Source: a virus. From it: a DNA stretch of 64,000 nt. Location of the stretch: the UHGV virus genome UHGV-0076293, one strand, 5' to 3'. Positions 1-64,000 of the stretch are shown here, piece by piece; the stretch's first letter is position 1, and the number at the start of each line of letters is the position of its first letter. The position numbers were made by a program, and so were the translations under genes. The notes below the pieces were generated by a model. It had not been told where the DNA came from. It saw only the letters and a program-made list of their open reading frames with translations, and ran no database searches.

Positions 1-13
1 CCTTGATAAAGAA

Positions 14-478
14 GTGTTGAAAGTCGGTCGTCGTGAATTTGTGTATAAAGCAGAAATCCAGAACCGTTTACCACAGACCTTTTTAAGCAGCTTGCTTAAA
101 GATGTCAACACCCCAGTTGTCAGCCGAACATTTGACGGGGTGAAATATTACTCTTTTGAAGATTCGCACGTTGCTATCTGTGAAGGCGAGAATAAGTTTT
201 TTACGACCGTTATCTACTTTCGTATTGTTGAACCTACGAAAGAAGAACTGGTTTGCAACACTGCGAACGATGTGGCCGGGATGCGTATGGACGATATCAC
301 CGGTTCACTATCTGGATTAAATGACATACCGCGTATTGTGGAGCGAGTCTTGGAAGGAGACGATTACTTTAAGCTGCTTCCGCTGGTAGCAAGCGAAGAA
401 ACAGAACAGGAAAGCGCTTTCATTCAGGTTAACCTTACCGCTGCGCAGGCGGTAGATCGTTTCTTCGAAGCTTTATAA
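14..478 (+). CDS. hypothetical protein (possibly 5'-truncated at window edge)
   Basis: 154-aa ORF with GTG start; frame stays open to the window edge; intrinsic terminator directly downstream. Confidence 0.55.
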   Translation: MLKVGRREFVYKAEIQNRLPQTFLSSLLKDVNTPVVSRTFDGVKYYSFEDSHVAICEGENKFFTTVIYFRIVEPTKEELVCNTANDVAGMRMDDITGSLSGLNDIPRIVERVLEGDDYFKLLPLVASEETEQESAFIQVNLTAAQAVDRFFEAL

Positions 479-530
479 TCAGAAAGCCCTCTACGGAGGG
501 CTTTATTTTTTCGACCTTTAGGAGATAGAA

Positions 531-1082
531 ATGAACAAATTTAATATCTTAGACGCTAAAGTCGTATCCGAGTCTTCTATTCAGCAAGAAATCTTTCGTG
601 TTCAGTTCGGTGAGAAAGTTCTGAATATTCCGCGCCCAGTTATGATTGGCTTAGCGATATTCGTTAACAACAGCCATTGCAATGGTTCGGCGTTGTCAGT
701 TCTTGAGTACGGTGGCTACCAGTTCTATATTCCAGAGCATCTCGAGTATAACCGTTTTATTGAACTTAAACCGTTCTATAAATTCATGCTTGATGCAGGG
801 TATTCGATTCTAACCAAAACGTATATTCGTGACTACTCGAAGTTAGAATCTTTCTATCGTGCCCGTGGTCTTCGTGTCCCGCAACCGTTTGACGGATACC
901 AGACCCGCGTTGTGTTAACTGCGCCGTTAACGAAAGAACTGGCTTCCTATAAACTGGATATCGAGCAGAAACTACTGCGTGACGACTTACTGAAAATCTA
1001 TAACCAGTTGTCCGTGGTACCTTCTTCAACTGTCTCGAACATTGAACCAGAGTACGGAATAAGACAATACAAGGAAGGTTAA
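531..1082 (+). CDS. hypothetical protein
   Basis: 183-aa ORF, AGGAG RBS 7 nt upstream of ATG. Confidence 0.7.
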   Translation: MNKFNILDAKVVSESSIQQEIFRVQFGEKVLNIPRPVMIGLAIFVNNSHCNGSALSVLEYGGYQFYIPEHLEYNRFIELKPFYKFMLDAGYSILTKTYIRDYSKLESFYRARGLRVPQPFDGYQTRVVLTAPLTKELASYKLDIEQKLLRDDLLKIYNQLSVVPSSTVSNIEPEYGIRQYKEG

Positions 1083-1083
1083 G

Positions 1084-1389
1084 ATGAAACCGAGAGCCGA
1101 CCGAGTAGACGTAATACATTTTGAAGAGTGTGAAACCGAGTATCAGGTTAAACGCACTGATTTACGTTTAGTTATTCCTAAGCTAAACGAACCTGAGTGG
1201 AACGGCGAGCTGATGGTACCGCTTGCCGAACCAATTAAAACGGGGACAGGCGAGATTAATTATCTCCATTTAGAAGCCGCCGGACGCAAAGTAACCGTTT
1301 GGCATCTTGCTGACGGTTACAAAACCAGTCAGCTTACACGTAAAGCATTTATTCGGAAATTAAGAAAGTCGATGGGAGTTGTGAAATGA
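1084..1389 (+). CDS. hypothetical protein
   Basis: 101-aa ORF, tightly coupled to flanking genes (stop/start overlap with DHFR). Confidence 0.65.
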   Translation: MKPRADRVDVIHFEECETEYQVKRTDLRLVIPKLNEPEWNGELMVPLAEPIKTGTGEINYLHLEAAGRKVTVWHLADGYKTSQLTRKAFIRKLRKSMGVVK

Positions 1390-1922
1390 CAGTTACTGTA
1401 TCTTTGATTGCAGCAGCGGGACTTAATAATGAAATAGGGAAAGACAATAAACTCCCTTGGCATATTCCCGATGACTTGAAGAACTTCAAAGCACTTACGT
1501 CAGGTAAGGTTATCGTGATGGGACGTAAGACGTGGGAGTCGTTGGGATATAAACCCTTACCGAACCGTCACCATGTTATCTTAACACGAAAACAAGGCGG
1601 TGTTCCTGACATCGACGGTGTGTTGAACCTTAAAGGTGGCATGGGGTCGGTTATCGAGTTTCTCAAGAAAGAAGTCGTGGAGAAAGATTACCCGAAAGAA
1701 ATCTTTATTATTGGCGGCGCAGAGATTTACCACCAAGCGATGCCTTATGCAGATAAGATTTACTTGTCTCGTGTTGAGGTTAAGGTAGAGGGCGCGGATG
1801 CGTTCTTCCCTGAAATCGATCGCGATGTCTTCAGACTGAATTACAACCTGACACACTATTCGAAACCAGAAAGTGGTATTCCGCGTTGGCATTATCAGAT
1901 TTGGAAAAGAGATGGGCGCTGA
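1386..1922 (+). CDS. frd: dihydrofolate reductase
   Basis: 178 aa; motifs IGKDNKLPW, VIMGRKTWESLG and IIGGAEIY align with the E. coli FolA / T4 Frd family signature (IGMENAMPW, VIMGRHTWESIG, VIGGGRVY). Confidence 0.9.
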   Translation: MTVTVSLIAAAGLNNEIGKDNKLPWHIPDDLKNFKALTSGKVIVMGRKTWESLGYKPLPNRHHVILTRKQGGVPDIDGVLNLKGGMGSVIEFLKKEVVEKDYPKEIFIIGGAEIYHQAMPYADKIYLSRVEVKVEGADAFFPEIDRDVFRLNYNLTHYSKPESGIPRWHYQIWKRDGR

Positions 1923-2208
1923 GTTTGTAACCTTAGAAAAACTCTTTTTAGGCAGCGTCGCTAAAGGGAAGATAGCCCGTTTCACCTGGAACCGTACTCC
2001 CGTAAAATACGCGTTTCTACGTCGTTTACACTACGAGAAAAGCATCAAGCTGGTCTTGGTCGTGTTGTTCGAAAACAAACGCGGATTGTTGATTAATAAT
2101 CGTCGTTTTGCGGCGGAGATCTGGGCGACCACATCTGGCGGCGAGGAAGCATCTGTTGGCTTTGCTAACGATGAGGTTATCTTTGAGGGTATACCTTATC
2201 TGTTATAG
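1912..2208 (+). CDS. hypothetical protein overlapping DHFR 3' end
   Basis: ORF in alternate frame; first ATG at 1912 overlaps DHFR stop; intrinsic terminator follows at ~2222. Confidence 0.45.
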   Translation: MGAEFVTLEKLFLGSVAKGKIARFTWNRTPVKYAFLRRLHYEKSIKLVLVVLFENKRGLLINNRRFAAEIWATTSGGEEASVGFANDEVIFEGIPYLL

Positions 2209-2297
2209 CACAGATAAACATAAAAGGGGACTTCGGTTCCCTTTTATTTTTTTTTCATTTCGCGCCTGTGATATGACTATAACGAAGGAACAAGCCA

Positions 2298-3806
2298 ATG
2301 CAACAGTATTTTGAAATTCCGTCGTTAGACGCGACCATTCGCAAACCGATAATCGATGGCGTTATACAACGTGTACTTAATGAATCAGGTATTGATAAAG
2401 CAGCGGTTGTTTTCCTTGATGAATTCAATAGCGCACATCAACCCGATTCCACGTTAGGCGACGGTACAGAAGTTGAGTACAGCTCGCCTGAAAAGGTGTA
2501 TGTTGAAGTAGAAGAAGAACGTGATGAGTGGGCCAGAATCAATCGTCAGGTTGGTCAGCAAGCCGAACCGTACTTCTTTGAAAACTCCGTCGATCAGGTA
2601 CGCGCCTGGCCCGTTAGAACGATGTATAACGTAACGGTGACGTTACGACGTACCAGTGCTTCTCGCGATGAGTTATTGCGCTGGACAAACCGTTTAGACT
2701 CGTTAGTGGACATGGGTCGGTATTCGACAATGACCGAGTCAGAAGCGTTTTATTATATTCCGAAACCGGCACTGAAGTTGCTGAATGCCTGTTATGTCGC
2801 CGCAGGGACTCGTGTACCGACGTTTGATGATTTTAAAGCCTATCTCAAAGCGTACTTTACACCCGACGTGTTTCGCGCTGCTAACGTTGCCGGTGGACAG
2901 GAATCTATTGCGGTTCGCTATGCACCTACTCGCTTAGAGACTGTATACGACGTTCAGACACCTGCCTGGGATAAAGACGAGAACCACTGGGAAGCTACAT
3001 TCGTCGTGCGTTTCTCTTATCAACGTCCTGAAGAGATTGTGGTTTCGTATCCGTATATCATCAACCAGACACCGCTTCCTGATGAATATTGGCCAGAGAT
3101 AGATCCACCGTGGGTGTCTAACGAAGAACTGGTGTATCGTCATCCGCAACAAAAGAATCTCGATTCAACGTGGTGGATTAACGAAACCCGTCAGTATATT
3201 CGTTTACCGTATCTACTGTCACCGACAGAACAGTTCCACCGTACACATTCCCCGTTAAAAGATAAACTCTTACACGTTTTCGGAACAGACGTTGTATTTG
3301 ATGAAGACAATATGAGCTCACCGAAAGTGTTATCTGTGGAGGATTTACCGTACGAGTGGAATCCAGATTTGTTGCCGTATATCGAACACTGTCGTGCAAT
3401 AGACCCTACCGGACAGACAGGTGTCTTCCGTGTGGAGCTGTTCGAAGAAGGACAAATCATCGAACCGCGTTTCTATCATTGGGAAGACAATACCTTCTTT
3501 TTGAAAGGACGTGATTTAAAAGTTAACAAGAGTTACTACCTAACCGAATCGGTGATGTTCGACTGGCGAGGGATGAACCTGTGGCCACTCCAGCTCTATC
3601 CTAAAGCTGCGAAAGTGTTGATAGAATGGTTATTTCCGAAATGGGATGTACCGGACTGGTGGTGGGATAAACCCGTATTACCGCCTAGTGTTGTCGACGA
3701 CATTAATAAACTGATTCCTAACGTAGAAGCCCGCGTCTTGCTGACGGTGCTGAACTCGACTGTGATTACCATGCGAGGGACAGAGAATGCTCAAAGCGAA
3801 GCGTGA
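2298..3806 (+). CDS. hypothetical protein (502 aa), possible virion component
   Basis: long ORF, AAGGA RBS, first gene of a five-gene translationally coupled block. Confidence 0.75.
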   Translation: MQQYFEIPSLDATIRKPIIDGVIQRVLNESGIDKAAVVFLDEFNSAHQPDSTLGDGTEVEYSSPEKVYVEVEEERDEWARINRQVGQQAEPYFFENSVDQVRAWPVRTMYNVTVTLRRTSASRDELLRWTNRLDSLVDMGRYSTMTESEAFYYIPKPALKLLNACYVAAGTRVPTFDDFKAYLKAYFTPDVFRAANVAGGQESIAVRYAPTRLETVYDVQTPAWDKDENHWEATFVVRFSYQRPEEIVVSYPYIINQTPLPDEYWPEIDPPWVSNEELVYRHPQQKNLDSTWWINETRQYIRLPYLLSPTEQFHRTHSPLKDKLLHVFGTDVVFDEDNMSSPKVLSVEDLPYEWNPDLLPYIEHCRAIDPTGQTGVFRVELFEEGQIIEPRFYHWEDNTFFLKGRDLKVNKSYYLTESVMFDWRGMNLWPLQLYPKAAKVLIEWLFPKWDVPDWWWDKPVLPPSVVDDINKLIPNVEARVLLTVLNSTVITMRGTENAQSEA

Positions 3807-5157
3807 TAAGCCGTCAACATTTGAACCCGTAGACCGGCCTATCCCCGAATTAAATAAACCACAGGACGGTGTAAAAGAAACCACCAATATCGTTACGCAA
3901 CCCACACGTACAACTGTTACTGATTTAGACCGTATTCCAAAGCAATACCTAATGAAGTATCTGGAAGGGTCAGCGTGGACGGTGGACTTCTTTAACTTCC
4001 TGAAAGGAAGAAACGACGCCAAGAAGTTTTTCGATTCGAAAGTGCTTACACCTGACCAACAGGTGGAGAAAATCATCGGGTTGGAGCTGCGTGTAACGAC
4101 ACCGCTCGACCGTAGCCAAGACACCACGAACAAAACGTTCAGCATGTCAGGCGCTGCAACAATTGCAAACTCGATTATCCCTAACGAGGGTTGCTTTTTC
4201 ATCGCCCCTATCGGTGACGGTCGTTTCGCGTTGTTTAACGTTACCAACGTTGTGCGTATGTCGAATAACAAAGTCGCGACGTACAACATTGAATACACGT
4301 TACTTTTCGAAGTTGACCCAGAAACCGCAGAAACGATTCGTCGTTGTACCGTACGTGAATACTACTACGTTGCAGAGCGTGCCTGGACAGGTGGTGATAC
4401 ACTTCTCACACCGAAAGAGTACCGTGCGTTCCTGGAAGTCGTTGACGCGATTGAAGACATTGAACAGACGTATGTAAAACGTTTCTACGACGGTGAAACG
4501 GCCACGTTGTTGTTCCCACACGATCGTCACAGCGACGGTTTGCGTAGCCGTGCTTACTACGACGTGTTCTTAGCGCTGTTTGTGCGCGCGGTGGGGTTAC
4601 GTACCGTAGGTAAGGATATTCAGATTTATCCGCACCCACCGATGAACGTGGAAGACATTGAAACGGTGTGGACAGCGCTGCTGCAACAGTCGCCAACGTT
4701 CTTAGCAGATTACAAACGTGACAGCACGGTGTGGCAAACGAAAACTTTCCGTACGATGCAACATCGTAACTCGGTAACGTGGTCGTTGATCTCTGATACC
4801 CGGTTCTTTACGGAAGAGTTAAAGCCAGGTTACGGGATGGCGCAACGTTTCCCCGGTCAGTGGCCAGAATGGAAACCGTTTGAGCCGGTTGAAGTTGAAA
4901 ACTATCGTGGGAACGAAGGGGAGTCTATTCCGGCCTTCCTACCGCTGTCCTTTAAACCGTATTTGCTGAGCGAGACGTTCTACGACGGTTCTTACAGTTC
5001 GTTGTTGGAATACGGCTTGTACTTGTACCTGCATAAACGTTCGCTACCGTCGGTAATTGCGTTAAAACTGTTTGAGGAAGTTTATAAGCTCCCGAAAGAC
5101 GCACAGTTCTATTACATTCCGATGGTGTATCTGCTTTTAAGATATTCGAGGGATTAA
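3787..5157 (+). CDS. hypothetical protein (456 aa)
   Basis: GAGGGA RBS; start overlaps upstream gene by 20 nt. Confidence 0.75.
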   Translation: MLKAKRDKPSTFEPVDRPIPELNKPQDGVKETTNIVTQPTRTTVTDLDRIPKQYLMKYLEGSAWTVDFFNFLKGRNDAKKFFDSKVLTPDQQVEKIIGLELRVTTPLDRSQDTTNKTFSMSGAATIANSIIPNEGCFFIAPIGDGRFALFNVTNVVRMSNNKVATYNIEYTLLFEVDPETAETIRRCTVREYYYVAERAWTGGDTLLTPKEYRAFLEVVDAIEDIEQTYVKRFYDGETATLLFPHDRHSDGLRSRAYYDVFLALFVRAVGLRTVGKDIQIYPHPPMNVEDIETVWTALLQQSPTFLADYKRDSTVWQTKTFRTMQHRNSVTWSLISDTRFFTEELKPGYGMAQRFPGQWPEWKPFEPVEVENYRGNEGESIPAFLPLSFKPYLLSETFYDGSYSSLLEYGLYLYLHKRSLPSVIALKLFEEVYKLPKDAQFYYIPMVYLLLRYSRD

Positions 5158-5158
5158 T

Positions 5159-5698
5159 GTGTCAGTGAAACGTAGTGCAGCATTTATGCTGTTCCATAAG
5201 TGGGTAGCATGGCGGGTTCCTGAATGGACAACCATCACCCAGTATATGTCGCAAGAACACGGATTGTTCTTGCCGGATGACGAAAAGAAAGCACGAGCGA
5301 TTTTGTTGAATAAGAAAACGGTCTATATGCGGCCATTTGAAGTGGCGGTGTATGCAGAGACCGGTGCTGCGTTAGATGTTCACGATCCGAATGACGGTAT
5401 TATCGTTTACGGATATATCATGGAACACCTAGCAGATTGGTTACATTACATGCAAGAGCCTCATCTGACGACGCGTAAAGTGCCGATAGAAGGACTCCGT
5501 CAGTTCAACGCCTTAGCATGTAAACTCTTTCCCGTTGCTAACCGATACGGTTATTTTAAGAAACCGGAAGTGACGATGGCGACGTCGGTACAAGCGTTAT
5601 TTGGAGAGGTGCGTTTAGAAACGCAGCAACACCGTTTTAACGATACGATAATGCGACGTATAGAAGCGATTTATCGTAAAAGGGGAGGTATACTGTAA
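5159..5698 (+). CDS. hypothetical protein (179 aa)
   Basis: GTG start 2 nt after upstream stop, GAGGG RBS. Confidence 0.7.
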   Translation: MSVKRSAAFMLFHKWVAWRVPEWTTITQYMSQEHGLFLPDDEKKARAILLNKKTVYMRPFEVAVYAETGAALDVHDPNDGIIVYGYIMEHLADWLHYMQEPHLTTRKVPIEGLRQFNALACKLFPVANRYGYFKKPEVTMATSVQALFGEVRLETQQHRFNDTIMRRIEAIYRKRGGIL

Positions 5699-7017
5699 TG
5701 TCGTTTGGTCGGTTACAGAACATAGCAAACGTGCACATTGCACAAGCGGCGGGATTACCGGCCATCGAATACGTACCTATCATTACGGTACGTGGCACAG
5801 TTATCAGCGTATTTAAAACGTTGTCGATAATCCATGCCAGTAACTTCGCACAGGACTTAACGACTATCACCCATCTTACCGTGATGATACCGTTAAGCCA
5901 ACAGCGTGTGTTAACGTCTTCCGCAGACGGGGATTTGTCCGTGAAAATTCTAATGCGGACAATGAACAAGAAAACCGTTGCGAAACTCGACTATCGGGGT
6001 ATCGTCGTGAACAACCACGATCCCGATATGGAATCGCCCACGATGTTCTTAGGTGAGTCTGACCAGAAAGCGTTAGCGGTCGTCACCCTGGAGTTGATGG
6101 ACGAGTCGATGTGGTTCTTACGTTGCCGTCAAGTCGGTGGGATTTATCACGAGACAGATGGTCTTAGTGTTGTTCGTGCACTGCTGGCAGATACGTTACC
6201 TACTGGTGATGCGCCAGAAGGCCAGTTGGTGGGTGTGGAGTACGAGGAAGAGGAGCAACAGCCCTATCGGGATATTTTGATTCCTGACTCGGAAAGTTTC
6301 CTGTCCGTGTTCGATTACCTTCAGAATCGTTACGGGGTTTATAGTCAAGGTCTGGGGGTGTTCCTCTACAAACACCGTTGGTATATTTTCCAACCTTGGG
6401 ATTCTAAGAAGTTTTCATCAGCGAAGAATAAGCTGGTGATTATAAACCTGCCGAAAGAGAAAGCAGCGTATCTGAATAAGACCTGCCACATTGACGGTGA
6501 CGTGATTTACCTGATATGTGGTGGCGATGTCCACACCTTCGAAGATAAAGACTCCTTAGCACTAAACCAAGGTACCGGTTATCGTGTGGGGTCTATCCGT
6601 GCGTTGGATGGCCGTGCGTCTTCTTTCTCGTCAGGCGATGTTTCTGCTACAACGTCAGATTCGTTCGTGTCAGCGGCTGATCCGACGCAATATCCAGGTG
6701 GGGTGGTTAACGCACCAATAGACCCGAACCAACACTTCTCGGACACAGATAAACCGCAACGGTCTAAGTTGGCGGCGGCGAAAGGGACGCTAACAGCAAC
6801 AACCTGGAACGCATCAACGTACGGCTTACTCCGTCCGGGGATGGCAGTAAAATATATTTATGCGAATAACTATGGTGTATACACGCGTTACGGAACATTA
6901 GTTGCAGAAGTTTTCCAAGGTGCAATTGATGGTGGTTCAGCGGCTTCACCACGGTTTAATACCATTAGCCAGTTGACGTTGTGGCTGACTAATGAAAATT
7001 TTACATCCACAACGTAA
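5698..7017 (+). CDS. hypothetical protein (439 aa)
   Basis: TAATG stop/start overlap, AGGGGAGG RBS. Confidence 0.75.
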   Translation: MSFGRLQNIANVHIAQAAGLPAIEYVPIITVRGTVISVFKTLSIIHASNFAQDLTTITHLTVMIPLSQQRVLTSSADGDLSVKILMRTMNKKTVAKLDYRGIVVNNHDPDMESPTMFLGESDQKALAVVTLELMDESMWFLRCRQVGGIYHETDGLSVVRALLADTLPTGDAPEGQLVGVEYEEEEQQPYRDILIPDSESFLSVFDYLQNRYGVYSQGLGVFLYKHRWYIFQPWDSKKFSSAKNKLVIINLPKEKAAYLNKTCHIDGDVIYLICGGDVHTFEDKDSLALNQGTGYRVGSIRALDGRASSFSSGDVSATTSDSFVSAADPTQYPGGVVNAPIDPNQHFSDTDKPQRSKLAAAKGTLTATTWNASTYGLLRPGMAVKYIYANNYGVYTRYGTLVAEVFQGAIDGGSAASPRFNTISQLTLWLTNENFTSTT

Positions 7018-7043
7018 GTTATGTCGACAGCAACCTAAAGGAT

Positions 7044-7850
7044 TTGTTAATGAGCAATTTACTTACTTTCCGCATGTCTGGTCAAACGTTAATGCAGATT
7101 GACGAGTACGAAAAAGAACATTTCGCTAAACCGTCTAAACTGTTAGAACGTTGCTTAAAGGTTATTCCAGGCGGCGAGCATTGTCAGCTAGATTTCGTCA
7201 TGGCGTCTTCTGCTGACAAAACGGTCTCTGTTATCTACACGGTTGACGGAGTACAGGGCCATCGCTTATTACCGATTGAAGAAAAAGGTTCTTTGGGTAA
7301 TTTGTTGTTCTTGCACGCAATCACGACTGCGGTAGTGACGGGAGCACTGGAAGCGCAGTACGGTTTCGCGTATTGTTATTTCTACGCACAGAAGTTGGCG
7401 AATGCGGTAGTTCCAGGAGAACCAGAAACGTATCCGAAGTATATCGAACGTTTGCTTCCGACGCATTTTGCTGAGTCTGACGACTATGAGTTCAATGCTT
7501 TCCGTTTCACGATGGTTGGCGAAGCACGCGATCCTGAAAACACCATTGCGTTACGTGCTGTTGTTCGTTACGCAGTAATTTCGTCTGACAGCGGAATGGC
7601 AAGCAACTTCAACGAAGTGTTCCCGGTTATGCAACTAGGTCCGTATATCACGTTTAATGCGTACGTACCGTTTACTTGTCAGTTAATCGGCCCGCAGGAT
7701 AACGATTCTATCCTCCCGATTACTGAAGAGAAAGGTCTGCATATTCGTGACGCTGTAGAAGTCATCAATGATAAACGTTTTACGATCTCATCAAAAAGCG
7801 GTATTGCTGATGAAGAACTTGCGGTCGTGAACAAAATGCAAGTGATGTAA
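7044..7850 (+). CDS. hypothetical protein (268 aa)
   Basis: ORF followed by a strong intrinsic terminator. Confidence 0.75.
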   Translation: MLMSNLLTFRMSGQTLMQIDEYEKEHFAKPSKLLERCLKVIPGGEHCQLDFVMASSADKTVSVIYTVDGVQGHRLLPIEEKGSLGNLLFLHAITTAVVTGALEAQYGFAYCYFYAQKLANAVVPGEPETYPKYIERLLPTHFAESDDYEFNAFRFTMVGEARDPENTIALRAVVRYAVISSDSGMASNFNEVFPVMQLGPYITFNAYVPFTCQLIGPQDNDSILPITEEKGLHIRDAVEVINDKRFTISSKSGIADEELAVVNKMQVM

Positions 7851-7856
7851 AATTAT

Positions 7857-7896
7857 CCCGTTACCTTTGTGGGTAACGGGATGTCCTTTTATTTAC
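7857..7896 (+). terminator. intrinsic terminator
   Basis: hairpin CCCGTTACC-TTTGT-GGGTAACGGG followed by a T-rich stretch. Confidence 0.7.
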
Positions 7897-8010
7897 TCGT
7901 AAATGCGTCTTAGACGCTGTTTTACACCTTAAGACGATTAATGGTGTTTAAAAAATAAAAGGTCGTCAGAATGCGATACAGCGCGTTTTAGAGGGTGTTT
8001 TAATTAAAAA

Positions 8011-8065
8011 TATTTTCAGATATATATTACTTAGGTGAGAGAATTACGTAATACTCATTTATCGA
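8011..8065 (+). promoter_or_regulatory. phage promoter-like element with downstream 5'-UTR hairpin (copy 1)
   Basis: TTTTCAGATATATATTACTTAGGTGAGAG followed by an imperfect palindrome; about 25 nt upstream of an AGGAG RBS; one of five near-identical copies. Confidence 0.6.
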
Positions 8066-8087
8066 ATACCTAATTAGGAGCTATATC

Positions 8088-8231
8088 ATGATTTCTGTAA
8101 AACACAAAAAAGCTATCTTCGCTGTTGTTATCGCTGTTGTTCTGGGTTGCCTGTACCTGGATATCGATAAAGGCTACGACACTTGCATCGACAACGGTAA
8201 TTCCGTTGCGCAGTGCACTGGTCGTGGTTAA
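8088..8231 (+). CDS. small lipoprotein (47 aa)
   Basis: not in the ORF track; N-terminal K-rich plus hydrophobic signal ending in lipobox VLGC; AGGAG RBS; optimal codons; own promoter motif and terminator. Confidence 0.6.
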   Translation: MISVKHKKAIFAVVIAVVLGCLYLDIDKGYDTCIDNGNSVAQCTGRG

Positions 8232-8236
8232 TGTAT

Positions 8237-8268
8237 AAGGCACCTTCGGGTGCCCTTAATTTTTTTAT
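8237..8268 (+). terminator. intrinsic terminator
   Basis: AAGGCACC-TTCG-GGTGCCCTT hairpin followed by a T-run. Confidence 0.75.
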
Positions 8269-8285
8269 TAATTGGAGCATAAACG

Positions 8286-9101
8286 ATGATTACTATTAAA
8301 GATTATTTTCCGCGTGGGTTGAGCAATGAAAACTTCGTTCCAACTGAAGACATTGCCATCGTTGCAGAGTCCAGCGATAAGTCTTTTAAACTCTACTTGA
8401 GTACGGCAGCAGGAAAATCCACTCTTATCCTTCGTGAACCTGAAGTGATAAGCATCTGCTCGTTTGGGGGTGGTGTAGAAGGAACGATTAACTGGTTGAA
8501 ATCCAGAATGCATCGTTTGCTTATCGTGAATACCGATCCTGTGATTCGTTTACAGCAATTGAAATCGTTGAATGAAATTATCGTCGGATTATTGGAACAT
8601 GAAACGTTTGGTAATGCTGAGATTGCGGAAGCGATTAAATCTGTAGAACTAATCGAGTGGAGCGATATCGAATACGAACGTGCTGGGTTATTCGCAATGT
8701 ACGGTGATGATAATCCCGTTGCGTTTGCACAAACGTTGGATAATGTTACCGTAACAGCGCGCGTATTGTTTGGTTTACAACGTGTTGAGTTTGAACTGAA
8801 ACACGTCTACGTGAGCAATAAACCGGAGATGGTGGAGACATTGATTCGTGCTTTCGCATACCCGTTAGACGGTGAATGGGAACAGCAGATTAATGAAGCG
8901 TTAGAAGCCATGCATTTCCTGGCTGAAACGTTAAGGAAGGATGAGAAATTGAAAGGTCGTGTTTATCCAGAACACGATTTTGTTTGTGAAGAATGTGGAG
9001 CACAGTATCAAATCCGTGTTCCTTTAACCGGCCTAACATTCCCGCAAGCCAACGTGCAATGTAAGGAATGTGGTCATGTTCAATACGTAGCGATTAAATA
9101 A
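8286..9101 (+). CDS. hypothetical protein with C-terminal zinc ribbon
   Basis: 271 aa; C-terminal CEECG...CKECG (CxxC-x-CxxC) motif. Confidence 0.75.
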   Translation: MITIKDYFPRGLSNENFVPTEDIAIVAESSDKSFKLYLSTAAGKSTLILREPEVISICSFGGGVEGTINWLKSRMHRLLIVNTDPVIRLQQLKSLNEIIVGLLEHETFGNAEIAEAIKSVELIEWSDIEYERAGLFAMYGDDNPVAFAQTLDNVTVTARVLFGLQRVEFELKHVYVSNKPEMVETLIRAFAYPLDGEWEQQINEALEAMHFLAETLRKDEKLKGRVYPEHDFVCEECGAQYQIRVPLTGLTFPQANVQCKECGHVQYVAIK

Positions 9102-9107
9102 AAGCAA

Positions 9108-9150
9108 CCCCTAATCCCGAAAAGGATTAGGGGTACACTTTATTTATTTT
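9108..9150 (+). terminator. intrinsic terminator
   Basis: CCCCTAATCC-CGAAAA-GGATTAGGGG hairpin followed by a T-rich stretch. Confidence 0.7.
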
Positions 9151-9173
9151 CGCTCTTAAAAGGAAATTGTGTC

Positions 9174-9329
9174 ATGAGAAATGTTAATGCAATGCTTAAC
9201 CAGGCATTTGTTAACCAACAGCGTTTTCAGGAACGCTTAGCACAACTTAAAACACAACACAGACCACCACAACAAAGAGTGGTTAAGAGCAAGTTCGGCG
9301 AAATGGTTTTCGAAAGAAAATCTTTCTAA
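9174..9329 (+). CDS. small basic protein (51 aa), member a of a tandem trio
   Basis: not in the ORF track; AAGGA RBS; followed by a terminator hairpin; shares FxERL and FERKS-type motifs with the next two small ORFs. Confidence 0.45.
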   Translation: MRNVNAMLNQAFVNQQRFQERLAQLKTQHRPPQQRVVKSKFGEMVFERKSF

Positions 9330-9337
9330 TAACCGTT

Positions 9338-9361
9338 AGGGGTGTGACAGCACCCCTTTTT
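9338..9361 (+). terminator. intrinsic terminator
   Basis: AGGGGTG-TGACAG-CACCCCT hairpin followed by TTTT. Confidence 0.65.
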
Positions 9362-9479
9362 ACGCTTTAACTTTTCCAAAGAGAAGTTAAAGCAGTAAGG
9401 ACTGTTGGCGCAGTCCTTACTTGTCATCGCTATTACAGAAACGTGATAGCACAATTCTAATTTTTAGAGGCGATCAGAA

Positions 9480-9647
9480 ATGTTCGACAGTATTACACAA
9501 ATTTTTAACACTACCGTAAACAATCACGCTCAGCAAGCGAAGTTTAATGAACGATTAAGGGAAGTTCAACAATTAGGATTAAATAAAAGATTAAAATCTT
9601 CCAATAATCCTCGAGTACAGATCTTCACCGAAAGGAGAAGTAACTGA
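9480..9647 (+). CDS. small basic protein (55 aa), member b of a tandem trio
   Basis: not in the ORF track; AGAGG RBS; C-terminal QLGLNKRLKSSNN...QIFTERRS closely matches member c. Confidence 0.5.
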   Translation: MFDSITQIFNTTVNNHAQQAKFNERLREVQQLGLNKRLKSSNNPRVQIFTERRSN

Positions 9648-9656
9648 TAAAAACAA

Positions 9657-9684
9657 GGTGAGCTGTTGGAGCAGCTCACCTTTT
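9657..9684 (+). terminator. intrinsic terminator
   Basis: GGTGAGCTG-TTGGAG-CAGCTCACC hairpin followed by TTTT. Confidence 0.7.
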
Positions 9685-9743
9685 ACAACGCCATTACGTT
9701 TCCGTAATGGATTTCTTTAATCACCCTACAAAGAGGGCTTACC

Positions 9744-9917
9744 ATGAACAATGGTTACTACTTTACTGACAAAATGCTTGCAGAACAATATGCAGCAAAA
9801 ACCAATTTACAGCAACGTATCTACGAGTATAGTCAACTCGGTGCGAATAAACGATTAAAACCATCAACCAACCGTTTCACACAGATAATCACTGAAAAAA
9901 GGAGTGAACGCTACTAA
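9744..9917 (+). CDS. small basic protein (57 aa), member c of a tandem trio
   Basis: not in the ORF track; AGAGGG RBS; QLGANKRLKPSTN...QIITEKRS matches member b. Confidence 0.5.
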   Translation: MNNGYYFTDKMLAEQYAAKTNLQQRIYEYSQLGANKRLKPSTNRFTQIITEKRSERY

Positions 9918-10052
9918 CTAATAAAAGGGGGTGTGCTACCACCCCCTACTTAGTTCAGCAGTTGTCTTTCGTTCATAAATATTAGATGTCTTGTTTTTTT
10001 TTGCTTTTCGGGACGCATAAGGGGTCGTAGGGGGAGCCGAAGCTCCCCAGAC

Positions 10053-11615
10053 TCAAAAGAGTTCGTCACCCATACCGCCTGTAAAGACGTTAATCGACGA
10101 TGCAGTCACTGTTTCTTCTTTATCGCAATCCCAAGGCAGAATGCCAACTTCACGGAAAGGTATTACTGTATAATGGTAAGCTTCTTTAGTATCGATAATT
10201 GTACGGTGTTTACCACGTTGTACTTCTAAGTAACTATGCCCATTGACAACACGTTTGTTAAAATACATCTCACCGTCAGCTTCGTTATCCAAGCTGGAGC
10301 AGTTATCGTAAAGACCGCGACCTGGTAAGTTCTTACAGAAACTTGCTGGGTCTAACGCTTTTAATTTTTTGCCTTCCGGTGAGATTTGGTGTGGCGCTAA
10401 CAAGAAACCACGGTTACGTACTACCTGGATGTTTCGAGCGATACGATAAATTTCTTTAATGTCGCTACCGGCAATCCCGTTACCGTGACCTGCTTTACTG
10501 ATAGTCCCGAAATAGTCTCCGCGAATCCCAGCTACATGATAACCTCGACGCTTTAAGTCCAGTATTAAGTCGTTTAAGTAATGTATTTTAAAATCTGAGT
10601 TTGTGTGTTTCTGAAAGATGTACTCCCAACCGTTAGCCCGCATTTTACTACAGAGGTAGTCCGACATTTTTGTGTTGTGTAAAGCTTTCTCTTCGTCGGT
10701 AGCGTTTTCAGAAGCAACCATAACCGGTGCTTCACCTTCAAAATGACCGTAGAGCGCTTGGTACGCATACGCCAAGTTAACGTCCAGTTCGTTCTCTAAA
10801 CTTAAATCGAGAATAACCGGCTGCAAATCACCTTTAACGTTTTCCATTACTTTTTCAGGCGTATTGAATACCGGAATACTGATAGACAACAACAGACTAA
10901 AAAGCGATTTACAGTTAAAGGGCAATGCAGGCATTAGCCAAAGTTCTTCGGTAATCCCTTTGTTACAACCCAGCATCTGGTTAATGGCTTTCCATCCGGT
11001 ACGTAAACCATTACCCGCTGCTTTCTTACTGATTGAGTCGAACACATGTACGAACGGTGCACGGTTATCCGTAATAAGCTCACCAACTAGTGAGGGAATC
11101 TTATTATGAGAGCGTTCACTGAACGTAGAGAGACTATCTCTGAGGTCGTTGAGCGCCGTTTGTAAATCAACGCGCGTTTCGGTTCCGTTCAGTGCGCCTA
11201 ACGTACGACCTAATTTTTGTTTCAGTTGTACGCCTTGAATAGCTTGACGTAATTGGAAGTAGTATTGTGCTACTTGACGGTTAAGATGCTCGATGCGTGC
11301 TTCTGGTTCTTCTGGAATATCATCTTCCAGGAATTTGGTAATCGTATCGTATAGAGGACGTATTTGCGTAGTGGCCAGTTTCAAACGTTTCATGACGTTT
11401 GTGTGGTCGTAAGGCATACCGCCGTCTATGATGGATGTGATGATATCCTTGATTTCGACGAGGGCGGCACGTTCGTCACCTTCCTCTACGTAATCAGGAA
11501 GCTTAGCCTCTAACAGCACTTTTCTTATGACCTCGTGATCCTTCTCAGGGTCGGTCAGCAGACTTTCAGTGTATAGTGTGGCTAATGCGGTTATCAACAT
11601 CATTTTGTTATTCAT
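10053..11615 (-). CDS. hypothetical protein (520 aa)
   Basis: long minus-strand ORF; AAGGA RBS on the minus strand; start codon lies 13 nt from a divergent + strand gene. Confidence 0.75.
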   Translation of the reverse strand: MNNKMMLITALATLYTESLLTDPEKDHEVIRKVLLEAKLPDYVEEGDERAALVEIKDIITSIIDGGMPYDHTNVMKRLKLATTQIRPLYDTITKFLEDDIPEEPEARIEHLNRQVAQYYFQLRQAIQGVQLKQKLGRTLGALNGTETRVDLQTALNDLRDSLSTFSERSHNKIPSLVGELITDNRAPFVHVFDSISKKAAGNGLRTGWKAINQMLGCNKGITEELWLMPALPFNCKSLFSLLLSISIPVFNTPEKVMENVKGDLQPVILDLSLENELDVNLAYAYQALYGHFEGEAPVMVASENATDEEKALHNTKMSDYLCSKMRANGWEYIFQKHTNSDFKIHYLNDLILDLKRRGYHVAGIRGDYFGTISKAGHGNGIAGSDIKEIYRIARNIQVVRNRGFLLAPHQISPEGKKLKALDPASFCKNLPGRGLYDNCSSLDNEADGEMYFNKRVVNGHSYLEVQRGKHRTIIDTKEAYHYTVIPFREVGILPWDCDKEETVTASSINVFTGGMGDELF

Positions 11616-11628
11616 GGAGCATCCTTAA

Positions 11629-12153
11629 ATGCAAATTCGTTTTAGTCCACCGTGGGAAGTTCAGCCTAACATAGATAAAGGCGCTGCCGTTAAAAGTGTA
11701 GAATTGCTCCAGGCAGGGTTCTTTAACTGGTTATATGACTGTCCGAATGGTTTCAGTTCTATCATCTTACCTGAAGTAAGTCGTTCTGCTATTTATAAAG
11801 CGTTAATGGCTCCGCCTGTACTTCCAGGTAAATATTATGATCAGGTGTTACGTCTGGTCGAATCAGGCGAAAAGGTTTCCCTTGACGATTTATATGGGGA
11901 AACAATTCCTTGTCGCTTACGCTGGGTCTTTACCCAACGTGGTGATACGATTGTGGCGTCATTTGCAGAAGCGAAGTCCGGTTCGGGTTTTTCTTCGGGT
12001 GAAGACCACGCTGCGAAAAAGATGTTCTGCGCAGAACTTTTTAAATATATGCGTACCAAGACTCGCGTCGTGGATGACTGCTTCAGTACCTCAACGCAGT
12101 TTGCCGCTAACGAAGTGCTGACGCAATTATACGCATGTCATTTATCTCATTAA
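11629..12153 (+). CDS. hypothetical protein (174 aa)
   Basis: GGAG RBS; immediately upstream of the highly expressed 761-aa gene. Confidence 0.7.
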   Translation: MQIRFSPPWEVQPNIDKGAAVKSVELLQAGFFNWLYDCPNGFSSIILPEVSRSAIYKALMAPPVLPGKYYDQVLRLVESGEKVSLDDLYGETIPCRLRWVFTQRGDTIVASFAEAKSGSGFSSGEDHAAKKMFCAELFKYMRTKTRVVDDCFSTSTQFAANEVLTQLYACHLSH

Positions 12154-12165
12154 GGTATTAAACAA

Positions 12166-14451
12166 ATGAAAGATACCCGAATCTCTAATTTAGAGAAACT
12201 CGTAGAAGCCGGTACTAGTCTGGCCCAAAACGTCATCGGCAACAACACCGCCAGCGAAATGTGGAAGACGATTGTTGCAGGCGAGTCCGTACGTAGCAAC
12301 GCAAAAGTATTTGGCGCTCTGCGTGACGAAGCATCACAGCACTATGCCAACGCTTTTGGCGGCAAGAAAATGTCTCATGCTGCGACCGTCGCTTCCGCAA
12401 TGATTCTGGGCGTAGCTAACCACGGTAAAGACCTGCAAGAACGTGTTGCCCAGGAATACGCTAAGCCGGAATTCCACACCAAGTATAACCTGGATATTGG
12501 TATCCCTGGTGCGCAAGGTGGTGATTGGGGTCGTGAGCGTATGGTTGTTGCTCAGGAATACTACAGCAACAAAGACTACGACAAAAACCTGGGCCTGACC
12601 TGGACCCTGAACGTACGTGCTCTGGAAACTCAGTCCAAGTTTGCTGAAACACTGTTCCCGACCATTACCGTTGACACCAACGATGTTGGTATTACCGTAC
12701 GTACTAAAGTGACTACCGTTTCTCGCGGTATCATGAACGCGCTGCTGAGCAAAGACGTCGTTGAAGATCATCGTCGTCCGCTGCACAACGCTCTGACTGA
12801 CCACACCGTTCTCCAGGACGAAGCGATCAACATCGTTCCTTACGTAATGGAAACCGGTGAAAACCAGGAATACTTCGTAAGCGAAGATCTGGTTCCGAAC
12901 GAAACCGTTCGCCTGGGCCGTGTACCTCCGTATCCGACTAACTACCTGAGCTTTGCAAACGACACACTGAACCTGTTCCAGCTGTCTGCGCATCCGGGTA
13001 TTGTTCAGGAAGGTTACGATGAAACTGATGAAATCGCACCGGGTTGTGCTCTGGGCAGCCTGCTGATTTCTGTACGTAAACCGGCCGAAGAAGCGAAAGC
13101 GGGTAAATTCATCAAACTGCACGTTCGTGACATGCAGTTCGCAACCTTCCAGCGTCCTGCTGAAGGTGACGGCCGTGAACTGGTTCTGCAATTCCGTCGT
13201 ACCGCGTTCTCTCTGAATGCGAAAACCACTGACTGGAAAGGCGACGCTATTCCGGCACTGCAAGCACTGGGCCAGAACTCCTACACCCTGCGCTACGTTA
13301 TCACCATCACCATGTCCCTGTTCACCAGCGGCCAGTTCGGTGGTAAAGTAGACATTTCCGGCCACAAACTGGAAATCGAAGGTCTGTACGATGCAACTGG
13401 TAACAAAGTTGATACCAAGTCTGGTACCGGTAAAGTTATCCTGGACGGCCTGAAACTCGAGCTGATGGGCTGGCGCTTCGATGGTACTCGTACCAACGAA
13501 AACCGTCGTACCCAGGGTCTGCTGCTTGACCCAATTTGGGAACAGGAAAACTACAAACTGCAATACGGTTCTCCGATTCTGACCAAGTCTCCGGTTGGTG
13601 TTGAATACGACGACACTGAACGTCTGGATGACCTGATCTCTGCGGTGAACATCCGTAACGAACAGCTGGCTATTACTCAGACGCTGTCTTACACTGAAGC
13701 AGTACGTAACGCAGCCGCTGCGATGATCACTCCGTGGGACAAACCGGCTATCCGTGGTCTGGGCCGTCACTGGGTTGCTCCGTGGTTCAAAGAGTCTGAC
13801 TACAAAGTCGATGAAGTTGTTCAGTCTCTGGATACCAAAGAAGCGCTGATCAACGCTCGTCAGGGTCTGTTGCAGCGTATCGGTAGCCAGGTAACTCAGG
13901 CTATCCAGGATTCTCGTTTCATTCCTGCACTGCGCCTGCTGACTGCTGATCCGGACATTCTGCCGAAAGTTATCATCGCAACTGACGAACCGACTGCATC
14001 CATGCTGCTGCTGGTTCAGGGCGACCAACGTCTGCTGGGCGACCGTTATGAATACGAAGTCGTTACCACCAACGATGACCGCTGGCGTATCTACAACGCA
14101 GCTGACGATTCCTGGACTCGTCGTCTGCAATGGTTCCTGAAAGTTCCGACTGCGGACGATGGTTCCTACTGCGTACTGAACTGGGGTAACCACTTCTGGT
14201 CTCCGATCATGGTTACCAACATCAACATCCAGCGTAACGGTTCTACTTCTAAAGAACTGGCTGTACAGCCGCGTAACGCGCATATCTGCCACTGCCCGAT
14301 CACTGGTCTGATTTGGGTTAAAGGCATCACCAAACTGGTTGAAGAAAAACTGGCTTACAACGTTTCTGTAGAACAGAACGGCCAGAAACAAACCGAAGGT
14401 GGTGTAGCAGGTAATGTTGCTGGCGACGGTAAAGACAAAGCTGGTAAATAA
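12166..14451 (+). CDS. abundant virion protein, probable major capsid protein (761 aa)
   Basis: extreme bias to enterobacterial optimal codons (CTG, CGT, GGT, ACC, AAA, GAA); the bias leaves a 685-aa stop-free antisense frame; size fits the ~750-aa major capsid proteins of phiKZ-like phages; no motif-level confirmation possible here. Confidence 0.5.
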   Translation: MKDTRISNLEKLVEAGTSLAQNVIGNNTASEMWKTIVAGESVRSNAKVFGALRDEASQHYANAFGGKKMSHAATVASAMILGVANHGKDLQERVAQEYAKPEFHTKYNLDIGIPGAQGGDWGRERMVVAQEYYSNKDYDKNLGLTWTLNVRALETQSKFAETLFPTITVDTNDVGITVRTKVTTVSRGIMNALLSKDVVEDHRRPLHNALTDHTVLQDEAINIVPYVMETGENQEYFVSEDLVPNETVRLGRVPPYPTNYLSFANDTLNLFQLSAHPGIVQEGYDETDEIAPGCALGSLLISVRKPAEEAKAGKFIKLHVRDMQFATFQRPAEGDGRELVLQFRRTAFSLNAKTTDWKGDAIPALQALGQNSYTLRYVITITMSLFTSGQFGGKVDISGHKLEIEGLYDATGNKVDTKSGTGKVILDGLKLELMGWRFDGTRTNENRRTQGLLLDPIWEQENYKLQYGSPILTKSPVGVEYDDTERLDDLISAVNIRNEQLAITQTLSYTEAVRNAAAAMITPWDKPAIRGLGRHWVAPWFKESDYKVDEVVQSLDTKEALINARQGLLQRIGSQVTQAIQDSRFIPALRLLTADPDILPKVIIATDEPTASMLLLVQGDQRLLGDRYEYEVVTTNDDRWRIYNAADDSWTRRLQWFLKVPTADDGSYCVLNWGNHFWSPIMVTNINIQRNGSTSKELAVQPRNAHICHCPITGLIWVKGITKLVEEKLAYNVSVEQNGQKQTEGGVAGNVAGDGKDKAGK

Positions 14452-14466
14452 TAACGAATAAAAAGT

Positions 14467-14504
14467 GTCTAAGCCCTTCGGGGCTTAGACCTTTTATTTT
14501 TTTC
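14467..14504 (+). terminator. intrinsic terminator
   Basis: GTCTAAGCCC-TTCG-GGGCTTAGAC followed by a T-run. Confidence 0.8.
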
Positions 14505-14568
14505 TTTCTATTATTTTTTGGATAGATATTATCAAAGGGAGACTGTCAGTTGGTTTAAAGGAGACTTT

Positions 14569-14619
14569 ATGGAAAAAATACAGTTAAGACTAAAGATATG
14601 TACCATTATTAAAACTTAA
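14569..14619 (+). CDS. possible 16-codon upstream ORF / leader peptide
   Basis: ATG with AGGAG RBS 7 nt upstream; encodes MEKIQLRLKICTIIKT; stop lies 12 nt before the SD-less start of the next gene, in the same frame. Confidence 0.3.
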   Translation: MEKIQLRLKICTIIKT

Positions 14620-14631
14620 TCTGGCCCTTAC

Positions 14632-15642
14632 ATGAACCGTCTTGATATTGATGTGGTACCCAGTATTACTGACCGCTCGTTGTATCAAAAGTCAGGACTA
14701 CAAAAACTCATCACTTTTGAGAATAATACTGGTGTGCCAATTTACGTCACTGAAACCAGTGGCGGTAGCTTTATTTTAACTCCGTCCAAAAGCCCGGCTG
14801 ATGAGCATGGGGTTGTTGTTTATGTAACGTATCAATCATTCGGAAATCTGGCTAACCTGAACGGGTTTGCAGAAGTCTTACCAGAAAAACAATTCACTAA
14901 ATTTTGTGCAGATTTAAAGGAGAAAGGAGAGGTCACACTCCGATACGTGGTTGACGATATCGGTGCTTTATTACGTGGGGACTTGGTTGTATTGAAGCAG
15001 CTAGGATTCGCATTTTCAATTACACCAGTTCGATTAGAAAGTACGCCACCGAGCGTAAGACCAGGAGGTGAGAGAACTGAATTTACATTAGGTGTTATTG
15101 TTGTGCAGCGTTACGACGATCCCGAACTATATCGTTGGATTAGATTCTACGGAACGCGCATGGAAGTACAACCGGTACTATCACGGTATTACGAACCGGG
15201 TGTGTACATGGTAATAGGAGGAGGAGACAAAGTAGAAGGGAGCAGGATGATTCACTTTGAGTTCGATGACTTATTGTCACCGTTCCGTGTTTTTAAAGAT
15301 AAAGAAACAGCCACTGCGTTTCGATGGCAAGAAACGTTACCGGATATTCACGAGATAAAGGAAAAGCTGGAAAGTCAATACAGAGAAAAATTAGAAAGTT
15401 TGGATTCGGCAAAAGACAAACTGGAATTAGAACACAAAAAACAACTACAGAATTTGGCTTTAGAAAAGGAGCGTTTGACTCTAGCGTATAAACAACAAGA
15501 ACTAGAAGCAAAGTCTCGGGCAGAGGCACGAAAAGAATTCTACGAGACTCGTTCTTACATTCGTAAAGATGGGTCAGACCTATTTAAATCAGTCCCTGCG
15601 TATCTGGCGGCGGGTGTCGCATTTATAGGGATGCTAAAGTAA
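14632..15642 (+). CDS. hypothetical protein with coiled-coil region and C-terminal hydrophobic segment
   Basis: 336 aa; heptad-like charged region EKLESQYREKLESLDSAKDKLELEHKKQLQNLALEKERL; C-terminal AYLAAGVAFIGML. Confidence 0.7.
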   Translation: MNRLDIDVVPSITDRSLYQKSGLQKLITFENNTGVPIYVTETSGGSFILTPSKSPADEHGVVVYVTYQSFGNLANLNGFAEVLPEKQFTKFCADLKEKGEVTLRYVVDDIGALLRGDLVVLKQLGFAFSITPVRLESTPPSVRPGGERTEFTLGVIVVQRYDDPELYRWIRFYGTRMEVQPVLSRYYEPGVYMVIGGGDKVEGSRMIHFEFDDLLSPFRVFKDKETATAFRWQETLPDIHEIKEKLESQYREKLESLDSAKDKLELEHKKQLQNLALEKERLTLAYKQQELEAKSRAEARKEFYETRSYIRKDGSDLFKSVPAYLAAGVAFIGMLK

Positions 15643-15652
15643 GGAGCGTGGC

Positions 15653-17428
15653 GTGTTTAAAGATGCAATCAGAAAGCTTAAAGAGGATGGCAAAATAGTA
15701 CCCTTTAACCGAGCGATTGCGGAAGGTGTCGGTTATACCCAGGCCAAAGATGGTATACACGAACGTGTTCAGATTATCTTGAAACGTGAGCTGGATTATC
15801 ATCCTGTTGATAATCCGCGTGTTCCTGAAGGGCTGGCTGTATTAGGTGTACGGTTAATGTCGCCGTTTGAAACGTTCATCTATAAGCTGTCTCGTTCTGA
15901 GAGCAGCAGAATGGATAGACGCCGTGGTGTGATGTCCATTGCGAACACCGATGCGTATATGGTCATGTCAACATTCCGTATTCCAGGAGATTCTCGACCG
16001 ATCTCAAGACCGATTAACTTACCCTTTATCCGTCGTGGTGGTTTAATGAACTATTACGGTACGACGTATCACGTTGCGCCGGTTATTCACCAGCCAGGTA
16101 TCTGTCGCGAACACGGTGGGGTATTTGTTAACTTTGACTTTAAACGTAAAGCCTCGTTGAAATTCTGTAAGCAACCTGTCCGTGTGTTAGTCAACGGTAA
16201 AAAAGAGGAGCTATTCTTACCAGGAACCAAAAACCTGTTCAAAGCGAAGAACGCAACACATCCCGATACTGACGAGAAACCGTTAATGTATTGGTTGTTC
16301 GGACGTTACGGATTTAAAGAAGCGATTAAACGCTATACTGGTGTTGACGTAGAAATTTATCCATCGTTTAAGATCCCAGAACTCGATCTCAACGAGAAAG
16401 TTGTAATCAGTTCCGGTGAATCGAAATATAACCGTTCGATAATGTACGCGGTTGTCGTACCCGCAGAAGCATTGCCGAACGTGGATAAAGTCGGTTGGGA
16501 TCAAAACGAGCATTTATTGCTGGCTGCAATTGCTGCGTTCTTCAAAGCTGCTCACTACTATTGCAGTAAACAATCTATTAAGAACGGTAACGTCACACCG
16601 CTGCCGCCGCTGTTTACCGCAATTAACGAGTTAGCGATGGAAGACGATATTGCTAATCTGAACTCTGCTCCGATTTGGCGTGAGATTCTGGGAAGAAGTA
16701 TCGTAGGACTGAAACCTTCCGATATTGAGTTAGCGCACAGTATGGCGAAACACTATACTGAATGTGATCGCTATGTTAACTCAACGTTCCGTGCAGAACT
16801 GAAGATGACCGATCCCGACATTCCAGACGATATGGATATGTTTGATTTCTTCTGGTATGCAACGAAACTGATGGTACGTACCCGTTTGACCAAACAGGGC
16901 GACATTCCGTCGATGTACGGAAAACGTTTAACCGTAACTGACTACTTACTGTTAGGTGACCGTGGGTTTACACCAACGGTAGCGGCTATTCGTTTCCAGC
17001 TGGGACAAACGGAGAACCGTTCGCCGGAATCCTGCGCGAATATGATTCGTAGCGCACTCAATAAAGAAATTGTCACGAGTCTGGTACTGCGTAATATCAC
17101 CGGTAATGGCGGTGTAAGTTATTTTAACGCATCAACAGAATCCATGGTGTTAGGAGTATCCACACACGCGATCAGTCAAACTGAAACGGAATCTAAACGC
17201 AACAGCAAGGGCGGTAAAACGGTTAACCTTAACGACCGTACGAAACACGCTTCTGCATCGCATCTGGAGTGCGGTAACGTTTATTATATTCCGAAATCGT
17301 CCCCGTTCAAATGGGGTGTCCTTAACCCGTATATGAAAACTAACCGTCAGTTAGTGATGGTTCGTAATCCAAAACTTGACGAGTTAATCCAAGCAACTGA
17401 AGAAGACATTGCGAAGATTGGCCGTTAA
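15653..17428 (+). CDS. hypothetical protein (591 aa)
   Basis: GTG start 6 nt after AAGGAG. Confidence 0.75.
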   Translation: MFKDAIRKLKEDGKIVPFNRAIAEGVGYTQAKDGIHERVQIILKRELDYHPVDNPRVPEGLAVLGVRLMSPFETFIYKLSRSESSRMDRRRGVMSIANTDAYMVMSTFRIPGDSRPISRPINLPFIRRGGLMNYYGTTYHVAPVIHQPGICREHGGVFVNFDFKRKASLKFCKQPVRVLVNGKKEELFLPGTKNLFKAKNATHPDTDEKPLMYWLFGRYGFKEAIKRYTGVDVEIYPSFKIPELDLNEKVVISSGESKYNRSIMYAVVVPAEALPNVDKVGWDQNEHLLLAAIAAFFKAAHYYCSKQSIKNGNVTPLPPLFTAINELAMEDDIANLNSAPIWREILGRSIVGLKPSDIELAHSMAKHYTECDRYVNSTFRAELKMTDPDIPDDMDMFDFFWYATKLMVRTRLTKQGDIPSMYGKRLTVTDYLLLGDRGFTPTVAAIRFQLGQTENRSPESCANMIRSALNKEIVTSLVLRNITGNGGVSYFNASTESMVLGVSTHAISQTETESKRNSKGGKTVNLNDRTKHASASHLECGNVYYIPKSSPFKWGVLNPYMKTNRQLVMVRNPKLDELIQATEEDIAKIGR

Positions 17429-17467
17429 CCACGAAAGACGTATTAAGACCTATTAGGAGAATTAAGA

Positions 17468-19078
17468 ATGGCAAGCTACAGCGAAACTCGTGAATTTATC
17501 TTGAAAGTTGTAATGGCTAAACAGGATCAGCTGTTGAACTATCTCGTCGATGCGATGAATGCGAAAGGGATAAAAGAAGATCCGTTTGTTAATGCAGCGT
17601 GCATTGTAGGTAACTGGTATCTGCAAAACCGTCGTCCTAACGACCAGACTAACGTTGCGGTTATCGAAACCTTTAAGGCAACGCTGTATAGCCGTCTGTT
17701 AGGTTTAGGCCTGACGCCGTTGCAGCCGGACATTCATAGCGCGTTAGAGAAAGCGTTTGTGCTGGCGAATCAACTTGCAGAAGAAGCTCGTCGTGCCGGG
17801 CAGGGTGGATTCGGTGTACGTACTGAACCAGTTAACTTCGGTATTCAGAATTCACAGAATGCGCAACCAACCGCACCGATTCAGGGTTCTTCTGTACCAA
17901 TGGCCAGCTATACTCCGGCAGGTGTAACAGTGCAACCTGTACAACCCGCTCCGGTATTCGGCGGTACTCCGCAACCTCAACCTCAGCCGCAATCGCAGCC
18001 TGCTATTATTCAGCCGGCTGTTCCGCAGGAAGTGATGAACAAAAGCAAGCCTGTGGATATGAATAAGGAAACGATGGATGATATCATTCAACGTGCTAAC
18101 CGTCCTCACCATGACATTTTGCGGGTAGAAATTGTGGAAGACTATTTAGATCACGAGCTGAAAGAAAAGATTCAGCAAAACGTTGTTTCGCCGAAAGAAG
18201 CTAACACACGCGTCAAGAATTCTGTGTATGCAGAACATCGTGACTGGGGTGATAAGGTTAGTGAACTGGTTGAAGATAACGACAAACAATATTGCTCGTA
18301 TGACGATGCGGGTATCATGGTGAAAGTCGAAAGCGAATATCGTCTGTATCCGATGGCACAGACTGAAACTTCTGCGGTGTATCTCCAGGAGTTTTATAGT
18401 TCGGTTCGCCAGATTATCGACGATCTCGATACCGTACGTGATATTGACGATATTGAAAAGCTGATGGAGCGTGTTTCTAATGACGTCTTCAGACTGCGTG
18501 ACCTTGCACAACGTTTGTTAATGTACTTCCTCACCAAATCTGATGAGAATGAAACGTATCGTAGCGAATGTTCAATGTTTACTCGTCGTTTCATTGCAAC
18601 ATTAACTGTGCTGGTTCACAACGCCATCTCCGTGGCATCTGCTTACGGTAAAGACGTTCCGGGTACGAAATTCGTACAGTTGGAATGCTGCCTGGATGAC
18701 ATGACCTACTTTAAAGAGACAGTGTATGGTCGTACCATCGGTGAAAATGGTGTGAGCAAGTCTGCGGATTATTTCCGTGAAATGTTCCTGCTGATCGCGC
18801 GTTCTCTGCGTAAGCTGCACATTCGTCTGACCTGCGATAATAAAGCCATTGAACTGTCTCAGGTAACGTACACGATTTCTCTGCAAGCAGATTATCAATC
18901 CGCTAACGATCGACATATCGTGGAAATCTCTTCGTTCGGTAACAGCTTCGAACCGATTGTTTCAATCTACGAAGTCATTAACCAGAAAGCACCAGAAGCG
19001 TTCATTAAACTTAAGACTCCGTCTCATGTTTACTCGCTGCTGAGCACAGGTGACGTTACTGCACCAGTTCGTTATTAA
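17468..19078 (+). CDS. hypothetical protein with Pro/Gln-rich linker
   Basis: 536 aa; low-complexity PQPQPQPQSQP segment between two domains. Confidence 0.75.
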   Translation: MASYSETREFILKVVMAKQDQLLNYLVDAMNAKGIKEDPFVNAACIVGNWYLQNRRPNDQTNVAVIETFKATLYSRLLGLGLTPLQPDIHSALEKAFVLANQLAEEARRAGQGGFGVRTEPVNFGIQNSQNAQPTAPIQGSSVPMASYTPAGVTVQPVQPAPVFGGTPQPQPQPQSQPAIIQPAVPQEVMNKSKPVDMNKETMDDIIQRANRPHHDILRVEIVEDYLDHELKEKIQQNVVSPKEANTRVKNSVYAEHRDWGDKVSELVEDNDKQYCSYDDAGIMVKVESEYRLYPMAQTETSAVYLQEFYSSVRQIIDDLDTVRDIDDIEKLMERVSNDVFRLRDLAQRLLMYFLTKSDENETYRSECSMFTRRFIATLTVLVHNAISVASAYGKDVPGTKFVQLECCLDDMTYFKETVYGRTIGENGVSKSADYFREMFLLIARSLRKLHIRLTCDNKAIELSQVTYTISLQADYQSANDRHIVEISSFGNSFEPIVSIYEVINQKAPEAFIKLKTPSHVYSLLSTGDVTAPVRY

Positions 19079-19115
19079 GTTTGGATTGGGGGTGGAAACA
19101 TCCCCATTTTAAGGA

Positions 19116-19370
19116 GTGCGTATGGCCGCTTATGTTGATTACAGTAAAGCCAAGATAGAGCTAAACGTAATTGATACCGTAGAGCGTTTAAAGCAACAAC
19201 TTTCTTTGGAGTTATATCAACTTCGCGTCCGTATTCACGAGCGTGAACAACTTATTGAGAAACATCCATTATTTATCGACGAGAAGCAGGTAAAACTTAT
19301 CACTGCGGAGTTAGAAGTTATGGCCGCAGAGAAACTGTTACTCGAAGAACGTATCGCTGCTATTGGTTAA
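19116..19370 (+). CDS. hypothetical small coiled-coil protein
   Basis: 84 aa, AAGGAG RBS, terminator follows. Confidence 0.65.
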   Translation: MRMAAYVDYSKAKIELNVIDTVERLKQQLSLELYQLRVRIHEREQLIEKHPLFIDEKQVKLITAELEVMAAEKLLLEERIAAIG

Positions 19371-19378
19371 TCACCACG

Positions 19379-19412
19379 CAAGGAGAGCTTCGGCTCTCCT
19401 CCTTTATTTTTA
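19379..19412 (+). terminator. intrinsic terminator
   Basis: AGGAGAGC-TTCG-GCTCTCCT followed by a T-rich stretch. Confidence 0.75.
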
Positions 19413-19458
19413 TTCCCCAATTTATTATAGCTGCCCACTATAGTGAGGGAATGAGGAA

Positions 19459-19764
19459 ATGATTAAATATGTTGTTATTAATGTAAACTACGAACGTAGT
19501 CCACGTTTTCGCTTCGAATTACCTGAAACCGAAGCAACCATGGAGTTTAATCGCTACTTTTTACAGCATTCAAACACCAAAGTCAATCGCGGTAGATACT
19601 GGCTTATCTACTATAATGCACGTAATGAGTTATTGGAAGCCGTTAAGAAATCAGGTCAGTCAGAACTGTTAGCGAAACTGATGGCGTTTGATAACGATCC
19701 TTTAGCGATAGGAATTATGTTAGACCTTGTTATTAATAAAGACCATATAGCATGGTCCGATTAA
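19459..19764 (+). CDS. hypothetical protein (101 aa)
   Basis: GAGGGAATGAGG RBS region; preceded by a degenerate copy of the promoter motif. Confidence 0.65.
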   Translation: MIKYVVINVNYERSPRFRFELPETEATMEFNRYFLQHSNTKVNRGRYWLIYYNARNELLEAVKKSGQSELLAKLMAFDNDPLAIGIMLDLVINKDHIAWSD

Positions 19765-19783
19765 AGAAAAGCTACTCCGACCC

Positions 19784-19822
19784 CAGAAGGGTCGGAGTAA
19801 GCTCGAATTAATTTTTTTTTTG
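19784..19822. terminator. bidirectional intrinsic terminator between convergent genes
   Basis: CTCCGACC-CCAGAAGG-GTCGGAG hairpin flanked by an A-rich stretch on the left and T10 on the right. Confidence 0.65.
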
Positions 19823-19826
19823 CTAT

Positions 19827-22544
19827 TTAGAGAGTTTCATCGGTGTTGTCATCTGCACCGGTATCCGTCTCGTCTGTGCCTTCAGTTGAAACGTCTTCTT
19901 CCGTTGTCGTATCGGTTTCCGTCGTTTCGTCATCAGTCATGTCCAAGTCTTCATCACCGCCCAGATCGTCACCACCTAAGTCCTCATCGCCTCCTAAGCC
20001 GCCGTCGTCTTCAGAGCCGCCACCGAAGTCGCTACCCCCGCCGAAGTTATTGGCGTCCTCAGGATTCAGATCAGCTGCTTTTGCCAATGTTTCGACTTTC
20101 CCTGTTACACGTTTTGCTAACTGAATCAATGTCTTAGACGCAGAAGCAATTTCGTCAGAGATCATCTTCACATTTTCACCGCGTTTCTCTTCATCGTAAA
20201 TCAGGTCGAACATATCGTTCTCAATGCCCTGATTACGTAGCCAGTGGCGCGCGTAGAAGGTCTTAACCATCGTCTTGAGGTCATCAGGCGACATTTCAAT
20301 ACCTTCGTTCTGAAGCATATTAGCAATGTCATCCGTGACCACCAGATCTGCAAGTTTCTCGATAAATTCATAGCGTTTATCGAAGAGATCAGCTTGAGAT
20401 GCTGTTGCAGAAGTATCAGGCGGTGGCAAGGTGACCTTCATACCGTTGATAAACTTCGCCATATACTCTGACGTTTGTTTTGTCATCTCTTCGCTAGATA
20501 CATTCGGATTCTGCTCACGGATATACTCAACGATAATACGGATGAGTTCTGCTTGCAGTTTCGGTGAAGCTTGCAGACTGTTTGTAACGTAGCGCGTAAG
20601 CGGGGTTGAGAGGATTTCCTGTTTCTTCACAATCTGTTGAGTAACCAACAGCGATTTAGAATAAATCTGAGAAGCAAACTCCAGGTTCTCCGGGGTAAGT
20701 ACAAGGTCAGGATCAACACACGCGATGTGACACGTACGGCGTAACAGGTTCTCGTCAATTTGTTGATCAGGAACTTTATACTCCGGCGTGGTATCAGACA
20801 CAGACACTTTGTGGCTGGCGTAGTAATCGTTACCCGTTACGTTAAAGGCAATCCCCGCGTTAGCTCCCATTGCCCAAGCATCGTTAATATCCCCCCACAT
20901 CGGTAAACGACGGTTGTAGGAGTTAAGGATATCCGATTTGGTTTGGTCGACAGTTTTTTGACCGTTTGCATCATCTGGTGATAGCTCAATGTCGTACTGC
21001 ATGTGACGTGCCGAGTTCAGTACAGATGAGTTCATTGTCGCAAACAACAGCGCCATCCTGACGGTGGAGATGATAAAGGAGCGTTCAGTGATAGAAACCC
21101 CGATACCGTCTTCGTTAAAATCCGTTGCAAAATAGCATAGGTTATTAACCGGAATGTAAACCACCTGAGTATGACGTTTTGCGAGATGACGCGCTAACAG
21201 AATACGACCGAATGTTTCGGTAATATTCATGCTGATTTCTGCGCCACCTAGTGCCTGACTTAATGCGCGGGCAAATTCGTTTTCAGCGATTTCACCGCAA
21301 CGTGTACTTAAACGGTTGGCGATTTCCGGGGTAATGCGAGAAGTGTTCCCTAGGCCCAGATTAGAACGGTTAATGATGCTGTCCGTCATCCCGTCGTTAT
21401 TCAGGTAGTTCATAAAGTTCGCATCGCCGTACAGCGAGGAGCGAGCATTGATGAAGTTACCCATGTCATCTACGATGGTCAGATAACCGATAGGGTTACG
21501 AACGTCATCGCCAATTACCAGTGGCAGCGTTGACTCTGCGGGCAGTAAACGTTCGATGTATTCGATTTTGTTATTCTCATCCATTGAGATAATAGGAATA
21601 TCACCGTACGTTTGTGTTTTCGGTGTTGACTTATACGCCTCGTTTAAATCACCCAAGTTAATGAACCCTTTTTCAGCGGCGTCACGCTGACGGTCATCGA
21701 AAGATTGGTTAGGGTCGAACGGACTGCCACCGTTTGGTGTAGACGGCTTTTCATATGCGGCTTGCTCTAATTGCCCGTACAATCCCGTACGTGCGTTCTC
21801 ATGCGCAATACGACGATACAAATCTGGCAGCATGGTAATGCGCGGGTTATCGGTAATCGTGATTTCCATCTGGAATTTATCCGAGAACATCGAATCGTGC
21901 TTACCGAAATCGATTTTCAACGTCTGAGGACCAGTAACGGCTCCGTGTAAACGGTTGAGAATTGATTCCACACCAACTCGCTGCCCTTCTTTCGGCGCAT
22001 TAATAGGCCCGAGAATACCAAGCTGTTGTTCGAAGAACGCCGTTTGGGAACGACGAACAGATTCAGTAGCGACCTTTGTATTCAGACCGAATAATTGGTC
22101 GAAGCCGGTATCCGAGATTATCATCACTGGACTTGCGCCTTTGGTTTTTAACGCATCGTAAATCCACTGATATAATTTCTTAGGTAGCTGACGAATGTTA
22201 TCGTGATAATCACGGGTCGGTGTCAGTAGTGCGTTACGCAGATCGATGGGGATGTCCGCGATGTTGTCGTAAATCAACGTCGTGTTGATTAAGTCTTTTG
22301 TTGATAGCAGGCTCGAAGTTGCAATAGTAACGATTGTTTCGAGTTCAGGTAACGCATCAAAGATACGTTCCGCATTTTTGATAGTACGAATACGTGAACT
22401 CGCAATTGCCGTGAGTTCTTGACGTGTTGGCGTAGAACCACCCTCGCTACGCGTACCGCGTTGTTGCTGAGGTGCTGGGCCCGTAGTTTTACGAAGAATT
22501 GCAGCTACGGCGGGGTCGCCCGTTAATTTACTAATATCGTCCAT
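19827..22544 (-). CDS. large protein (905 aa) with acidic Gly-rich C-terminal tail; possible head/portal-class protein
   Basis: long minus-strand ORF; C-terminal ~80 aa are FGGGSD/DLGGDED repeats plus a D/E/T-rich tail; functional class not verifiable from sequence. Confidence 0.7.
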   Translation of the reverse strand: MDDISKLTGDPAVAAILRKTTGPAPQQQRGTRSEGGSTPTRQELTAIASSRIRTIKNAERIFDALPELETIVTIATSSLLSTKDLINTTLIYDNIADIPIDLRNALLTPTRDYHDNIRQLPKKLYQWIYDALKTKGASPVMIISDTGFDQLFGLNTKVATESVRRSQTAFFEQQLGILGPINAPKEGQRVGVESILNRLHGAVTGPQTLKIDFGKHDSMFSDKFQMEITITDNPRITMLPDLYRRIAHENARTGLYGQLEQAAYEKPSTPNGGSPFDPNQSFDDRQRDAAEKGFINLGDLNEAYKSTPKTQTYGDIPIISMDENNKIEYIERLLPAESTLPLVIGDDVRNPIGYLTIVDDMGNFINARSSLYGDANFMNYLNNDGMTDSIINRSNLGLGNTSRITPEIANRLSTRCGEIAENEFARALSQALGGAEISMNITETFGRILLARHLAKRHTQVVYIPVNNLCYFATDFNEDGIGVSITERSFIISTVRMALLFATMNSSVLNSARHMQYDIELSPDDANGQKTVDQTKSDILNSYNRRLPMWGDINDAWAMGANAGIAFNVTGNDYYASHKVSVSDTTPEYKVPDQQIDENLLRRTCHIACVDPDLVLTPENLEFASQIYSKSLLVTQQIVKKQEILSTPLTRYVTNSLQASPKLQAELIRIIVEYIREQNPNVSSEEMTKQTSEYMAKFINGMKVTLPPPDTSATASQADLFDKRYEFIEKLADLVVTDDIANMLQNEGIEMSPDDLKTMVKTFYARHWLRNQGIENDMFDLIYDEEKRGENVKMISDEIASASKTLIQLAKRVTGKVETLAKAADLNPEDANNFGGGSDFGGGSEDDGGLGGDEDLGGDDLGGDEDLDMTDDETTETDTTTEEDVSTEGTDETDTGADDNTDETL

Positions 22545-22555
22545 TGGGGTCTCCG

Positions 22556-24739
22556 ATGCAGAGATTTAACATATTTCGTGAACAGAACATCGCGTTGGCG
22601 AAATCACTGATTATTAAATCAGAATCAATCGCACAACAGATGAATCTGGCAATAACCGAGAACGGCGGTTTCGTTTCCGATAACCGAAGTACGTGGCGAT
22701 ACTACCTGCATTTAGCAGGACAACGTCACGAATGGGATAAGCCCATTTACATAACGTCGCTCGACACGCAAGAGCAGATAGAATTAACGACAGCCAACCT
22801 GTCCCGTCATAAAAAGACCTCAAACGTATTTCGTTCGAACGGCGAGTACATTGAGGAGCTGATCAGAACGTATCCTGACTACGCGATTTATATCCGAGGT
22901 GTGTTTAATCCGGTGGATATAAACTACGCCATCCGTGTGGCTGATTGTTCTATTCTCTATTACGACAGTTCATTAGTGGAGTCGCAAGAGACGTCACTGA
23001 TGTCGAGATTGGAAGACAGAATAAGGGCAGCTCACGTTCGCTATATGTCAGAAGGGTGGAAAGTTCACAACGATGCGTTCGTGTTAGCATTCTACTGTAT
23101 TCTGTATCCGCAGCTACCCGGCATTATCGGCTATATCCGTTCTTCTTTACAGCATACCACGGAAACACACTCGTTTTACGTGACAGAGTTCTTAGCATCG
23201 CACCAAGAACTTCACGAGTTTATGCCGTATCTGACCCAGAAACAGAAATTCATTCTTTATCGGAACATTCGTTACTGGGAACGTAACTCAGGGAAAGAGG
23301 AGATTTTCGACTGGCAGATTGATGCTTTGCTGACAGGTTGGGGGATGCCTGCGGTTGGGTATAATGTTGCACAACAGATACACGAACCGAAGGATGATGA
23401 CGACTCCACGTTAACACCGTTACCGATTGGTTATCAGCAATCGCTTAACTATACGGAAAAGGATTCTGGTCGAGACCTTGACATTGTAACGACGACGGAC
23501 ATTATCCAGAAGGAAGTCGCGTTAGCGTACAATAACCCGGCGTACGAACCGGAGTATCAGGAAGACTTAGATACCCGTTTAAGTTTAACGCAATACCCTA
23601 ACCTGAAAACCAAACTCATTGAAGTTACAGCAGTCGACCCAGAAGCGATTGAGCGCTTCGAGTATCTGCATAACCTCTTTAACGAATGGGTACATCTCGT
23701 CGCGAAAGGGAAATACAACATTTACCACGAGATTCTTAACCCAACAAACGGGGATACCCTAAAGCTTAGCTCAAAAGAGTTACTGGCGCTGTTCTTGTAC
23801 GCGGCGTATAAAGGGTATTCTGACGTTGCGTTAGAAGAGATTCCTGTGTTCAACGTGTTCGGGGTGTTAATCAAACGCTGGGTTTCGTTCGATGAAATGG
23901 AACAACATTTAATTCCGAGTTGGGAAAACCGTTTCGATGCGTTGATTAACTATTATACCGATACACACACAGAAGTCGTCGGAACGATTCTTAGTGCTGA
24001 TGAACTTTACGACACGGTTAATGAAATCATTACCCAGAAACGTCGTCGTTGGCGTTATAGTCAAAACCGACGTAAGATTCCTGACCGTGCAGCGGGCTTG
24101 ATGCTGTTTAACTACCATTACCGTGATTATCGTTGCGATTTAAAACTGAACTATCGTAATTACGATGAGTTCTTTAAAACGTTTGGGTTAGATTATACGT
24201 TGGTTTCGGCGGAGACGTGGCAAGATATTGCTATTGACGCATTTAACACCGCAACTAACCTGGAAACCCGCGCAACGATTTCACAGTCTGAGATTCAGCG
24301 TGCGATGGTACGTCTGATGACGAAGTTGTCATCCTACACCGTACATTTTGCTGCACGAATGGGGTCAGATTCTTACGACGTTATGGACCCGCTCTGTCCT
24401 ATCTTAGGGGATATCCCTATGAGTGGGGAGGGGTCGGTTACCATTATTGAACCCCTCTTAGGCGTACAGCAAGTTACGCGTCACCAGTATATATCCACCG
24501 ACACTGTGTTACCGGCAGCGCCTGTTATTAAAGAACTGTCGATGCCGCAGCACATCAAACTCAGGATGAACATTTACATGGGCATCCGAGTGAAAGTAAC
24601 ACAGCAGGTTGTGGTGGATATTAACGAGCCGACTACCGGGGTTGTTAAAGTGAAATCTTCGCTTGACGATTGGACGTTAAACGAACAGGTGAAAATTAAC
24701 GATCTTGACGGCTTCACGCTTGACCAGCTACCTAAGTGA
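22556..24739 (+). CDS. hypothetical protein (about 727 aa)
   Basis: ORF track starts at a TTG at 22544; the first ATG is at 22556; start lies 12 nt from the divergent minus-strand gene start. Confidence 0.7.
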   Translation: MQRFNIFREQNIALAKSLIIKSESIAQQMNLAITENGGFVSDNRSTWRYYLHLAGQRHEWDKPIYITSLDTQEQIELTTANLSRHKKTSNVFRSNGEYIEELIRTYPDYAIYIRGVFNPVDINYAIRVADCSILYYDSSLVESQETSLMSRLEDRIRAAHVRYMSEGWKVHNDAFVLAFYCILYPQLPGIIGYIRSSLQHTTETHSFYVTEFLASHQELHEFMPYLTQKQKFILYRNIRYWERNSGKEEIFDWQIDALLTGWGMPAVGYNVAQQIHEPKDDDDSTLTPLPIGYQQSLNYTEKDSGRDLDIVTTTDIIQKEVALAYNNPAYEPEYQEDLDTRLSLTQYPNLKTKLIEVTAVDPEAIERFEYLHNLFNEWVHLVAKGKYNIYHEILNPTNGDTLKLSSKELLALFLYAAYKGYSDVALEEIPVFNVFGVLIKRWVSFDEMEQHLIPSWENRFDALINYYTDTHTEVVGTILSADELYDTVNEIITQKRRRWRYSQNRRKIPDRAAGLMLFNYHYRDYRCDLKLNYRNYDEFFKTFGLDYTLVSAETWQDIAIDAFNTATNLETRATISQSEIQRAMVRLMTKLSSYTVHFAARMGSDSYDVMDPLCPILGDIPMSGEGSVTIIEPLLGVQQVTRHQYISTDTVLPAAPVIKELSMPQHIKLRMNIYMGIRVKVTQQVVVDINEPTTGVVKVKSSLDDWTLNEQVKINDLDGFTLDQLPK

Positions 24740-24746
24740 GAAAACC

Positions 24747-25274
24747 ATGGCATATCGCGTCGACTTAACGAAAACTCCGAAACAAATTCTGGTAGATCGT
24801 ATTAACTACGTTTTCGGGGTATCCTATACCACTGACAACATCGATTTTAACGATAAAGGTGTGCAACCACTGACAAAAGATGAAGCCCGTCGTTACGGAC
24901 TGGAATCGAAAGTGGCTGCTGACTTTAAAAACGGTGTTGCAGGGAACCAGGAATTTATCTTAACCCGTGTTGACCTGGCAACGTTCTTAGCTGACGAACC
25001 GGTTACGGTACCGAAAGGCGAAGTAACCAGCAGCCAAGAACTGGCAGACTATATCGTTGCTCAGACCGGTATTGATTTGACTGAAGACGACATTATGATC
25101 GAGCCTATCAGTGAGGAACTCGATTCTTATGATGTTCGCTTAGTCCCGAATCACTTATCTTTTAAAGGAACGATTCCGGTCGTATTTACTGACCCCACAC
25201 CACGTACGTTGGCGTCTCTCGTGACGAAACTTGCGCTGGACGGGTTCCGCCCTGGAGAATTAATCAATGTCTAA
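24747..25274 (+). CDS. hypothetical protein (175 aa)
   Basis: first ATG of the ORF, 8 nt after the upstream stop. Confidence 0.65.
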   Translation: MAYRVDLTKTPKQILVDRINYVFGVSYTTDNIDFNDKGVQPLTKDEARRYGLESKVAADFKNGVAGNQEFILTRVDLATFLADEPVTVPKGEVTSSQELADYIVAQTGIDLTEDDIMIEPISEELDSYDVRLVPNHLSFKGTIPVVFTDPTPRTLASLVTKLALDGFRPGELINV

Positions 25275-26154
25275 TGTCAAAGTTTACGACGGTAAACTCT
25301 CGACGGTAACACTTAATGCGATGCGTCTGGCTACCGCATTAATTACCGGTGCCGATGTGCAATACCCACAGAAGTCCACACTGAATGAGTTTTATAAGCT
25401 CATGCAAACTCCAGTGCCGGACGGTAAAGCACGTCCCCATTTGCAGTACATGGCGATTGGTAACCGTGGCCACATGGTCGACACATCAGATGTTGTTGCT
25501 GATGTTGTTCCTGTAGCTAAAGAACCTATCGCGTCCGGGATGTTTTCACGCGTTCCGTTTGTCCTGCGTACTAAAGACAACGATTTGTCTGATGAACAGC
25601 GTAAGAACTACGCTTTCCGTACTCTGGAAACCATCAACAAACGTGAGTATTGGGCGTACTATTTAAAACGCATTGACATGCGTGCAGTAAAAACTACCGA
25701 CTACGACATTAAGCGTGAGAACGGTGTTGAAACTGTAGAAGACTTTGTTTATACGGATACTGAACTGAACCCGGTACCGAAAGTGTTGCCGGACTACGAT
25801 TACGACGATGACGGTACCGTTGCAATTCCTGATGGCCGTTATGTGGAATCAGGCGCAGACCTGGTTATTCCGTGGACGGACTTTGACGTTCAGGAGTACA
25901 TGAACGTGACCAGCATTATGCGCGGTAGCCCTCGTAGTTCGATTATCTCTGAACTGGCACTGTGCTCTGGTTTAGACCAGGTAACGTCCGGTGACTCTGC
26001 CACAGGTTCGAAGTTCAGCTACACTGAAGCTATCGGTGTACAAGCCCTGTATTACATTTCGATGTTTACTAACCTGGCGCAGACGAACGATAAGCTGTCA
26101 CTGACAATCCGTATCGGTCAACCTGCACCGTTCTTCTTAGGGACAGCGAATTAA
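25267..26154 (+). CDS. hypothetical protein (295 aa)
   Basis: overlaps upstream stop; TAATG overlap with the downstream gene. Confidence 0.7.
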   Translation: MSNVKVYDGKLSTVTLNAMRLATALITGADVQYPQKSTLNEFYKLMQTPVPDGKARPHLQYMAIGNRGHMVDTSDVVADVVPVAKEPIASGMFSRVPFVLRTKDNDLSDEQRKNYAFRTLETINKREYWAYYLKRIDMRAVKTTDYDIKRENGVETVEDFVYTDTELNPVPKVLPDYDYDDDGTVAIPDGRYVESGADLVIPWTDFDVQEYMNVTSIMRGSPRSSIISELALCSGLDQVTSGDSATGSKFSYTEAIGVQALYYISMFTNLAQTNDKLSLTIRIGQPAPFFLGTAN

Positions 26155-26798
26155 TGTTGATTCCTGAGCCGAGACTTCCCGATAAGATGGTCAGGATCGC
26201 GGCGATAGACCCCGGTACGAGCCATCTCGGGATGGCGGTGCTGGATTGGGAATATGGCAGCGACCAAGCCGAAGTGGTGTGGGCTGATACCATGCACGTA
26301 TTAGACCCAACACATCCAAGTGCGTTTGCAGAGTGTGTCGGTAAACGCGACGATCGCTTAGTAAAACTCGAAGCGTGCTACCGTGAGTTTCTTCGGATTG
26401 CGCGTCCGACGTTTGTTGCAACAGAAACGCCGTTTATGCGGCGGGCAAAACTCTCCGCGTACGAATCTGGCGTAGAGTTACAGCTGATGTTAAGACGAGC
26501 GTTATGGGACGTGTTTCCAGAGAAGGTGCTACACGGGTTCAATCCGATTATTGTAAAATCATTCGTTGGTGTGGAAGCGAAAGGAACGGACAAAACAGAT
26601 ATGTTTCGTGCCGTAACGAAGTTGTATCGCGACCACGCGTTGTTTGACATTACAACGTTGGATGAGCACAGTATCGATGCCGTGGCGGTGGGGAATATCT
26701 TTGTCAGGGTAAACCTGTTAAACTTGAATAGTCTCCTACCGCCAAAACAAAAGTCTGCTAAGACAGCAAAACGGCGGAGAAGACGTCGGAGGAAATAG
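26154..26798 (+). CDS. RuvC-like Holliday junction resolvase with poly-Arg tail
   Basis: motifs IAAIDPGTSHLG, ATETPFM and DEHSIDAVAVG align with the RuvC catalytic motifs (GIDPG, AIEQVFM, DAADALAIA); C-terminal KRRRRRRRK. Confidence 0.7.
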   Translation: MLIPEPRLPDKMVRIAAIDPGTSHLGMAVLDWEYGSDQAEVVWADTMHVLDPTHPSAFAECVGKRDDRLVKLEACYREFLRIARPTFVATETPFMRRAKLSAYESGVELQLMLRRALWDVFPEKVLHGFNPIIVKSFVGVEAKGTDKTDMFRAVTKLYRDHALFDITTLDEHSIDAVAVGNIFVRVNLLNLNSLLPPKQKSAKTAKRRRRRRRK

Positions 26799-26800
26799 CG

Positions 26801-27379
26801 ATGTCGCAACCAACACAAGACGTGTCAGCAGCAATTCTTGACATTCTTATCCAAGCAGGGAACAGAAAGTTAAGTAAAGAGCAGTCCGAAGAACTGTCTA
26901 AGATTCTCAAAGACAACTTCGGTGACGAAGTCTCTGTAGACGTAACACGGTCGGGTACAAAGATTCTGTCGGAGTTACGTCCAACGCTTCTTGAGAACCT
27001 TGGAAAGATGGCGGAAAACTTTCAGCAGCAAGCCACAAATGCTGTAGAGAGTTTAGGTGACGAAGTAAGCAAAGAAACGATGTTGACACTGTGGCCGAAA
27101 CTTGCTGGCGCACAGAAGTTCATTATTGTTCTGCTTGCATTCGCCACTGTTGTCGTGACAGGCTTCTTAGCGTACGACACTCATCAGAACTTTCCAAAAG
27201 ACAGCATGGAAGTGTTGTTTGTATCCTTACTTCCGCTGTTCGGATTGGTAGTGTTCGCAACGTGGCCAATTAAAACATTGGCTTACAAGTCGTTGGAGAT
27301 TGCTACCAAAGTTGTCGAGAAGAAACTTGAGAAATCAGGTCAGGTCATCGCGAAGACAGAAACAAAGACAACGAAATAA
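26801..27379 (+). CDS. membrane protein, two predicted TM helices
   Basis: hydrophobic segments FIIVLLAFATVVVTGFLAY and VLFVSLLPLFGLVVFATWPI. Confidence 0.7.
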   Translation: MSQPTQDVSAAILDILIQAGNRKLSKEQSEELSKILKDNFGDEVSVDVTRSGTKILSELRPTLLENLGKMAENFQQQATNAVESLGDEVSKETMLTLWPKLAGAQKFIIVLLAFATVVVTGFLAYDTHQNFPKDSMEVLFVSLLPLFGLVVFATWPIKTLAYKSLEIATKVVEKKLEKSGQVIAKTETKTTK

Positions 27380-27383
27380 AACC

Positions 27384-27420
27384 AACCTCTACCTTCGGGT
27401 AGAGGTTTTCTTCTTTTTAT
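27384..27420 (+). terminator. intrinsic terminator
   Basis: ACCTCTACC-TTCG-GGTAGAGGT followed by a T-rich stretch. Confidence 0.75.
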
Positions 27421-27467
27421 TTTACAATTTTTGATCATACTGTGAGACTTCTAGCGAGGAGATTTAG

Positions 27468-28154
27468 ATGAAGGAATTGCAATTAAGAAAGCGTACTACT
27501 CTTATCCCCCTTAAGGAACTAAAACAGTGTCCCGTTTTCTACTCACCGAAAGATCACCTAGATTTATCTAAAGAGAAAAAGATTATTATTTCTGCCTTCC
27601 GAGAAGTAATCAATCTTCGTTATTTCGCGGCACCAATGGATTGTGCTATCGAACATGCTATGTTGGATGGAAGAACGTCGCTTACAGTTTACGATTTGTT
27701 AGAAGAAAAGAATATCGGTATTGAAACTGGTATACTGAGAGTAAACAAAAATGAGTTATTAGAAAGTCAAAAACAACTAATGACAGGTGTTCAATTACTC
27801 TTAGAGCAATATGGCTTCTATTCGGAAAAACCAACTTCTGCGGTATCTACGCAACCCATCATCTGTGACCATGGGTTTGAGGTAGAATGGAAAACAATTC
27901 GAGGGCAAGATTTTATTTTAATACATTGGTTCGTTCCCTATCTTTGGAAAGAGCGTACCACAGTTTATGCTTTACTTGAATTCGCTGTCTACTGGAGCAT
28001 TTATAAAAAAGAACGTGCTACTGCAATGAAAACGGTAATGACCACGCCGTTAAATCAACTTTTTACCTCTGGGTTAGAAACAGATTTTAACGAACTATGT
28101 ACAACTATTTTCAAGATGGAGTATGGCTATGCACCAGTTGGATATAACCGCTGA
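27468..28154 (+). CDS. hypothetical protein (228 aa)
   Basis: GAGGAG RBS. Confidence 0.7.
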   Translation: MKELQLRKRTTLIPLKELKQCPVFYSPKDHLDLSKEKKIIISAFREVINLRYFAAPMDCAIEHAMLDGRTSLTVYDLLEEKNIGIETGILRVNKNELLESQKQLMTGVQLLLEQYGFYSEKPTSAVSTQPIICDHGFEVEWKTIRGQDFILIHWFVPYLWKERTTVYALLEFAVYWSIYKKERATAMKTVMTTPLNQLFTSGLETDFNELCTTIFKMEYGYAPVGYNR

Positions 28155-28605
28155 TAAAATCTCCGCTAAATTTCCACAATTACGTGAATACATCAACGAC
28201 TTAAATTCAATTCGGGAAACACCGGTTAGAATTACGTTAGCAGTTGAAGATGATATTACTCACGGTATTGCGATCTGGGAGCCGGGTAATCTTATTTATC
28301 TGGTGGTGGCGGAAGGTTCTCGACGTTTCGGTGTTGGTTCGTTTTTATTGCAATACGTTCAATTGAATTCCGATCGTCAAATGGTGACGTGCCGTGTCCA
28401 CCCTTCGAACATTGACGGCCTGTGTTTCTTTTCGAAAAAGGGCTACCAGATTGACCGTTGGTATATCGCCAGCGACTCTCGTCGGTATTTTCGTATGACG
28501 AACGGTAACGTTGTTTCGTCATACGCCCCGCCGGAAGAAGGATATTTGGTGGATTTTATCGAAAACACGCCCATCTTTCTCTCTGTTGCGGATAAAATTT
28601 ATTAA
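28123..28605 (+). CDS. GNAT-fold acetyltransferase-like protein
   Basis: acetyl-CoA binding motif-like RRFGVGSFLL; start may be the in-frame ATG at 28129. Confidence 0.5.
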   Translation: MAMHQLDITADKISAKFPQLREYINDLNSIRETPVRITLAVEDDITHGIAIWEPGNLIYLVVAEGSRRFGVGSFLLQYVQLNSDRQMVTCRVHPSNIDGLCFFSKKGYQIDRWYIASDSRRYFRMTNGNVVSSYAPPEEGYLVDFIENTPIFLSVADKIY

Positions 28606-28621
28606 CCGTTGAGAGTCTAAA

Positions 28622-29098
28622 ATGATACGTGTCGAATATGAGACGCGGTGCTTAGAAGACAATCGAGCAAAAGCATTACGTTGTGTTGAAATCGTCCCCG
28701 CACACGAACTGGATATTCAAGCTGGTAAGGTTCGGGGCGTTCCGGTTAAGATCGTACAACACAGCCATTGTTCGCAATATAAAGAGAAAGCTGTCCCAGT
28801 AGTACGTTCCAGTAAACGAGAAGACTTTTCAGAACTCCGTAAGTGTTTTCAACGACACTACCGCCGGAGTAAATGGAAGGTGTTGGTATTAATGTTAGTC
28901 GACGATTTCATTAAAGACCTGGTTTGGGAAGAAGTGCTTAAAGAGCGTGGTTTTCAACCCAAACCGTTCTCGTATCACTGGGAACGTTTCAAAAAGAAAT
29001 ACCACGAGTCATTGCGTTGGTCTCCGAACACACGGAATATGATGCCACGTTTGGAATCAATGCCTTGGCTTCGTGTTTATCTCGATGAGGTAAACTGA
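28622..29098 (+). CDS. hypothetical protein (158 aa)
   Basis: ORF with ATGA-type coupling to the downstream gene. Confidence 0.65.
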   Translation: MIRVEYETRCLEDNRAKALRCVEIVPAHELDIQAGKVRGVPVKIVQHSHCSQYKEKAVPVVRSSKREDFSELRKCFQRHYRRSKWKVLVLMLVDDFIKDLVWEEVLKERGFQPKPFSYHWERFKKKYHESLRWSPNTRNMMPRLESMPWLRVYLDEVN

Positions 29099-29487
29099 TG
29101 AAACGTTTTATTACTCCCTTTCTAATGTTACTTTCGTTTTCCGTATTAGCGGATTTTAAACCTTACGATATCAGTCGTTACGAACCCGCTGTTCCTGGCG
29201 ATAAACCGGTTGTGTTTAAAGCAGGTGACCAACCCGTCACTGTGGTTCAAAACGATGAGTTTGCAGTGGTGAACTACGGCAAAACGGAGTTATGCCCTGC
29301 GGGTGGATTTTATCTGGTGAACATCAAACGTCGGACTTACCAGTTTGTTGATCCGGGTAGCTGCTCTGCAACGGTTAAGGTAACGTTAGAAACCGTACCT
29401 TACACGAATAAAAACATTAATATACAACGTTTAACCTTTTATGCGGGTGATGAAATCACAGCACGTTATCCGTTATACGGGTATTAG
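29098..29487 (+). CDS. secreted/periplasmic protein with signal peptide
   Basis: N-terminal MKRFITPFLMLLSFSVLA signal-peptide-like segment. Confidence 0.65.
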   Translation: MKRFITPFLMLLSFSVLADFKPYDISRYEPAVPGDKPVVFKAGDQPVTVVQNDEFAVVNYGKTELCPAGGFYLVNIKRRTYQFVDPGSCSATVKVTLETVPYTNKNINIQRLTFYAGDEITARYPLYGY

Positions 29488-29510
29488 TGATTAGCCCCCA
29501 CGGAGTTCGT

Positions 29511-30149
29511 ATGTCTTTTGTAATTGATTTCGACGTTGGCCACAGACAGAACTTACTTAATCTCGTTAGTTATTGTAACAGCGACAGTGTACGGAAAAAG
29601 CTTTCGGCTGAAAAGGTAGACGTTACGCTCGTCGGTGCCCCAACACCTGAAGGGCGCTATAAGGTAAAGTTAACGAACCGTAACGACATAAACGATGCGG
29701 TACTGATTACCTACACAAAGCTTCAACTGAACGACTTCCTTGAGATTCCCGCCAAGTATCTGGATTGGTTTGATTTCGAAAACGGTCAACCTAAGAACTA
29801 CGATACGTGGGCAGCTTCCGCTAAAGTCGCTGTAGAGAAAATGTGCCAAGACCGAGGTATGGTGTTATCGCGCGCTTGGGACACCGGTTCACAGTGTCAT
29901 GTTGAGTTTGACGAGTCTATCGAACGGTATGTGGTTGTTTACGAGTGCGACTCTTTTATTTATAGTGCGAGAAACCGATTCATCTTACCTCTACACTTAG
30001 GGCAGGTGATTAACGACACGACATTAGACGGTCTTAATTACAATAACGAACTGAACAAGAAACCATTGGCGGATTTGGACGGTGAGTTAGAAGTGTGGAT
30101 GGGTCAGGCGTTGGCTGAGACAGTAGTCTTAAGCGGCCTGGAAGTGTAA
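29511..30149 (+). CDS. hypothetical protein
   Basis: ATG with GGAG RBS; ORF track extends to a GTG at 29487. Confidence 0.65.
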   Translation: MSFVIDFDVGHRQNLLNLVSYCNSDSVRKKLSAEKVDVTLVGAPTPEGRYKVKLTNRNDINDAVLITYTKLQLNDFLEIPAKYLDWFDFENGQPKNYDTWAASAKVAVEKMCQDRGMVLSRAWDTGSQCHVEFDESIERYVVVYECDSFIYSARNRFILPLHLGQVINDTTLDGLNYNNELNKKPLADLDGELEVWMGQALAETVVLSGLEV

Positions 30150-30161
30150 TAGTAACGGTGT

Positions 30162-30205
30162 GTAGAGAGAGCTTTCGGGCTCTCTCTACTTTTCTTTTTT
30201 TTTTC
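30162..30205 (+). terminator. intrinsic terminator
   Basis: GTAGAGAGAGC-TTTCG-GGCTCTCTCTAC followed by T10. Confidence 0.85.
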
Positions 30206-30233
30206 ATTATCGACGGTCTTTATGGAGGTGACT

Positions 30234-30788
30234 ATGAAAGAATATAGAATTGCGATCATCGGGTCTCGAGAAACACCGGAAGACGTTATGCAGGAAATGT
30301 TAGAAACGTTACGGGAAGGGTTTCGAATCTTACGAAAGAAAGGCTACACGATTACCACCCGTTCTGGAGGGTGTTATAAAGGCCCAGACCAACTTCAGTT
30401 TATGATAGCACGTACCGAGGACGTTAAGAGCGTTTGTTATCTGCCGGATGAAAAGAAAATGTGGTTAGGGAAAATACACCCTAAGGTAGAGTTTCGTTAT
30501 ATCCCACAAGACGTTCAGTATCGTGCAGTTGTTGCTTCACTCCACCCAAACCCAGATAAGCTCTCACCGATTGCCTGGGCGTTACACGGTCGTAATCTGA
30601 ACATCATCGCAGGTGACCGCTTAGACGAACCGGTAGACGCAGTATATTACTTTAGCGACCACGACAAACACGGAAACGCAAAGGGTGGTACTGCGATGGG
30701 TGTAAAATACGCGAAGTCAATCGACGTTCCTTGTTACTATCATACCGCCGATCGAGATAAGTGGTTGGAAAGTCTTCGTTTATTATGA
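30234..30788 (+). CDS. Rossmann-fold SLOG-like (DprA/LOG-like) protein
   Basis: N-terminal YRIAIIGSRE followed by a Gly-rich segment resembles DprA/Smf and LOG-family nucleotide-binding folds; GGAGGT RBS. Confidence 0.4.
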   Translation: MKEYRIAIIGSRETPEDVMQEMLETLREGFRILRKKGYTITTRSGGCYKGPDQLQFMIARTEDVKSVCYLPDEKKMWLGKIHPKVEFRYIPQDVQYRAVVASLHPNPDKLSPIAWALHGRNLNIIAGDRLDEPVDAVYYFSDHDKHGNAKGGTAMGVKYAKSIDVPCYYHTADRDKWLESLRLL

Positions 30789-30911
30789 ACTTGACTTTAA
30801 CCGCGTAGTTGAGTTCAGCGATTCACCGTGTGATGGGAACAGAAGTTACTGCGTATCCGTTAGCAGGGTGAACTGGGTAAAAGTAAGATCAAAGCAAACG
30901 AGTAAATTATC

Positions 30912-32045
30912 ATGTCAACGTTAGATAGCGACTTAGAAGTGCTTTGTGACGATTACGACCGACTCGTAGCGTTAGAATCCATTGGAGTAAAAGACAATTA
31001 TCCGGCTATCGTTGCTATCCGTAAACGTTGGCTTTTGGATGATGTGGTTGTTGCGTCAGAGTCTGCGGCCATGATGCATCGTGCGCAGTTTTTGTCAGAC
31101 ACGGAACCTGATAAAGGGATTGGCAAAGCGGCGGCGCGACTCACCGGTCGTGCGGTTCGTGGCGTAAGTCGGGTAGCAGGACGTGCTGCCAGTGCAGGTG
31201 CAAAAGCATCAGCGAACTTTGCAGGTAAACATTCCAAACAACTTGCTTTACGTTTTGTGGATTTTGCTGAGGCTGCCGGTAAAGAAGTCATTAAGGAATT
31301 AAAAGAAGCGACGTCTAAAACGACGACCTTAGAACGCAAACTGCAAAAGTTAACCGCACGTCTAAGTTTAATCGGTGACAAAGACACTTTAAAACCGGTT
31401 GACTGCGACACGGGAAGTTGGACGACCAAAGTCTGTTTAGAAGACAAACCTAACGTAAAAGCATGTATTGAGTTCAGTAAGAACCTGAACGCAATGGATG
31501 CGATGGTCAACGAGTATACCGTTAAAACACGCACCATTATCGGTAAGAGCAAGAAAGTTACCGAGAGTGGTTTGGAGAAAGTAGGCCGGTCAACGAACTG
31601 GGCGATTAAACGTAGCGCAGGATTGTTCGGTATTATTGATCCGTTTAAAACGGTGAAAGCATATCCGTGGCCAGGTAACGTGGTGGTCGTTGAACACGAC
31701 AGCGGTAAGATTGAGTGGGCGATTGCCCGTGATGGTGATTTTGGCCACACAATCAAATCGCTGAACTTACACGAAATCGGTTCAGCACTCGATGCCGTTA
31801 GAAACATTATCCGTGCTTTACGTCAGCGTGGTACGAAACGACGTAGCGTTGGTTATACCGGTATTTACGATGAAATTCAGCGAATGAAAAAAGAACTGAA
31901 ATCGTTAGACGGTCGTGAGTTACGTGACGCTACCGTTCGGTATAAGAACGCACTGCGTTTAGAAGATGCGTTTACTACCTCGTTAGTGCGTGTTGCGGAA
32001 GGCTTACTGGAATGGTGCAGGTTGTCGCTGATTGAGGTTAAATAA
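30912..32045 (+). CDS. hypothetical protein (377 aa)
   Basis: long ORF with Ala/Arg-rich N-terminal region; the antisense 269-aa ORF inside it is rejected. Confidence 0.7.
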   Translation: MSTLDSDLEVLCDDYDRLVALESIGVKDNYPAIVAIRKRWLLDDVVVASESAAMMHRAQFLSDTEPDKGIGKAAARLTGRAVRGVSRVAGRAASAGAKASANFAGKHSKQLALRFVDFAEAAGKEVIKELKEATSKTTTLERKLQKLTARLSLIGDKDTLKPVDCDTGSWTTKVCLEDKPNVKACIEFSKNLNAMDAMVNEYTVKTRTIIGKSKKVTESGLEKVGRSTNWAIKRSAGLFGIIDPFKTVKAYPWPGNVVVVEHDSGKIEWAIARDGDFGHTIKSLNLHEIGSALDAVRNIIRALRQRGTKRRSVGYTGIYDEIQRMKKELKSLDGRELRDATVRYKNALRLEDAFTTSLVRVAEGLLEWCRLSLIEVK

Positions 32046-32512
32046 TGCGTATCACTATTATTCTCAAACCCGACAGTAAATACGGAAAGTTATACGGCGA
32101 CCAGGTACTCAAACTGCACAACATGCTGTTCGCAGAAGAGAAAGTGCGTATTAGTCAGTTAACCGGCCGTGACACGTTCAACCCCATCGAACGTTTAGAA
32201 GAGATTTGGCCTCAAGATTATCTCTGTGCGTGTGCGGTAGGTGACAACGAACAGCTTCTGGGATTTATGACGTTCTCATTGGGTTCTTGCTCAAAAGACA
32301 CGTTTGTTTACATCGGGAATTACTATGTGATTCCTGAAGCACGTTCTCAAGGGGTAGGGCGTGCGCTTATGGACAAAGTCCGTGAATACGGAAAGTCCAA
32401 AGGTTGTGGTTGGATGAGTCTGGATGTGTTAGACAACAACGTTAAAGCTATCTCCTTGTATGAGAAAATGGGATTCCGTACCGAATGCAGGGAAATGATA
32501 AAGGAAATCTAA
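32045..32512 (+). CDS. GNAT family N-acetyltransferase
   Basis: motif A-like RSQGVGRALMDKV and C-terminal LYEKMGF. Confidence 0.7.
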   Translation: MRITIILKPDSKYGKLYGDQVLKLHNMLFAEEKVRISQLTGRDTFNPIERLEEIWPQDYLCACAVGDNEQLLGFMTFSLGSCSKDTFVYIGNYYVIPEARSQGVGRALMDKVREYGKSKGCGWMSLDVLDNNVKAISLYEKMGFRTECREMIKEI

Positions 32513-32513
32513 A

Positions 32514-33146
32514 ATGGCTGCAAGATTCGTACCGTTTCACGACGGGTCTAGATATACTTTTGGTGTAGAGCGTTACGCTGTGGGTTTTCGTCCTGGTTGG
32601 AGAGTGGTACGAATCGATAAAACGTGTTGGTGTTTACCGACCAGCATTTTTGATTACTTTACACCTGAAGCTTTAACGCGGTTTGTTTCTCTGGGTTCAC
32701 CCACGCAACGTGCTGCGTGGGAAAAGAATATTCGTTGCCGTTATTTGGGTAAAACACGAAACGCGACGGTACGTGGTGTTTATCATGTAGGGAGTCGTTG
32801 GTTACACGTTGAGCCAACACATCCCCGTTGTGCCGTCACGCCCTTTAACGGTGAATATCATGGTCAGGTGTATACGGGGTTACATTTTGCGTTCCCGGAT
32901 AACCCTGACCTTAATTATTTTCTGGCTACCCCGAAAGACGTTACATTAGCCACGTTCTATAAATACCTTTTGTTCTATCCTGCCTACGTCGTTGCAGAAT
33001 ACGAACACAAAGCATTTCCTCTGCCTTACGGTAGAGACAGGAGATTAGCAGGATGTTCTATCGAGAACTTCAGCAATACACCGACGCTCTCCGAAAAGCG
33101 ACCATTGATGCTCACAACAACCTCAGAGATGTCGTTAGCGTTATAG
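32514..33146 (+). CDS. hypothetical protein (210 aa)
   Basis: ORF directly after the GNAT gene. Confidence 0.65.
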   Translation: MAARFVPFHDGSRYTFGVERYAVGFRPGWRVVRIDKTCWCLPTSIFDYFTPEALTRFVSLGSPTQRAAWEKNIRCRYLGKTRNATVRGVYHVGSRWLHVEPTHPRCAVTPFNGEYHGQVYTGLHFAFPDNPDLNYFLATPKDVTLATFYKYLLFYPAYVVAEYEHKAFPLPYGRDRRLAGCSIENFSNTPTLSEKRPLMLTTTSEMSLAL

Positions 33147-33424
33147 AACAGTGTTCGGATGTATTGTATGCGGAAACGATTGAAACGCCAACCCACGACG
33201 GTGTGAAATCGCTCCAGCTACACGTTTGTAGTAAACACGGCAGTCTGTCGTTAAACTTCCGTGTAGGTTTAGATTATTACATGGTTCGTAAGAGCTATTT
33301 AAGTTGTGACGGTGACCTCTATCCGGTTGTCTGGAACAACGATTATTCTAAGTTTGTTTATCCACTTGAAGAACACCGACGCACGGTTTATGAATTTGTG
33401 AAAGCTGTTCTCGAGGGGTTCTAA
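33053..33424 (+). CDS. hypothetical protein (123 aa), overlaps upstream gene by 94 nt
   Basis: alternate-frame ORF; unusually long overlap, so one of the two boundaries may be wrong. Confidence 0.4.
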   Translation: MFYRELQQYTDALRKATIDAHNNLRDVVSVIEQCSDVLYAETIETPTHDGVKSLQLHVCSKHGSLSLNFRVGLDYYMVRKSYLSCDGDLYPVVWNNDYSKFVYPLEEHRRTVYEFVKAVLEGF

Positions 33425-33434
33425 AGAGGGTATT

Positions 33435-34043
33435 GTGATGTCAGAGATGATTCTCGACTCATTACTGCTGATTACGGTGGCGTATATCAACAAAACCGGT
33501 AAGCTACCAAAGCGTGGGGTGACGATTGAACGGGAGGGGTTTAAGCACCGCTACCCGTTAACGAAAGTTCTCGATTTGGCAGCGCGGTTAGCGAAGATGC
33601 GTAGACCGACGTCAGACGCAGCACCGAAGTACGTATTAGTGGTACTTCAACGTGCGATTTCTGAAGTTCGTCGTGCGCGTCGTCGTGCCTCGTTTCGCTT
33701 TTATCCAAACTCTACGCAACAGGTTGTGGGGGTCTATAACGAAATGGTTGTTGATTTACGTACCGAACACTGTAACGTTACGGGACTTGCGTATAACCGC
33801 CTCAAACGCATTCTGGACAACTCAGACGCGTTTACCACACCGCAAGAAGGCCAAGCGGCTTTAGCGCTTCTACGTGGCGCTGAGCTCGTTATTGTGGACA
33901 CCGCAGTACAGGCCGCAAGAATGCAGCACTATCTTGCTAAGCAAGGGTTAGTTATACTGTGTGTACCGTCTGCACAGGCTGCTAATCTTACCGCACCGGA
34001 AACGTCAGAAGTGTGGAGTGGTCCGATTGTTGACCATCAATAA
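33435..34043 (+). CDS. hypothetical protein (202 aa)
   Basis: ORF followed by a terminator. Confidence 0.65.
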   Translation: MMSEMILDSLLLITVAYINKTGKLPKRGVTIEREGFKHRYPLTKVLDLAARLAKMRRPTSDAAPKYVLVVLQRAISEVRRARRRASFRFYPNSTQQVVGVYNEMVVDLRTEHCNVTGLAYNRLKRILDNSDAFTTPQEGQAALALLRGAELVIVDTAVQAARMQHYLAKQGLVILCVPSAQAANLTAPETSEVWSGPIVDHQ

Positions 34044-34050
34044 AACCTTA

Positions 34051-34088
34051 CCCCTACCGTTAGGTAGGGGCGGGTTTCTTTTTTATCC
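34051..34088 (+). terminator. intrinsic terminator (repeat-family hairpin)
   Basis: CCTTACCCCTACC-GTTA-GGTAGGGG followed by a T-rich stretch; near-identical hairpin recurs at 34813. Confidence 0.75.
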
Positions 34089-34181
34089 TAAAATTTATTA
34101 CAACCAATAGCTATTATGTGAACGCCGGTATGGAATAAAGAAGTATCGGTTTAAATTTTTGTGCGTAAAGGTAAAACAATA

Positions 34182-34805
34182 ATGCTTAAGACAGTGTCTA
34201 TTGATGGCCCTGACTTTTCTGGGAAATCGACGTTGTGCAAAATAGTAAAAGGTATGCTGGAATCTGCGGGGTTAAAGGTCTGCATCCGTAATCACCCTAC
34301 GACGGAGACCGAAGCGGGTATCCGCGCACGCAGTTTAGTCGTTCAGTCCGCAGCAAAAGCAAAAATTGCTGAAGCGATGTGCGACGATTTCCTCCACACG
34401 CTAGACCATGTTGTTGACGATTACGATGTTGTTATTTTCGACAGGTTCTGTCCCTCTACAATCGTTTACCAGGGCGTCGACGGTAAAGACGAAGTTTTCC
34501 GACGCAAGCTAACGCGTCATTTCCACGCGCCAGATTTATACGTTTGGACAGATGTGGATTACGACGGCGCAGTAGCACGCTTTAAGAAACGAGTAGAAGA
34601 ACAAGGTAAGAATTGGGACGATGAAGTTCTTACCGTTAAGTATTTAAAAGACAACCAAAGCTGGGAAGCGTTACGTGACCACTACCGTTTCGCCCACCAC
34701 ATTCTCACTGAAGGCGGTTGTCTACATCGTTTATTGCCTGTGAAACAAGACGACGACTACCGTTTAAAAGCGGCGGAAATCGTTGCTTGTATTTTAGAGA
34801 ATTAA
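34182..34805 (+). CDS. tmk: thymidylate kinase-like nucleoside monophosphate kinase
   Basis: P-loop IDGPDFSGKST and DRF...STIVYQG align with the E. coli Tmk motifs (IEGLEGAGKTT, DRH...STQAYQG); ATG at 34182 with AAAGG RBS (track starts at a GTG at 34161). Confidence 0.65.
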   Translation: MLKTVSIDGPDFSGKSTLCKIVKGMLESAGLKVCIRNHPTTETEAGIRARSLVVQSAAKAKIAEAMCDDFLHTLDHVVDDYDVVIFDRFCPSTIVYQGVDGKDEVFRRKLTRHFHAPDLYVWTDVDYDGAVARFKKRVEEQGKNWDDEVLTVKYLKDNQSWEALRDHYRFAHHILTEGGCLHRLLPVKQDDDYRLKAAEIVACILEN

Positions 34806-34812
34806 TCCCTTA

Positions 34813-34848
34813 CCCCCTACCTTCGGGTAGGGGTTATTTAATTTTTTC
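34813..34848 (+). terminator. intrinsic terminator (repeat-family hairpin)
   Basis: CCCTTACCCCCTACC-TTCG-GGTAGGGG followed by a T-rich stretch. Confidence 0.75.
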
Positions 34849-34890
34849 TCAGATATATATTACCTTAGTGAGATTACACAGTAATCACTT
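34843..34890 (+). promoter_or_regulatory. phage promoter-like element with downstream 5'-UTR hairpin (copy 2)
   Basis: TTTTTTCTCAGATATATATTACCTTAGTGAGA followed by an inverted repeat (TTAC...GTAATCAC). Confidence 0.6.
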
Positions 34891-34923
34891 TACGACTTGT
34901 TCTACAGATTAGGATTAATTATC

Positions 34924-35283
34924 ATGGCTTACAATCACAACTCTATTGTTTTAGCAAAACGTAAATTCGGTCTTCATCTTTCTTACGTGATTCGTCATTT
35001 GACAGCGAAAGACATTACGCAGCGTGAACTTGCCCAGCTTGCGAAAGTTTCACAACCGGTTATCTCATCTATTAAGAACGATCGCAGCGAACGCCTGAGT
35101 CTCCCAATAATGATGAAGGTTGCTGATGCGATTCGTCTGAAATATCAGATTACGTTTAATTCTGTTAAAGGGCGTTGCTCAGTAACGGTTCACGTAGAGT
35201 CTGCGTTGGACTACGTTGCAAATACGTCCCTTAAACGTACAGCGAAGAATATTCGTTTTGTTACTAACAGCGCAACACACTAA
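34924..35283 (+). CDS. XRE-family helix-turn-helix DNA-binding protein
   Basis: ITQRELAQLAKVSQPVISSIKN is a canonical HTH; first ATG (track starts at a TTG at 34897); directly downstream of promoter motif copy 2. Confidence 0.65.
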   Translation: MAYNHNSIVLAKRKFGLHLSYVIRHLTAKDITQRELAQLAKVSQPVISSIKNDRSERLSLPIMMKVADAIRLKYQITFNSVKGRCSVTVHVESALDYVANTSLKRTAKNIRFVTNSATH

Positions 35284-35304
35284 TCAACCTAAAGGAGTAT
35301 TATC

Positions 35305-35988
35305 ATGGCACCGAAAACTAAGAAAACTGAAGTTAAAGAAACTGTAGAAAAACCGGTTGATGCTAAGGAAGCAGAAGTTAAGCAGACTGAGCCTAGCAAG
35401 AAGCTTGCGCTTATGCCGCCTGCCACAGAAATACACGGGGATAAAATCTTAAGTTACACTCCGCGTGCGAGTTTAACGATCGATATTTACCATTACCCGG
35501 TATTCGACTTGTACACGCTTGTCTGTCGACTCGACGATGAGGTACTGGCAGTCGTTCCTGGTATCCACAAAGAAAAACTGCTTACGGGTTCAGTCATTAG
35601 CGAGATTTTCCTGCGCTTGATGTTTAAATCAGACGATAAGAGGATCAGCCAGATTGCTAGTAAATTGGCTGACTTCTTTGTTGAGGCTTCAACGTGGTTA
35701 GGCTTTCACCCAACGGCTTATTTCATTTTCGACACCAAAATGTTGTATGCTGAAATGGGCGATAGTGTTAAGTATCCTATCTTACTTAATGAAGAAGTCG
35801 TTCCGTTTTCCCTTTCCAGTCCTAACAAACATCTTCGCTTTCATCCGGCGTTAGAAAGCCTGATCGAATACCAACGGTTGGAAAAATATTACGCTTATCA
35901 TCGCATGTTCTTTGAGCTTCTGCGTGATAAATTAAGAGGCAAAGTTCCAGATTCTAGTGTATCGTTCACTAGTTCTAAGCTTTGGTAG
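35305..35988 (+). CDS. hypothetical protein (227 aa)
   Basis: AAGGAG RBS; Lys/Glu-rich N-terminus. Confidence 0.7.
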   Translation: MAPKTKKTEVKETVEKPVDAKEAEVKQTEPSKKLALMPPATEIHGDKILSYTPRASLTIDIYHYPVFDLYTLVCRLDDEVLAVVPGIHKEKLLTGSVISEIFLRLMFKSDDKRISQIASKLADFFVEASTWLGFHPTAYFIFDTKMLYAEMGDSVKYPILLNEEVVPFSLSSPNKHLRFHPALESLIEYQRLEKYYAYHRMFFELLRDKLRGKVPDSSVSFTSSKLW

Positions 35989-35997
35989 TTTGTAACA

Positions 35998-36028
35998 AAC
36001 AGGGAGCTTCGGCTCCCTTTTTCTTTTT
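35998..36028 (+). terminator. intrinsic terminator
   Basis: AGGGAGC-TTCG-GCTCCCT followed by a T-rich stretch. Confidence 0.8.
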
Positions 36029-36074
36029 ACAACTTTTTCTTTTGTTGTGAGGAAAGCCGATAAGGAGTATTAAA

Positions 36075-37061
36075 ATGGTATATCGTAAAACGATAGAAAG
36101 AACCTCTTCTGATTTAACAGTAGGACGCTTAGCCCGTAGAGATATTCGCAATCCTCAACTTCAGGCATGTTTAATGGGTCCTAACGGTGCGGTGATTCGT
36201 GAAGCACTGTGTAATACCGAGCTGAATACGTTCTCTTTACAAAAAGGAAAAACAATCCAAGGGTTTATCATCACAAAACACATTTACGGTGATCCAACGT
36301 TACACTGCTTGTATATGCACGAAATTGTACCAGGCTGTTTGAACAAACTGAGTCTTCTATTGGTACTTGACTATACGGGTTTTACGTACCTTAACCGAAT
36401 TGCCAGAGGCGTGGAAGAAATTGCTGAGCTTAACGATTTAGGGTTTAGACATACCCACACAGCATATCGTTTAGGTACACGTACGCTATCGGATGTCACT
36501 TTACCGACGAACGTGAAGAACGTCTCCGGCGACTTCTATAAAGACTTAACCGGAGCACAACGTGAGCAGCTCATGACATTGTTTGGCACTAGTGTCGTTG
36601 AAAATATCAATGCTGACCCTGTAACGCGTTCTCGACAAATAATGCCGCAAGTTGAAACATTGGTGGAGTTAGTGCGGCACGTCAATCACTACACTTACGT
36701 TTGGATGGGCGGTAATGACGTTGTGGGTGTGGTGCAAGTTAAATCACGTAATCTTAGTGAGTGCGAACTAAAAGCCATTGCGGTAAGTGAATCACACCGG
36801 GGCCGTGGGATTGGGCGTGCGTTGCTGTATCGTGCTTTACAGATTGCATCGACAACAGCGGCACCATTAGAAATAGGGTGTTACAATAACAATTCAGCAT
36901 TTAGACACCTGGCTGTAGATTTGTTTAAATTCCGTCCCTACGAGTACGAATTTGTTTTAGTGCGCGACGACGATGTCGTCAGTTGGGAGCGTCGGAAAAA
37001 CCGCGTCGCGTTAGTGTTAGGCGACGAAATGTCAACGTTACAAGGCGGAATTAATGCATAA
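36075..37061 (+). CDS. two-domain protein with C-terminal GNAT acetyltransferase fold
   Basis: C-terminal AVSESHRGRGIGRALLYRAL (GNAT motif A); about 200-aa N-terminal domain of unknown function; overlaps the Dam start. Confidence 0.6.
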   Translation: MVYRKTIERTSSDLTVGRLARRDIRNPQLQACLMGPNGAVIREALCNTELNTFSLQKGKTIQGFIITKHIYGDPTLHCLYMHEIVPGCLNKLSLLLVLDYTGFTYLNRIARGVEEIAELNDLGFRHTHTAYRLGTRTLSDVTLPTNVKNVSGDFYKDLTGAQREQLMTLFGTSVVENINADPVTRSRQIMPQVETLVELVRHVNHYTYVWMGGNDVVGVVQVKSRNLSECELKAIAVSESHRGRGIGRALLYRALQIASTTAAPLEIGCYNNNSAFRHLAVDLFKFRPYEYEFVLVRDDDVVSWERRKNRVALVLGDEMSTLQGGINA

Positions 37062-37869
37062 ACCAATTATAAAGTGGATGGGTGGCAAATCGCGGATCAT
37101 CGACACCTTACTACAAGTCTTACCTGAACGTACAACATTCGTTGAACCGTTTGTTGGTGCAGGGTCGGTGTTTTTGAACACACGTTATAAACGTTACATT
37201 CTTGCTGACTCTAACCCTGACTTAATACAGTTGCTGAACGTGGCGAAAGACCAACCTGAAGAACTTATCTTAAAGTCGAAACCGCTATTCGAAGACGGTA
37301 ACGATTGTATTAAGTATATGGAGAGACGAGAACTGTTTAATCGCGAAACGGATATGGCTCCGTTAGACCGTGCTGCAATGTTTCTGTACTTAATGCGTCA
37401 CGGTTTTAACGGGATGTGTCGTTACAACGGCAGCGGGGGGTTTAACGTTCCGTTTGGTCGCTATCCTAACGGTGTGTATTACCCGTTAGAAGAGATTCGT
37501 GGTTGGGCTAAACGTTGTCAAGAACCGGAATACTTAGAAATTGTTTGTGAAGATTTCCGAACAGTTTTAGAGCGTACACCGGAAGACAGCGTGATTTACG
37601 CAGACCCACCTTATATACCGCTCTCAGAGACCGCTAAACACGCCCAATACCATCGGAAGGAGTTTTCCCAGGCTGACCATCGGGAACTCGCCAGAGCGCT
37701 GTTTAAGCAGGTTGAGAAGGGGAATAGCGTTGTGTTGTCCAATGCAGATACGTTACTAACGCGTGAGATTTATTACGGGTTCGAATGGCGTTCTGTGGAA
37801 GTAGGGCGGTATATGGGTGCATCGGGCGCTGCTCGTAAAACGGTAACGGAATTGTTAGGAGTGCTCTAA
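37054..37869 (+). CDS. dam: Dam-type DNA N6-adenine methyltransferase
   Basis: KWMGGK, VEPFVGAGSVFLNT, YILADSN and catalytic DPPY motifs match E. coli/T4 Dam almost residue for residue. Confidence 0.9.
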   Translation: MHKPIIKWMGGKSRIIDTLLQVLPERTTFVEPFVGAGSVFLNTRYKRYILADSNPDLIQLLNVAKDQPEELILKSKPLFEDGNDCIKYMERRELFNRETDMAPLDRAAMFLYLMRHGFNGMCRYNGSGGFNVPFGRYPNGVYYPLEEIRGWAKRCQEPEYLEIVCEDFRTVLERTPEDSVIYADPPYIPLSETAKHAQYHRKEFSQADHRELARALFKQVEKGNSVVLSNADTLLTREIYYGFEWRSVEVGRYMGASGAARKTVTELLGVL

Positions 37870-38642
37870 TGCGTATAGTGGATATCCACGATTATCGTAA
37901 TGACCATTTAGCGATTGGTGTAGAAGGTAAAATGGTTTCGTTAACCCGTGTACGTAAAGGGTTAATGGAAAAGGAAATCATTCGGGAATCTGAAGACCCT
38001 ACCTTTATCATCCTTTCGAATACTAACCAGTTACAGGGCATCTTTTCAGGGCGTGCAGACGGTAAGATTTTCTATATGTCCGCGATCGTTGTGTTTGCGA
38101 AGAAGAACATCAACTTCGCCCAACTCAAACGTTTGTTAAACGTGAAGATGTTCGATGTCACGTACCCTGCTAACGACCTAAAACGTCGTAATCAATTAAT
38201 GACGTTTTTAGGTATGCAACCAACGTCTATCGATTATGACCTTACGATTACTGAAAAGCCGGAAGTGCGCACTGACTTACCTGACGTAGACGATGTTGAA
38301 TCCTTAACGTTAGAAGAGACGTTTACGATTCCTAAGGTTGTTAATGTCAACCTGGACACGCACTGTTTAGGGTTGTTAGCCGTAGGTGCAGCAGAAGGGT
38401 TGTGTTGTCGTAAAGACGGTAAGGTTGAAGGTATCTTAGTCTATTCGAAAATCAACGAAAAGACATTTGCCACCGAAGGCTTTTTCTATAACGATTGCAC
38501 TTACGGAAACGCTCTACTAACCACGTATTTCCGTATTGCTTATCTGAAAGGCGCAACTGTACGCCTCACGTTTCCATACACAGCTCCACCGTCTATGGGT
38601 GGAGTTGAGGTAGAAGCATTAACCGGTCACTTTATCTTTTAA
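37869..38642 (+). CDS. hypothetical protein (257 aa), third gene of the GNAT-Dam operon
   Basis: TAATG overlap with dam. Confidence 0.65.
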   Translation: MRIVDIHDYRNDHLAIGVEGKMVSLTRVRKGLMEKEIIRESEDPTFIILSNTNQLQGIFSGRADGKIFYMSAIVVFAKKNINFAQLKRLLNVKMFDVTYPANDLKRRNQLMTFLGMQPTSIDYDLTITEKPEVRTDLPDVDDVESLTLEETFTIPKVVNVNLDTHCLGLLAVGAAEGLCCRKDGKVEGILVYSKINEKTFATEGFFYNDCTYGNALLTTYFRIAYLKGATVRLTFPYTAPPSMGGVEVEALTGHFIF

Positions 38643-38651
38643 GGATGATGA

Positions 38652-38879
38652 ATGGAAATCAAACGTATTGTAACCAAAAACAAACAGATTGTTTACGTCG
38701 CAGGTGATAACGAATTCTCGGCGGTAATTAACAGCGAAAATGCGCTCATTATCGGTTATCCGGGTAAAGTTATTACGCGCAGTCACCAACGTGCGATTGA
38801 CAAACTTATCGCGAAAGCGAAAGCGCGCGACGGTGTTGGTTCAGTACAAACCCACACAGGGTTAACGCTGACCCTCTAG
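38652..38879 (+). CDS. hypothetical small protein (75 aa)
   Basis: AGGATGATGAATGG RBS region. Confidence 0.6.
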   Translation: MEIKRIVTKNKQIVYVAGDNEFSAVINSENALIIGYPGKVITRSHQRAIDKLIAKAKARDGVGSVQTHTGLTLTL

Positions 38880-38918
38880 TCAGCAGGTAATATGACCTCT
38901 TAACTGGAGACTTTAATA

Positions 38919-39425
38919 ATGAGTGAGACTCTGGATTTTAATCAGCTCGAACAACACGATTTCGATCTCGGTGTTCGTGATATCGATGCTGATCATGAAA
39001 CACGTTGTAAAGAGCTGTTTAACCGTTACGGTCAGCTCATCACCGGTGCCTCTGATGACACCGAATTCAGTTTAGATGAGTTTGAAAAAGTTTTGTCGTG
39101 TTTTATCACCGATTGCCTGGCGAAGAAAGCGTTACTGGTAGAACTGAACTTAGACTCCGTCGAACCTACCGATGCCCACGCGGTGTTGAAAGAATCCATT
39201 ATCCCAACTGATGAGATTATGGACACGGTAGCAGGTATTCGTGGTACGTTTGAAACCGCTGTAGATGAATACACGGAACAGCTTCGTGAGTCAGGACTGA
39301 CGTTGTGTGCGCCAGCAGGCGAGCAATTACCGTCCGACGCAGAAACTGAAGAAGCGCGTAGCCGCTTAGCACGTTATGTTATCACGTCTATCTTGGTAGA
39401 TGATCGCGAAGAGAATCTGCTGTAA
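38919..39425 (+). CDS. strongly acidic small protein
   Basis: 168 aa with very high Asp/Glu content and few basic residues. Confidence 0.65.
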   Translation: MSETLDFNQLEQHDFDLGVRDIDADHETRCKELFNRYGQLITGASDDTEFSLDEFEKVLSCFITDCLAKKALLVELNLDSVEPTDAHAVLKESIIPTDEIMDTVAGIRGTFETAVDEYTEQLRESGLTLCAPAGEQLPSDAETEEARSRLARYVITSILVDDREENLL

Positions 39426-39428
39426 GCT

Positions 39429-39466
39429 GCCCCCTCTCTCCAGACGGAGAGAGGGTGTATTTTTTA
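39429..39466 (+). terminator. intrinsic terminator (repeat-family hairpin)
   Basis: CCCCCTCTCTCC-AGAC-GGAGAGAGGG followed by a T-rich stretch; near-identical hairpin at 40214. Confidence 0.8.
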
Positions 39467-39520
39467 CGCGTATAGCCGTAGTTATGCACAAGTAAACAAA
39501 ATTAATTGAGGAACAATCTG

Positions 39521-39838
39521 ATGTGGTTAAGTGCTATTCATCGCGATTTACCGAAAACGGCAGTGAGTTTTGCTAAGAAAACTCCTGTTCCTAACGTTGG
39601 TGTTGCTAAATTTGAACGAGTGGAAGAGGGGCAATTCGTTGTAACGGATCATAAAGAAAACGAATTTATGTTGTATCATCCAGAAGTGGATACCTCTGAA
39701 ATTTGTGAGGGTGTTTTTTTATTGTCCTGGCAAGACCCTGAAACTAAAGAGTGGAAGTGGTGCACCGCTAAACCATTAAAAGAAATCGAAAACGGTTATG
39801 GGATTGGAGAGATTTATGTCGAACCAGAACCACACTAA
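39521..39838 (+). CDS. hypothetical protein (105 aa)
   Basis: first ATG with GAGGA RBS (track starts at a TTG at 39506). Confidence 0.6.
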   Translation: MWLSAIHRDLPKTAVSFAKKTPVPNVGVAKFERVEEGQFVVTDHKENEFMLYHPEVDTSEICEGVFLLSWQDPETKEWKWCTAKPLKEIENGYGIGEIYVEPEPH

Positions 39839-39879
39839 TTTCGATATAACTTCAGCATTGTGTTGTTAACGGTCTAAAA

Positions 39880-39920
39880 AATTTAAGATATATTTCATCT
39901 ATGTGAGAATTCTCACTTAA
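39880..39920 (+). promoter_or_regulatory. phage promoter-like element with downstream 5'-UTR hairpin (copy 3, variant)
   Basis: AAGATATATTTCATCTATGTGAGAATTCTCAC; perfect GTGAGAA/TTCTCAC palindrome. Confidence 0.5.
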
Positions 39921-39939
39921 CTAAATGGAGTAATCTAAA

Positions 39940-40209
39940 ATGGCTAAGATTTACATTGTTGAAAAACGTTCAGGTAATGTTCTTTCTTATCACGAAGAAG
40001 GCAAACCCGAAAGAGTTAAAACGCTCAAGCTTGAAGGTTTTGATGTGAAAAGCCTGCGTAAAGGCGTGAAGATTACTTTCAAAGGTTTGATTCGTGCAAG
40101 TAACTTACACATCATTAAAACGGACGGAACGATGGTTGCATTAGCACCGGCTACCGCTGCGAAAACGACAGCCGGTCGGGGTTGCTACGGCAGCAGTCGT
40201 AAGATTTAA
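39940..40209 (+). CDS. hypothetical small protein (89 aa)
   Basis: GGAG RBS, downstream of promoter motif copy 3. Confidence 0.6.
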   Translation: MAKIYIVEKRSGNVLSYHEEGKPERVKTLKLEGFDVKSLRKGVKITFKGLIRASNLHIIKTDGTMVALAPATAAKTTAGRGCYGSSRKI

Positions 40210-40213
40210 GCAG

Positions 40214-40254
40214 TGCCCCTCTCTCCTAGCGGAGAGAGGGTACTTTTATTTTTC
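40214..40254 (+). terminator. intrinsic terminator (repeat-family hairpin)
   Basis: CCCCTCTCTCC-TAGC-GGAGAGAGGG followed by a T-rich stretch. Confidence 0.8.
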
Positions 40255-40264
40255 TTCGAGGTGT

Positions 40265-40756
40265 GTGATGACAACGGTATTAGTAACAAAGGATTACATT
40301 TTAGCTGATCGTTTAGTGGAATATAGTGGAACAGTTAAAGAATTGCCCAAACTACACAAACACAAAAACAAGTTTGTTTTCTACACGGGGGAACGTGTAC
40401 TGGACACCGAGTTTTGGAAAATGTCGATGACCGTTACTATAGAAAAATATTTAGACGAGGATAAACGCAAGAAAGTTGAGCCGTTGCTTGTGGAACTTTT
40501 CGAAAAAGAGCAATTGTTTGATCAAATCGTCATTTTTACGGTCAGAGAAACCTATTGGCTAGGATTAGTATCAGATAAGTTTAAAACGTTTGTAATAAAT
40601 AAAAATGCGGTCTGGACGACGGGATCTGGTGGCGGCTTTGCGCGGGCAGCTTGGGCAACAGGAATATCAGAAAAGAAAATTATGCCATTGGTAGGATCAA
40701 TTGATACAGCATCATCACAAACGTACGACTTGTTTTACAGGAAGCATTTACGATGA
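40265..40756 (+). CDS. hypothetical protein (163 aa)
   Basis: GAGGTG RBS. Confidence 0.65.
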   Translation: MMTTVLVTKDYILADRLVEYSGTVKELPKLHKHKNKFVFYTGERVLDTEFWKMSMTVTIEKYLDEDKRKKVEPLLVELFEKEQLFDQIVIFTVRETYWLGLVSDKFKTFVINKNAVWTTGSGGGFARAAWATGISEKKIMPLVGSIDTASSQTYDLFYRKHLR

Positions 40757-41274
40757 AAATAAATGCGGTTTTAATTGGCGATGAAATATTCGTTAATACA
40801 AAAACACAATATATGTGTTACGAAGGTATTACTGTAATAGACGATTATTACGGTAAATACGGTTGGTGGGTTCCGTCTCCTAATTCTTTACGATTAGAAG
40901 AGGCATTAACTGCCGAAGAGAACAAACTGGATGACGAATGGACTTATATCAGCTCCGTAATTGACGTCAGTGGACGAATTAAAGACGTCTTCTGGGCTAA
41001 AGATATAGGGTGGCGTGTTACACTACACCAACCAACCCCGGTAAGATTGCTCTACGACCACGCCGATACTTCAGAGTTAGCGTTTACCATTGAGACGCTC
41101 TCGGTACGTAAAGATTTAGATAACGTAGGTAAAGGGAAGTGGTCTATTGAACGCGTAGAGGAAATTCTTAGTCACTTTAAAGCCAACAACAAATTTAAAC
41201 GTTGGTGCACGTTACCTGAATTAGTAGAGGAGTTGAAAAAGCGGGATTGCAAGCCGCTACCTTTTAATCCGTAA
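40753..41274 (+). CDS. hypothetical protein (173 aa)
   Basis: ATGA overlap with upstream gene. Confidence 0.65.
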   Translation: MKINAVLIGDEIFVNTKTQYMCYEGITVIDDYYGKYGWWVPSPNSLRLEEALTAEENKLDDEWTYISSVIDVSGRIKDVFWAKDIGWRVTLHQPTPVRLLYDHADTSELAFTIETLSVRKDLDNVGKGKWSIERVEEILSHFKANNKFKRWCTLPELVEELKKRDCKPLPFNP

Positions 41275-41318
41275 CTTTTTACGAATGTAGCTATTTTAAT
41301 GATTAGGAGAATATAGAG

Positions 41319-41714
41319 ATGACAGCAATACTAGGTGTAATGACAAGAAAAGCCGATGCCATTGAAACGTTTATTGAACAATACAACAACTCACCGTATA
41401 CGCGTTTTAGATTGCATAAACCGAAGAATAGTACAGAATGGGTTCGTTGGTTTAGGATTTGGGATAAAACAATAAGTAAAATTGATCCGTTATTTAGAAT
41501 AACGGTTGAACCTGCTTATTGGATAGTAATGGAAATTTCGCTATTGCGTATTATCGAAAAACGTCCTATTGACACAAAGACGATGTTTGGGAATGATACG
41601 TATAAAATGTTGACTAACGGTTTTGTAGGTAATGGAGAACACACTTTGTATCAGGCGATGCTGGAAATGTGTTTGTTCGATTTAGTTACATACGAATTGG
41701 AGATTTCAAAATGA
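41319..41714 (+). CDS. hypothetical protein (131 aa)
   Basis: AGGAGA RBS. Confidence 0.65.
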   Translation: MTAILGVMTRKADAIETFIEQYNNSPYTRFRLHKPKNSTEWVRWFRIWDKTISKIDPLFRITVEPAYWIVMEISLLRIIEKRPIDTKTMFGNDTYKMLTNGFVGNGEHTLYQAMLEMCLFDLVTYELEISK

Positions 41715-42175
41715 ATTGCTTCGAATCTAAAGAAATTGTTGAGTTGTTTAAACAGCGTGAGAAAACCTCTTTCCGTGACTTGTACGATTCTGATTATCGT
41801 CCACTATTTGCGGTATTGTTGAAACTGGATAAAGAACCCGAAATCGCGTTAGCAGAAGTCCAGCATCATCACGTGAGTTTCGTGTTAACTGAAAACAAGG
41901 AACGTTGGGTAGATGACATACTGAACCGTATCGCGCTTTTGGAAACGCCGCATCGCTGGGAAGTGGTTATTCAGAAATCGTTGTTCCCGCGTGAAGACAT
42001 TTTCAACAACTATCGTCCGAAACAGTATTACAACCACGACGGGTCGCCAAAACGTGCTTTCCTGGCACCCCAGCATTTCGTAACCTACGTAACGTTGCGT
42101 TACAAAGACACCGTGGTGCCGTTTGACACCTACCTGGAAATGCGCGAGATAATTTTAGGGAAGAATCCGTCATGA
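41711..42175 (+). CDS. hypothetical protein (154 aa)
   Basis: ATGA overlap with upstream stop; track lists a longer ORF from 41669. Confidence 0.6.
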   Translation: MNCFESKEIVELFKQREKTSFRDLYDSDYRPLFAVLLKLDKEPEIALAEVQHHHVSFVLTENKERWVDDILNRIALLETPHRWEVVIQKSLFPREDIFNNYRPKQYYNHDGSPKRAFLAPQHFVTYVTLRYKDTVVPFDTYLEMREIILGKNPS

Positions 42176-42654
42176 TTCAATTTTCTGTTGACGCAGAAAG
42201 ACTGGCGTCATTTAAAGAGCGTGCTCAGTCTGCAATCAAAAACGGTTACATTGAGAAAGGTGTTCGTGATACTTGTAAACTAATCAACGACCATCCGCAT
42301 GTTGTTTCGATCTGGTCTTGTGAAGGACATGGTACTTATTCAAAGTCTCCAGGGCATCTCCGTATTATCTTTGCAACGCACGCTGTTGGAAACCAGATAC
42401 CGATGCGGCTAATGAACGAACTTGCAAAAAGCGACTTAGCCAACTTTTGGAATCTTAGTTTGTGTCGTCTTCATTTACCAGAAGTGGATTCAGAATTATT
42501 ATATCCTGAACCTGACTACGGGTTGAACACAGACGACACGTCTTACTGGGCATGGCAAATCGGGTACATGTGCTTGATTAATCGCCCTGCGTTAATTGAG
42601 ACACGTCAAGCTCTTTATAAAGCATTTCACACAGTATTAGTTGAGAATAAATAA
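42172..42654 (+). CDS. hypothetical protein (160 aa)
   Basis: ATGA overlap. Confidence 0.65.
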   Translation: MIQFSVDAERLASFKERAQSAIKNGYIEKGVRDTCKLINDHPHVVSIWSCEGHGTYSKSPGHLRIIFATHAVGNQIPMRLMNELAKSDLANFWNLSLCRLHLPEVDSELLYPEPDYGLNTDDTSYWAWQIGYMCLINRPALIETRQALYKAFHTVLVENK

Positions 42655-43346
42655 TGGCTACCAAACAAAAGAAACCTCGTAACAAAAAGTATAACCCGAA
42701 AGCGGCTGCTAACCGTACTGCACACACCATTGCTGAAAATGCGCTAAACCGCATTACTTTCGTCGGTAGCTCTATTCGTCCCATCGGTCCGTACGCGGGC
42801 CGTGGTTTCCAGTTTACAACGTCGCCGCGTATGCGCATGGCAGCCACCGACATGTTAATCGGTGGTTTGTTTGACGAACCGCGTAACTGGAAACTTTGGG
42901 TTGCGCATCTGTACGAAACAGATGACGGTGTACAAGCAGAAACCATCGTTGCAACGCTTGACGACTACACGTTAAGTGACTTCTGTCAGCATGGTGATAA
43001 AATCATCAAGTCGCTACGTGAGACGGAAGAAAACTATTTCGGTTACGCTTTCGTTGCTGCACCTAACGAACGTTATGATTTCGACCAGGGAGAAGAACGC
43101 TTACTGGAAAACTTCATGCATTCGGGTCTGTTAGACAAATCCTTACACTTACCTGAAGAAGAACTGATGGTTACGCGTAAGGATATGGTAACGTTGCTAC
43201 TAGCCGATCGTGGTCGTTTTGATATTACTGAACCCCATGTACGTAAAGTACAGAAACTCGTGGATAAAGTAGACGAAACTGACCTGGACACTAACGAAGT
43301 CGCAACACGACTTCAGTCTGTGGTAAACCAGATTGAGGATTACTAA
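42654..43346 (+). CDS. hypothetical protein (230 aa)
   Basis: TAATG overlap; basic N-terminus. Confidence 0.65.
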   Translation: MATKQKKPRNKKYNPKAAANRTAHTIAENALNRITFVGSSIRPIGPYAGRGFQFTTSPRMRMAATDMLIGGLFDEPRNWKLWVAHLYETDDGVQAETIVATLDDYTLSDFCQHGDKIIKSLRETEENYFGYAFVAAPNERYDFDQGEERLLENFMHSGLLDKSLHLPEEELMVTRKDMVTLLLADRGRFDITEPHVRKVQKLVDKVDETDLDTNEVATRLQSVVNQIEDY

Positions 43347-43348
43347 AC

Positions 43349-43879
43349 GTGATAGCGAGACTTATGAGTTGGTTTAAGCAATGTCGGGCAAAGGCGGTCG
43401 AATGGCCGCCTATTACGCACGATGAAAAGGTGGTTGCTTTTCTGAATTATAACAAAGACTTGAAGAGATTAGGCGAGTTAATGCGCTTAACGGAATGTCA
43501 GGTTTTTGCTAAGATTTCAAGTAGTGCTTTACGTAAACAGGTAATTCCCTACCTATCCTTTTCAGGGCAGGTTTATGCAATAACAGCAGAAGAATTTTTA
43601 TCGATGGTGGGCAATGAAACCCCACGTATACGGTACTCGGTTGCGGGTTCATCTGATGCGGTCGGTACAGTTGATTTCGGACGGTTGTATCAGAGCATTA
43701 AAAGTGTGGGGCATATACATGTTAAGCGATTATCAGAAACTTCTGTAGTGATTTATCATCGCACTGAGCACGATTTGTTAGGGTGTGTTATAAGGCTAAC
43801 AAATTTACATAGTTTTTACGTTGATTTACTTACAGAGTTTTATCCAGAATCATGGTGCTATATAGATGAAAATAAATGA
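43349..43879 (+). CDS. hypothetical protein (176 aa)
   Basis: GTG start after GAGGA. Confidence 0.6.
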   Translation: MIARLMSWFKQCRAKAVEWPPITHDEKVVAFLNYNKDLKRLGELMRLTECQVFAKISSSALRKQVIPYLSFSGQVYAITAEEFLSMVGNETPRIRYSVAGSSDAVGTVDFGRLYQSIKSVGHIHVKRLSETSVVIYHRTEHDLLGCVIRLTNLHSFYVDLLTEFYPESWCYIDENK

Positions 43880-44078
43880 CGGATATATCATCTCAGCAAT
43901 TGTTTCAACTGCGTTGATTGTAGCGATGTTGATGTTCTACGTTAAGACGTCCGACGAATCACGTAGAGAGTCCCTTTATCGTGAATGTATGTCAGGTACT
44001 ACTGTAGATAACCCACGTTACGCTGAATTAGTAATGGCGTGTACGGAATACGCTAAACGAATGGGAGGCGGACGATGA
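43866..44078 (+). CDS. small single-pass membrane protein (70 aa)
   Basis: N-terminal TM helix YIISAIVSTALIVAMLMFYV, two Cys in the soluble part; architecture matches the next gene. Confidence 0.55.
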   Translation: MKINDGYIISAIVSTALIVAMLMFYVKTSDESRRESLYRECMSGTTVDNPRYAELVMACTEYAKRMGGGR

Positions 44079-44272
44079 AAATTTGGTTGCCGATTGTAGT
44101 TTTTATCCTTATCGCAGGGGCACTAGCGAACGCCGAGTACGAGAGTCGTGTTTTAGAAACGAAACGCATGTTGTATCTGAATTGTATAAAGGATTATACA
44201 CCAGGCACAGAGCTTCATGCACAGGCTGTAAAAAGCTGTGCATTGATGGCTGAATCACAGACTCGCTCCTAA
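44075..44272 (+). CDS. small single-pass membrane protein (65 aa)
   Basis: N-terminal TM helix IWLPIVVFILIAGALA, ESR motif and two Cys; ATGA overlap. Confidence 0.55.
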   Translation: MKIWLPIVVFILIAGALANAEYESRVLETKRMLYLNCIKDYTPGTELHAQAVKSCALMAESQTRS

Positions 44273-44646
44273 TGCGTATCTGGACGCTACAACTTGCTAA
44301 GTGGCGGTTAGCTAAGCAGAAAGGATTTCACGCAGTGGATATTACTGTGAAGTCAGGGCGAAAGGAACTCGCCCCCGACTGGGATTTCCTAATGGCGTAT
44401 AAAGTTTCTGCCCAGGACGCTACCGCTGAACGTGAGTACACGATAAAGTATTTGTACAAACTCGAACAACTGTTAGATACTGATGCCGAAGTTTTAGTGT
44501 CGTTACTCAGGCACGATGACTTGGTTTTGATGTGTTATTGTCCCGCAGGTAAGTTTTGTCATCGTTACTTACTGGCGAACAAACTTCAAGAAGTAGGAAT
44601 GATATTCGGTATCGACGTTGAGTTATGTGGAGAATTAACCGAATGA
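44272..44646 (+). CDS. hypothetical protein with Cys-x-Cys...CHR motif (DUF488-like)
   Basis: C-terminal LMCYCPAGKFCHRYLLA resembles the conserved CHR signature of the DUF488 family; assignment from memory of the family signature. Confidence 0.35.
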   Translation: MRIWTLQLAKWRLAKQKGFHAVDITVKSGRKELAPDWDFLMAYKVSAQDATAEREYTIKYLYKLEQLLDTDAEVLVSLLRHDDLVLMCYCPAGKFCHRYLLANKLQEVGMIFGIDVELCGELTE

Positions 44647-45080
44647 AAGTAAAAGCAGCAGTAGAAGTTATTCCCAAAAAAGAAATCGTAGTGTGTTCCG
44701 GTTTAGTATTCGAGCTGCCGCGCACTGAATGTTATAATAGCACCAATCCTGAAACGATAATTAGACGCCTTTCAAGACATTGCCTAAACTACTGTCAAGT
44801 TGTTACACCGACAAAGGATGGCGATATAGTCCAAGAACATTTGATTATTAATGAACTCGTGGGCGGTGTCCTTAACGGAATGGAGCTTGAAGAAGTGAAT
44901 GGTTCGTTAAAGCTTTATGCCAACTTTCGTCCATGTGGACCACTGGGCAATAAAGTAAATGAATTTATTCAGTCACACGGGTATGTAAAGCTTAAACCAC
45001 GTTTACACTATATCGATTCTAAAGTAGCTATGATTTCAGCTATCGATATTGACCTATCAAAACCTTCTGAAAATCACTAA
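44643..45080 (+). CDS. hypothetical protein (145 aa)
   Basis: ATGA overlap with upstream stop. Confidence 0.6.
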   Translation: MKVKAAVEVIPKKEIVVCSGLVFELPRTECYNSTNPETIIRRLSRHCLNYCQVVTPTKDGDIVQEHLIINELVGGVLNGMELEEVNGSLKLYANFRPCGPLGNKVNEFIQSHGYVKLKPRLHYIDSKVAMISAIDIDLSKPSENH

Positions 45081-45111
45081 CCGTCCTTGATTTTCAGCTA
45101 CAGATTAGTTT

Positions 45112-45156
45112 CCTACCGCCCGATTCTATGGGCGGTAGGTGTTTTATTTTTTTTTG
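45112..45156 (+). terminator. intrinsic terminator
   Basis: CCTACCGCCC-GATTCTAT-GGGCGGTAGG followed by T9. Confidence 0.8.
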
Positions 45157-45171
45157 ATCTTGGAGGGTTAA

Positions 45172-45735
45172 GTGGCCACATCTTACGTACCTGATTTGAG
45201 TCTGACCTCAGCAGAGCTAGTGGTCGCTTTAATCAATCATGATAACGGGTTACAGCTTACGCTAAACGAAATCCGTATTAGCGGAACCGTAACAAACCCA
45301 TCACCAACAACTTCGCGTCGTAACACCATCACCGAAATCAGTAAAATCAGAAAACCGGATGGTGCGTCTGTTGTGGTCTACTACGACAGACTTGACGCCG
45401 ATGAGGTATTAACGTCTGAACCTATTTTGATTTCGTTAGACGGTACCGAAGCGATTATCCGTGACGTTCTGAGTGTTGTAAATGAACACTGCGGTACGAA
45501 CTTACAGCCTGAAGACTTACGCGTTTCTGATATTACTTCAGGTAACGATCCTATTGCCGTTAACGTTGCCGACGATTCACCTGCGTGGATGAATGCGTTT
45601 ATGGTGACGTTATTTGATAAAACTGAGCGTGCGTTAGCGAACGAAGAAGATGAAATCTTCTGCATCGGTGACGATAGCGTTCTTACCTTTGAGGTTCCAG
45701 ATGACGACTCAGCTGAAGAAAACCCGACTACATGA
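45172..45735 (+). CDS. fibre-associated protein, paralog A1 of a four-member family
   Basis: GTG start after GGAGGG; shares PDLSLTS...NHD...YYDRLDA...CGTNLQ...CIGDDSVLTF with the gene at 51471; sits directly upstream of a tail fibre gene. Confidence 0.6.
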   Translation: MATSYVPDLSLTSAELVVALINHDNGLQLTLNEIRISGTVTNPSPTTSRRNTITEISKIRKPDGASVVVYYDRLDADEVLTSEPILISLDGTEAIIRDVLSVVNEHCGTNLQPEDLRVSDITSGNDPIAVNVADDSPAWMNAFMVTLFDKTERALANEEDEIFCIGDDSVLTFEVPDDDSAEENPTT

Positions 45736-45940
45736 ACTTGATGATTTTTACCGGTAATGGAGGACAAAGCAAACTTTTATCAAGACTTAGCAAACCAAAA
45801 TCATGAAAACGCGAAATTGAACATCGCTTTCACGTTAGAAGATGATGTATTAAAACCAGGGCAATAGTAACCCGCTTATAAAAAATTGGGGGGTAAACTA
45901 CTCTCCTGATCTTTTAGCTCCCGATAGAGAATTAAATATC

Positions 45941-48900
45941 ATGGCTAAAGCGGTAAAGAAAATTCGTTTACACGATTTACGTCCATACACCGGTGATATC
46001 GGTGAAGGCGTTTTACTTTTCTCCAAGGATGAGAAAGATTATAAGTTACCAGTCCGTGAGGTTATTGCAGATATTGACACCGTACGTAATGCGGTGGCTG
46101 ATGCACAAACAGCAGCAGCACAATCACAAGAAGCTGCAACTCAGGCTACGCAAGCAAAAGTTTTAGCAGAAGCAGCAAAACAACAAACTGACACAGTTGC
46201 GGCAACGGTTGCACAACAAGCGCAAACCGTAACCGAAAAAGCAACAGAAGTCAGTACAAAACACACCGAAGTGTTAGCCGCGAAAACGGCGGTAGACGCT
46301 CAGGCTGTGTCCATTAATGAGAAAGCACAAGCGGTAGCGACAAGTGAGGCAAACGTCACACAAGCAGAAACTACCGTTACGAAGAAAGCAGAAACTGTTG
46401 CCACACAAGCCGGGCGGGTCGAACAGTCACTTACGGCAGTTAACGAAGCTGTTGCGTCGGTAGAGTCGTCGAAAGCTGCCGTAGAAGCTAAAGCAACACA
46501 AGTTACTTCAGACAAAGAAACCGCAGAGAATGCGGCAACTCGTTCTGAGGCAGCCGCTAAGCGTGCGGAAGAAATCGTTGCTCAAGGTACTGTTGATGCA
46601 ACAACGACCAGTAAAGGTGTCGTTAAACTTAATAATACCTTAACCAGTGACTCTGTTACTGAAGCGGCTACACCGTCAACGGTTAAGCAGTTAAATGATG
46701 AATTGCAGTTAAAAGCAAACCGTCACAACCCAACTTTTACCGGTGTGGTAAAAGCACCGACTCCTGCTTCGGATTCTAACGACACGAGCGTCTCAACGAC
46801 TGCATGGGTACGGCAAGCGATTGCTGAATTAGTGGACTCTTCACCCGAGACGTTAGATACGTTATCAGAAATTGCAGCCGCGTTAGGAAACGATCCTAAC
46901 TTTGCGACAACGATAACGAACCAACTAGCGGGTAAACAGCCGTTAAGTCCGTTACTGACAGCGATTGCCGCAGTCACCACCGCTGCAAACAAACTCCCTT
47001 ACTTTACCGGTAGTAATCAGGTAGGGTTAGCGGATTTCACCTCGACTGCTCGCGAATTATTAGCGAAAGGGTCGACGGCCGATATCATCAGCTTCCTGGG
47101 GTTGAAAACCACCGTTGATAAAGCTGCGGGCGCTATGCAACGTAGTTCTAACGGTGCCGATATTCCCGATAAAGCCACCTTCGCGAAGAACATCGGGTTG
47201 TCAGCAGAGACGTACCTGAAGTTTAATGGGGAGATGCCAGTAGATGCAGACATCAACACCTTCGGCCCGGTTGAAGCGTTTATGGGCGTTTGGTCTAAAG
47301 CCACGTCTACGAACGCAACAGTTGCAAAGAATTTTCCAGAAGAAAACGCAGTTGGTTGTTTAGAAGTTTTCAAAGCGGGTAACTACAGCGGAAGTCAACG
47401 TTTTACTGTACGTAACGGTAACATCTATACACGTCATCTTACTGCTGCATGGAATGGGACAAACGGTCCTTGGTCAGAATGGCGTAATGTTGCTGGTTCC
47501 GCCAGAACGTTGAACGAACAAAATAATCTGAATGACTTGGGTGGTGAGGCCGCACTAGGTGTTTGGAGAAACAGTTCGAGTACATTAGCAACAACCGCGC
47601 TGAATTATCCTGAAGAAGGCTCTTTTGCCCAGGGCGTATTAGAAGTTCTCAAAGGTGGCAACTATAGTTACACACAACGCTACACTACCCGCAGAGGCAA
47701 TGTATACGTTCGTTGTCTACAAGCCACGTGGGACGCTTCAAACCCGCAATGGGAAGAATGGCGCTGTGTTGGTCATCAATCTGTCAGCACATATTTCGAA
47801 GGCGATCTCGACACGTTAACTTCGCCTAACCGTTATAGCATTACTGATAAAGCGACAAACGTTCCTTTAATCGACGGTACTAAAATTATCGGTATCTTGG
47901 ACGTCAGTCGTCGTTTTGATAACATTAGTGTCGAACAAAAATTCACCTCGTTTGGTTCTGGGAGCAAAACTACAGGGCGTATTTTCACACGTGTATTCTC
48001 CGGTCAATCAAACGGTAAATGGAGTGAGTGGCGAGAGGTTTTCACCTCGTATTCACTTCCGTTAGTTTTAGGTATCGGTGGGGTTGCAGCTAAGGTTGAC
48101 CCGTTAGACTGGCAAACCTACGACTTCGTTCCTGGACAGATGTTAACGACGCCGTTGAACACCATGAAAAACATTCCTGCAGGAATGGATTGGGGTACTA
48201 TTGACGGTAACTTAGTTAACATCCTTGTAGGGCCGTCTGACGACACCGGTACTGGTCGGAGTATGCTGGTTTGGCGTAGCACAGTGTCTGTTGCTAACTA
48301 TCGCTTCTTTGCGGTACGTATCGCTGGTGAGAAGGGTAGTCGTACGATTACGCCGCGTCAGATGCCTGTGTTGAACGCAGCGCACACCTGGGCAGAGAAA
48401 CAAACGTTCTCTAAAGGTTTAGCGGGTGAATTAACCGGTAATGCTTCTTCAGCAACGAAACTTCAAACAGCCCGTTTAATCGGCGGCGTAAGTTTCGACG
48501 GCACCAAGGACATTGCACTCCCTGGCGTTAACGCACAAGGTACGCAGAACACCACTGGGAATGCGGCTACCGCAACCAAATTACAAACGGCTAGAAATAT
48601 CAACGGTGTGAAATTCGATGGCTCTGGAGACATCAATATCAACACCTTAGTAGGTCGTGGACGTGTCACTGCTCTGGCTGGATCAAACAAAGGTACACCT
48701 GGTATCCAGATGTACGAGGTTTACAATAACGGTTATCCGACCGCGTATGGTAATTTACTGCATTTAGGTGGTGCTACTGCCGTAGGTGAAGGTGAACTAC
48801 TGATCGGTTGGTCTGGTACCAGTGGCGCACACGCACCTGTTTATATCCGTAGTCGTCGAGACACTACAGATGCGCCGTGGTCAGAATGGGCGCAAGTTTA

Positions 48901-50257
48901 TACTGCACGAGACAGCATTCCGGGTGTCAACACCACAGGTAATCAGGATACGACCGGAAACGCAGCTACCGCTACAAAACTTAAAACCACACGTAAAATA
49001 GGCGGGGTTAATTTTGACGGAACGGGTGATATTAACCTACCAGGTGTAAACCAGCAGGGCAACCAGAACACAACAGGTAACGCTGCGACAGCGACTAAAC
49101 TCCAGACTGCCCGAAATATTGGTGGTGTGGCTTTCGATGGTACTAAAGACATCAGTTTACCTGGGGTAAACCAAACAGGGAATCAGTCAACTACGGGGAA
49201 CGCTGCTACTGCAACGAAGTTGCAGACAGCAAGAAGTATCAACAACGTACCATTCGATGGTTCGAAAGATATTACTCTAACGCCAAGTAATATCGGTGCG
49301 GCTGCCTCCTCAATGACTTGGTTAAATACCGGGGATAATGGTGCAGCGCTTAGTACAGATTCTTTTATTACTTTGTTGCAAAATAACGGGGCTTTTAATT
49401 CCAGAACTTGGATAGCCCGATGCTCTTGGGCGTATGCTCAAAATGGCGTGATTCCAGATAGTGAAACAAAGTGCGGTACTATTCCACTTGCAGGCTCAGT
49501 TATTGAAGTTGTAAGTTTTGGGATGACCAACTACACCATTCGTATCACAACCCCTACGACGACATCGGTTAGCGGAGCAAAAACCAACTCTGAGTTTATT
49601 TATTGCTATAATGGTAAAGATTATTCTCCAGGTTGGCGACGGCAGTATAACACTGTTAATAAACCGTCTGCTAGTGACGTTGGCGCTCTACCAACTGGTG
49701 GCGGTACTGTCAGTGGCGATTTGACGGTTAATGGTAAACTGGTTACGAAAAATGCCGATTTTCGAATTGCTTACGGTAGTTACGGTTTCATTTTACGTAA
49801 CGATGGCAATAGCACCTATTTCTTAGTAACAGCATCTGGTCAAGCTGCAACGGGTTCCTGGAACAACTTACGACCGATGTACTTTAGCAATTCTACCGGT
49901 CAAGTAACCTTCGGACACAACATTACCGGTAACGGCAACGGTTCGTTTAACGACGTACAGATTCGTTCTGACCGTCGTAACAAACGTAATCTGGTGAAAC
50001 TGGATAATGCATTAGACCGTTTAGAACTCCTTACCGGGTATCTGTACGAAGTTCAACATCCTGACGATGGATGGAATACTTCGGTAGGCTTAATTGCCCA
50101 GGATGCATTAGTTGCGTTACCTGAATTGGTTACTGAAGACGATGACGCTATTTCTGGTGAAAAACGTTTACGTTTGAACTATAATGGTGTTATTGCGTTG
50201 TTGGTAGAGGGTATTAAAGACCTTCGTCGTGAGCTTAAGGAACTCAAGGGGAAATAA
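45941..50257 (+). CDS. long tail fibre, T5 pb1-like (1438 aa)
   Basis: Ala/Gln/Thr-rich coiled-coil N-terminal region; five tandem GNAATATKLQTARNIGGVxFDGTKDI repeats (phage tail-fibre repeat class); C-terminal peptidase S74-type intramolecular chaperone with SDRRNK Ser-Lys motif. Confidence 0.85.
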   Translation: MAKAVKKIRLHDLRPYTGDIGEGVLLFSKDEKDYKLPVREVIADIDTVRNAVADAQTAAAQSQEAATQATQAKVLAEAAKQQTDTVAATVAQQAQTVTEKATEVSTKHTEVLAAKTAVDAQAVSINEKAQAVATSEANVTQAETTVTKKAETVATQAGRVEQSLTAVNEAVASVESSKAAVEAKATQVTSDKETAENAATRSEAAAKRAEEIVAQGTVDATTTSKGVVKLNNTLTSDSVTEAATPSTVKQLNDELQLKANRHNPTFTGVVKAPTPASDSNDTSVSTTAWVRQAIAELVDSSPETLDTLSEIAAALGNDPNFATTITNQLAGKQPLSPLLTAIAAVTTAANKLPYFTGSNQVGLADFTSTARELLAKGSTADIISFLGLKTTVDKAAGAMQRSSNGADIPDKATFAKNIGLSAETYLKFNGEMPVDADINTFGPVEAFMGVWSKATSTNATVAKNFPEENAVGCLEVFKAGNYSGSQRFTVRNGNIYTRHLTAAWNGTNGPWSEWRNVAGSARTLNEQNNLNDLGGEAALGVWRNSSSTLATTALNYPEEGSFAQGVLEVLKGGNYSYTQRYTTRRGNVYVRCLQATWDASNPQWEEWRCVGHQSVSTYFEGDLDTLTSPNRYSITDKATNVPLIDGTKIIGILDVSRRFDNISVEQKFTSFGSGSKTTGRIFTRVFSGQSNGKWSEWREVFTSYSLPLVLGIGGVAAKVDPLDWQTYDFVPGQMLTTPLNTMKNIPAGMDWGTIDGNLVNILVGPSDDTGTGRSMLVWRSTVSVANYRFFAVRIAGEKGSRTITPRQMPVLNAAHTWAEKQTFSKGLAGELTGNASSATKLQTARLIGGVSFDGTKDIALPGVNAQGTQNTTGNAATATKLQTARNINGVKFDGSGDININTLVGRGRVTALAGSNKGTPGIQMYEVYNNGYPTAYGNLLHLGGATAVGEGELLIGWSGTSGAHAPVYIRSRRDTTDAPWSEWAQVYTARDSIPGVNTTGNQDTTGNAATATKLKTTRKIGGVNFDGTGDINLPGVNQQGNQNTTGNAATATKLQTARNIGGVAFDGTKDISLPGVNQTGNQSTTGNAATATKLQTARSINNVPFDGSKDITLTPSNIGAAASSMTWLNTGDNGAALSTDSFITLLQNNGAFNSRTWIARCSWAYAQNGVIPDSETKCGTIPLAGSVIEVVSFGMTNYTIRITTPTTTSVSGAKTNSEFIYCYNGKDYSPGWRRQYNTVNKPSASDVGALPTGGGTVSGDLTVNGKLVTKNADFRIAYGSYGFILRNDGNSTYFLVTASGQAATGSWNNLRPMYFSNSTGQVTFGHNITGNGNGSFNDVQIRSDRRNKRNLVKLDNALDRLELLTGYLYEVQHPDDGWNTSVGLIAQDALVALPELVTEDDDAISGEKRLRLNYNGVIALLVEGIKDLRRELKELKGK
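48425..49295 (+). repeat. five tandem ~37-aa tail-fibre repeats inside the fibre gene
   Basis: repeated TGNAATATKLQTAR-x-IGGV-x-FDG-x-DI-x-LPGVNQ-x-GNQ units, recoded with synonymous codons between copies. Confidence 0.8.
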
Positions 50258-50260
50258 AGG

Positions 50261-50803
50261 ATGGCAGTTGTTGAAGTTCCAGGTTATATCGGTTCTTCTG
50301 CAAAGGAAGTTACTGGCGAAGAGATGATGTCTGAAGCGATGACCGAACTCGGCGTTGTCGTACCAGGGATGATGTCTGAAATGGCAGGTCTGTCAATGGG
50401 TTGCTATGTAACGTTTGAGGAGTGGACTACCGTTGAAGATGGCCTTGATGTTCGATGGATCGGTGCGTCTACTTCCGAGTGGACAGACGGCTACGGCAAA
50501 CCGGTCGTTAAAGGAAAAATATCCGGGGCGAAGATGTTTGGTTTGAATGTCGAAGCGGAGCTGATCGGAATGCACTATAAAAAGCATCCGCGATTCCCTT
50601 GGTCAGTCGAACTAAAATGTCGCTGCGAAAAAGGTAGCAATTTCAGTTATACGTTAGACGGTGTAAGCGGTTCTGTATCGAGTGATGGTACCGGTACAAC
50701 CGGAATGCAAATTCGTACATTCAAATTTAACAATTTCAGTGCAGCATTTAAGGAAAAGATAGAGCAAGTTGGTGTCAAGATGCCAACATCACGTAAATAT
50801 TAA
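50261..50803 (+). CDS. hypothetical protein, paralog X1
   Basis: N-terminal GSSAKEVTGEEMMSEA...MMSEMAGLSMGC motif shared with the gene at 50865. Confidence 0.65.
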   Translation: MAVVEVPGYIGSSAKEVTGEEMMSEAMTELGVVVPGMMSEMAGLSMGCYVTFEEWTTVEDGLDVRWIGASTSEWTDGYGKPVVKGKISGAKMFGLNVEAELIGMHYKKHPRFPWSVELKCRCEKGSNFSYTLDGVSGSVSSDGTGTTGMQIRTFKFNNFSAAFKEKIEQVGVKMPTSRKY

Positions 50804-50815
50804 AAGAGTAGCGTA

Positions 50816-50825
50816 GGGGGGGGGG
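50816..50825. repeat. poly-G tract (G10) inside a GC hairpin
   Basis: homopolymer GGGGGGGGGG pairing with a downstream C6 run. Confidence 0.9.
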
Positions 50826-50853
50826 AGGTCACCCCCCTACGCGAATCTTAACA

Positions 50854-50862
50854 GGGGGGGGG
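50854..50862. repeat. poly-G tract (G9) forming the ribosome-binding region of the gene at 50865
   Basis: GGGGGGGGG ends 2 nt before the ATG. Confidence 0.9.
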
Positions 50863-50864
50863 TA

Positions 50865-51368
50865 ATGGCGGTTAACTCGGGTTGGGTCGGTTCTTCGGCT
50901 AAGAGCGAAACGGGCGAACAGTGGATGAGCGCTGCGGGTGCCAAATTGGGATTGGGTAAACCTTTTATGATGAGTCAAATGGTGGGACGATCTATGGGCT
51001 GTAAAATTTCAACTGCTGCATATAGTGATTCTTTAGGTAAGAAATGGGGTGCTGTGGGATCAAGTTGGCCATTAACTCAGAAAAATCAGGGAACCATTCA
51101 AAACGCGGGTAACTGCGGGGTGGGAACTTTAGTAGGTATAGAGTTACAATTAACGACGGTAGTTGCCAACGCAACGCCTACTCTAGCGGTCTATTTACAA
51201 GGCGGCAGGGCCTCTAACATCACTGCAAATCTAGGCGGTAACACTTGTGCGCTGACCTATCAGCAGGTTATTAATGGCCAACATTATTACTGGACCAATA
51301 ACATTAGTGCCGCGTTCCAAAACGTGATGAAATCGACCGGTACACTAAGAGATTTCAAAATTAGTTAA
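50865..51368 (+). CDS. hypothetical protein, paralog X2
   Basis: GSSAKSETGEQWMSAA...MMSQMVGRSMGC; flanked by poly-G tracts. Confidence 0.65.
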   Translation: MAVNSGWVGSSAKSETGEQWMSAAGAKLGLGKPFMMSQMVGRSMGCKISTAAYSDSLGKKWGAVGSSWPLTQKNQGTIQNAGNCGVGTLVGIELQLTTVVANATPTLAVYLQGGRASNITANLGGNTCALTYQQVINGQHYYWTNNISAAFQNVMKSTGTLRDFKIS

Positions 51369-51405
51369 TTATTTTTCAAACGAATGTGTTTGAAAACGTA
51401 ATCGA

Positions 51406-51415
51406 GGGGGGGGGG
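51406..51415. repeat. poly-G tract (G10)
   Basis: homopolymer about 55 nt upstream of the gene at 51471. Confidence 0.9.
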
Positions 51416-51470
51416 TGAAGTGTTTTTAGCCAACATTTTATGTCTCCCCAACCGTAGGAGGTAAATATAC

Positions 51471-51983
51471 GTGGAACAATTCACGCCAGATTTGTCGTTA
51501 ACTTCACTTAACATGGTTATTTCACTGGTTAACCATGACCTCCAACTTGACTTGCAAGAGAATGAGGTCGAAGTCAGTGACGTAAAGACCAGTGACGAAA
51601 TGGAACGTGACACCACTGCTGTTGTAAAGATAAAACGTTCTGGTAACAGAACGTTACAAATCTACTACAACCGTTTAACTGCAGAGCGGTGGTTAAACCG
51701 ACAACCTGTACTTGTAAAAGTAACAGGCGAAGGGTTTAATGCGCACGATCTAATCGAATCCATCAACACCGTTTGTGGTGCTAACTTACAAACCGACGAT
51801 TTAACCGACCAGTCGTTCACGGTGGGTAAAGACGCGGTAATATTTAGCATCGCTCCGAGTTCCCTCGGCTACAAAGGTCAGTTCTCCGTGGTGGTTTTCG
51901 GTCCAGATGAAACACCGTGTGGTATCGGTGACGATTCTGTCGTGCTAACGTTTGACAATAAAATCTTAACCTTTGGAGAGTAA
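51471..51983 (+). CDS. fibre-associated protein, paralog A2
   Basis: GTG start after AGGAGG; paralog of the gene at 45172; directly upstream of the second fibre gene. Confidence 0.6.
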   Translation: MEQFTPDLSLTSLNMVISLVNHDLQLDLQENEVEVSDVKTSDEMERDTTAVVKIKRSGNRTLQIYYNRLTAERWLNRQPVLVKVTGEGFNAHDLIESINTVCGANLQTDDLTDQSFTVGKDAVIFSIAPSSLGYKGQFSVVVFGPDETPCGIGDDSVVLTFDNKILTFGE

Positions 51984-51986
51984 TAG

Positions 51987-54119
51987 ATGAGTCAGCCAAT
52001 TGGAAAGAAGCGTATTCATGAGCTGGAAACATTTGAAGGTGAATTAGCAGGAGTCGTTCTGCTGATGTCCAAAGACGACAAAGAATATAAACTTGACGCA
52101 TCTCGTTTACAAAACGATAAGCTGTATCTAGCTTGCGGTACACCTTTTCCTAAACTAGTATTCCAAAACGATAAAACACATTACAATATTAATCCGTACA
52201 GTGACTACGACACTTATGAAGTTTCTGCAAATAAAGGTCGGGTATCTAAAGTTACTCGTGCCACATTTAGCGTGATGGCTGGGTCTTTATCGGTTGGCGA
52301 GAAAATACAACTTACAGTTACGCGCAATGGCGTACCATTTCAATTTGAAGTTACCGTATCGGGACCGCGTATCACTACTCCCACTTGGACACTTCCAGTT
52401 AATGGCGGTAAATTGAGCGTAACGCCAACCTTTGAAGTAACTGACTATCAAGCCTATCCATATACCAACACCGGTAATCAACAGACCGCTGCCAGTTGGG
52501 AAATTTCCACTAGTGAAGATTTCTCAACTACAGTTTTCCAATCACTGAACGACACCGTCAACAAAACAACCATCAGTATCCCAGAAGGTAAGTTAGAACC
52601 AGGTCAAACTTACTACGCACGTGTTCGCTTCCATAACGCAGTAACCGAAAGTGATTGGTCCGTTGTTCAATTCTCAGTCGGCGAAGCATTTATTCAGCGT
52701 CCTGCACTGATCGAACCCACCGTAGACATGGTGTTAAGCGCATCGAATATTACACTTAAAACTGATGTTTTTAAATGGGTCGGTGACGAACCTGCGGAGA
52801 CCCACGTATCGACTGACTGGCAGGTTACTTACGGTAGCAACGATTTTGACGAAATGAATAATCTCGTTAACCAATTAGAAGATGCGATTAACCTGACGTC
52901 GCTTAAATTACCGTCTGATCGGGTTTACGTTAATAACAGTTATCGTGCACGCGTGCGTTTTCGTGGTGAGAGAAGCGTCAGTGATTGGTCTGAACCTTTA
53001 ACGTTCCGTGTAAGTCGCGGGAACGTACCAACAAGTGAATTCCAGTCAATTTCTGCTTCTGGATTTACAGGTAATTCAATCGGTGCTGAGTTGGCATGTA
53101 CTGACGACGGTTTGCTGTTTGCTGCTACTGGCGTTGCACAGAAAGCGAAATTCTTACATATCTTTAAGAAAGACTTCCCGTCTTACAACAAAGTTGCCTC
53201 TTTAACAGCTGCTACTGAGGTTGACGCAGACAGAGATGGTCGCTGTCCGGTCAGTATGTCAGCCGACGGTAAGATTATTGTTGTCGGTGTTAGCGCATCT
53301 AAAGCTAACGAAGACCACGGCGAAGTTATCGTTTACCGTAACCCAGATAACGCTGAGTGGAGTACAATCAACGGAATAACTTTAGCGGGATTACCCACAG
53401 AAGGGTTCCATGGCCTTGCAGTAAAACTGTCAAAAGACGGCAATCGTTTGATTGTGGGTAACGGTACGAAAGTGCTGTCTATGTATTCCAATACCGATCA
53501 ATTTGCTACACGTACGGCTGTGTCGCCGACACTAAGTGCCGAAGACGCCACTTGTGGTGGTATTGGTAGCATTGCAATGTCTGAAGACGGTAACGGTTTA
53601 GTGCTTGGCGAAACTAACGGAACGAAATTCCACGTACTGGCTTGGGAATCGGATAGTTGGGTGTCTAAGGCATCTATTACACCAAAAGACTTGACTGAGA
53701 AAGCAACGATTAAAGTCGCTGCTTCTTCTGACTTGTCTACGATTCTTGTTTCTGTAGTTGAGACACACAAATACTACGTTTACAAGAAAACCGGTGATAG
53801 TTGGTCTCTGTTCCAAACCTTGGATTATACCGAACTGGATTACTCCATTACTTCTACCCGTTACCCGACGGGAGACATTAATGTTGCGCCTTCCGGAAGC
53901 TGGTTAATTTTCGGTATGGTGGGTTCGTTGGGTTCTATTTTCGAATTTCGTAATAGTACCTACCAACGACAAAATAGCATTTACGGCAGTAGTCTTAGCG
54001 ATCCTGAGAATTACCACTTCTATACGTCACAAGCCATCAGTGCACAAAACGATTTGTTCGTCGGTGCTGATGTTAAAGAAAGTGCTTCGTACTTCCCACA
54101 AATCAAAGTTTACATGTAA
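51987..54119 (+). CDS. second tail fibre / receptor-binding protein (710 aa)
   Basis: N-terminus KKRIHELETFEGELAGVVLLMSKDDKEYKL is homologous to the N-terminus of the 1438-aa fibre; two FN3-like units (YYARVRF...SDWS, YRARVRF...SDWS); C-terminal repeated S-x-DG-x-x-(I/L)-(V/I)-x-G beta-propeller-like blades. Confidence 0.7.
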   Translation: MSQPIGKKRIHELETFEGELAGVVLLMSKDDKEYKLDASRLQNDKLYLACGTPFPKLVFQNDKTHYNINPYSDYDTYEVSANKGRVSKVTRATFSVMAGSLSVGEKIQLTVTRNGVPFQFEVTVSGPRITTPTWTLPVNGGKLSVTPTFEVTDYQAYPYTNTGNQQTAASWEISTSEDFSTTVFQSLNDTVNKTTISIPEGKLEPGQTYYARVRFHNAVTESDWSVVQFSVGEAFIQRPALIEPTVDMVLSASNITLKTDVFKWVGDEPAETHVSTDWQVTYGSNDFDEMNNLVNQLEDAINLTSLKLPSDRVYVNNSYRARVRFRGERSVSDWSEPLTFRVSRGNVPTSEFQSISASGFTGNSIGAELACTDDGLLFAATGVAQKAKFLHIFKKDFPSYNKVASLTAATEVDADRDGRCPVSMSADGKIIVVGVSASKANEDHGEVIVYRNPDNAEWSTINGITLAGLPTEGFHGLAVKLSKDGNRLIVGNGTKVLSMYSNTDQFATRTAVSPTLSAEDATCGGIGSIAMSEDGNGLVLGETNGTKFHVLAWESDSWVSKASITPKDLTEKATIKVAASSDLSTILVSVVETHKYYVYKKTGDSWSLFQTLDYTELDYSITSTRYPTGDINVAPSGSWLIFGMVGSLGSIFEFRNSTYQRQNSIYGSSLSDPENYHFYTSQAISAQNDLFVGADVKESASYFPQIKVYM

Positions 54120-54128
54120 GGAAACGCG

Positions 54129-54689
54129 ATGAAATATGCTTATTTAAAAGACGGTAATGTGATCGACTGGAATGTTACCGAAGACATGATTGCTTTGCGT
54201 GGCCACACTGTAGATATTTATACGCCTGTAGTAGAATCTGCTAAACCGGTTGTTAACCCTGATTGTTATATCGTGTTCGAAACAACACCAAAACTGGTAA
54301 AAGGCAAGCTGGTTCAACAGTGGGTGACTGAAGCGCTGCCTAAAGAAACGGTAGTACGTAACCAGAAGGCACGTTTAGCGGAAATTCGTTATGCGAAAGA
54401 AACTGCCGGGATTACGTTTAAAGACCAAACTATTCCTACGACACGTGATGTACGTTATCAGTTAATTCAGTCTAAACACGTTGATTCTACGCAACCTATT
54501 AACTGGAAGCTAGGCGATACGTGGCTAAGTCTTACTCAGGAAGACATTGATGCGCTGCTGGTTGCAATCGCAACTTATGTTGAGAAATGCTACGCGGCAG
54601 AACGCACAGTCTCCGAGAAAATCACTAAGGTGAAAGCACCTGAAAAACTGGATGTAGAAACCTTATTTAACGACGCTTTCGCAGCGTAA
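54129..54689 (+). CDS. possible tail-fibre assembly/chaperone-like protein
   Basis: position immediately after a fibre gene; ARLAEIRYAKETAGITFKD...WKLGDTWLSLTQEDIDALL resembles tail-fibre assembly proteins; weak. Confidence 0.4.
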   Translation: MKYAYLKDGNVIDWNVTEDMIALRGHTVDIYTPVVESAKPVVNPDCYIVFETTPKLVKGKLVQQWVTEALPKETVVRNQKARLAEIRYAKETAGITFKDQTIPTTRDVRYQLIQSKHVDSTQPINWKLGDTWLSLTQEDIDALLVAIATYVEKCYAAERTVSEKITKVKAPEKLDVETLFNDAFAA

Positions 54690-54692
54690 CAC

Positions 54693-54736
54693 GGTAGCAG
54701 GGGCTTAGCCCCTGCTACCTTTTTCTTTATTTTTTC
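54693..54736 (+). terminator. intrinsic terminator
   Basis: GGTAGCAGGGGC-TTA-GCCCCTGCTACC followed by a T-rich stretch. Confidence 0.85.
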
Positions 54737-54782
54737 TCAGATATATATTACCTAGAGGAGAGTGAAATTTACATTCACTCCA
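54731..54782 (+). promoter_or_regulatory. phage promoter-like element with downstream 5'-UTR hairpin (copy 4)
   Basis: TTTTTTCTCAGATATATATTACCTAGAGGAGAGTGAA followed by an inverted repeat ending TTCACTCC. Confidence 0.6.
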
Positions 54783-54809
54783 TTAGTTATAGCCGAAAAG
54801 GAGGATTAG

Positions 54810-55661
54810 ATGTATCACCCGTATTATCTCCCGCACATTCTAGCAAATAGAGACCCTGGTTATTACTACGAACAAACAAAAGGATCTTTTAATCGGCTCT
54901 ACATTCGCGAATTTAATACTGATGAAATGACCGATGACCAGTATCTGGAGTATCTAAAAGACCTCTACGGTTTTTCAAAATCGAATAAAGGTGGCTTTGG
55001 ACGTTCCGCAGTTATTAGAGTTGGTGAATATCGTCATTTGGCTAAGCCCGTTACGTATCCTATTGTTACACGCGCTTATACATCGGATAGGCAATATATT
55101 GCTGAACTAAAATTTCCTTTACGGATAGACGGGCCACAAATTAGCGCTATAGAAGTAGAAATTCAACCAATTGCTGAAGACTATATTGAAGTCTACTTCA
55201 AGAAAGCTAAAGAGGTACTCGAGGAGGGTTTAAGCTACTATGAAGAAGGAACGATTTGTCTTCTTTCGTTACTCACGAAGGCTTATGTCACAGCAAATTT
55301 CCGTATCTCCGACTCCAGTGACTATAACACATTTACCCCCTCTAAGGCAAAACCTGTTTATTGGGACGATCAGTTAGTCGACAGACAACGCTGGCTTACT
55401 ATCTTAGATAAAGTAAAATTCGAACCCCCTAAACACACTGAAGACAACTTTATTCTATTCCACAACTTCGAACCGATCTATATTCCGACGCATTTTGAGC
55501 AAGCCTTACGTCATCGATTGAAGTATGTGTTGGAATTACGGTACGGGAAGATAAATGGGCTAACTTGTTCTGGTGAATTGAGTGAAGAAGAACGCGAGAA
55601 GATAAAAATCGTGTTTGATAAGTTGGTTGAAGATTACATTAAGAAGGAAGGACAGTTATGA
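54810..55661 (+). CDS. hypothetical protein (283 aa)
   Basis: AAGGAGGA RBS; first gene after the promoter motif. Confidence 0.7.
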   Translation: MYHPYYLPHILANRDPGYYYEQTKGSFNRLYIREFNTDEMTDDQYLEYLKDLYGFSKSNKGGFGRSAVIRVGEYRHLAKPVTYPIVTRAYTSDRQYIAELKFPLRIDGPQISAIEVEIQPIAEDYIEVYFKKAKEVLEEGLSYYEEGTICLLSLLTKAYVTANFRISDSSDYNTFTPSKAKPVYWDDQLVDRQRWLTILDKVKFEPPKHTEDNFILFHNFEPIYIPTHFEQALRHRLKYVLELRYGKINGLTCSGELSEEEREKIKIVFDKLVEDYIKKEGQL

Positions 55662-56101
55662 AACCAAATACTACTAACGGCATTATGTTACTTTGTGATT
55701 CTGAAACGTTAGCAAACCGTATTCGTGGTTTGATGCAAGTACGTTGGCAGCAAAAGGTTCGCGTGGATTATGCTGCTCCGTTTGTTCACGTTAGTTGGTT
55801 GCCAGAAGCTAACGATTTCAAAGAAAATATCACCACGAAAAGAATTAAAAATTGGTTAATGGCAATCATTAACAAACAGATTACCGTTATCAATTTCCAG
55901 TTGTTCGGTAGTAAAGAGGAACATGATACCTTAAAACGCTGTTTAAGGGGATTGGATCTTGCCTTTTCTGTTCGTGGAAATTGTTACACAGCGTTCTTCA
56001 TCGGTTCTCTCGAGTTATTTCAGGGAACATTAAACATTCAACTAAAAGAAGATTACGGGATTGTAAATAAGATTGATTTCGAATTCCCAGCAATGATTTA
56101 A
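55658..56101 (+). CDS. hypothetical protein (147 aa)
   Basis: ATGA overlap. Confidence 0.65.
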   Translation: MKPNTTNGIMLLCDSETLANRIRGLMQVRWQQKVRVDYAAPFVHVSWLPEANDFKENITTKRIKNWLMAIINKQITVINFQLFGSKEEHDTLKRCLRGLDLAFSVRGNCYTAFFIGSLELFQGTLNIQLKEDYGIVNKIDFEFPAMI

Positions 56102-56112
56102 GGAGTAGTAGC

Positions 56113-56940
56113 ATGTTACAGTTCGAACTCACCGAAGAAAGAAAAGTCGTTAACGAGTTTAAAATTTCCCCTATCCCTACCGAAAAACAAATTAAAGAAA
56201 TCGCTGAGTTACAAAATAAGTACAGCTTTTACTATAAAGTTAAATCGGAAACATTTAATATTTTCTGGACCGAAGACGAGGTCAATTTCCCTAACAAACT
56301 CATTAATGCGGCTCTAGATATTTTAGTACGGCCTGTTGAGACGTCTAAAGATCCAGAACAAACCACTTGTAGGTTGAAAGTCGAGCGCCCAGCGAAGGAT
56401 GTTGCTTACTTCACAGACGAGATTCTACTTACCTCCAAACAGGCAGGTAAAATTGGATCAATATTATACCTTTTTTACAGCGACAAATTCACTTATCTGG
56501 TTGAAAACAGCGTACTTAAAGTGAACTATGAATATGCTAGTTATCGTGTTCTTTTAAATCAACTATTGGAAGACATAGAGGGAGAAAATGTTCTGGTATT
56601 TACAGTTGAATATATTAGCAAAGCCGATGCTGTCGAGTTTATCCGCCGCGTGAAAGATGAACTCGAAGACCGTGAATTTATGATTTATCAAAGCAAATAT
56701 CTTGAAGGTAACTTGAATCTCTTGATCAGAAACGAATCATGGATTCTTAAAGTTTTGGAATCCCATGCGCAGAAAATTAAGAGAGGCAGTGATTGTTTTA
56801 AACAAATTTTCGAGAAATACGAAACGGAAATTAGACAACGGCTTGCATCCCACTGGGCCGTAGATCAGGATGTGGAATACGCCCAGCTATTTGATAAGTT
56901 TTATAACGAGATGAGGAGGGTTTGGGATCTTAAACAATAG
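56113..56940 (+). CDS. hypothetical protein (275 aa)
   Basis: AGGAG RBS. Confidence 0.7.
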   Translation: MLQFELTEERKVVNEFKISPIPTEKQIKEIAELQNKYSFYYKVKSETFNIFWTEDEVNFPNKLINAALDILVRPVETSKDPEQTTCRLKVERPAKDVAYFTDEILLTSKQAGKIGSILYLFYSDKFTYLVENSVLKVNYEYASYRVLLNQLLEDIEGENVLVFTVEYISKADAVEFIRRVKDELEDREFMIYQSKYLEGNLNLLIRNESWILKVLESHAQKIKRGSDCFKQIFEKYETEIRQRLASHWAVDQDVEYAQLFDKFYNEMRRVWDLKQ

Positions 56941-57020
56941 GCCGAAGATCATTTCCGTAAGTATTAAACAGGGGGATTTACGTCCCCTCAACACAGAGCA
57001 AACCCCTAAAGGAGCATTAA

Positions 57021-57536
57021 ATGTCAGTAAATATTAACATGAATCTTTATACTAAACGTGAACGTCAGATTCTGGCGAATCAACCCGGTGTTACGACTAT
57101 TGACGGTAAACCCATTGACCGTTTAAAAGTTATCGTTGCGCGAAATTGCCATGAACGCGATTGGGACATTACCTACTTCCGTTGTTGTTCGGTCGCAAAC
57201 GCGCTTACCCAACTCTCCAACTACCACCCAGGGCCGTTATTAAAAGACTGGGTTTGGTTAGTACCCAAAACACCTTCGGCGATTGAATACCCCTCAGGGT
57301 TAGTCTATATTCGCCCTGTTGCTTATCCAGAGCGTCTGAAAGAGTATCTTGAAGTTATCTGGAACCGTCCTCGTAAAGAGCTGCTGACGATTATTAATTT
57401 ACTGCAACAGATCGATATCCCCGGTGTTTCGAATTTGAAACTCACGTCTCGCGATATTAACCAGGCTTACTGGGAACTAGAGTGGACAGAACCGAAATTC
57501 GAAAACACTAACCGTATTTTCTTGCACCGGGGGTAA
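57021..57536 (+). CDS. hypothetical protein (171 aa)
   Basis: AAGGAG RBS. Confidence 0.65.
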   Translation: MSVNINMNLYTKRERQILANQPGVTTIDGKPIDRLKVIVARNCHERDWDITYFRCCSVANALTQLSNYHPGPLLKDWVWLVPKTPSAIEYPSGLVYIRPVAYPERLKEYLEVIWNRPRKELLTIINLLQQIDIPGVSNLKLTSRDINQAYWELEWTEPKFENTNRIFLHRG

Positions 57537-57538
57537 AA

Positions 57539-57820
57539 ATGTTAAATTGGTTGTTGGGTTTAATTAACTCACGTCAACAGGAGCTTTATAAAGAAAACAC
57601 ACGATTACGGCAGGAACTTAATAACAATCGTCAGACCAAACGACAATTAATTCGGATGGTAAAACAACAGGCGCGTTGTATACGGGATATCGATTATCAG
57701 TATCACCGTCTGAATACCTTAGACCCAACAACAAAAGCTTTAGGTAGTACGATTGGACACGCACGTAAAGTCAGTCACGATGCGTTAGTTCGAATCGATA
57801 CAATAGAAGAGAAACTGTGA
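57539..57820 (+). CDS. hypothetical coiled-coil protein (93 aa)
   Basis: start 2 nt after upstream stop. Confidence 0.6.
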   Translation: MLNWLLGLINSRQQELYKENTRLRQELNNNRQTKRQLIRMVKQQARCIRDIDYQYHRLNTLDPTTKALGSTIGHARKVSHDALVRIDTIEEKL

Positions 57821-57863
57821 TTAGCACTCCCTCGGTTTTCCCGAGGGAGATAAGGTGTTTTGC

Positions 57864-58253
57864 ATGAAGCGTTTATCTTACTTAAAAAGACGTTTGTTAC
57901 TAAAGGTCCAATTATTCATCAATGGGAAAGTTAAAAACTGGCTATGTGGTGAAAGGGTACAACGTATCGTCAGTGAGGGCGACTGGTATACGGAAATCGT
58001 GGTTTCCCCAAATGGCGAGCTTATAAACGTTACCATTCGTGACGTTTTGGTTAAGATTGGCAGGGAAGGTGGTTTGCTGTTTGAATCGGAAACTACAAAA
58101 GTCGTTGCTAAACAATTGAAAGAAGGTCGGATTATATTCAACGTTGCTGCCCAAAAATACTACGACAATTTATTCGAATGTCAACGAGCAATAGGCAGAA
58201 TGACTCGTGAGATGCGAAGAATGCACATCACGGAGATCACTATAGGAGTTTAA
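57864..58253 (+). CDS. hypothetical protein
   Basis: first ATG (track begins at a GTG at 57855); preceded by a GAGGGAG-containing hairpin. Confidence 0.6.
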   Translation: MKRLSYLKRRLLLKVQLFINGKVKNWLCGERVQRIVSEGDWYTEIVVSPNGELINVTIRDVLVKIGREGGLLFESETTKVVAKQLKEGRIIFNVAAQKYYDNLFECQRAIGRMTREMRRMHITEITIGV

Positions 58254-58255
58254 CG

Positions 58256-58564
58256 ATGGAAAATAAAATCGCAAACACAACGGCACCTGAGAACATCGTC
58301 AACTATATTCTCAGTGGCGGGTTATTAGAAGACAACAAAGAAACGTGCGATAAACTCGTTTCACAACTACTGCCTATTCGTTCAGAATACTGCGAAATCG
58401 TTATCTTAGGTTCTGAGTATTGCGTACGTTCTTACTGTCGTCGTTTCGAAGCCTTACGCGTTCCACGTACGTTAGGTGGCGTGATACTCTTAGTCTCTAA
58501 CTTTCACAGTGCACACGTTCGTGTTGCAACCTGGATTGCAAACGGTGGCGATAATGGTTTTTAA
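58256..58564 (+). CDS. hypothetical protein (102 aa)
   Basis: tight coupling to neighbours. Confidence 0.6.
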   Translation: MENKIANTTAPENIVNYILSGGLLEDNKETCDKLVSQLLPIRSEYCEIVILGSEYCVRSYCRRFEALRVPRTLGGVILLVSNFHSAHVRVATWIANGGDNGF

Positions 58565-58841
58565 TTTATTTAAACGTAAGGAATGTCTTGTCTGCGAAAC
58601 CTGCGAAAAAATTATCTCTACGCAAGATGAGCTAATCAAACAGCAAGATAAGTTGCTCACTGAAATGGGCGAACTCTATTTTAAACTTTGTGCTATTACC
58701 GAACTGGTTAGTGAAGGTGTGTTAACGAAAGACGGTGGATTAGAGTTGGTCAAGAAGGCAACGATTCACTGTCGTCCTGAAGTAGAAAAATATAAACTTG
58801 AAGTGAAACGTGAAATGTGGGAGATTATTAATGAAGCGTGA
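58554..58841 (+). CDS. hypothetical protein (about 95 aa) with CxxC motif
   Basis: internal ATG of the track ORF 58509-58841; 11-nt overlap with upstream gene; CLVCETC motif. Confidence 0.5.
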   Translation: MVFNLFKRKECLVCETCEKIISTQDELIKQQDKLLTEMGELYFKLCAITELVSEGVLTKDGGLELVKKATIHCRPEVEKYKLEVKREMWEIINEA

Positions 58842-59112
58842 AACAGTTGTATTTCGTAGTAATGGTGATGTGGTTTTGTATCGTGGTAAGAAACGTATTC
58901 GTACGTTAGAATACCGTGAAGCAAAACGTTTTGTTGAAGAGTGTGCATGGTTAATGCATTACGAAGGGAACTATCGTGCTATCTTAGAAGCTCCGCGTTT
59001 AGAACGTGCGGTTGCACAGATGGCAATAGGTAATCCTAAGAACTGTTACCTGGCCCGTAAGCCAAAATACTTACAGCGTCTTTCGTTAGGCAGCTTTATT
59101 GCTGGATTTTAA
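58831..59112 (+). CDS. hypothetical protein (about 93 aa)
   Basis: internal ATG of the track ORF 58810-59112 with GGAG RBS. Confidence 0.5.
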   Translation: MKRETVVFRSNGDVVLYRGKKRIRTLEYREAKRFVEECAWLMHYEGNYRAILEAPRLERAVAQMAIGNPKNCYLARKPKYLQRLSLGSFIAGF

Positions 59113-59118
59113 TAAAAA

Positions 59119-59170
59119 TAATTTCAGATATATATTACCTAGGTGAGAGTTCAGTTACTCTCACTTAACC
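59119..59170 (+). promoter_or_regulatory. phage promoter-like element with downstream 5'-UTR hairpin (copy 5)
   Basis: ATTTCAGATATATATTACCTAGGTGAGAGT-TCAGT-TACTCTCAC; clean 8-bp stem. Confidence 0.65.
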
Positions 59171-59194
59171 AAAACCATTTTAGGAGCATATACC

Positions 59195-59689
59195 ATGAAC
59201 TTCACTAGACTTGACTACACTAACGAATTAGTCGACAAAGAAAAATACAAATTCACCGTTGACTTGGGTTACGGATTACTGGACGTAGAAAAAGACGTCC
59301 TGCACAAAGAATTCCGTGAACAGTTCGGTGCTCTGTTCTGCGCAGGTTTCCGCAGAAACACTATCGATATCGGTTATAGCGCAACAGCGTATACCGACGA
59401 AGAAATGTTTAAGCTGGTAACACAGATTATCGGTACGCGTGGAGCCAAACGACTCAACTATTCCAACGAACTTGTTTCGAAAGAACATTACAAGTTCACC
59501 GTTAGACTACCTGTTCCCCTCACAGAAGAGGATAAGAACATCCTCTATAAAGCCCTTCAAACCGAATTCGGTAAAACGCTCAAAGTAGGGTTCCGTAATC
59601 GTAGTATCGATATCGGAATTAGTGTGGACGTGTGTAGTGACGACGACCTTTACGAATTAGTTTCGGAAGTTATCGAAAAACATCTCTAA
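59195..59689 (+). CDS. hypothetical protein with internal tandem duplication
   Basis: two ~80-aa halves: RLDYTNELVDKEKYKFTVDL...GFRRNTIDIGYS versus RLNYSNELVSKEHYKFTVRL...GFRNRSIDIGIS. Confidence 0.7.
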   Translation: MNFTRLDYTNELVDKEKYKFTVDLGYGLLDVEKDVLHKEFREQFGALFCAGFRRNTIDIGYSATAYTDEEMFKLVTQIIGTRGAKRLNYSNELVSKEHYKFTVRLPVPLTEEDKNILYKALQTEFGKTLKVGFRNRSIDIGISVDVCSDDDLYELVSEVIEKHL

Positions 59690-59735
59690 ACCTAAATTAA
59701 CACTTCGACTTGTAAATCTAAAAGGAAAAATAAAA

Positions 59736-60500
59736 ATGAAAACTATCGAATTCAAAAACAGCAACGTACGCGAGCAAGGACACATTATCACGAGCTTCCT
59801 GAAAAATTCTACACCGCATTTAGCTTATCAATTCTACGGGAACGAACTTAAGATTGCCGGTTTTGATGAAGTTGAATTAAATAAGGCAAACGAATTCATT
59901 ACCGACGTTATTGCCGACGAAGCTACCTGTTTAGTTCTGAACTTCGTTAAACCTGGAGAAGACATAAAGTCTGCCGAGAAGTTATTTATGGCAGTTTCTG
60001 AGAAACTATACGGTATCGTTGAGGTTGATAGCAATAACTATATTGTTTATTTTAAGCATTCTCCAAAGAAAAACCTCGCTAAAATCAGAGAGTTTTTTGA
60101 ACACAACCCTTCATACTGCGTAGATCTTTACACCCTCGCCTACGACGGAAAAGCACATCCTAACAACCTTATTCGTTATGACCATATTCCGCATGTACCG
60201 GGAAGATTCGAGGCTACGGAATGGTTCTTATTACACAAAGATCGGATTGCTTATTACAATTACGAAGAGATCAAAGGGATTGTAGACAAAATCAATGATG
60301 ACTACTTACAAACTCGTGAAATGTTTTGCGTGACTGTAAGAGCTAATGGTTTAACTTCATTCACTTGTGACAACCGCGTCGGTCGTCGGGTCTACGATCT
60401 GTTAATAAAGGAACTTGACAAACTTACTCCGGTAAAAGTTGGTGTTAACTATTTAAATTGGATAAAGGCGGGTTTAATTGATGAAAACTCTAAATTCTGA
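59736..60500 (+). CDS. hypothetical protein (254 aa)
   Basis: AAGGAAAA RBS. Confidence 0.7.
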   Translation: MKTIEFKNSNVREQGHIITSFLKNSTPHLAYQFYGNELKIAGFDEVELNKANEFITDVIADEATCLVLNFVKPGEDIKSAEKLFMAVSEKLYGIVEVDSNNYIVYFKHSPKKNLAKIREFFEHNPSYCVDLYTLAYDGKAHPNNLIRYDHIPHVPGRFEATEWFLLHKDRIAYYNYEEIKGIVDKINDDYLQTREMFCVTVRANGLTSFTCDNRVGRRVYDLLIKELDKLTPVKVGVNYLNWIKAGLIDENSKF

Positions 60501-60909
60501 TTTGCGTGATTACATTCGTAAATACCCAGCCAGTATTCCGGTACTGGCTTCACTCTCTTTATCGGGTATGGACCTTAATACCTTAACGGTAGAAAAATTC
60601 CACGAAGTAGTAAAATCGTCGTATCAAATTGTTACCGATATGTCAGTGCGGAAACGTGCTGACTACCCAGACGGTGATTTCGGTACAGAGATGTTCACAG
60701 ACTACGCAGTTGCGTATCTGATGGGACGTCACTTTATCGATAAACTCAATACGGCTGTAGAAGGAGAAACAGTCACGGAAATTGTCAATGCTTGGCAGCA
60801 ACGTATTGTGAGTGACGCTTACTGTCGTCAAGCCTTAAAGAAAATGTCGGCGGTAGCATTAACCAATGACCAACGTGCTTTAGAGTTCCTTAAGCACAAT
60901 TACGAATAA
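60481..60909 (+). CDS. hypothetical protein, paralog of the gene at 62097
   Basis: ATG 3 nt after a TTG used by the track; shares DLRDYIRKYP...EYPxGDFG...VxEWxxRIxSD with the gene at 62097. Confidence 0.65.
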   Translation: MKTLNSDLRDYIRKYPASIPVLASLSLSGMDLNTLTVEKFHEVVKSSYQIVTDMSVRKRADYPDGDFGTEMFTDYAVAYLMGRHFIDKLNTAVEGETVTEIVNAWQQRIVSDAYCRQALKKMSAVALTNDQRALEFLKHNYE

Positions 60910-60930
60910 TTTACCAAAAGGAAAAGTACC

Positions 60931-62034
60931 ATGTTTAATATCGAGATTACACCGCTCGTTAAAACTGAAATCCGTCCGGTTCCTGAAGCACAGTTACTCG
61001 ATCAACTTTATCGTATATTCCTGGATAAAGGTGTACATTTCCGTGCAGAACAGGTCAACGATGAAAGCATCGTGTTCTACTGGACTCACTGCAACGATTA
61101 TCTTTGCGACACTATTGCGGTGGAAATCGGTGAGTTACTCAACCCGGTAGAAACGGCCGAGACTGAACAACCGAAAGTCGATGAACAGCAGAAAGACGAA
61201 CCGCTCGTCCTCTGGTACGAAGGCGAAAAGATTAAGGATATTAAAGAGGCGTTAGAGACCTTCTATCCCGGTGATTTAGGCATTTACTGGGATAACAGCA
61301 AGCTCGTCGTTCGATTGAAGAAAGACGATCGTAACCTCATGGAAGAAGTACGTTCTATCGCCGAACTGTTCGATAACGACGCAGTTCGTCTTATTTCGTT
61401 TCATGATATCGGAAAAGAAGACGCAGATGATATCATGCGTGGTGCTGTACACGAACACAAGGGGAAAATTCGCCAGTCTAATTATGTTGACAGCACTCTA
61501 ACTGTGCTTGTTGATAATGATCCTGACGTTATTAAATGGTTCGAAGAACCGTATTCCTTTACTTACACTGGCCCAGAGGCCGAAGCGATTAATGATACCT
61601 TGACAGCTTTCTATCCTACCAAAGTAGAGACTAAACTCGAAGGTGAAAAACTCACCATTAAATGGAAATGGTGGGACGCTGCTCTCGACGAAGAAATTCA
61701 TAGTCTCATTAAAGAGATTGTTGGCAATCGTCTACGTCTTCTAACAATCACTACTATTGGGAAAGAAGATGCCGACACGCTTATGCGTGGTATCACTCGT
61801 TGGTTTCCTGAGAAAGTCCGTCAGTGGACTTACACAAACGATACACTTACCATTCTACTCAACTATGAACCCGGTATTATTGGAAAGTTAAAAACTCATC
61901 TGCGTGACTTGTGGTCAGTTCGTTTTCTTAATAATAACGAGCACTTACTCGACACGTACTTTAGAGAAATATCTTCTGGCGTAGGTTGCAACTGCCCTAA
62001 CTGTCAAAAACGTCGTCAATTAACGACTTTCTAA
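60931..62034 (+). CDS. hypothetical protein with internal tandem duplication (367 aa)
   Basis: two ~115-aa repeats, each containing IGKEDAD(D/T)(I/L)MRG. Confidence 0.7.
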   Translation: MFNIEITPLVKTEIRPVPEAQLLDQLYRIFLDKGVHFRAEQVNDESIVFYWTHCNDYLCDTIAVEIGELLNPVETAETEQPKVDEQQKDEPLVLWYEGEKIKDIKEALETFYPGDLGIYWDNSKLVVRLKKDDRNLMEEVRSIAELFDNDAVRLISFHDIGKEDADDIMRGAVHEHKGKIRQSNYVDSTLTVLVDNDPDVIKWFEEPYSFTYTGPEAEAINDTLTAFYPTKVETKLEGEKLTIKWKWWDAALDEEIHSLIKEIVGNRLRLLTITTIGKEDADTLMRGITRWFPEKVRQWTYTNDTLTILLNYEPGIIGKLKTHLRDLWSVRFLNNNEHLLDTYFREISSGVGCNCPNCQKRRQLTTF

Positions 62035-62042
62035 ATTCATCT

Positions 62043-62078
62043 AGAGGGGTGGTAAACCACCCCTCTATTATTGTATTT
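62043..62078 (+). terminator. intrinsic terminator
   Basis: AGAGGGGTGG-TAAA-CCACCCCTCT followed by a T-rich stretch. Confidence 0.75.
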
Positions 62079-62096
62079 ACCTAAAGGAGTATTAAA

Positions 62097-62528
62097 ATGT
62101 TTTTCGTATTAAAAGATGATATCCGTAACTACATTCGTAACAACCCGATTGCTCTGACTGTTTTAATAGGTTTCTGCCGCCCGAATACTGGCTTCGATTT
62201 ACTTAAGTTAGAGGAATACCAAGAGATTGTAAACACTGCCTATATGGAGATTTGCAGCTGCGGTAAACGTCCTCGTGAAGAGTATCCCGCAGGTGAATTA
62301 GGCGACTCTATGCATCGTGACCAGAATCTGATGCAGGAATTCGTTGAATACACACTGGAAAATCTTAACTATCCACTCCTGGTCGACACTGTACCAGAAA
62401 TGGTTGACGAATGGTTAAAACGTATTTATAGCGATCCTACTGCCAACAAGTTACTGAGCCAGATGTCGCAAACTTCTCGTGACATCGACACTCGTAGCCT
62501 GATGTACTTAGCACACAACGTTCGCTAA
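62097..62528 (+). CDS. hypothetical protein, paralog of the gene at 60481
   Basis: AAGGAG RBS; DIRNYIRNNP...EYPAGELG...VDEWLKRIYSD. Confidence 0.65.
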   Translation: MFFVLKDDIRNYIRNNPIALTVLIGFCRPNTGFDLLKLEEYQEIVNTAYMEICSCGKRPREEYPAGELGDSMHRDQNLMQEFVEYTLENLNYPLLVDTVPEMVDEWLKRIYSDPTANKLLSQMSQTSRDIDTRSLMYLAHNVR

Positions 62529-62535
62529 CCACTCT

Positions 62536-62580
62536 CCGCTATAGGCTTCGGTCTATAGCGGAATTAATTTTCTTTCCCTT
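62536..62580 (+). terminator. intrinsic terminator
   Basis: CCGCTATAGGC-TTCG-GTCTATAGCGG followed by a long T-rich stretch. Confidence 0.8.
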
Positions 62581-62694
62581 TTCTTTTTTGTTATTTTGAC
62601 ACCACCTTACTTACACCCTACCCGACTATTCCTATGCTGGCTGAGGGATGTAAAACGACCTCTTAAACCTTTTTACTTACTGTGAGTTAACGCG

Positions 62695-63543
62695 ATGTCT
62701 CTTACGTCAAAACAGAAACTGCTAAAACTCATCAACACTGAAAACAATATTAGTCCGCCGTTGACCTTCAGTGATGTTGATATCGGAGAGCCTACTGGTA
62801 CTGGGGTTGATACCCAGGTGGTTCTGACCTCTAAACTCAAAGGCGATGAGTCTACTACTTTAACAGTGACTTACCACCGTCGTAACTTACCTGACTACCT
62901 AACCGGTGAGTTGGTATTCGGTAACGACAGTGTGGTAACCGCATCAGATTTGCTTAATGCGATTAACGCAAAATACAACCTAAATATTTTACCCTCGGAT
63001 ATCGTTGACGCAAAAGTTGAAGGCGAAACCCATCAGCTTACCGCTAACGAGAAATCTTACGAGTGGTGCGGTGTAGTAACACTTACGCTGCGTGATCCTA
63101 TTGACCTGACTGAACTGTTACCAGTTACTCAATTAGAGAATCTGGTAGAGTATCCGTCCACTAAGAAAGGTAACGCTGCGGTTTATTCTCACCCGATCGA
63201 TTTCACCGCAGAAAAAGATTACCTTGACCCGATTACTATCAACGACACCGTAGACTTGGTCGAGTTAGCCGCTAAACTGGATGGCGTCGTTGACGAGAAA
63301 TGGGTAAGTGTGCCTAAGAACGCGACTAACAACCTGTACGGTGCGAAGGTTATTTACGATGGCCCAACCGCAGGTTACGAAGGCGCAAATACGAAGTTCA
63401 CTCGTGTGTTGGTGCTGACGCTCAGCCCGCTGTGTTCTAACCTGACAGGTAATCTGTTAATCCACTTTAACGGTACCGATCGTCCGAAGTCGAAGATTGA
63501 ATTAGCACAGACTAATCCGGTCTTACCGGGATTCTTAGATTAA
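62695..63543 (+). CDS. hypothetical protein, paralog B1 of the fibre-associated family
   Basis: N-terminal MSLTSKQKLLKLIN...TVTYHRRNL...SDLLNAINAKYNLNI aligns with the genes at 45172 and 51471. Confidence 0.65.
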   Translation: MSLTSKQKLLKLINTENNISPPLTFSDVDIGEPTGTGVDTQVVLTSKLKGDESTTLTVTYHRRNLPDYLTGELVFGNDSVVTASDLLNAINAKYNLNILPSDIVDAKVEGETHQLTANEKSYEWCGVVTLTLRDPIDLTELLPVTQLENLVEYPSTKKGNAAVYSHPIDFTAEKDYLDPITINDTVDLVELAAKLDGVVDEKWVSVPKNATNNLYGAKVIYDGPTAGYEGANTKFTRVLVLTLSPLCSNLTGNLLIHFNGTDRPKSKIELAQTNPVLPGFLD

Positions 63544-63556
63544 GAGGATTACAGTA

Positions 63557-63997
63557 ATGACCAATCAAGAAACTATCTTCGACCTTATTAAAAAGGCTAA
63601 CCCAGACGCTGAGTTCGACACCACCAAAGTCACACTGGGTGACCCGGTCGTAACCACCGGTACGTACAATACCGAAATCACAGTTGCGTCAATTAAGAAT
63701 CTCGGTTATACTAACGAACAAACGTTCCAGTATAACCGGATCGACGCAGGTTTGTATTTCCTGAACGTATTACCGAAACTGTTGGTGGAATCGGCAACAA
63801 CGACCGCTGACTTACTGCCTGTCATTAACGAGCAGTACAGCCTAACCCTTACAGAAGACGATGTATGGGTAGAGCAGGTTGGTGAGTTACCGTTAGACGG
63901 AAGCGCAATCGAACACGGTATTTTCTTCCGTCCTGAGTGTCTGACCTGGGTTGGCGGTTTTACAGTGCGAGTTGCGCGTAAACCGGCTGGGCAGTAG
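63557..63997 (+). CDS. hypothetical protein, paralog B2 of the fibre-associated family
   Basis: TFQYNRIDA...ADLLPVINEQYSLTL matches the same conserved core. Confidence 0.65.
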   Translation: MTNQETIFDLIKKANPDAEFDTTKVTLGDPVVTTGTYNTEITVASIKNLGYTNEQTFQYNRIDAGLYFLNVLPKLLVESATTTADLLPVINEQYSLTLTEDDVWVEQVGELPLDGSAIEHGIFFRPECLTWVGGFTVRVARKPAGQ

Positions 63998-64000
63998 CTA

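Follow-up and report, generated by a model that had tools for sequence, protein, structure and literature searches.

The question raised by this locus is whether a gene with RuvC-like catalytic motifs, lying among the virion genes of a giant phage, encodes a Holliday junction resolvase, and what the strongly basic tail of its product could be for. The window, which is the whole 64,000-nucleotide stretch of virus genome UHGV-0076293 analysed here, comes from an SPN3US/Asesino-like jumbo phage of the phiKZ-like lineage. The gene occupies positions 26154-26798 of the + strand and encodes 214 amino acids followed by a TAG stop. The initial annotation had read it as a RuvC-fold resolvase from the motifs IDPGT (within AIDPGTS, residues 17-23), ATETPFM (88-94) and HSIDAVAVG (172-180), and all of them were found in the translation. 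Opposite-strand ORFs also run across the locus (e.g. 26378-26818, 146 aa), and these were dismissed as spurious in view of the hundreds of homologues of the + strand frame. The features of the gene and of its catalytic core are the following:

26154..26798, + strand: RuvC-like Holliday-junction resolvase CDS, predicted orthologue of SPN3US gp85, Asesino gp101, PhiPA3 gp159 and phiKZ gp140
26187..26717, + strand: RNase H-like RuvC catalytic core, residues 12-188 (AF2 pLDDT mostly >90; Foldseek matches to RuvC structures)
26208..26210, + strand: D19 (GAC), first catalytic carboxylate, in the IDPGT motif, corresponding to RuvC D7 (164/164; aligned to Tth/Dr RuvC 'IDPG')
26424..26426, + strand: E91 (GAA), second catalytic carboxylate, in the ATETPF motif (164/164; aligned to RuvC 'vavEeqFf')
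26433-26435, + strand: F94 aromatic wedge, equivalent of EcRuvC F69 (F or Y in 164/164)
26556..26594, + strand: segment with K135 (26556-26558) and K147 (26592-26594) (164/164; aligned to RuvC 'VKQ' and 'aaKee')
26667..26678, + strand: H172-S-I-D175 (CAC...GAT), third and fourth catalytic residues (160/164 and 164/164; aligned to DrRuvC 'nnHaaDA')

Concerning the family, the protein matches the PHROG_159 profile, 'RuvC-like Holliday junction resolvase', with E=9.1e-39 and 134 bits (residues 1-210 against profile positions 76-287), and phmmer and family profile searches recovered RuvC chains of T. thermophilus and D. radiodurans with E-values from 1.8e-4 to 7e-4. The AF2 model (pLDDT 88.7, pTM 0.85) displays three strands and helices, then two more strands alternating with helices, and ends in a helix that spans residues 171-188. 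When this model was compared with the PDB by Foldseek, a structural check that the initial annotation had proposed, ranks 1-12 were all bacterial RuvC (E 2.8e-10 to 3.9e-8), with target-normalised TM-scores of 0.69-0.81 for 7w8d, 7xhj, 4ep4, 4ld0, 6s16, 6lw3 and 1hjr. The fowlpox and canarypox resolvases, the RuvC of phage bIL67 and MOC1 were ranked below them, and the structures matched in BFVD were phage entries named 'Holliday junction resolvase / RuvC'.

With the E limit raised to 10, Pfam PF02075 still gave no match to the window protein, and only 5/40 close homologues matched it within an E of 0.01 (best 1.8e-7), while the NCBIfam model NF000711 scored 15.7 bits, below its cut-off of 163 bits. 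Since these scores are sub-threshold, the product is classed as a divergent viral RuvC-like protein and not as a RuvC equivalog. The only Pfam match of the single protein, DUF7943 (E=0.24), is spurious. It should be mentioned that the link of this protein to RuvC came via PHROGs, profile searches and structure, not via Pfam.

Conservation was counted in an alignment of 164 diverse homologues. Variation of the catalytic acidic residues among RuvC relatives had been named as the observation that would speak against the assignment, and no such variation was seen: D19, E91 and D175 are present in 164/164 homologues and H172 in 160/164. The aromatic wedge, which stands three positions past the catalytic Glu (the equivalent of EcRuvC F69 and Tth F73), is also present in the window protein as F94, a position that aligns with EcRuvC F69 and is occupied by F in 114 homologues and by Y in the other 50. 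K135 and K147, which are found in 164/164 each, align with EcRuvC K107 and K118. The roles of F69, K107 and K118 are taken, in part, from the EcRuvC mutagenesis literature. Those of the wedge aromatic and the conserved lysines in RuvC are described in part in PMC3864405, and His as the third catalytic residue is a known variant of the Deinococcus-Thermus RuvC (PMC3834835). The PHROG_159 match, the RuvC profile matches, the AF2 and Foldseek results, the catalytic residues and F94, K135 and K147 all agree, and the RuvC-fold assignment is upheld.

It could be argued that this is an RNase H-fold nuclease with another job: RNA processing like that of RuvX/YqgF, cutting in the manner of a terminase, or the function of a TnpB/IscB-type RuvC domain of transposons. 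Foldseek also gives RuvX, the herpesvirus terminase nuclease and IscB/IsrB (E about 1e-4) and one close homologue has a weak Pfam RRXRR match. However, the matches to RuvX, terminase and IscB fall short of those to RuvC by 4-6 orders of magnitude and have low TM-scores, the RuvC-specific wedge and both lysines are conserved, and the protein is small, single-domain, single-copy and fixed in genomic position. Such a job is therefore highly improbable.

Regarding its distribution, homologues of the resolvase were found 1148 times in the representative library and in 182 phage records, nearly all of them from jumbo phages. The named members of the family are SPN3US gp85, Asesino gp101, the 'putative RuvC' of Kwan and Wellington, phiKZ gp140, PhiPA3 gp159, EL gp108 and Moabite gp139, where the phiKZ, 201phi2-1 and EL equivalents were taken from notes in the PhiPA3 record. 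Identity among the orthologues goes from 81% (SPN3US) down to 35% (PhiPA3 gp159, E=5e-25 in a one-way comparison), and the virion gene directly upstream is also 35% identical to its PhiPA3 counterpart (E=3e-46). The pair formed by the virion gene and the resolvase gene is syntenic with gp158-gp159 of PhiPA3, which correspond to gp139-gp140 of phiKZ, and SPN3US, Asesino, CR5 and pVp-JHP1101 share this arrangement. Judging from similarity and gene order, this gene is the likely orthologue of SPN3US gp85 and phiKZ gp140. A RuvC-type resolvase is an ordinary gene, present in nearly all phiKZ/SPN3US-like giant phages, and the RuvC of jumbo phages has been described as uncoupled from a RuvB-like ATPase and devoid of a RuvAB partner (Iyer et al. 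2021, PMC7824862).

In the phage records examined, SPN3US gp85, Asesino gp101, CR5_079, phiKZ gp140 and PhiPA3 gp159 appear as 'hypothetical protein' (gp140 through the similarity note of PhiPA3 gp159). The papers on SPN3US (main texts only), the phage-nucleus interactome, the Chimalliviridae core genome and the phiKZ ASO screen contain no mention of gp85, gp84, gp140, RuvC or a resolvase, and a search for literature pairing RuvC with Chimalliviridae returned none. The gene 140 of phiKZ is not among the listed hits of that ASO screen, although it may not have been in the screened set.

The gene overlaps its neighbours through start and stop signals, and its two junctions are the following:

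26152..26156, + strand: TAATG overlap between the stop of the upstream virion-protein gene (25267-26154) and the resolvase ATG (from the sequence)
26788..26803, + strand: Shine-Dalgarno GGAGG (26788-26792) inside the last tail codons, together with the ATG of the downstream gene (26801) (from the sequence)

The TAATG overlap indicates translational coupling of the resolvase to the upstream virion-protein gene. At the other end, GGAGG lies in the final R-R-K codons, 8 nt 5' of the next ATG, and this junction is identical in SPN3US and Asesino. The downstream gene presents no homology to the 'Rz-like spanin' that occupies the equivalent slot in PhiPA3.

The resolvase gene is surrounded by late virion structural genes and adjoins a portal-like gene (19827-22544). 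SPN3US-type heads are reported to carry many proteins packaged along with the DNA, and from this position it could be imagined that the tail loads the nuclease on DNA for co-packaging into the capsid, as a virion or ejected protein, or that it docks on the portal or another acidic partner. Nevertheless, the records of SPN3US, CR5, Asesino and PhiPA3 label the neighbours of the resolvase gene as virion proteins but not the gene itself, and gp85 goes unmentioned in the main texts of the SPN3US virion and prohead proteomics, which counts as weak evidence. A packaged or portal-docked resolvase is accordingly very doubtful.

The reading that we consider probable is a late-expressed, RuvC-family debranching nuclease that uses its tail as a non-specific DNA tether. 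The D-E-H-D site and the homology to RuvC lead one to expect a dimeric enzyme that nicks branched DNA, the dimer being predicted by homology and the cut being made through the metal-binding site. The enzyme would act on Holliday junctions, and probably on forks as well, within the replicating concatemer, which is rich in recombination, and cutting these structures would leave unbranched duplex fit for packaging with no need for RuvAB. The equivalent debranching role is played by endonuclease VII in T4 and by endonuclease I in T7. Action at the packaging stage would be consistent with the coupling to, and the location within, the late virion genes.

The extension that follows the last helix comprises two parts:

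26718..26747, + strand: hydrophobic linker LLNLNSLLPP, residues 189-198, from the last helix to the basic tail (kept within the tail-bearing clade)
26748..26795, + strand: disordered polybasic tail KQKSAKTAKRRRRRRRK, residues 198-214 (pLDDT 53-57)

The protein ends in KTAKRRRRRRRK, and the longer terminal stretch reads ...PPKQKSAKTAKRRRRRRRK. The initial annotation had placed the start of a basic extension at about nt 26765; the extension is real, and the segment KTAKR7K (residues 203-214) corresponds to nt 26760-26795, a trivial difference of 5 nt. The extension after the last helix (189-214) carries a net charge of +12 and the core one of -4, so the whole protein reaches +8. The tail is disordered, and its composition is far beyond chance. 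Considering that K+R make up 11.4% of the residues in the long ORFs of the window, at least 11 K/R in 15 terminal residues would have P about 4e-8 per terminus and about 6e-6 across 152 ORF termini, while the whole ORF set would be expected to contain about 2e-5 runs of seven R. A tail of such basicity occurs in only 1/76 ORFs of the window (>=80 aa), where the next highest value is 6/15 K/R, and this rules out a general basic tag for the DNA-acting proteins of this phage. A simple repeat or slippage origin of the arginine run was also ruled out because its codons are mixed (CGG CGG AGA AGA CGT CGG AGG).

The tail had also been called unusual, and this holds in comparison with characterised RuvCs; within the SPN3US-like phages it is a conserved trait of the whole clade. 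A K/R tail of variable sequence is present in 36/36 members of the clade that includes the window, SPN3US, Asesino, CR5 and pVp-JHP1101, and the last 20 residues hold 11-15 K/R in all full-length close homologues. What is conserved in the clade is composition, not sequence, and none of the named relatives has as pure an arginine run as the R7 of the window. Most of the ~128 other homologues stop directly past the last helix, and PhiPA3, LPKP23, Aphrodite1, FLC9, Moabite, EL and RSL2 have no basic tail. The family has apparently gained tails of this sort more than once. On average the tail contributes about +11.5 to the charge of the homologues that bear it, and the cores with a tail are more acidic (mean -4.7 vs -2.5, P=5e-4, a value that is not corrected for phylogeny). 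The tail would be dispensable for the core activity because most family members are without it. A search of the literature on polybasic tails of RuvC-like resolvases found nothing relevant, and the clade-specific tail is a modest undescribed detail.

Part of the tail sequence could serve gene expression, either through the downstream ribosome-binding site or through rare Arg codons that throttle a potentially toxic nuclease, the peptide itself being of minor importance. The GGAGG falls within the final tail codons, at a junction shared with SPN3US and Asesino. Moreover, CGG, AGA and AGG account for 6/7 of the tail Arg codons and 13/21 of those in the whole gene, vs 19% in the other genes of the window (P about 3e-4), and no tRNA genes were found in the window, which would speak for the rare-codon idea. 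However, the ribosome-binding site accounts for at most 2-3 codons of a basic segment of 17-30 residues. In addition, pVp-JHP1101, CR5 and metagenomic relatives have different nucleotides, many Lys codons and other junctions, and yet their tails hold +11 to +15. That the charge is kept despite these differing nucleotides points to selection on the charge of the peptide. The ribosome-binding site is ruled out as the only cause of the tail, since it spans the last 2-3 codons and the relatives differ in nucleotides; those codons are nonetheless also under constraint from the downstream Shine-Dalgarno. A tail that mainly serves expression is an unlikely explanation.

The most likely role of the tail, by analogy, is that of a non-specific electrostatic DNA tether. 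The 17-residue disordered segment on a net-acidic core would hold the enzyme on duplex DNA, raise its DNA affinity and permit a one-dimensional search for junctions. In T7 endonuclease I, a disordered basic N-terminal peptide of 16 aa is needed for stable dsDNA binding and for 1D diffusion to junctions (PMC9547003), and the extra positive surface charge of the bIL67 phage RuvC has been tied to broader branched-DNA binding (PMC3864405).

DNA binding and localisation had both been suggested for the tail at first. As to localisation, the closest isolates are members of the lineage that builds a phage nucleus, and nucleus formation by Asesino is reported from experiment (PMC11724907). The phage DNA lies inside the proteinaceous shell and the resolvase has to get there; the tail resembles a classical or bipartite eukaryotic NLS (KxK, spacer, R-run) and is kept across the whole clade. 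Thus, in the SPN3US/Asesino/CR5-type branch it could be a linear NLS-like element for entry to or retention in the phage nucleus, or for DNA at the capsid-docking site. If so, no terminal signal for localisation to the 'nucleus' of a bacterial virus would have been described before it, and the sporadic tails elsewhere would be convergent gains. Nevertheless, the published import work reports no conserved terminal signal, and import depends on folded surface patches recognised by PicA/Imp1 (PMC11087766; PMC13282480). Furthermore, the DnaB-like helicase and the polymerase of the window, which also act on DNA, have no such tail, and a tail is also lacking from the orthologues of PhiPA3 and the phiKZ group, for which a nucleus is well established, and from that of EL. 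Localisation is disfavoured by the import work and by the tail-less helicase and polymerase, so a nuclear signal is improbable and DNA binding is favoured.

As a resolvase, this gene adds little, since junction nucleases of the RuvC-like type are known to occur almost universally in phiKZ-like jumbo phages and several orthologues already carry that annotation. The results do provide a residue-level case for annotating SPN3US gp85, Asesino gp101, CR5_079, phiKZ gp140 and PhiPA3 gp159, and they document how one clade added a disordered tail of ~+12 to an acidic RuvC core. If the tail is a tether for one-dimensional search, the principle of T7 endonuclease I would reach the RuvC fold, and adding or removing the tail would offer a simple way to engineer how strongly small resolvases bind DNA.

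Regarding known systems, the bacterial RuvCs (T. thermophilus 4ep4/6s16, D. radiodurans 7w8d, E. coli 1hjr) share with the window protein the RNase H-like fold, the D-E-H-D tetrad in its Deinococcus-Thermus version, the wedge and the two lysines. However, identity to them is only 18-23%, the window protein falls under the Pfam and NCBIfam cut-offs, and it adds the conserved N-terminal residues 1-11 (MLIPEPRLPD...), an insertion at ~49-62 and the 26-residue C-terminal linker and tail. The PHROG_159 resolvases of chimalliviruses and other jumbo phages are direct orthologues in a common slot after the phiKZ gp139-type virion gene, and those of SPN3US, Asesino, CR5 and pVp-JHP1101 bear a tail of the same kind. 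The RuvC of bIL67 (4ktw) and the poxvirus A22-type resolvases (6p7b, 5e6f) represent a viral, stand-alone RuvC family without RuvAB, with structural matches at E about 1e-4, and the bIL67 enzyme gained positive surface charge to bind forks besides junctions. In these enzymes, whose identity to the window protein is 10-13%, the extra positive charge is carried by the surface of the folded domain, at the N-terminal end of helix alpha-D and in loops, and not by a disordered C-terminal tail. T7 endonuclease I is likewise a phage junction-resolving enzyme with a short, disordered, basic terminal peptide, but its fold is unrelated, being restriction-endonuclease-like and domain-swapped, its peptide is N-terminal, shorter and less extreme in charge, and its link to the tail described here is one of analogy.

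The resolvase gene and its junctions are described by the features below, and both the coordinates and the three catalytic motifs proposed in the initial annotation were correct when compared with the ORF listing and the raw sequence.

26154..26798, + strand: resolvase coding sequence, 214 codons plus TAG (ORF listing and raw sequence)
Residues 17-23 of the resolvase, + strand: motif AIDPGTS (raw sequence)
Residues 88-94 of the resolvase, + strand: motif ATETPFM (raw sequence)
Residues 172-180 of the resolvase, + strand: motif HSIDAVAVG (raw sequence)
26760-26795, + strand: KTAKR7K stretch of the tail (raw sequence)
26152-26156, + strand: TAATG overlap of the upstream-gene stop with the resolvase ATG (sequence)
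26788-26792, + strand: GGAGG Shine-Dalgarno of the downstream gene, inside the last Arg-Arg-Lys codons of the resolvase

The protein ends in ...LLNLNSLLPPKQKSAKTAKRRRRRRRK, and the downstream gene starts 2 nt past the TAG. This ORF (26801-27379, +) encodes 192 aa of PHROG_8722, of unknown function, with two hydrophobic segments, each some 20 residues long, FIIVLLAFATVVVTGFLAY and VLFVSLLPLFGLVVFATWPI. The matching slot in PhiPA3 holds an "Rz-like spanin", to which direct protein comparison revealed no sequence similarity; the product may sit in the membrane or be linked to lysis.

The assignment as a RuvC-fold resolvase was upheld. PHROG_159 ("RuvC-like Holliday junction resolvase") matched end to end (E=9.1e-39), while the single sequence gave no Pfam family match. 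A phmmer search reached the Thermus thermophilus RuvC at E=0.004, which improved to 1.8e-4 with a 40-sequence family profile that also gained the Deinococcus radiodurans RuvC over residues 14-181. The AlphaFold2 model, built from the 40-sequence family alignment, is confident and RuvC-like (pLDDT 88.7, pTM 0.85), with three strands, helices, two more strands and a long final helix (171-188). In Foldseek against the PDB, ranks 1-12 were all taken by bacterial RuvC chains (E 2.8e-10 to 3.9e-8, TM 0.69-0.81 on target), followed by weaker matches to the fowlpox and canarypox resolvases, the phage bIL67 RuvC and chloroplast MOC1; in BFVD the matches were phage "Holliday junction resolvase / RuvC" models. 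The alternative, another kind of RNase H-fold nuclease, is disfavoured by structural matches weaker by orders of magnitude and by conservation of the residues specific to RuvC. Nevertheless, the score against NF000711, the curated bacterial RuvC model, was below threshold (15.7 bits, cut-off 163) and PF02075 matched just 5 of 40 close relatives; hence, the protein belongs to the RuvC superfamily and to the RuvC-like family of phages, but is no equivalog of the cellular enzyme. The resolvase assignment is already known for this phage group; some orthologues (in SPLA5c, SPFM2, Kwan, Wellington and Moabite) are annotated as RuvC-like Holliday junction resolvases.

Loss of the catalytic acidic residues would argue against this function, and it was not observed: across the family, an alignment of 164 sequences shows no change at D19, E91 or D175, nor at K135 and K147, which align with the lysines of RuvC "VKQ" and "AAKEE". 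H172 is kept in 160 of the 164 sequences, and position 94 is F or Y in all of them, F94 being three residues past the catalytic Glu as F69 is in EcRuvC. A His as third catalytic residue is a documented variant of Deinococcus-Thermus RuvC (PMC3834835), which fits the D. radiodurans and T. thermophilus proteins being the best matches. The alignment and the model show a RuvC-fold nuclease with an intact catalytic site. Its N-terminal extension MLIPEPRLPD (26154-26186, residues 1-11), absent from bacterial RuvC, precedes the first RuvC strand, is conserved in close homologues and is modelled with pLDDT >90.

Concerning the phage itself, the 3-kb neighbourhood of the gene matched a single genome among 50,697 isolate phage records at the nucleotide level, Erwinia phage Asesino (74% over 55%). 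At the protein level, homologues were found in 182 phage records, essentially all of jumbo phages, with identities of 80-82% in SPN3US-type Salmonella phages, 72-78% in Erwinia phages, 65-67% in Cronobacter CR5 and Derbicus, and 24-38% in PhiPA3, PA1C, Noxifer, EL, RSL2, Moabite, vibriophages and others. Elsewhere, window ORFs matched a phiKZ-type major head protein, a DnaB-like helicase and a polymerase, and a 1438-aa tail fibre ORF is present. Public assemblies contain the exact 214-aa protein in 1464 blocks, where it lies on metagenome contigs 211-227 kb long (loci L008-L011). The phage seems to be a jumbo phage of SPN3US/Asesino type that is very widespread but has no close relative among the sequenced isolates of those 50,697 records.

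Some observations were made along the way. A Salmonella Agona assembly holds a 99%-identical resolvase fragment. Salmonella phages SPFM1, 7, 8, 9 and 20 (proteins P0056-P0060) carry garbled "hypothetical proteins" of 180-210 aa that match the resolvase only in short patches, up to nine separate stretches, which look like frameshift or sequencing errors. The tail fibre ORF (45941-50257, +) matches 57 different PHROG tail-fibre families, among them a T4-like long-tail-fibre distal-tip region that aligns at its C-terminus, and appears to encode a mosaic receptor-binding protein. The ORFs called at 22544-24739 (+) and 24705-25274 (+) begin at TTG (731 and 189 aa), whereas on identical metagenome contigs the genes were called with 727 (or 724) and 175 aa; their true starts are probably downstream.

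The resolvase gene keeps a fixed position within the late virion-gene block. Its SPN3US orthologue is SPN3US_0085 (gp85), flanked by genes 81-84, annotated as virion proteins, and a large virion protein in the window occupies the position of gene 81. The pair formed by a phiKZ gp139-type virion protein and the resolvase is syntenic with PhiPA3 (35% identity each, E=3e-46 and 5e-25, respectively), whose record describes gp159 as the equivalent of phiKZ gp140, 201phi2-1 gp225 and EL gp108. This location could suggest that the enzyme is incorporated into the virion. Weak evidence speaks against this: no examined record annotates an orthologue as a virion protein, and the main texts of the SPN3US proteomics papers searched do not mention gp85.

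The highly basic C-terminal extension is real and far beyond chance. Given 11.4% K+R in the long ORFs of the window, at least 11 K/R in 15 terminal residues has P ~4e-8, and an R7 run anywhere has an expectation of ~2e-5. Among 76 ORFs of the window this terminus is unique, the next best having 6/15 K/R. A DNA-repeat origin of the R run was ruled out because its codons are mixed. In the model the last 15-20 residues are disordered (pLDDT 53-57), and the hydrophobic linker LLNLNSLLPP (26718-26747, residues 189-198), which joins them to the last helix, has pLDDT ~80. The linker hardly varies within the SPN3US/Erwinia-phage subgroup, and more distant tail-bearers keep its hydrophobicity; it could be more than a spacer, namely a short motif for docking. 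The tail contributes about +11.5, turning an acidic protein (core net charge -4) into a basic one. Core charge averages -4.7 in tail-bearers versus -2.5 in proteins without a tail (Mann-Whitney P=5e-4, with no correction for phylogeny).

Among close homologues of full length, to as low as ~40% identity, every one carries 11-15 K/R in its last 20 residues, in tails differing in sequence, length and R:K ratio. A search of 1.84 billion representative proteins returned 1148 homologues; among the best 147, 17 have at least seven K/R in the last 15 residues and most others extend only a few residues beyond the final helix. A neighbour-joining tree built from the catalytic core, rough and with unresolved deep branches, places the window in one clade with SPN3US, Asesino, CR5 and Vibrio phage pVp-JHP1101, and all 36 sequences of this clade carry a polybasic tail that is conserved in composition. 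Outside it, tails are absent from PhiPA3, LPKP23, Aphrodite1, FLC9, Moabite, EL and RSL2 and scattered elsewhere (homologues P0077/P0080/P0108, P0121, P0158 and P0203), a pattern that suggests repeated independent gains. No published description of this clade-conserved tail was found in a literature search. What it adds to the known picture is modest but credible: an acidic RuvC core bears a disordered appendage of charge +12, which may have been acquired on more than one occasion.

Could the tail be a by-product of expression? Its final codons double as the downstream Shine-Dalgarno, a junction identical in SPN3US and Asesino. Moreover, CGG/AGA/AGG make up 6 of 7 tail Arg codons (26772-26792) and 13 of 21 in the whole gene (26154-26795), versus 19% in other long window ORFs, where CGT reaches 59%; no tRNA gene was found in the 64-kb window. 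These features may well adjust, perhaps throttle, the output of a nuclease that could be toxic, or the way it is coupled to the next gene. However, this cannot explain the whole segment, because relatives keep a basic segment of 17-30 residues with different nucleotides and many Lys codons.

The initial annotation had offered DNA binding or localisation as roles of the tail, and only the former stands as the best-supported model. A signal of NLS type, for import into the phage nucleus or retention there, is attractive by analogy, and a linear targeting signal, if true, would be the only reading that makes the tail remarkable. It is nonetheless unlikely: published data describe import via folded surface patches recognised by PicA/Imp1, not terminal signals, the window's helicase and polymerase lack such tails, and the orthologues are tail-less in PhiPA3, experimentally nucleus-forming, and in the related phage EL.

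By analogy with RuvC, T4 endonuclease VII and T7 endonuclease I, the resolvase would dimerise and, as in such systems, make replicating, recombining concatemers fit for packaging by resolving their Holliday junctions and other branches. The tail would act as a non-specific electrostatic DNA tether, and a tail-aided search would plausibly be of use in a genome of ~225-240 kb where junctions are rare. Gain of positive charge in the phage bIL67 RuvC widened the range of branched DNA bound (PMC3864405). Among enzymes studied experimentally, T7 endonuclease I offers the nearest parallel: it requires its N-terminal peptide of 16 residues, disordered and mainly basic, to bind duplex DNA stably and to diffuse in one dimension to the junction (PMC9547003).

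Follow-up and report, generated by a model that had tools for sequence, protein, structure and literature searches.

The published precedent for the modification of a host protein by a phage GNAT acetyltransferase is Rac (gp28) of phiKMV-like Pseudomonas phages, which acetylates the alpha subunit of the host RNA polymerase and which comparative genomics papers have proposed as a model for the GNATs of jumbo phages (PMC7824862, PMC13282480). Jumbo-phage proteins have also been assayed directly. In E. coli BL21 ΔspeG, YP_007237670 of phiEaH2 and YP_009292176 of Caitlin make N-acetylspermidine, the SPN3US ortholog makes none in the same assay, a homolog from Goslar is also active on spermidine, and the activity of the phage enzymes is below that of E. 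coli SpeG (PMC9992855). The fold has been reused non-enzymatically as well, in the C-terminal domain of chimallin (PMC9365700). We compared these systems with three genes in a 64,000-nucleotide viral stretch (UHGV-0076293, hereafter the window), which derives from a SPN3US/Erskinevirus-like jumbo phage. The resemblance of their products to Rac is one of functional analogy only.

Organisation and conservation of the three genes

The window probably holds three genuine acetyl-CoA-dependent members of the GNAT superfamily, mutually only distantly related and placed in three separate transcription units bounded by terminators. They are GNAT1 (28129..28605, 158 aa, a minimal GNAT), GNAT2 (32045..32512, 155 aa, a canonical GNAT), and GNAT3 (36075..37061, 328 aa, a two-domain protein), all on the + strand. 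A preliminary description had reported three acetyltransferase-like proteins within 9 kb, and the span from the first to the last (28123-37061) is indeed 8.9 kb; the two open reading frames that it called GNAT-like, at 28123-28605 (160 aa) and 32045-32512 (155 aa), are present on the + strand with the motifs it quoted. All three proteins combine the GNAT fold with an intact Q/R-x-x-G-x-G/A pyrophosphate loop, and the motif positions vary little or not at all in the alignment of each family.

The division into separate units follows from strong hairpin/T-run terminators at 27384, 30162, 34051, 34814, 36001, and 39432. A terminator-like hairpin with a T-run (27384..27407, +) marks the end of the unit that precedes the GNAT1 unit (27468-30149), which is itself bounded by terminator-like hairpins. 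Another (30162..30189, +) lies between this unit and that of GNAT2 (30222-34043), which ends at a hairpin at 34051..34070 (+). A strong hairpin/T-run terminator starts at 34814, and a terminator-like hairpin (36001..36018, +) stands just upstream of the third unit (36075-39425), which starts with GNAT3, Dam, and ORF257 and runs to the strong hairpin/T-run terminator at 39432-39455.

The orthologs of GNAT1, GNAT2, and GNAT3 in SPN3US are gp88, gp95, and gp104, and the arrangement of the three genes, both order and position, is shared by SPN3US, Caitlin, Huxley, Wellington, and pEa_SNUABM_29; Asesino and phiEaH2 likewise carry GNAT1 and GNAT2. Deposited phage genomes carry GNAT1 in 62 cases, GNAT2 in 58, and GNAT3 in 48. 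They are conserved syntenic genes of nucleus-forming jumbo phages of the SPN3US-like kind (Seoulvirus, Erskinevirus, Machinavirus). They are ordinary new members of known families, and GenBank/RefSeq already annotates all three as acetyltransferases. The SPN3US proteomics papers and their searchable supplements make no mention of gp88, gp95, or gp104.

GNAT1, a minimal GNAT restricted to phages

The start of GNAT1 is most likely the ATG at 28129 and not that at 28123, because a GGAG (28118-28121) lies 7 nt upstream of the former and because every ortholog, like a relative of 95-98% identity, begins at the same Met. The protein carries the acetyl-CoA loop motif R67-R-F-G-V-G72 (within RRFGVGSFLL, aa 67-76), and its Pfam match alone is weak (Acetyltransf_7, E 9e-4, 20 bits against a cut-off of 27). 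This sub-threshold score, taken alone, is all that speaks for chance motifs in one or both of the weaker candidates, GNAT1 and GNAT2, and for proteins without an acetyltransferase fold. We give this idea practically no credence, and it is refuted by several results. GNAT1 has an ortholog of known crystal structure, PDB 7DQG ("Salmonella phage acetyltransferase"; 57-58% identity, phmmer E 5.5e-60). Its AF2 model (pLDDT 74) has a GNAT-like order of strands and helices and gives 266 PDB matches at E<=1e-3, with GNAT-type acetyltransferases making up all 50 of those listed. Precomputed Pfam GNAT matches exist for 12 of its 15 full-length homologs, and GNAT2 is far above its Pfam threshold (Acetyltransf_1, E 8.8e-19, 68.3 bits against 20.7). 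GNAT1 also matches phrog_7861 ("acetyltransferase") at 1.6e-69. Profile searches, to which the preliminary description had left the two candidates, thus back both folds, and the profile evidence for the three proteins goes far past what chance would give.

The closest described relative of GNAT1 is SPN3US gp88/7DQG (phrog_7861), a full-length ortholog (Foldseek E 7e-21, TM 0.76) that shares its length, its motif A, its conserved C-terminal tail, and its position in a unit that follows the block of portal and virion-protein genes. The two differ by ~42% sequence divergence and in the gene directly upstream of GNAT1, which is another, variable cassette. We found no publication, ligand information, or published function for 7DQG, which therefore provides the fold of GNAT1 and not its mechanism. 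A search of 1.84 billion representatives with the GNAT1-family profile returned 104 matches, 15 of them at E<=1e-10, and the best match of the divergent members was always phrog_7861; the family is tiny and confined to phages.

After 7DQG, the best structural neighbours of the GNAT1 model are Ard1/Naa10-type N-terminal acetyltransferases, PA4794, RimI, and YjaB (Foldseek E 4e-8 to 5e-6, TM 0.5-0.67), single-domain GNATs of a compact size near that of GNAT1 but only 11-21% identical to it; for a minimal GNAT such as this one, structural neighbours are a weak guide to substrate. Tentatively, GNAT1 might be a minimal GNAT confined to this lineage whose substrate is an amino group on a protein, at an N-terminus or on a lysine. 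Catalysis would then depend not on the customary alpha4 tyrosine but on other residues, and the invariant C-terminal tail (EE 138-139, PIFLS 150-154) would bind a partner or substrate. Two observations count against a protein acetyltransferase: the alpha4 Tyr general acid is replaced by the invariant Phe102/Phe103, and the rimI model gives 16 bits against a cut-off of 86. GNAT1 further departs from these structural neighbours in having one helix in the usual place of alpha1-alpha2 and in its extra conserved tail.

The missing tyrosine, with F102 and F103 invariant, would also fit a catalytically weak or inactive protein, a regulator or scaffold binding CoA or acetyl-CoA and using the conserved tail for protein-protein contacts, which we consider rather unlikely. 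The tail is invariant yet poorly modelled (pLDDT below 50), and chimallin exemplifies the non-enzymatic reuse of the fold in these phages (PMC9365700). Against inactivity, purifying selection acts strongly on the pyrophosphate-binding loop R67-R68-x-G70-V-G/A and on many core residues among members ~50% identical, and catalysis could come from the invariant polar residues E42, D43, D44, Y78, C90, and Y122. Moreover, absence of the alpha4 Tyr is common among active GNATs.

GNAT2 and the possible acetylation of spermidine

GNAT2 contains RSQGVGRALMDKV (aa 100-112) and LYEKMGF (aa 138-144), with the motif residues R100-S-Q-G-V-G105, N131/N132, and Y139. It starts within the stop codon of the preceding gene (TAATG), which encodes a phiKZ-type internal head protein (30912..32045, +; ortholog of SPN3US gp94). 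The two genes would be translationally coupled, and their adjacency is kept in all relatives examined; YP_007237670 and YP_009292176 are themselves the products of genes directly downstream of that for the internal head protein.

The target of GNAT2, given as unknown in the preliminary description, can now be discussed from its orthologs, two of which acetylate spermidine while that of SPN3US is negative (PMC9992855). On balance, we favour GNAT2 as a polyamine (spermidine) N-acetyltransferase like those of phiEaH2 and Caitlin, an activity that we infer from these orthologs. Co-translated with the internal head protein, it would turn the free spermidine of the infected cell into inactive N-acetylspermidine. 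The two active enzymes (phrog_3810) are full-length positional orthologs of 154-155 aa, 49% (phiEaH2) and 45% (Caitlin) identical to GNAT2, and have in common with it R-x-x-G-V-G, N131/N132, Y139, and the VLDNN segment; they differ in having His where GNAT2 has Gly91. The SPN3US ortholog (47%, Tyr91, Gly130) is as similar to GNAT2 as the active enzymes are, yet is inactive (PMC9992855). Because the active enzymes lie on either side of the SPN3US clade in a rough NJ tree, spermidine activity looks ancestral. The Goslar homolog is more distant from GNAT2 (hhalign, 97%).

The closest solved sequences are human SSAT2/thialysine acetyltransferase (2BEI, 5e-10), nourseothricin acetyltransferase (5C82, 1e-9), the polyamine acetyltransferase Dpa of Acinetobacter (8A9O, 9e-7), and AAC(6')-Iy (1S3Z, 1e-6). 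All four act on polycationic, polyamine-like amines, and they share with GNAT2 the beta4-alpha3-beta5-alpha4 core, including VLD-N and the alpha4 Tyr. The match spans only the C-terminal half (~70-95 residues), and the acidic beta4 pair (E/D-D, within L-E/D-D) corresponds to G-N in GNAT2, the acidic residue being Gly91. GNAT2 also scores below every NCBIfam equivalog cut-off (e.g., SpmdActasePaiA, 25 bits against 250), and it belongs to none of the specific families of these four enzymes.

The low activity relative to SpeG means that spermidine may be a side substrate. The substrate of GNAT2 could then be some other amine (thialysine, a polyamine other than spermidine, or a compound resembling the aminoglycosides or streptothricins), or it could be a lysine in a protein, perhaps the internal head protein, and spermidine acetylation would be a side reaction of the Erwinia-phage orthologs; we see this as possible, if doubtful. 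It would accord with the inactivity of the SPN3US ortholog on spermidine, with a position 91 that is Gly in the window, His in the active Erwinia-phage enzymes, Tyr in SPN3US, and Glu/Asp in the characterised polyamine and aminoglycoside enzymes, with PDB/NCBIfam neighbours that include nourseothricin, streptothricin, and AAC(6') enzymes and RimI, and with the tight conserved coupling to the internal head protein gene. Spermidine as the substrate is favoured by the three homologs, 19-49% identical to the window protein, that are active on it, by the active Goslar enzyme, whose lack of both His91 and Asp130 indicates that neither residue is required, and by the window protein keeping every invariant column of the family alignment.

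GNAT3, a two-domain protein linked to Dam

The Dam-linked GNAT protein of the preliminary description is borne out by GNAT3, which passes the Pfam threshold (Acetyltransf_1, E 8.3e-11, 42.6 bits) and overlaps by 8 nt the gene of Dam, a D12-class N6-adenine DNA methyltransferase (37054..37869, +). The Dam gene in turn shares one base with the start of ORF257 (37869..38642, +; 257 aa; phrog_9941), of the family of SPN3US gp106/gp107. The C-terminal half of GNAT3 (aa ~195-306) is a GNAT with the acetyl-CoA motif R242-G-R-G-I-G247 (within HRGRGIGRALL, aa 241-251); the N-terminal half has GNAT-like secondary structure without this motif, the order of elements being GNAT-like in both halves of a model with a pLDDT of 48 from a four-sequence alignment. 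The top Foldseek matches of the model are tandem GNATs, namely, the clavulanate-pathway protein 2WPW, Legionella VipF, a glucosamine N-acetyltransferase, MAB_4324, and MshD, with TM-scores of only ~0.3 for this low-confidence model.

GNAT3 resembles 2WPW, VipF, MshD, and MAB_4324 in length class (~300-330 aa) and in having the acetyl-CoA motif in one half only. It differs from them in the lack of any sequence-level match except a weak one to MshD (20.6 bits against a cut-off of 163), and a conserved association with Dam is a feature of its phage family only. By its architecture, GNAT3 has an even chance of being a tandem-GNAT enzyme in which the N-terminal half has degenerated and the C-terminal half is active; the enzyme would be expressed together with Dam and a degenerate paralog of its own. 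The latter is probably ORF257, which lacks the acetyl-CoA-binding motif and aligns with GNAT3 at 81% over 150 columns.

Relationships and origin of the three genes

As the preliminary description had it, the three proteins are not close paralogs: pairwise BLASTP gives E-values of 0.08-0.24, and the 104 matches of the GNAT1 profile, GNAT clusters drawn from the whole protein universe, include no ortholog of GNAT2 or GNAT3. Profile comparisons reach further. The hhalign values of 93% for GNAT1-GNAT2 (E 3e-7) and 91% for GNAT3-GNAT2 (E 9e-7), the GNAT2 family phrog_3810 as next-best family of both GNAT1 and GNAT3, matches of divergent GNAT1 relatives to phrog_3810 down to 1e-9, and the similarity of ORF257 to GNAT3 would all suit an origin of the three GNATs and ORF257 by ancient duplications inside the jumbo-phage lineage, not by independent captures. 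We judge this improbable: any two GNATs show similarity of this level, GNAT1-GNAT3 reaches only 3.9% in hhalign, the GNAT1 profile gives GNAT2 only 13 bits within the window, and GNAT2 is nearer to the generic phrog_1249 (3e-15) than to the GNAT1 and GNAT3 families.

Given the synteny across relatives, the suggestion that the genes were independently acquired cannot refer to a recent accretion in this phage. From the shared order and positions and the 48-62 deposited genomes, any separate acquisitions must have taken place before Seoulvirus, Machinavirus, Wellingtonvirus, and Erskinevirus diverged from one another.

A trio of GNAT-fold genes in a compact gene run

The + strand of the window carries a tightly packed run of genes between 26 and 39 kb, and three of them encode proteins of the acetyltransferase (GNAT) fold. 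The preliminary description had flagged GNAT-like motifs in two: GNAT1 (28123-28605, +) and GNAT2 (32045-32512, +). Both exist there as open reading frames, of 160 and 155 aa, and contain the motifs quoted. The third, "Dam-linked" gene, GNAT3 (36075-37061, +; 328 aa), overlaps by 8 nt the gene Dam (37054-37869, +), which encodes a D12-class N6-adenine DNA methyltransferase (Pfam MethyltransfD12, 1.3e-57). From GNAT1 to GNAT3 the extent is 8.9 kb. The true start of GNAT1 is probably the ATG at 28129, not 28123, because it has a GGAG 7 nt upstream and because the same Met starts its orthologs and the protein of a 95-98% identical relative.

We assessed the fold of each protein with profiles, structures, and the motif that binds the pyrophosphate of the cofactor. 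This motif (Q/R-x-x-G-x-G/A, beta4-alpha3) is kept in all three, as R67-R-F-G-V-G72 in GNAT1, R100-S-Q-G-V-G105 in GNAT2, and R242-G-R-G-I-G247 in GNAT3. At least one of its glycines is invariant in each of the three family alignments; its arginine is invariant in the families of GNAT1 and GNAT2 and varies across the divergent GNAT3 family. GNAT2 is predicted unambiguously to be a GNAT-fold protein: it matches Pfam Acetyltransf_1 with an E-value of 8.8e-19 (68.3 bits, for a cut-off of 20.7) and phrog_3810 at 9e-43, the orthologs being 45-51% identical over 100% of their length and having the same neighbours. GNAT3 matches the same Pfam family over residues 199-275 (42.6 bits, cut-off 20.7). 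Its structural model, of low confidence (pLDDT 48), shows a GNAT-like arrangement of secondary structure in each half; a Foldseek search with this low-confidence model ranks tandem-GNAT proteins first.

The Pfam match of GNAT1 itself is weak (Acetyltransf_7, 20 bits, under the cut-off of 27), and precomputed Pfam GNAT matches are present in 12 of 15 full-length homologues. Its fold is nevertheless settled, because four other lines of evidence agree. One is its match to phrog_7861, "acetyltransferase", at 1.6e-69. Along its full length, GNAT1 shares 57-58% identity with PDB entry 7DQG, a "Salmonella phage acetyltransferase" (phmmer 5.5e-60 over residues 6-157; 2.5e-84 with the family profile). 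The AF2 model, built with 15 homologues (pLDDT 74), has its strands and helices in the order of the GNAT fold. Finally, Foldseek places 7DQG first (E 7e-21, TM 0.76) among 266 PDB matches at E<=1e-3, and the best 50 of these 266 are all GNATs. The top ranks in a library of viral structures are G5DEI1 of Salmonella phage SPN3US and J7KJA4 of Erwinia phage phiEaH2. GNAT1 is thus a member of the family of 7DQG and SPN3US gp88 (phrog_7861). Our literature search for 7DQG or "Salmonella phage acetyltransferase" found no publication. With Pfam, PHROG, PDB, and fold evidence, together with the motif in all three proteins, the two candidates that had seemed weaker both hold as GNATs, by Pfam for GNAT2 and by 7DQG, phrog_7861, and Foldseek for GNAT1.

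The profiles of four families found no further copies among all ORFs of at least 60 aa in the window, a search in which such narrow profiles would miss unrelated GNATs. AMR59843.1, a RimI-like jumbo-phage GNAT that Iyer et al. cite and that is numbered within the accession series of phage SEGD1 proteins, is absent from this region and so is none of the three. Among PADLOC models, GNAT1, GNAT2, GNAT3, and ORF257, a 257-aa ORF that follows Dam, have no match, and only Dam does, to methyltransferase models.

The trio is an old trait of SPN3US-like phages

Megablast of positions 27000-34000 against 50,697 deposited phage records gave no match, so we identified the lineage by searches at the protein level. 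The proteins place the window in a SPN3US-like jumbo phage. From the minus-strand gene of a 905-aa virion protein to Dam, the gene order matches that of SPN3US nearly gene for gene, with gp88 corresponding to GNAT1, gp94 to the internal head protein, gp95 to GNAT2, gp104 to GNAT3, and gp105 to Dam. The same order is found in Caitlin, Huxley, Wellington, and pEa_SNUABM_29. In Erskinevirus (Asesino and phiEaH2), GNAT1 and GNAT2 are present and GNAT3 is missing. Full-length orthologs were found by tblastn in 62 phage records for GNAT1 (43-68% identity to the window), 58 for GNAT2 (40-50%), and 48 for GNAT3 (21-29%), nearly all with an annotation as (putative) acetyltransferase. GNAT3, with the low identity of its orthologs relative to those of GNAT1, is the fastest evolving and most dispensable of the three.

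Copies that are 96-98% identical occur in contigs of 220-225 kb labelled Salmonella enterica or E. coli and in many sequencing runs, and the clusters that hold proteins at this identity have as many as 562 members. It appears that enterobacterial sequencing data commonly contain a SPN3US-like jumbo phage not yet described. The shared order, the many orthologs, and the near-identical copies show that the acetyltransferase trio is an old and stable trait of the SPN3US-like clade, already present in databases. The three genes therefore add new sequences to families that are known and annotated, and are not a discovery. Their importance is modest: three unrelated acetyltransferases are retained as a constant set in SPN3US-like jumbo phages.

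The preliminary description held that the three are not close paralogs and look independently acquired. The first part is correct. Pairwise BLASTP among them is non-significant (E 0.08-0.24), and hhalign probabilities (93% for GNAT1-GNAT2, 91% for GNAT3-GNAT2, 3.9% for GNAT1-GNAT3) correspond to ordinary superfamily-level homology. A search of 1.84 billion representatives with the GNAT1-family profile returned 104 matches, 15 of them at E<=1e-10, and no ortholog of GNAT2 or GNAT3 is among the 104. The GNAT1 family is small and restricted to this phage lineage. The hhalign values, and the weak matches of the three PHROG families to one another, are suggestive of a specific paralogy by a very old duplication; the search of all representatives, however, showed no special closeness between the three. 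Independent acquisition is unsupported. What the conserved order across genera rules out is a recent accretion, because either process, capture or duplication, predates the divergence of Seoulvirus, Machinavirus, Wellingtonvirus, and Erskinevirus.

GNAT2 and polyamine acetylation

The substrates had been described as unknown, which is outdated for GNAT2: biochemistry on its orthologs has been published, with inconsistent results. Li et al. (PNAS 2023; PMC9992855) tested phage proteins that were candidates for spermidine N-acetyltransferases by expressing them in E. coli BL21 ΔspeG. The proteins YP_007237670 of phiEaH2 and YP_009292176 of Caitlin made N-acetylspermidine, but YP_009153389 of SPN3US made none in this strain; the enzyme of phage Goslar was likewise active on spermidine (PMC9992855). 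According to the RefSeq annotation, the first three are precisely the positional orthologs of GNAT2, to which they are 49% (phiEaH2), 45% (Caitlin), and 47% (SPN3US) identical. In a rough neighbour-joining tree the active enzymes of phiEaH2 and Caitlin bracket the SPN3US clade, and for this reason spermidine activity looks ancestral in the family.

Among solved structures, the nearest in sequence to GNAT2 are polyamine-type enzymes (SSAT2, nourseothricin acetyltransferase, Dpa, and AAC(6')-Iy). Membership of the SpeG, PaiA, or SSAT families was rejected with the NCBIfam equivalogs: GNAT2 scores 25.4 bits against SpmdActasePaiA, far below the cut-off of 250, and no SpeG model is among the matches listed. 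It may work like these enzymes without being a member. Two positions differ between the active and inactive orthologs. At position 91 the active Erwinia-phage enzymes have His, where SPN3US has Tyr and the window clade Gly (G91); at position 130 these active enzymes and the window share Asp (D130), and the SPN3US clade has Gly. Thr and Ala occupy the two positions in the distantly related Goslar enzyme, which is active; this rules out His91 and Asp130 as predictors, so the sequence features of GNAT2 do not predict activity. On the balance of these comparisons we lean slightly towards the window GNAT2 acetylating spermidine or a related polyamine. The authors of the biochemical study suggested that CRISPR and restriction could lose accuracy if spermidine is depleted early (PMC9992855).

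GNAT2 directly follows the gene of a phiKZ-type internal head protein. Its ATG shares one base with the stop codon of that gene (TAATG), with a GAGG 7 nt upstream, and the two genes stand side by side in all the relatives that we examined. The translational coupling may serve packaging: spermidine would be acetylated as the head proteins are made, leaving a smaller pool of polyamine counter-ions, and condensation of the 240-kb genome would take place round its protein inner body, not by means of polyamines. We consider this packaging reading, taken together with GNAT1 and GNAT3 as lineage-specific acetyltransferases directed at proteins or DNA and lacking a characterised counterpart, to be very improbable. 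Packaging of the GNATs themselves in the virion is unsupported, as the main texts and some supplements of the SPN3US virion-proteome papers searched mention the neighbour gp94 only, and not gp88, gp95, or gp104.

GNAT1 as a candidate protein acetyltransferase

GNAT1 has a solved structure in its family, and GNAT2 alone among the three has a biochemical assignment, inconsistent between orthologs. GNAT1 has one helix in place of the usual alpha1-alpha2, and its AcCoA loop is intact. Residues E42-D43-D44, Y78, C90, and Y122 are invariant in the family, as is the C-terminal tail, which is poorly modelled. After 7DQG, the structural neighbours of the model are protein acetyltransferases (Ard1/Naa10, PA4794, RimI, and YjaB), a likeness of predicted structure only. 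We rejected GNAT1 as a member of the RimI or N-alpha-acetyltransferase group, since it scores 16 bits against rimI TIGR01575 (cut-off 86.4) and lacks the catalytic Tyr of alpha4; this general-acid position is a Phe, aligned with the invariant Phe103. A protein-directed acetyltransferase is our best guess, and a tentative one. That GNAT1 is weakly active, or has a non-catalytic role in binding CoA, is a serious alternative, if a somewhat less likely one; the Phe in alpha4 speaks for such a role and the conserved AcCoA loop against it.

Since genetic tools exist for SPN3US and a crystal structure for gp88, experiments could identify what GNAT1 and GNAT3 acetylate and on what GNAT2 truly acts.

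GNAT3, Dam, and ORF257

ORF257 (37869-38642, +) belongs to phrog_9941, the family of SPN3US gp106/gp107. An hhalign comparison with the GNAT3 family aligns 150 columns, which take in the linker and the N-terminal domain (81%, E 1.3e-5), and ORF257 is devoid of the AcCoA motif. It is probably a degenerate paralog of GNAT3, and this alignment and missing motif would leave Dam flanked by a putative tandem GNAT and its apparent degenerate paralog. Asesino and phiEaH2, which lack GNAT3, keep Dam and the downstream ORF257 family.

Transcription units and repeated elements

Strong hairpin/T-run terminators are predicted at 27384, 30162, 34051, 34814, 36001, and 39432, and 25 sites of this kind were found vs 13 expected. 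They split GNAT1, GNAT2, and GNAT3 into separate predicted transcription units. Besides GNAT1, Unit A (27468-30149) holds four genes without known function; one of them, a 129-aa ORF (29098-29487, +; phrog_5248), has a signal-peptide-like start, MKRFITPFLMLLSFSVLA. Unit B (30222-34043) comprises a SLOG/DprA-like gene, the genes of the internal head protein and of GNAT2, and three others without known function. Unit E (36075-39425) contains GNAT3, Dam, ORF257, and one further gene. The SLOG/DprA-like gene, first in its unit (30222-30788, +), matches phrog_768 at 1.8e-42 and, weakly, Pfam YAcAr; the ligands of SLOG domains are often nucleotide-derived.

The gene directly upstream of GNAT1 (27468-28154, +), whose 3' end overlaps it by 26 nt, has no blastn match in the otherwise 95-98% identical relative, which has a different 217-aa gene in its place (5407-6060 of that relative). 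It looks like a variable cassette.

A stem CTACC-loop-GGTAG with C/G-run flanks is nearly alike in the terminators at 27384-27407, 34051-34070, and 34814-34833 (+), as if one terminator module were reused between units. An AT-rich early-promoter-like 16-mer was sought before the GNAT units and is absent there. This 16-mer, CAGATATATATTACCT, which resembles the extended AT-rich early promoters of the virion RNAP in phiKZ-like phages, is found exactly at 34850-34865, 54738-54753, and 59125-59140 (+), and with one mismatch at 8017-8032 (+). It has four matches with at most one mismatch and six with at most three, vs 0.35 expected by chance, and the copy at 34850 lies between a terminator hairpin and an HTH gene.

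Follow-up and report, generated by a model that had tools for sequence, protein, structure and literature searches.

Viral SLOG domains were surveyed by Iyer, Burroughs, Anantharaman and Aravind in 2022, who reported them in 31% of jumbo phages, described their fusion to Macro, NADAR and DUF4326 domains and predicted that they sense or cleave ADP-ribose derivatives, the domains themselves being experimentally uncharacterised (PMC9503650). The hallmark of the superfamily is a set of Gly-rich or polar loops following strands 1 and 2 which, together with a late GG(T/S)-type loop, form a nucleotide pocket (PMC9503650). Iyer et al. suggested in 2021 that a jumbo-phage copy of DprA serves as an extra ssDNA binder (PMC7824862). 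Two of the fusion partners have since been shown to act in phage countermeasures: NADARs strip ADP-ribose from DarT1-modified guanines in ssDNA (PMC11543638), and T4 gp30.3 (AdfN) defeats DarTG1 through NADAR activity (PMC11257639), while gp217 of Erwinia phage Asesino, a nucleus-forming chimallivirus, is a macrodomain (AdfM) that enters the phage nucleus and frees DNA of the ADP-ribose added by DarT2 (PMC13309987). Here we describe a protein of the kind treated in the 2022 survey, i.e. a stand-alone viral SLOG domain of the sort enriched in jumbo phages, encoded within a stretch of 64,000 nucleotides of a viral genome (the window) and referred to below as the SLOG protein.

The SLOG gene and its upstream signals

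The open reading frame originally predicted at 30234–30788 is present and represents a genuine gene. A chance reading frame is ruled out by a full-length match to PHROG 768 (E 1.7e-42; residues 1–175 against profile positions 1–173 of 191), by tblastn matches in 444 phage records (best E 1e-74) and by a metagenomic cluster that is 96% identical to the SLOG protein. The G/C content of the gene (0.44–0.45) is the same as that of its neighbours. The gene and the signals preceding it are as follows:

30162–30205, + strand: terminator-like hairpin of the intrinsic type, with a 12-bp GC-rich stem and a TTCG loop, followed by a T-run (terminator scan and RNA folding)
30224–30228, + strand: GGAGG, Shine-Dalgarno-like, 5 nt 5′ of the ATG at 30234 (read directly from the sequence)
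30234–30788, + strand: coding sequence of the single-domain SLOG (DprA-like) protein, 184 aa; the stop codon TGA lies within the range and ends at 30788

The hairpin folds with −20.6 kcal/mol (z −3.58), and none of 200 shuffled sequences was equally stable. It marks the end of the gene preceding the SLOG gene, so that the latter either begins a new unit or is reached via read-through. A second in-frame ATG at 30222 is an unlikely start, as homologs begin with MKxYK at the methionine of 30234 and the Shine-Dalgarno-like sequence fits this codon.

Family size and distribution

The SLOG protein is a divergent ortholog within a viral DprA-like family that is already annotated: PHROG 768 carries the name 'DprA-like DNA recombination-mediator protein', RefSeq names its members likewise, and the family includes Phi92 gp047, SPN3US gp92, Asesino gp108 and JSE EpJSE_00169. 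Asesino gp108 is the closest annotated relative (60% identity, E 1e-74). A profile of the family recovered 4,503 cluster representatives (50% identity) at E ≤ 1e-3, and at least 6,858 clusters at 90% identity. Orthologs were present in all 62 phage records matching at E ≤ 1e-30, which comprise SPN3US-like, Erskinevirus and Seoulvirus phages and their relatives, and in records starting at the usual genome position they lie at ~85–94 kb. Compared with the SPN3US-like orthologs, the SLOG protein is 55–60% identical and occupies the same genomic position, but it lacks the insert of ~15 residues (DQDTGKK...) that most of them carry. A megablast search with the locus gave no nucleotide-level match in the phage collection; the phage is thus only distantly related to known genomes. 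As to the SPN3US ortholog, gp92 (SPN3US_0092; 4995–5594 in record L006), the supplement of an amber-mutant resequencing study (2016) lists one mutagenised, viable stock with the nonsynonymous change P106L in gp92, a tolerated SNP.

Fold and conserved residues

Structure prediction, which had been proposed as a check, returned no different fold. In the AlphaFold2 model (built with 18 homologs; pLDDT 93.5, pTM 0.90) strands and helices alternate in a Rossmann-like domain; Foldseek supports this domain and gives DprA and ShosA as the closest solved relatives. Within the viral structure library BFVD the nearest models are those of phage 'Phi92_gp047 / DprA-like' proteins (TM 0.70–0.77), and viral SLOG models of the YspA/YAcAr type are clearly worse (TM 0.43–0.53). 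The modelled fold is a three-layer Rossmann-like α/β sandwich with a parallel central sheet, as in SLOG proteins, and the characteristic loops are in place: GSRxT, SGGxxGxD and GGT hardly vary, if at all, in the 99 diverse family members over which we counted column frequencies. Burroughs et al. 2015 reportedly used the same definition of the SLOG motifs. Together with HxRN, these loops surround the pocket in which other SLOG proteins hold a nucleotide or ssDNA. Both sequence elements that had first drawn attention to the protein, the N-terminal IAIIGSRE (residues 6–13) and a Gly-rich segment (SGGCYKGPD), are present and fall into the best-conserved columns of the family, with G10, G45, G50 and D52 found in 99/99 members. 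The conserved elements are:

30261–30275, + strand: motif 1 (GSRxT), G10-S11-R12-x-T14; G in 99/99, S in 96/99, R in 98/99 and T in 93/99 members
30363–30389, + strand: motif 2, S44-G45-G46-C-Y-K-G50-P-D52, after strand 2; G45, G50 and D52 each in 99/99
30543–30548, + strand: H104-P105, family-specific; H in 96/99 and P in 91/99, forming an HPxW motif in most members
30582–30596, + strand: motif 3 (HxRN), L117-H118-G119-R120-N121; R in 99/99, N in 98/99 and H in 95/99
30684–30707, + strand: motif 4, G151-G152-T153-A154 ... K158; G, G and T each in 99/99, R or K at position 158 in 61/99

For comparison with DprA we aligned the family profile by hhalign with a reference alignment of the Rossmann-fold domains of four solved DprA/ShosA proteins and E. 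coli Smf, which matched over 148 columns, about the whole domain (92.4% probability, E 5e-7); against the single sequence of E. coli Smf the match was weak. Motif 2 is the counterpart of SGxAxGID in DprA and was aligned to DprA chains in the profile search of the PDB, whereas motif 4 corresponds to the SGS...R of DprA. ssDNA is bound by the basic residues R52, R143 and R170 in H. pylori DprA and by R139, R234 and R261 in ShosA (PMC12961424). In the hhalign alignment R12 pairs with R52, R120-N121 with the RNR motif that contains R143, and K158 with R170, so that the basic triad holding ssDNA in DprA and ShosA appears to be retained as R12, R120 and K158 (conserved in 98/99, 99/99 and, as R or K, 61/99 members). 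Other residues set the family apart: T14, H104-P105 and H118 are near-invariant and are missing from DprA, H104-P105 having no equivalent conserved column among the five aligned DprA/ShosA sequences. The stretch leading from strand 3 to the RN motif is rebuilt relative to DprA and bears the HPxW motif.

Genomic neighbourhood

The gene had been assigned to an accessory region, and this assignment does not stand: 11 of the 12 genes between 26.8 and 34.0 kb are syntenic with Asesino gp102–gp114, being orthologous with the order kept (47–68% identity), and the ortholog itself occurs in each of the 62 records mentioned above. The sole difference from the Asesino region is the absence of the small gene gp109 from the window. 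Its place, which in SPN3US is taken by gp93 (both ~90 aa), corresponds to the spacer of 123 nt at 30789–30911, and no homolog of gp109/gp93 was detectable in the whole window (tblastn, best E 0.047).

Directly 3′ of the SLOG gene lies a homolog of the phiKZ-type internal head protein (30912–32045, + strand; PF12699 E 1.6e-7, PHROG 2497 E 4e-73). The two genes may be co-transcribed, as no terminator was found to separate them, and this opens the possibility that the SLOG protein is expressed late or packaged. A text search of two SPN3US virion-proteomics papers found no mention of gp92. Genes for GNAT-type acetyltransferases flank the block at 28123–28605 (+ strand, PHROG 7861) and 32045–32512 (+ strand, PHROG 3810), both of them conserved in Asesino (gp104, gp111) and SPN3US (gp88, gp95).

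Elsewhere in the window there is no SLOG paralog, and ad hoc HMMs found no NADAR or Macro gene in the 64 kb. The 124-aa protein encoded at 44272–44646 (+ strand) matches PF22751 (DUF488-N3a, 'Active DUF488-N3 subclade', E 1.2e-11) and PHROG 2450, and weakly an ad hoc HMM of DUF4326 (E 1e-3); since members of the SLOG family are repeatedly fused to DUF4326, the gene may form part of that family's functional network. Further downstream, a 1,438-aa protein (45941–50257, + strand) with repeated 'NTTGNAATATKLQTAR..GV.FDG..DI' units resembles a tail-fibre protein.

Around three distant members we found DNA methylases, dNK, RNase H, ligase, endonuclease I, RNA ligase and a Lar-like restriction-alleviation gene, with no recurrent neighbour across the three; the gene contexts in JSE and Hena1 were uninformative. 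On the metagenomic contig L010, which encodes the distant member P0033, a gene at 81–287 with a weak match to Lar_restr_allev (restriction alleviation) lies just upstream of, and slightly overlaps, the SLOG homolog at 280–837, and other distant homologs adjoin DNA methyltransferases and a GmrSD_N gene (L011); such neighbourhoods are of an early or anti-restriction style.

Fusions and the connection to ADP-ribose

We surveyed domain fusions among the best 150 of the 4,503 representatives by scanning the 30 that are longer than a single domain. NADAR was found in seven of these 30 and DUF4326 in seven, one protein also carrying a Macro domain; these were the only non-SLOG partner families detected among them, and no recombination or nuclease partner was seen. 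Fusions thus occur in ~14 of the 150 best representatives (about a tenth). Two proteins of ~1,480 aa combine SLOG, YAcAr, SLOG cluster 4 and NADAR. These fusions, recovered here independently, reproduce the published comparative genomics. The invariant residues are common to fused and stand-alone SLOG domains, which therefore probably share their biochemical activity.

The Macro domain of the SLOG-NADAR-Macro protein (P0133) is of the DarG type: its matches are PDB 5M3I (E 3.4e-24) and 5M31 (E 1.2e-23), both of which are DarG macrodomains (PMC5179494), and it is 33% identical to Asesino gp217, i.e. AdfM (E 6e-15). In Asesino, the closest annotated relative of the phage, whose genome we read for NAD/ADP-ribose genes at 1–50 kb and 176–196 kb, SLOG (gp108) and AdfM (gp217) are encoded by separate genes; elsewhere a single polypeptide unites the two domains. 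Both enzymatic partners, NADAR and the AdfM-type Macro domain, act on ADP-ribosylated ssDNA, and the nearest homologs of the SLOG domain bind ssDNA via residues that, judging from the alignment, it retains.

Relationship to DprA, LOG and other SLOG proteins

By sequence as well as structure the family is nearest to DprA, whereas most viral SLOGs were placed by Iyer et al. 2022 in a YpsA-like clade for which soluble ADP-ribose signals were favoured (PMC9503650). The similarity emerges with breadth of the query: single-sequence and narrow-profile searches gave no significant match to PDB sequences; chains of DprA were hit only with the 99-member profile (E 2e-4 to 7e-4), the matches being confined to the N-terminal 50 residues. 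Pfam domains found among the 99 members (E < 0.01) were DprA in 54, SLOG cluster 4 in 10 and YAcAr in 2, the best match of any family member to PF02481 (DprA/Smf) having an E value of 3.3e-8. The SLOG protein itself does not match PF02481 even at E ≤ 10, and it falls outside YAcAr (PF10686), the match to which scores 16.6 bits (gathering cut-off 28.2) and covers the C-terminal 31 residues only. It had no match in NCBIfam or PADLOC; weak matches to Pfam TyrRSs_C and to PHROG 289 ('GTP-binding') were discarded as noise. Relative to the bacterial DprA/Smf proteins (PF02481; PDB 3MAJ, 4LJK and 3UQZ) and the ShosA antitoxin (8ZVA), the SLOG protein consists of one 184-aa domain and is devoid of SAM and winged-helix domains. 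It also differs from the ThsA-type sensor of Thoeris, in which a SLOG domain binding gcADPR is coupled to an effector (SIR2), in having no attached effector domain.

DprA loads RecA on ssDNA during transformation. Given its proximity to DprA, the SLOG protein might be a DprA-type recombination mediator or ssDNA protector, binding phage ssDNA and loading host RecA or the UvsX-like protein of the phage, or shielding DNA that is incoming or replicating, without any link to ADP-ribose. The closest solved relatives, the hhalign match, the conserved basic triad and the RefSeq and PHROG naming all speak for such a role, as do the ssDNA-binding function suggested for jumbo-phage DprA copies (PMC7824862), the presence of a UvsX homolog in Asesino (gp238), the location of distant members among replication and repair genes and a pI of 8.6 (family median 8.4). 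We nevertheless regard it as rather unlikely. The protein is a single domain without the SAM and winged-helix parts, and it has no Pfam DprA match. M238, H260, Q264 and L269 of S. pneumoniae DprA (SpDprA) are residues that we take to mediate dimerisation and RecA contact; their roles were reportedly established by Quevillon-Cheruel 2012 and Lisboa 2014, two papers cited in PMC12961424. The letters of H260, Q264 and L269 match the PDB sequence, but the segment H260–L269 has no alignable counterpart, as the aligned region stops before it, and M238 aligns with K161. Moreover, a mediator role leaves the near-invariant, family-specific H104, P105 and H118 unexplained, and likewise the fact that the family is fused time and again to ADP-ribose hydrolase domains, with no recombination or nuclease partner detected among the 30 scanned representatives.

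The core had originally been likened to the LOG family as well as to DprA/Smf, and this reading of the fold is supported, with DprA as nearest relative. A LOG-like N-glycosidase that acts on free nucleotides instead of ADP-ribose or DNA, altering the nucleotide pool or setting free a modified base, is very unlikely: the LOG catalytic motif is PGGxGTxxE with a catalytic Glu, and the SLOG protein instead reads KGGTAMGVK, lacking both the GxGT spacing and the Glu. It has no match to PF03641 (LOG/PpnN), the family profile shows no significant similarity to E. coli PpnN (E 0.17, 17 columns), and the family is closer to DprA than to LOG by every measure used. That the protein mimics the ShosA antitoxin, replacing unstable host ShosA and neutralising ShosT as an anti-ShosTA factor, is extremely improbable, as ShosA also requires its SAM domain, dimerisation and RecA binding (PMC12961424), none of which is evident in the SLOG protein, PADLOC gave no match, and the family is far commoner than expected of a counter to one defence system.

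We therefore file the SLOG protein under the SLOG superfamily in a viral DprA-like clade, outside DprA, LOG and YAcAr proper, on account of the missing SAM and winged-helix domains, RecA segment and Pfam DprA match, its own near-invariant residues and the absent LOG motif.

Proposed function and significance

The reading that we prefer, tentatively and as something quite possible though short of probable, is that the SLOG protein is a nucleotide- or ssDNA-binding module in ADP-ribose counter-defence, whose ligand is likely ssDNA, probably ADP-ribosylated, and which may be catalytic via H104 and H118. We infer the whole of this scheme. The protein would bind a phosphate-bearing nucleotide moiety and would work in the same pathway as NADAR, the DarG/AdfM-type macrodomain and DUF4326, the link of the last to ADP-ribose being a prediction. 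In the preferred version it would recognise ssDNA, probably ADP-ribosylated by DarT-type toxins, and the modified DNA would then be handed to a glycohydrolase such as AdfM. Alternatively, the SLOG protein itself might cleave the base–ribose bond with the family-specific H104 and H118 as putative catalytic residues. In a close variant, favoured in the literature, it would bind or degrade soluble immune signals derived from ADP-ribose.

Several observations temper the counter-defence reading: the SLOG protein is stand-alone, with no NADAR or Macro gene found by the ad hoc HMMs in the 64 kb; only about one in ten of the best 150 representatives is a fusion protein; and the neighbourhoods of the three distant members are heterogeneous. 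In addition, plain binding of ssDNA would account for the conserved basic triad just as well.

The assignment of the fold adds nothing new, since RefSeq and PHROGs already have a name for the family and papers on comparative genomics have dealt with it. Beyond the literature there is one idea only, namely the link to DNA de-ADP-ribosylation through fusion to a DarG/AdfM-type macrodomain. In its strongest form, which we consider unlikely, viral DprA-like SLOGs would be a missing component of DNA de-ADP-ribosylation, either a reader of (ADP-ribosylated) ssDNA that acts with AdfM-type macrodomains and NADARs, or a third, histidine-dependent class of ADP-ribose–base glycohydrolases; in nucleus-forming jumbo phages these proteins would act within the phage nucleus against DarT-type toxins. 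The occurrence of NADAR and DarG/AdfM-type fusions together with DprA-like ssDNA-binding residues makes this a concrete and cheaply testable hypothesis, and it ties the family to the recently established phage countermeasures against DNA ADP-ribosylation (AdfN, AdfM). At least 4,503 representatives at 50% identity make this a very large family, and each matching SPN3US-like jumbo-phage record contains an ortholog. If true, the de-ADP-ribosylation reading would provide a function for a family that about one-third of jumbo phages carry and that accounts for thousands of metagenomic clusters.
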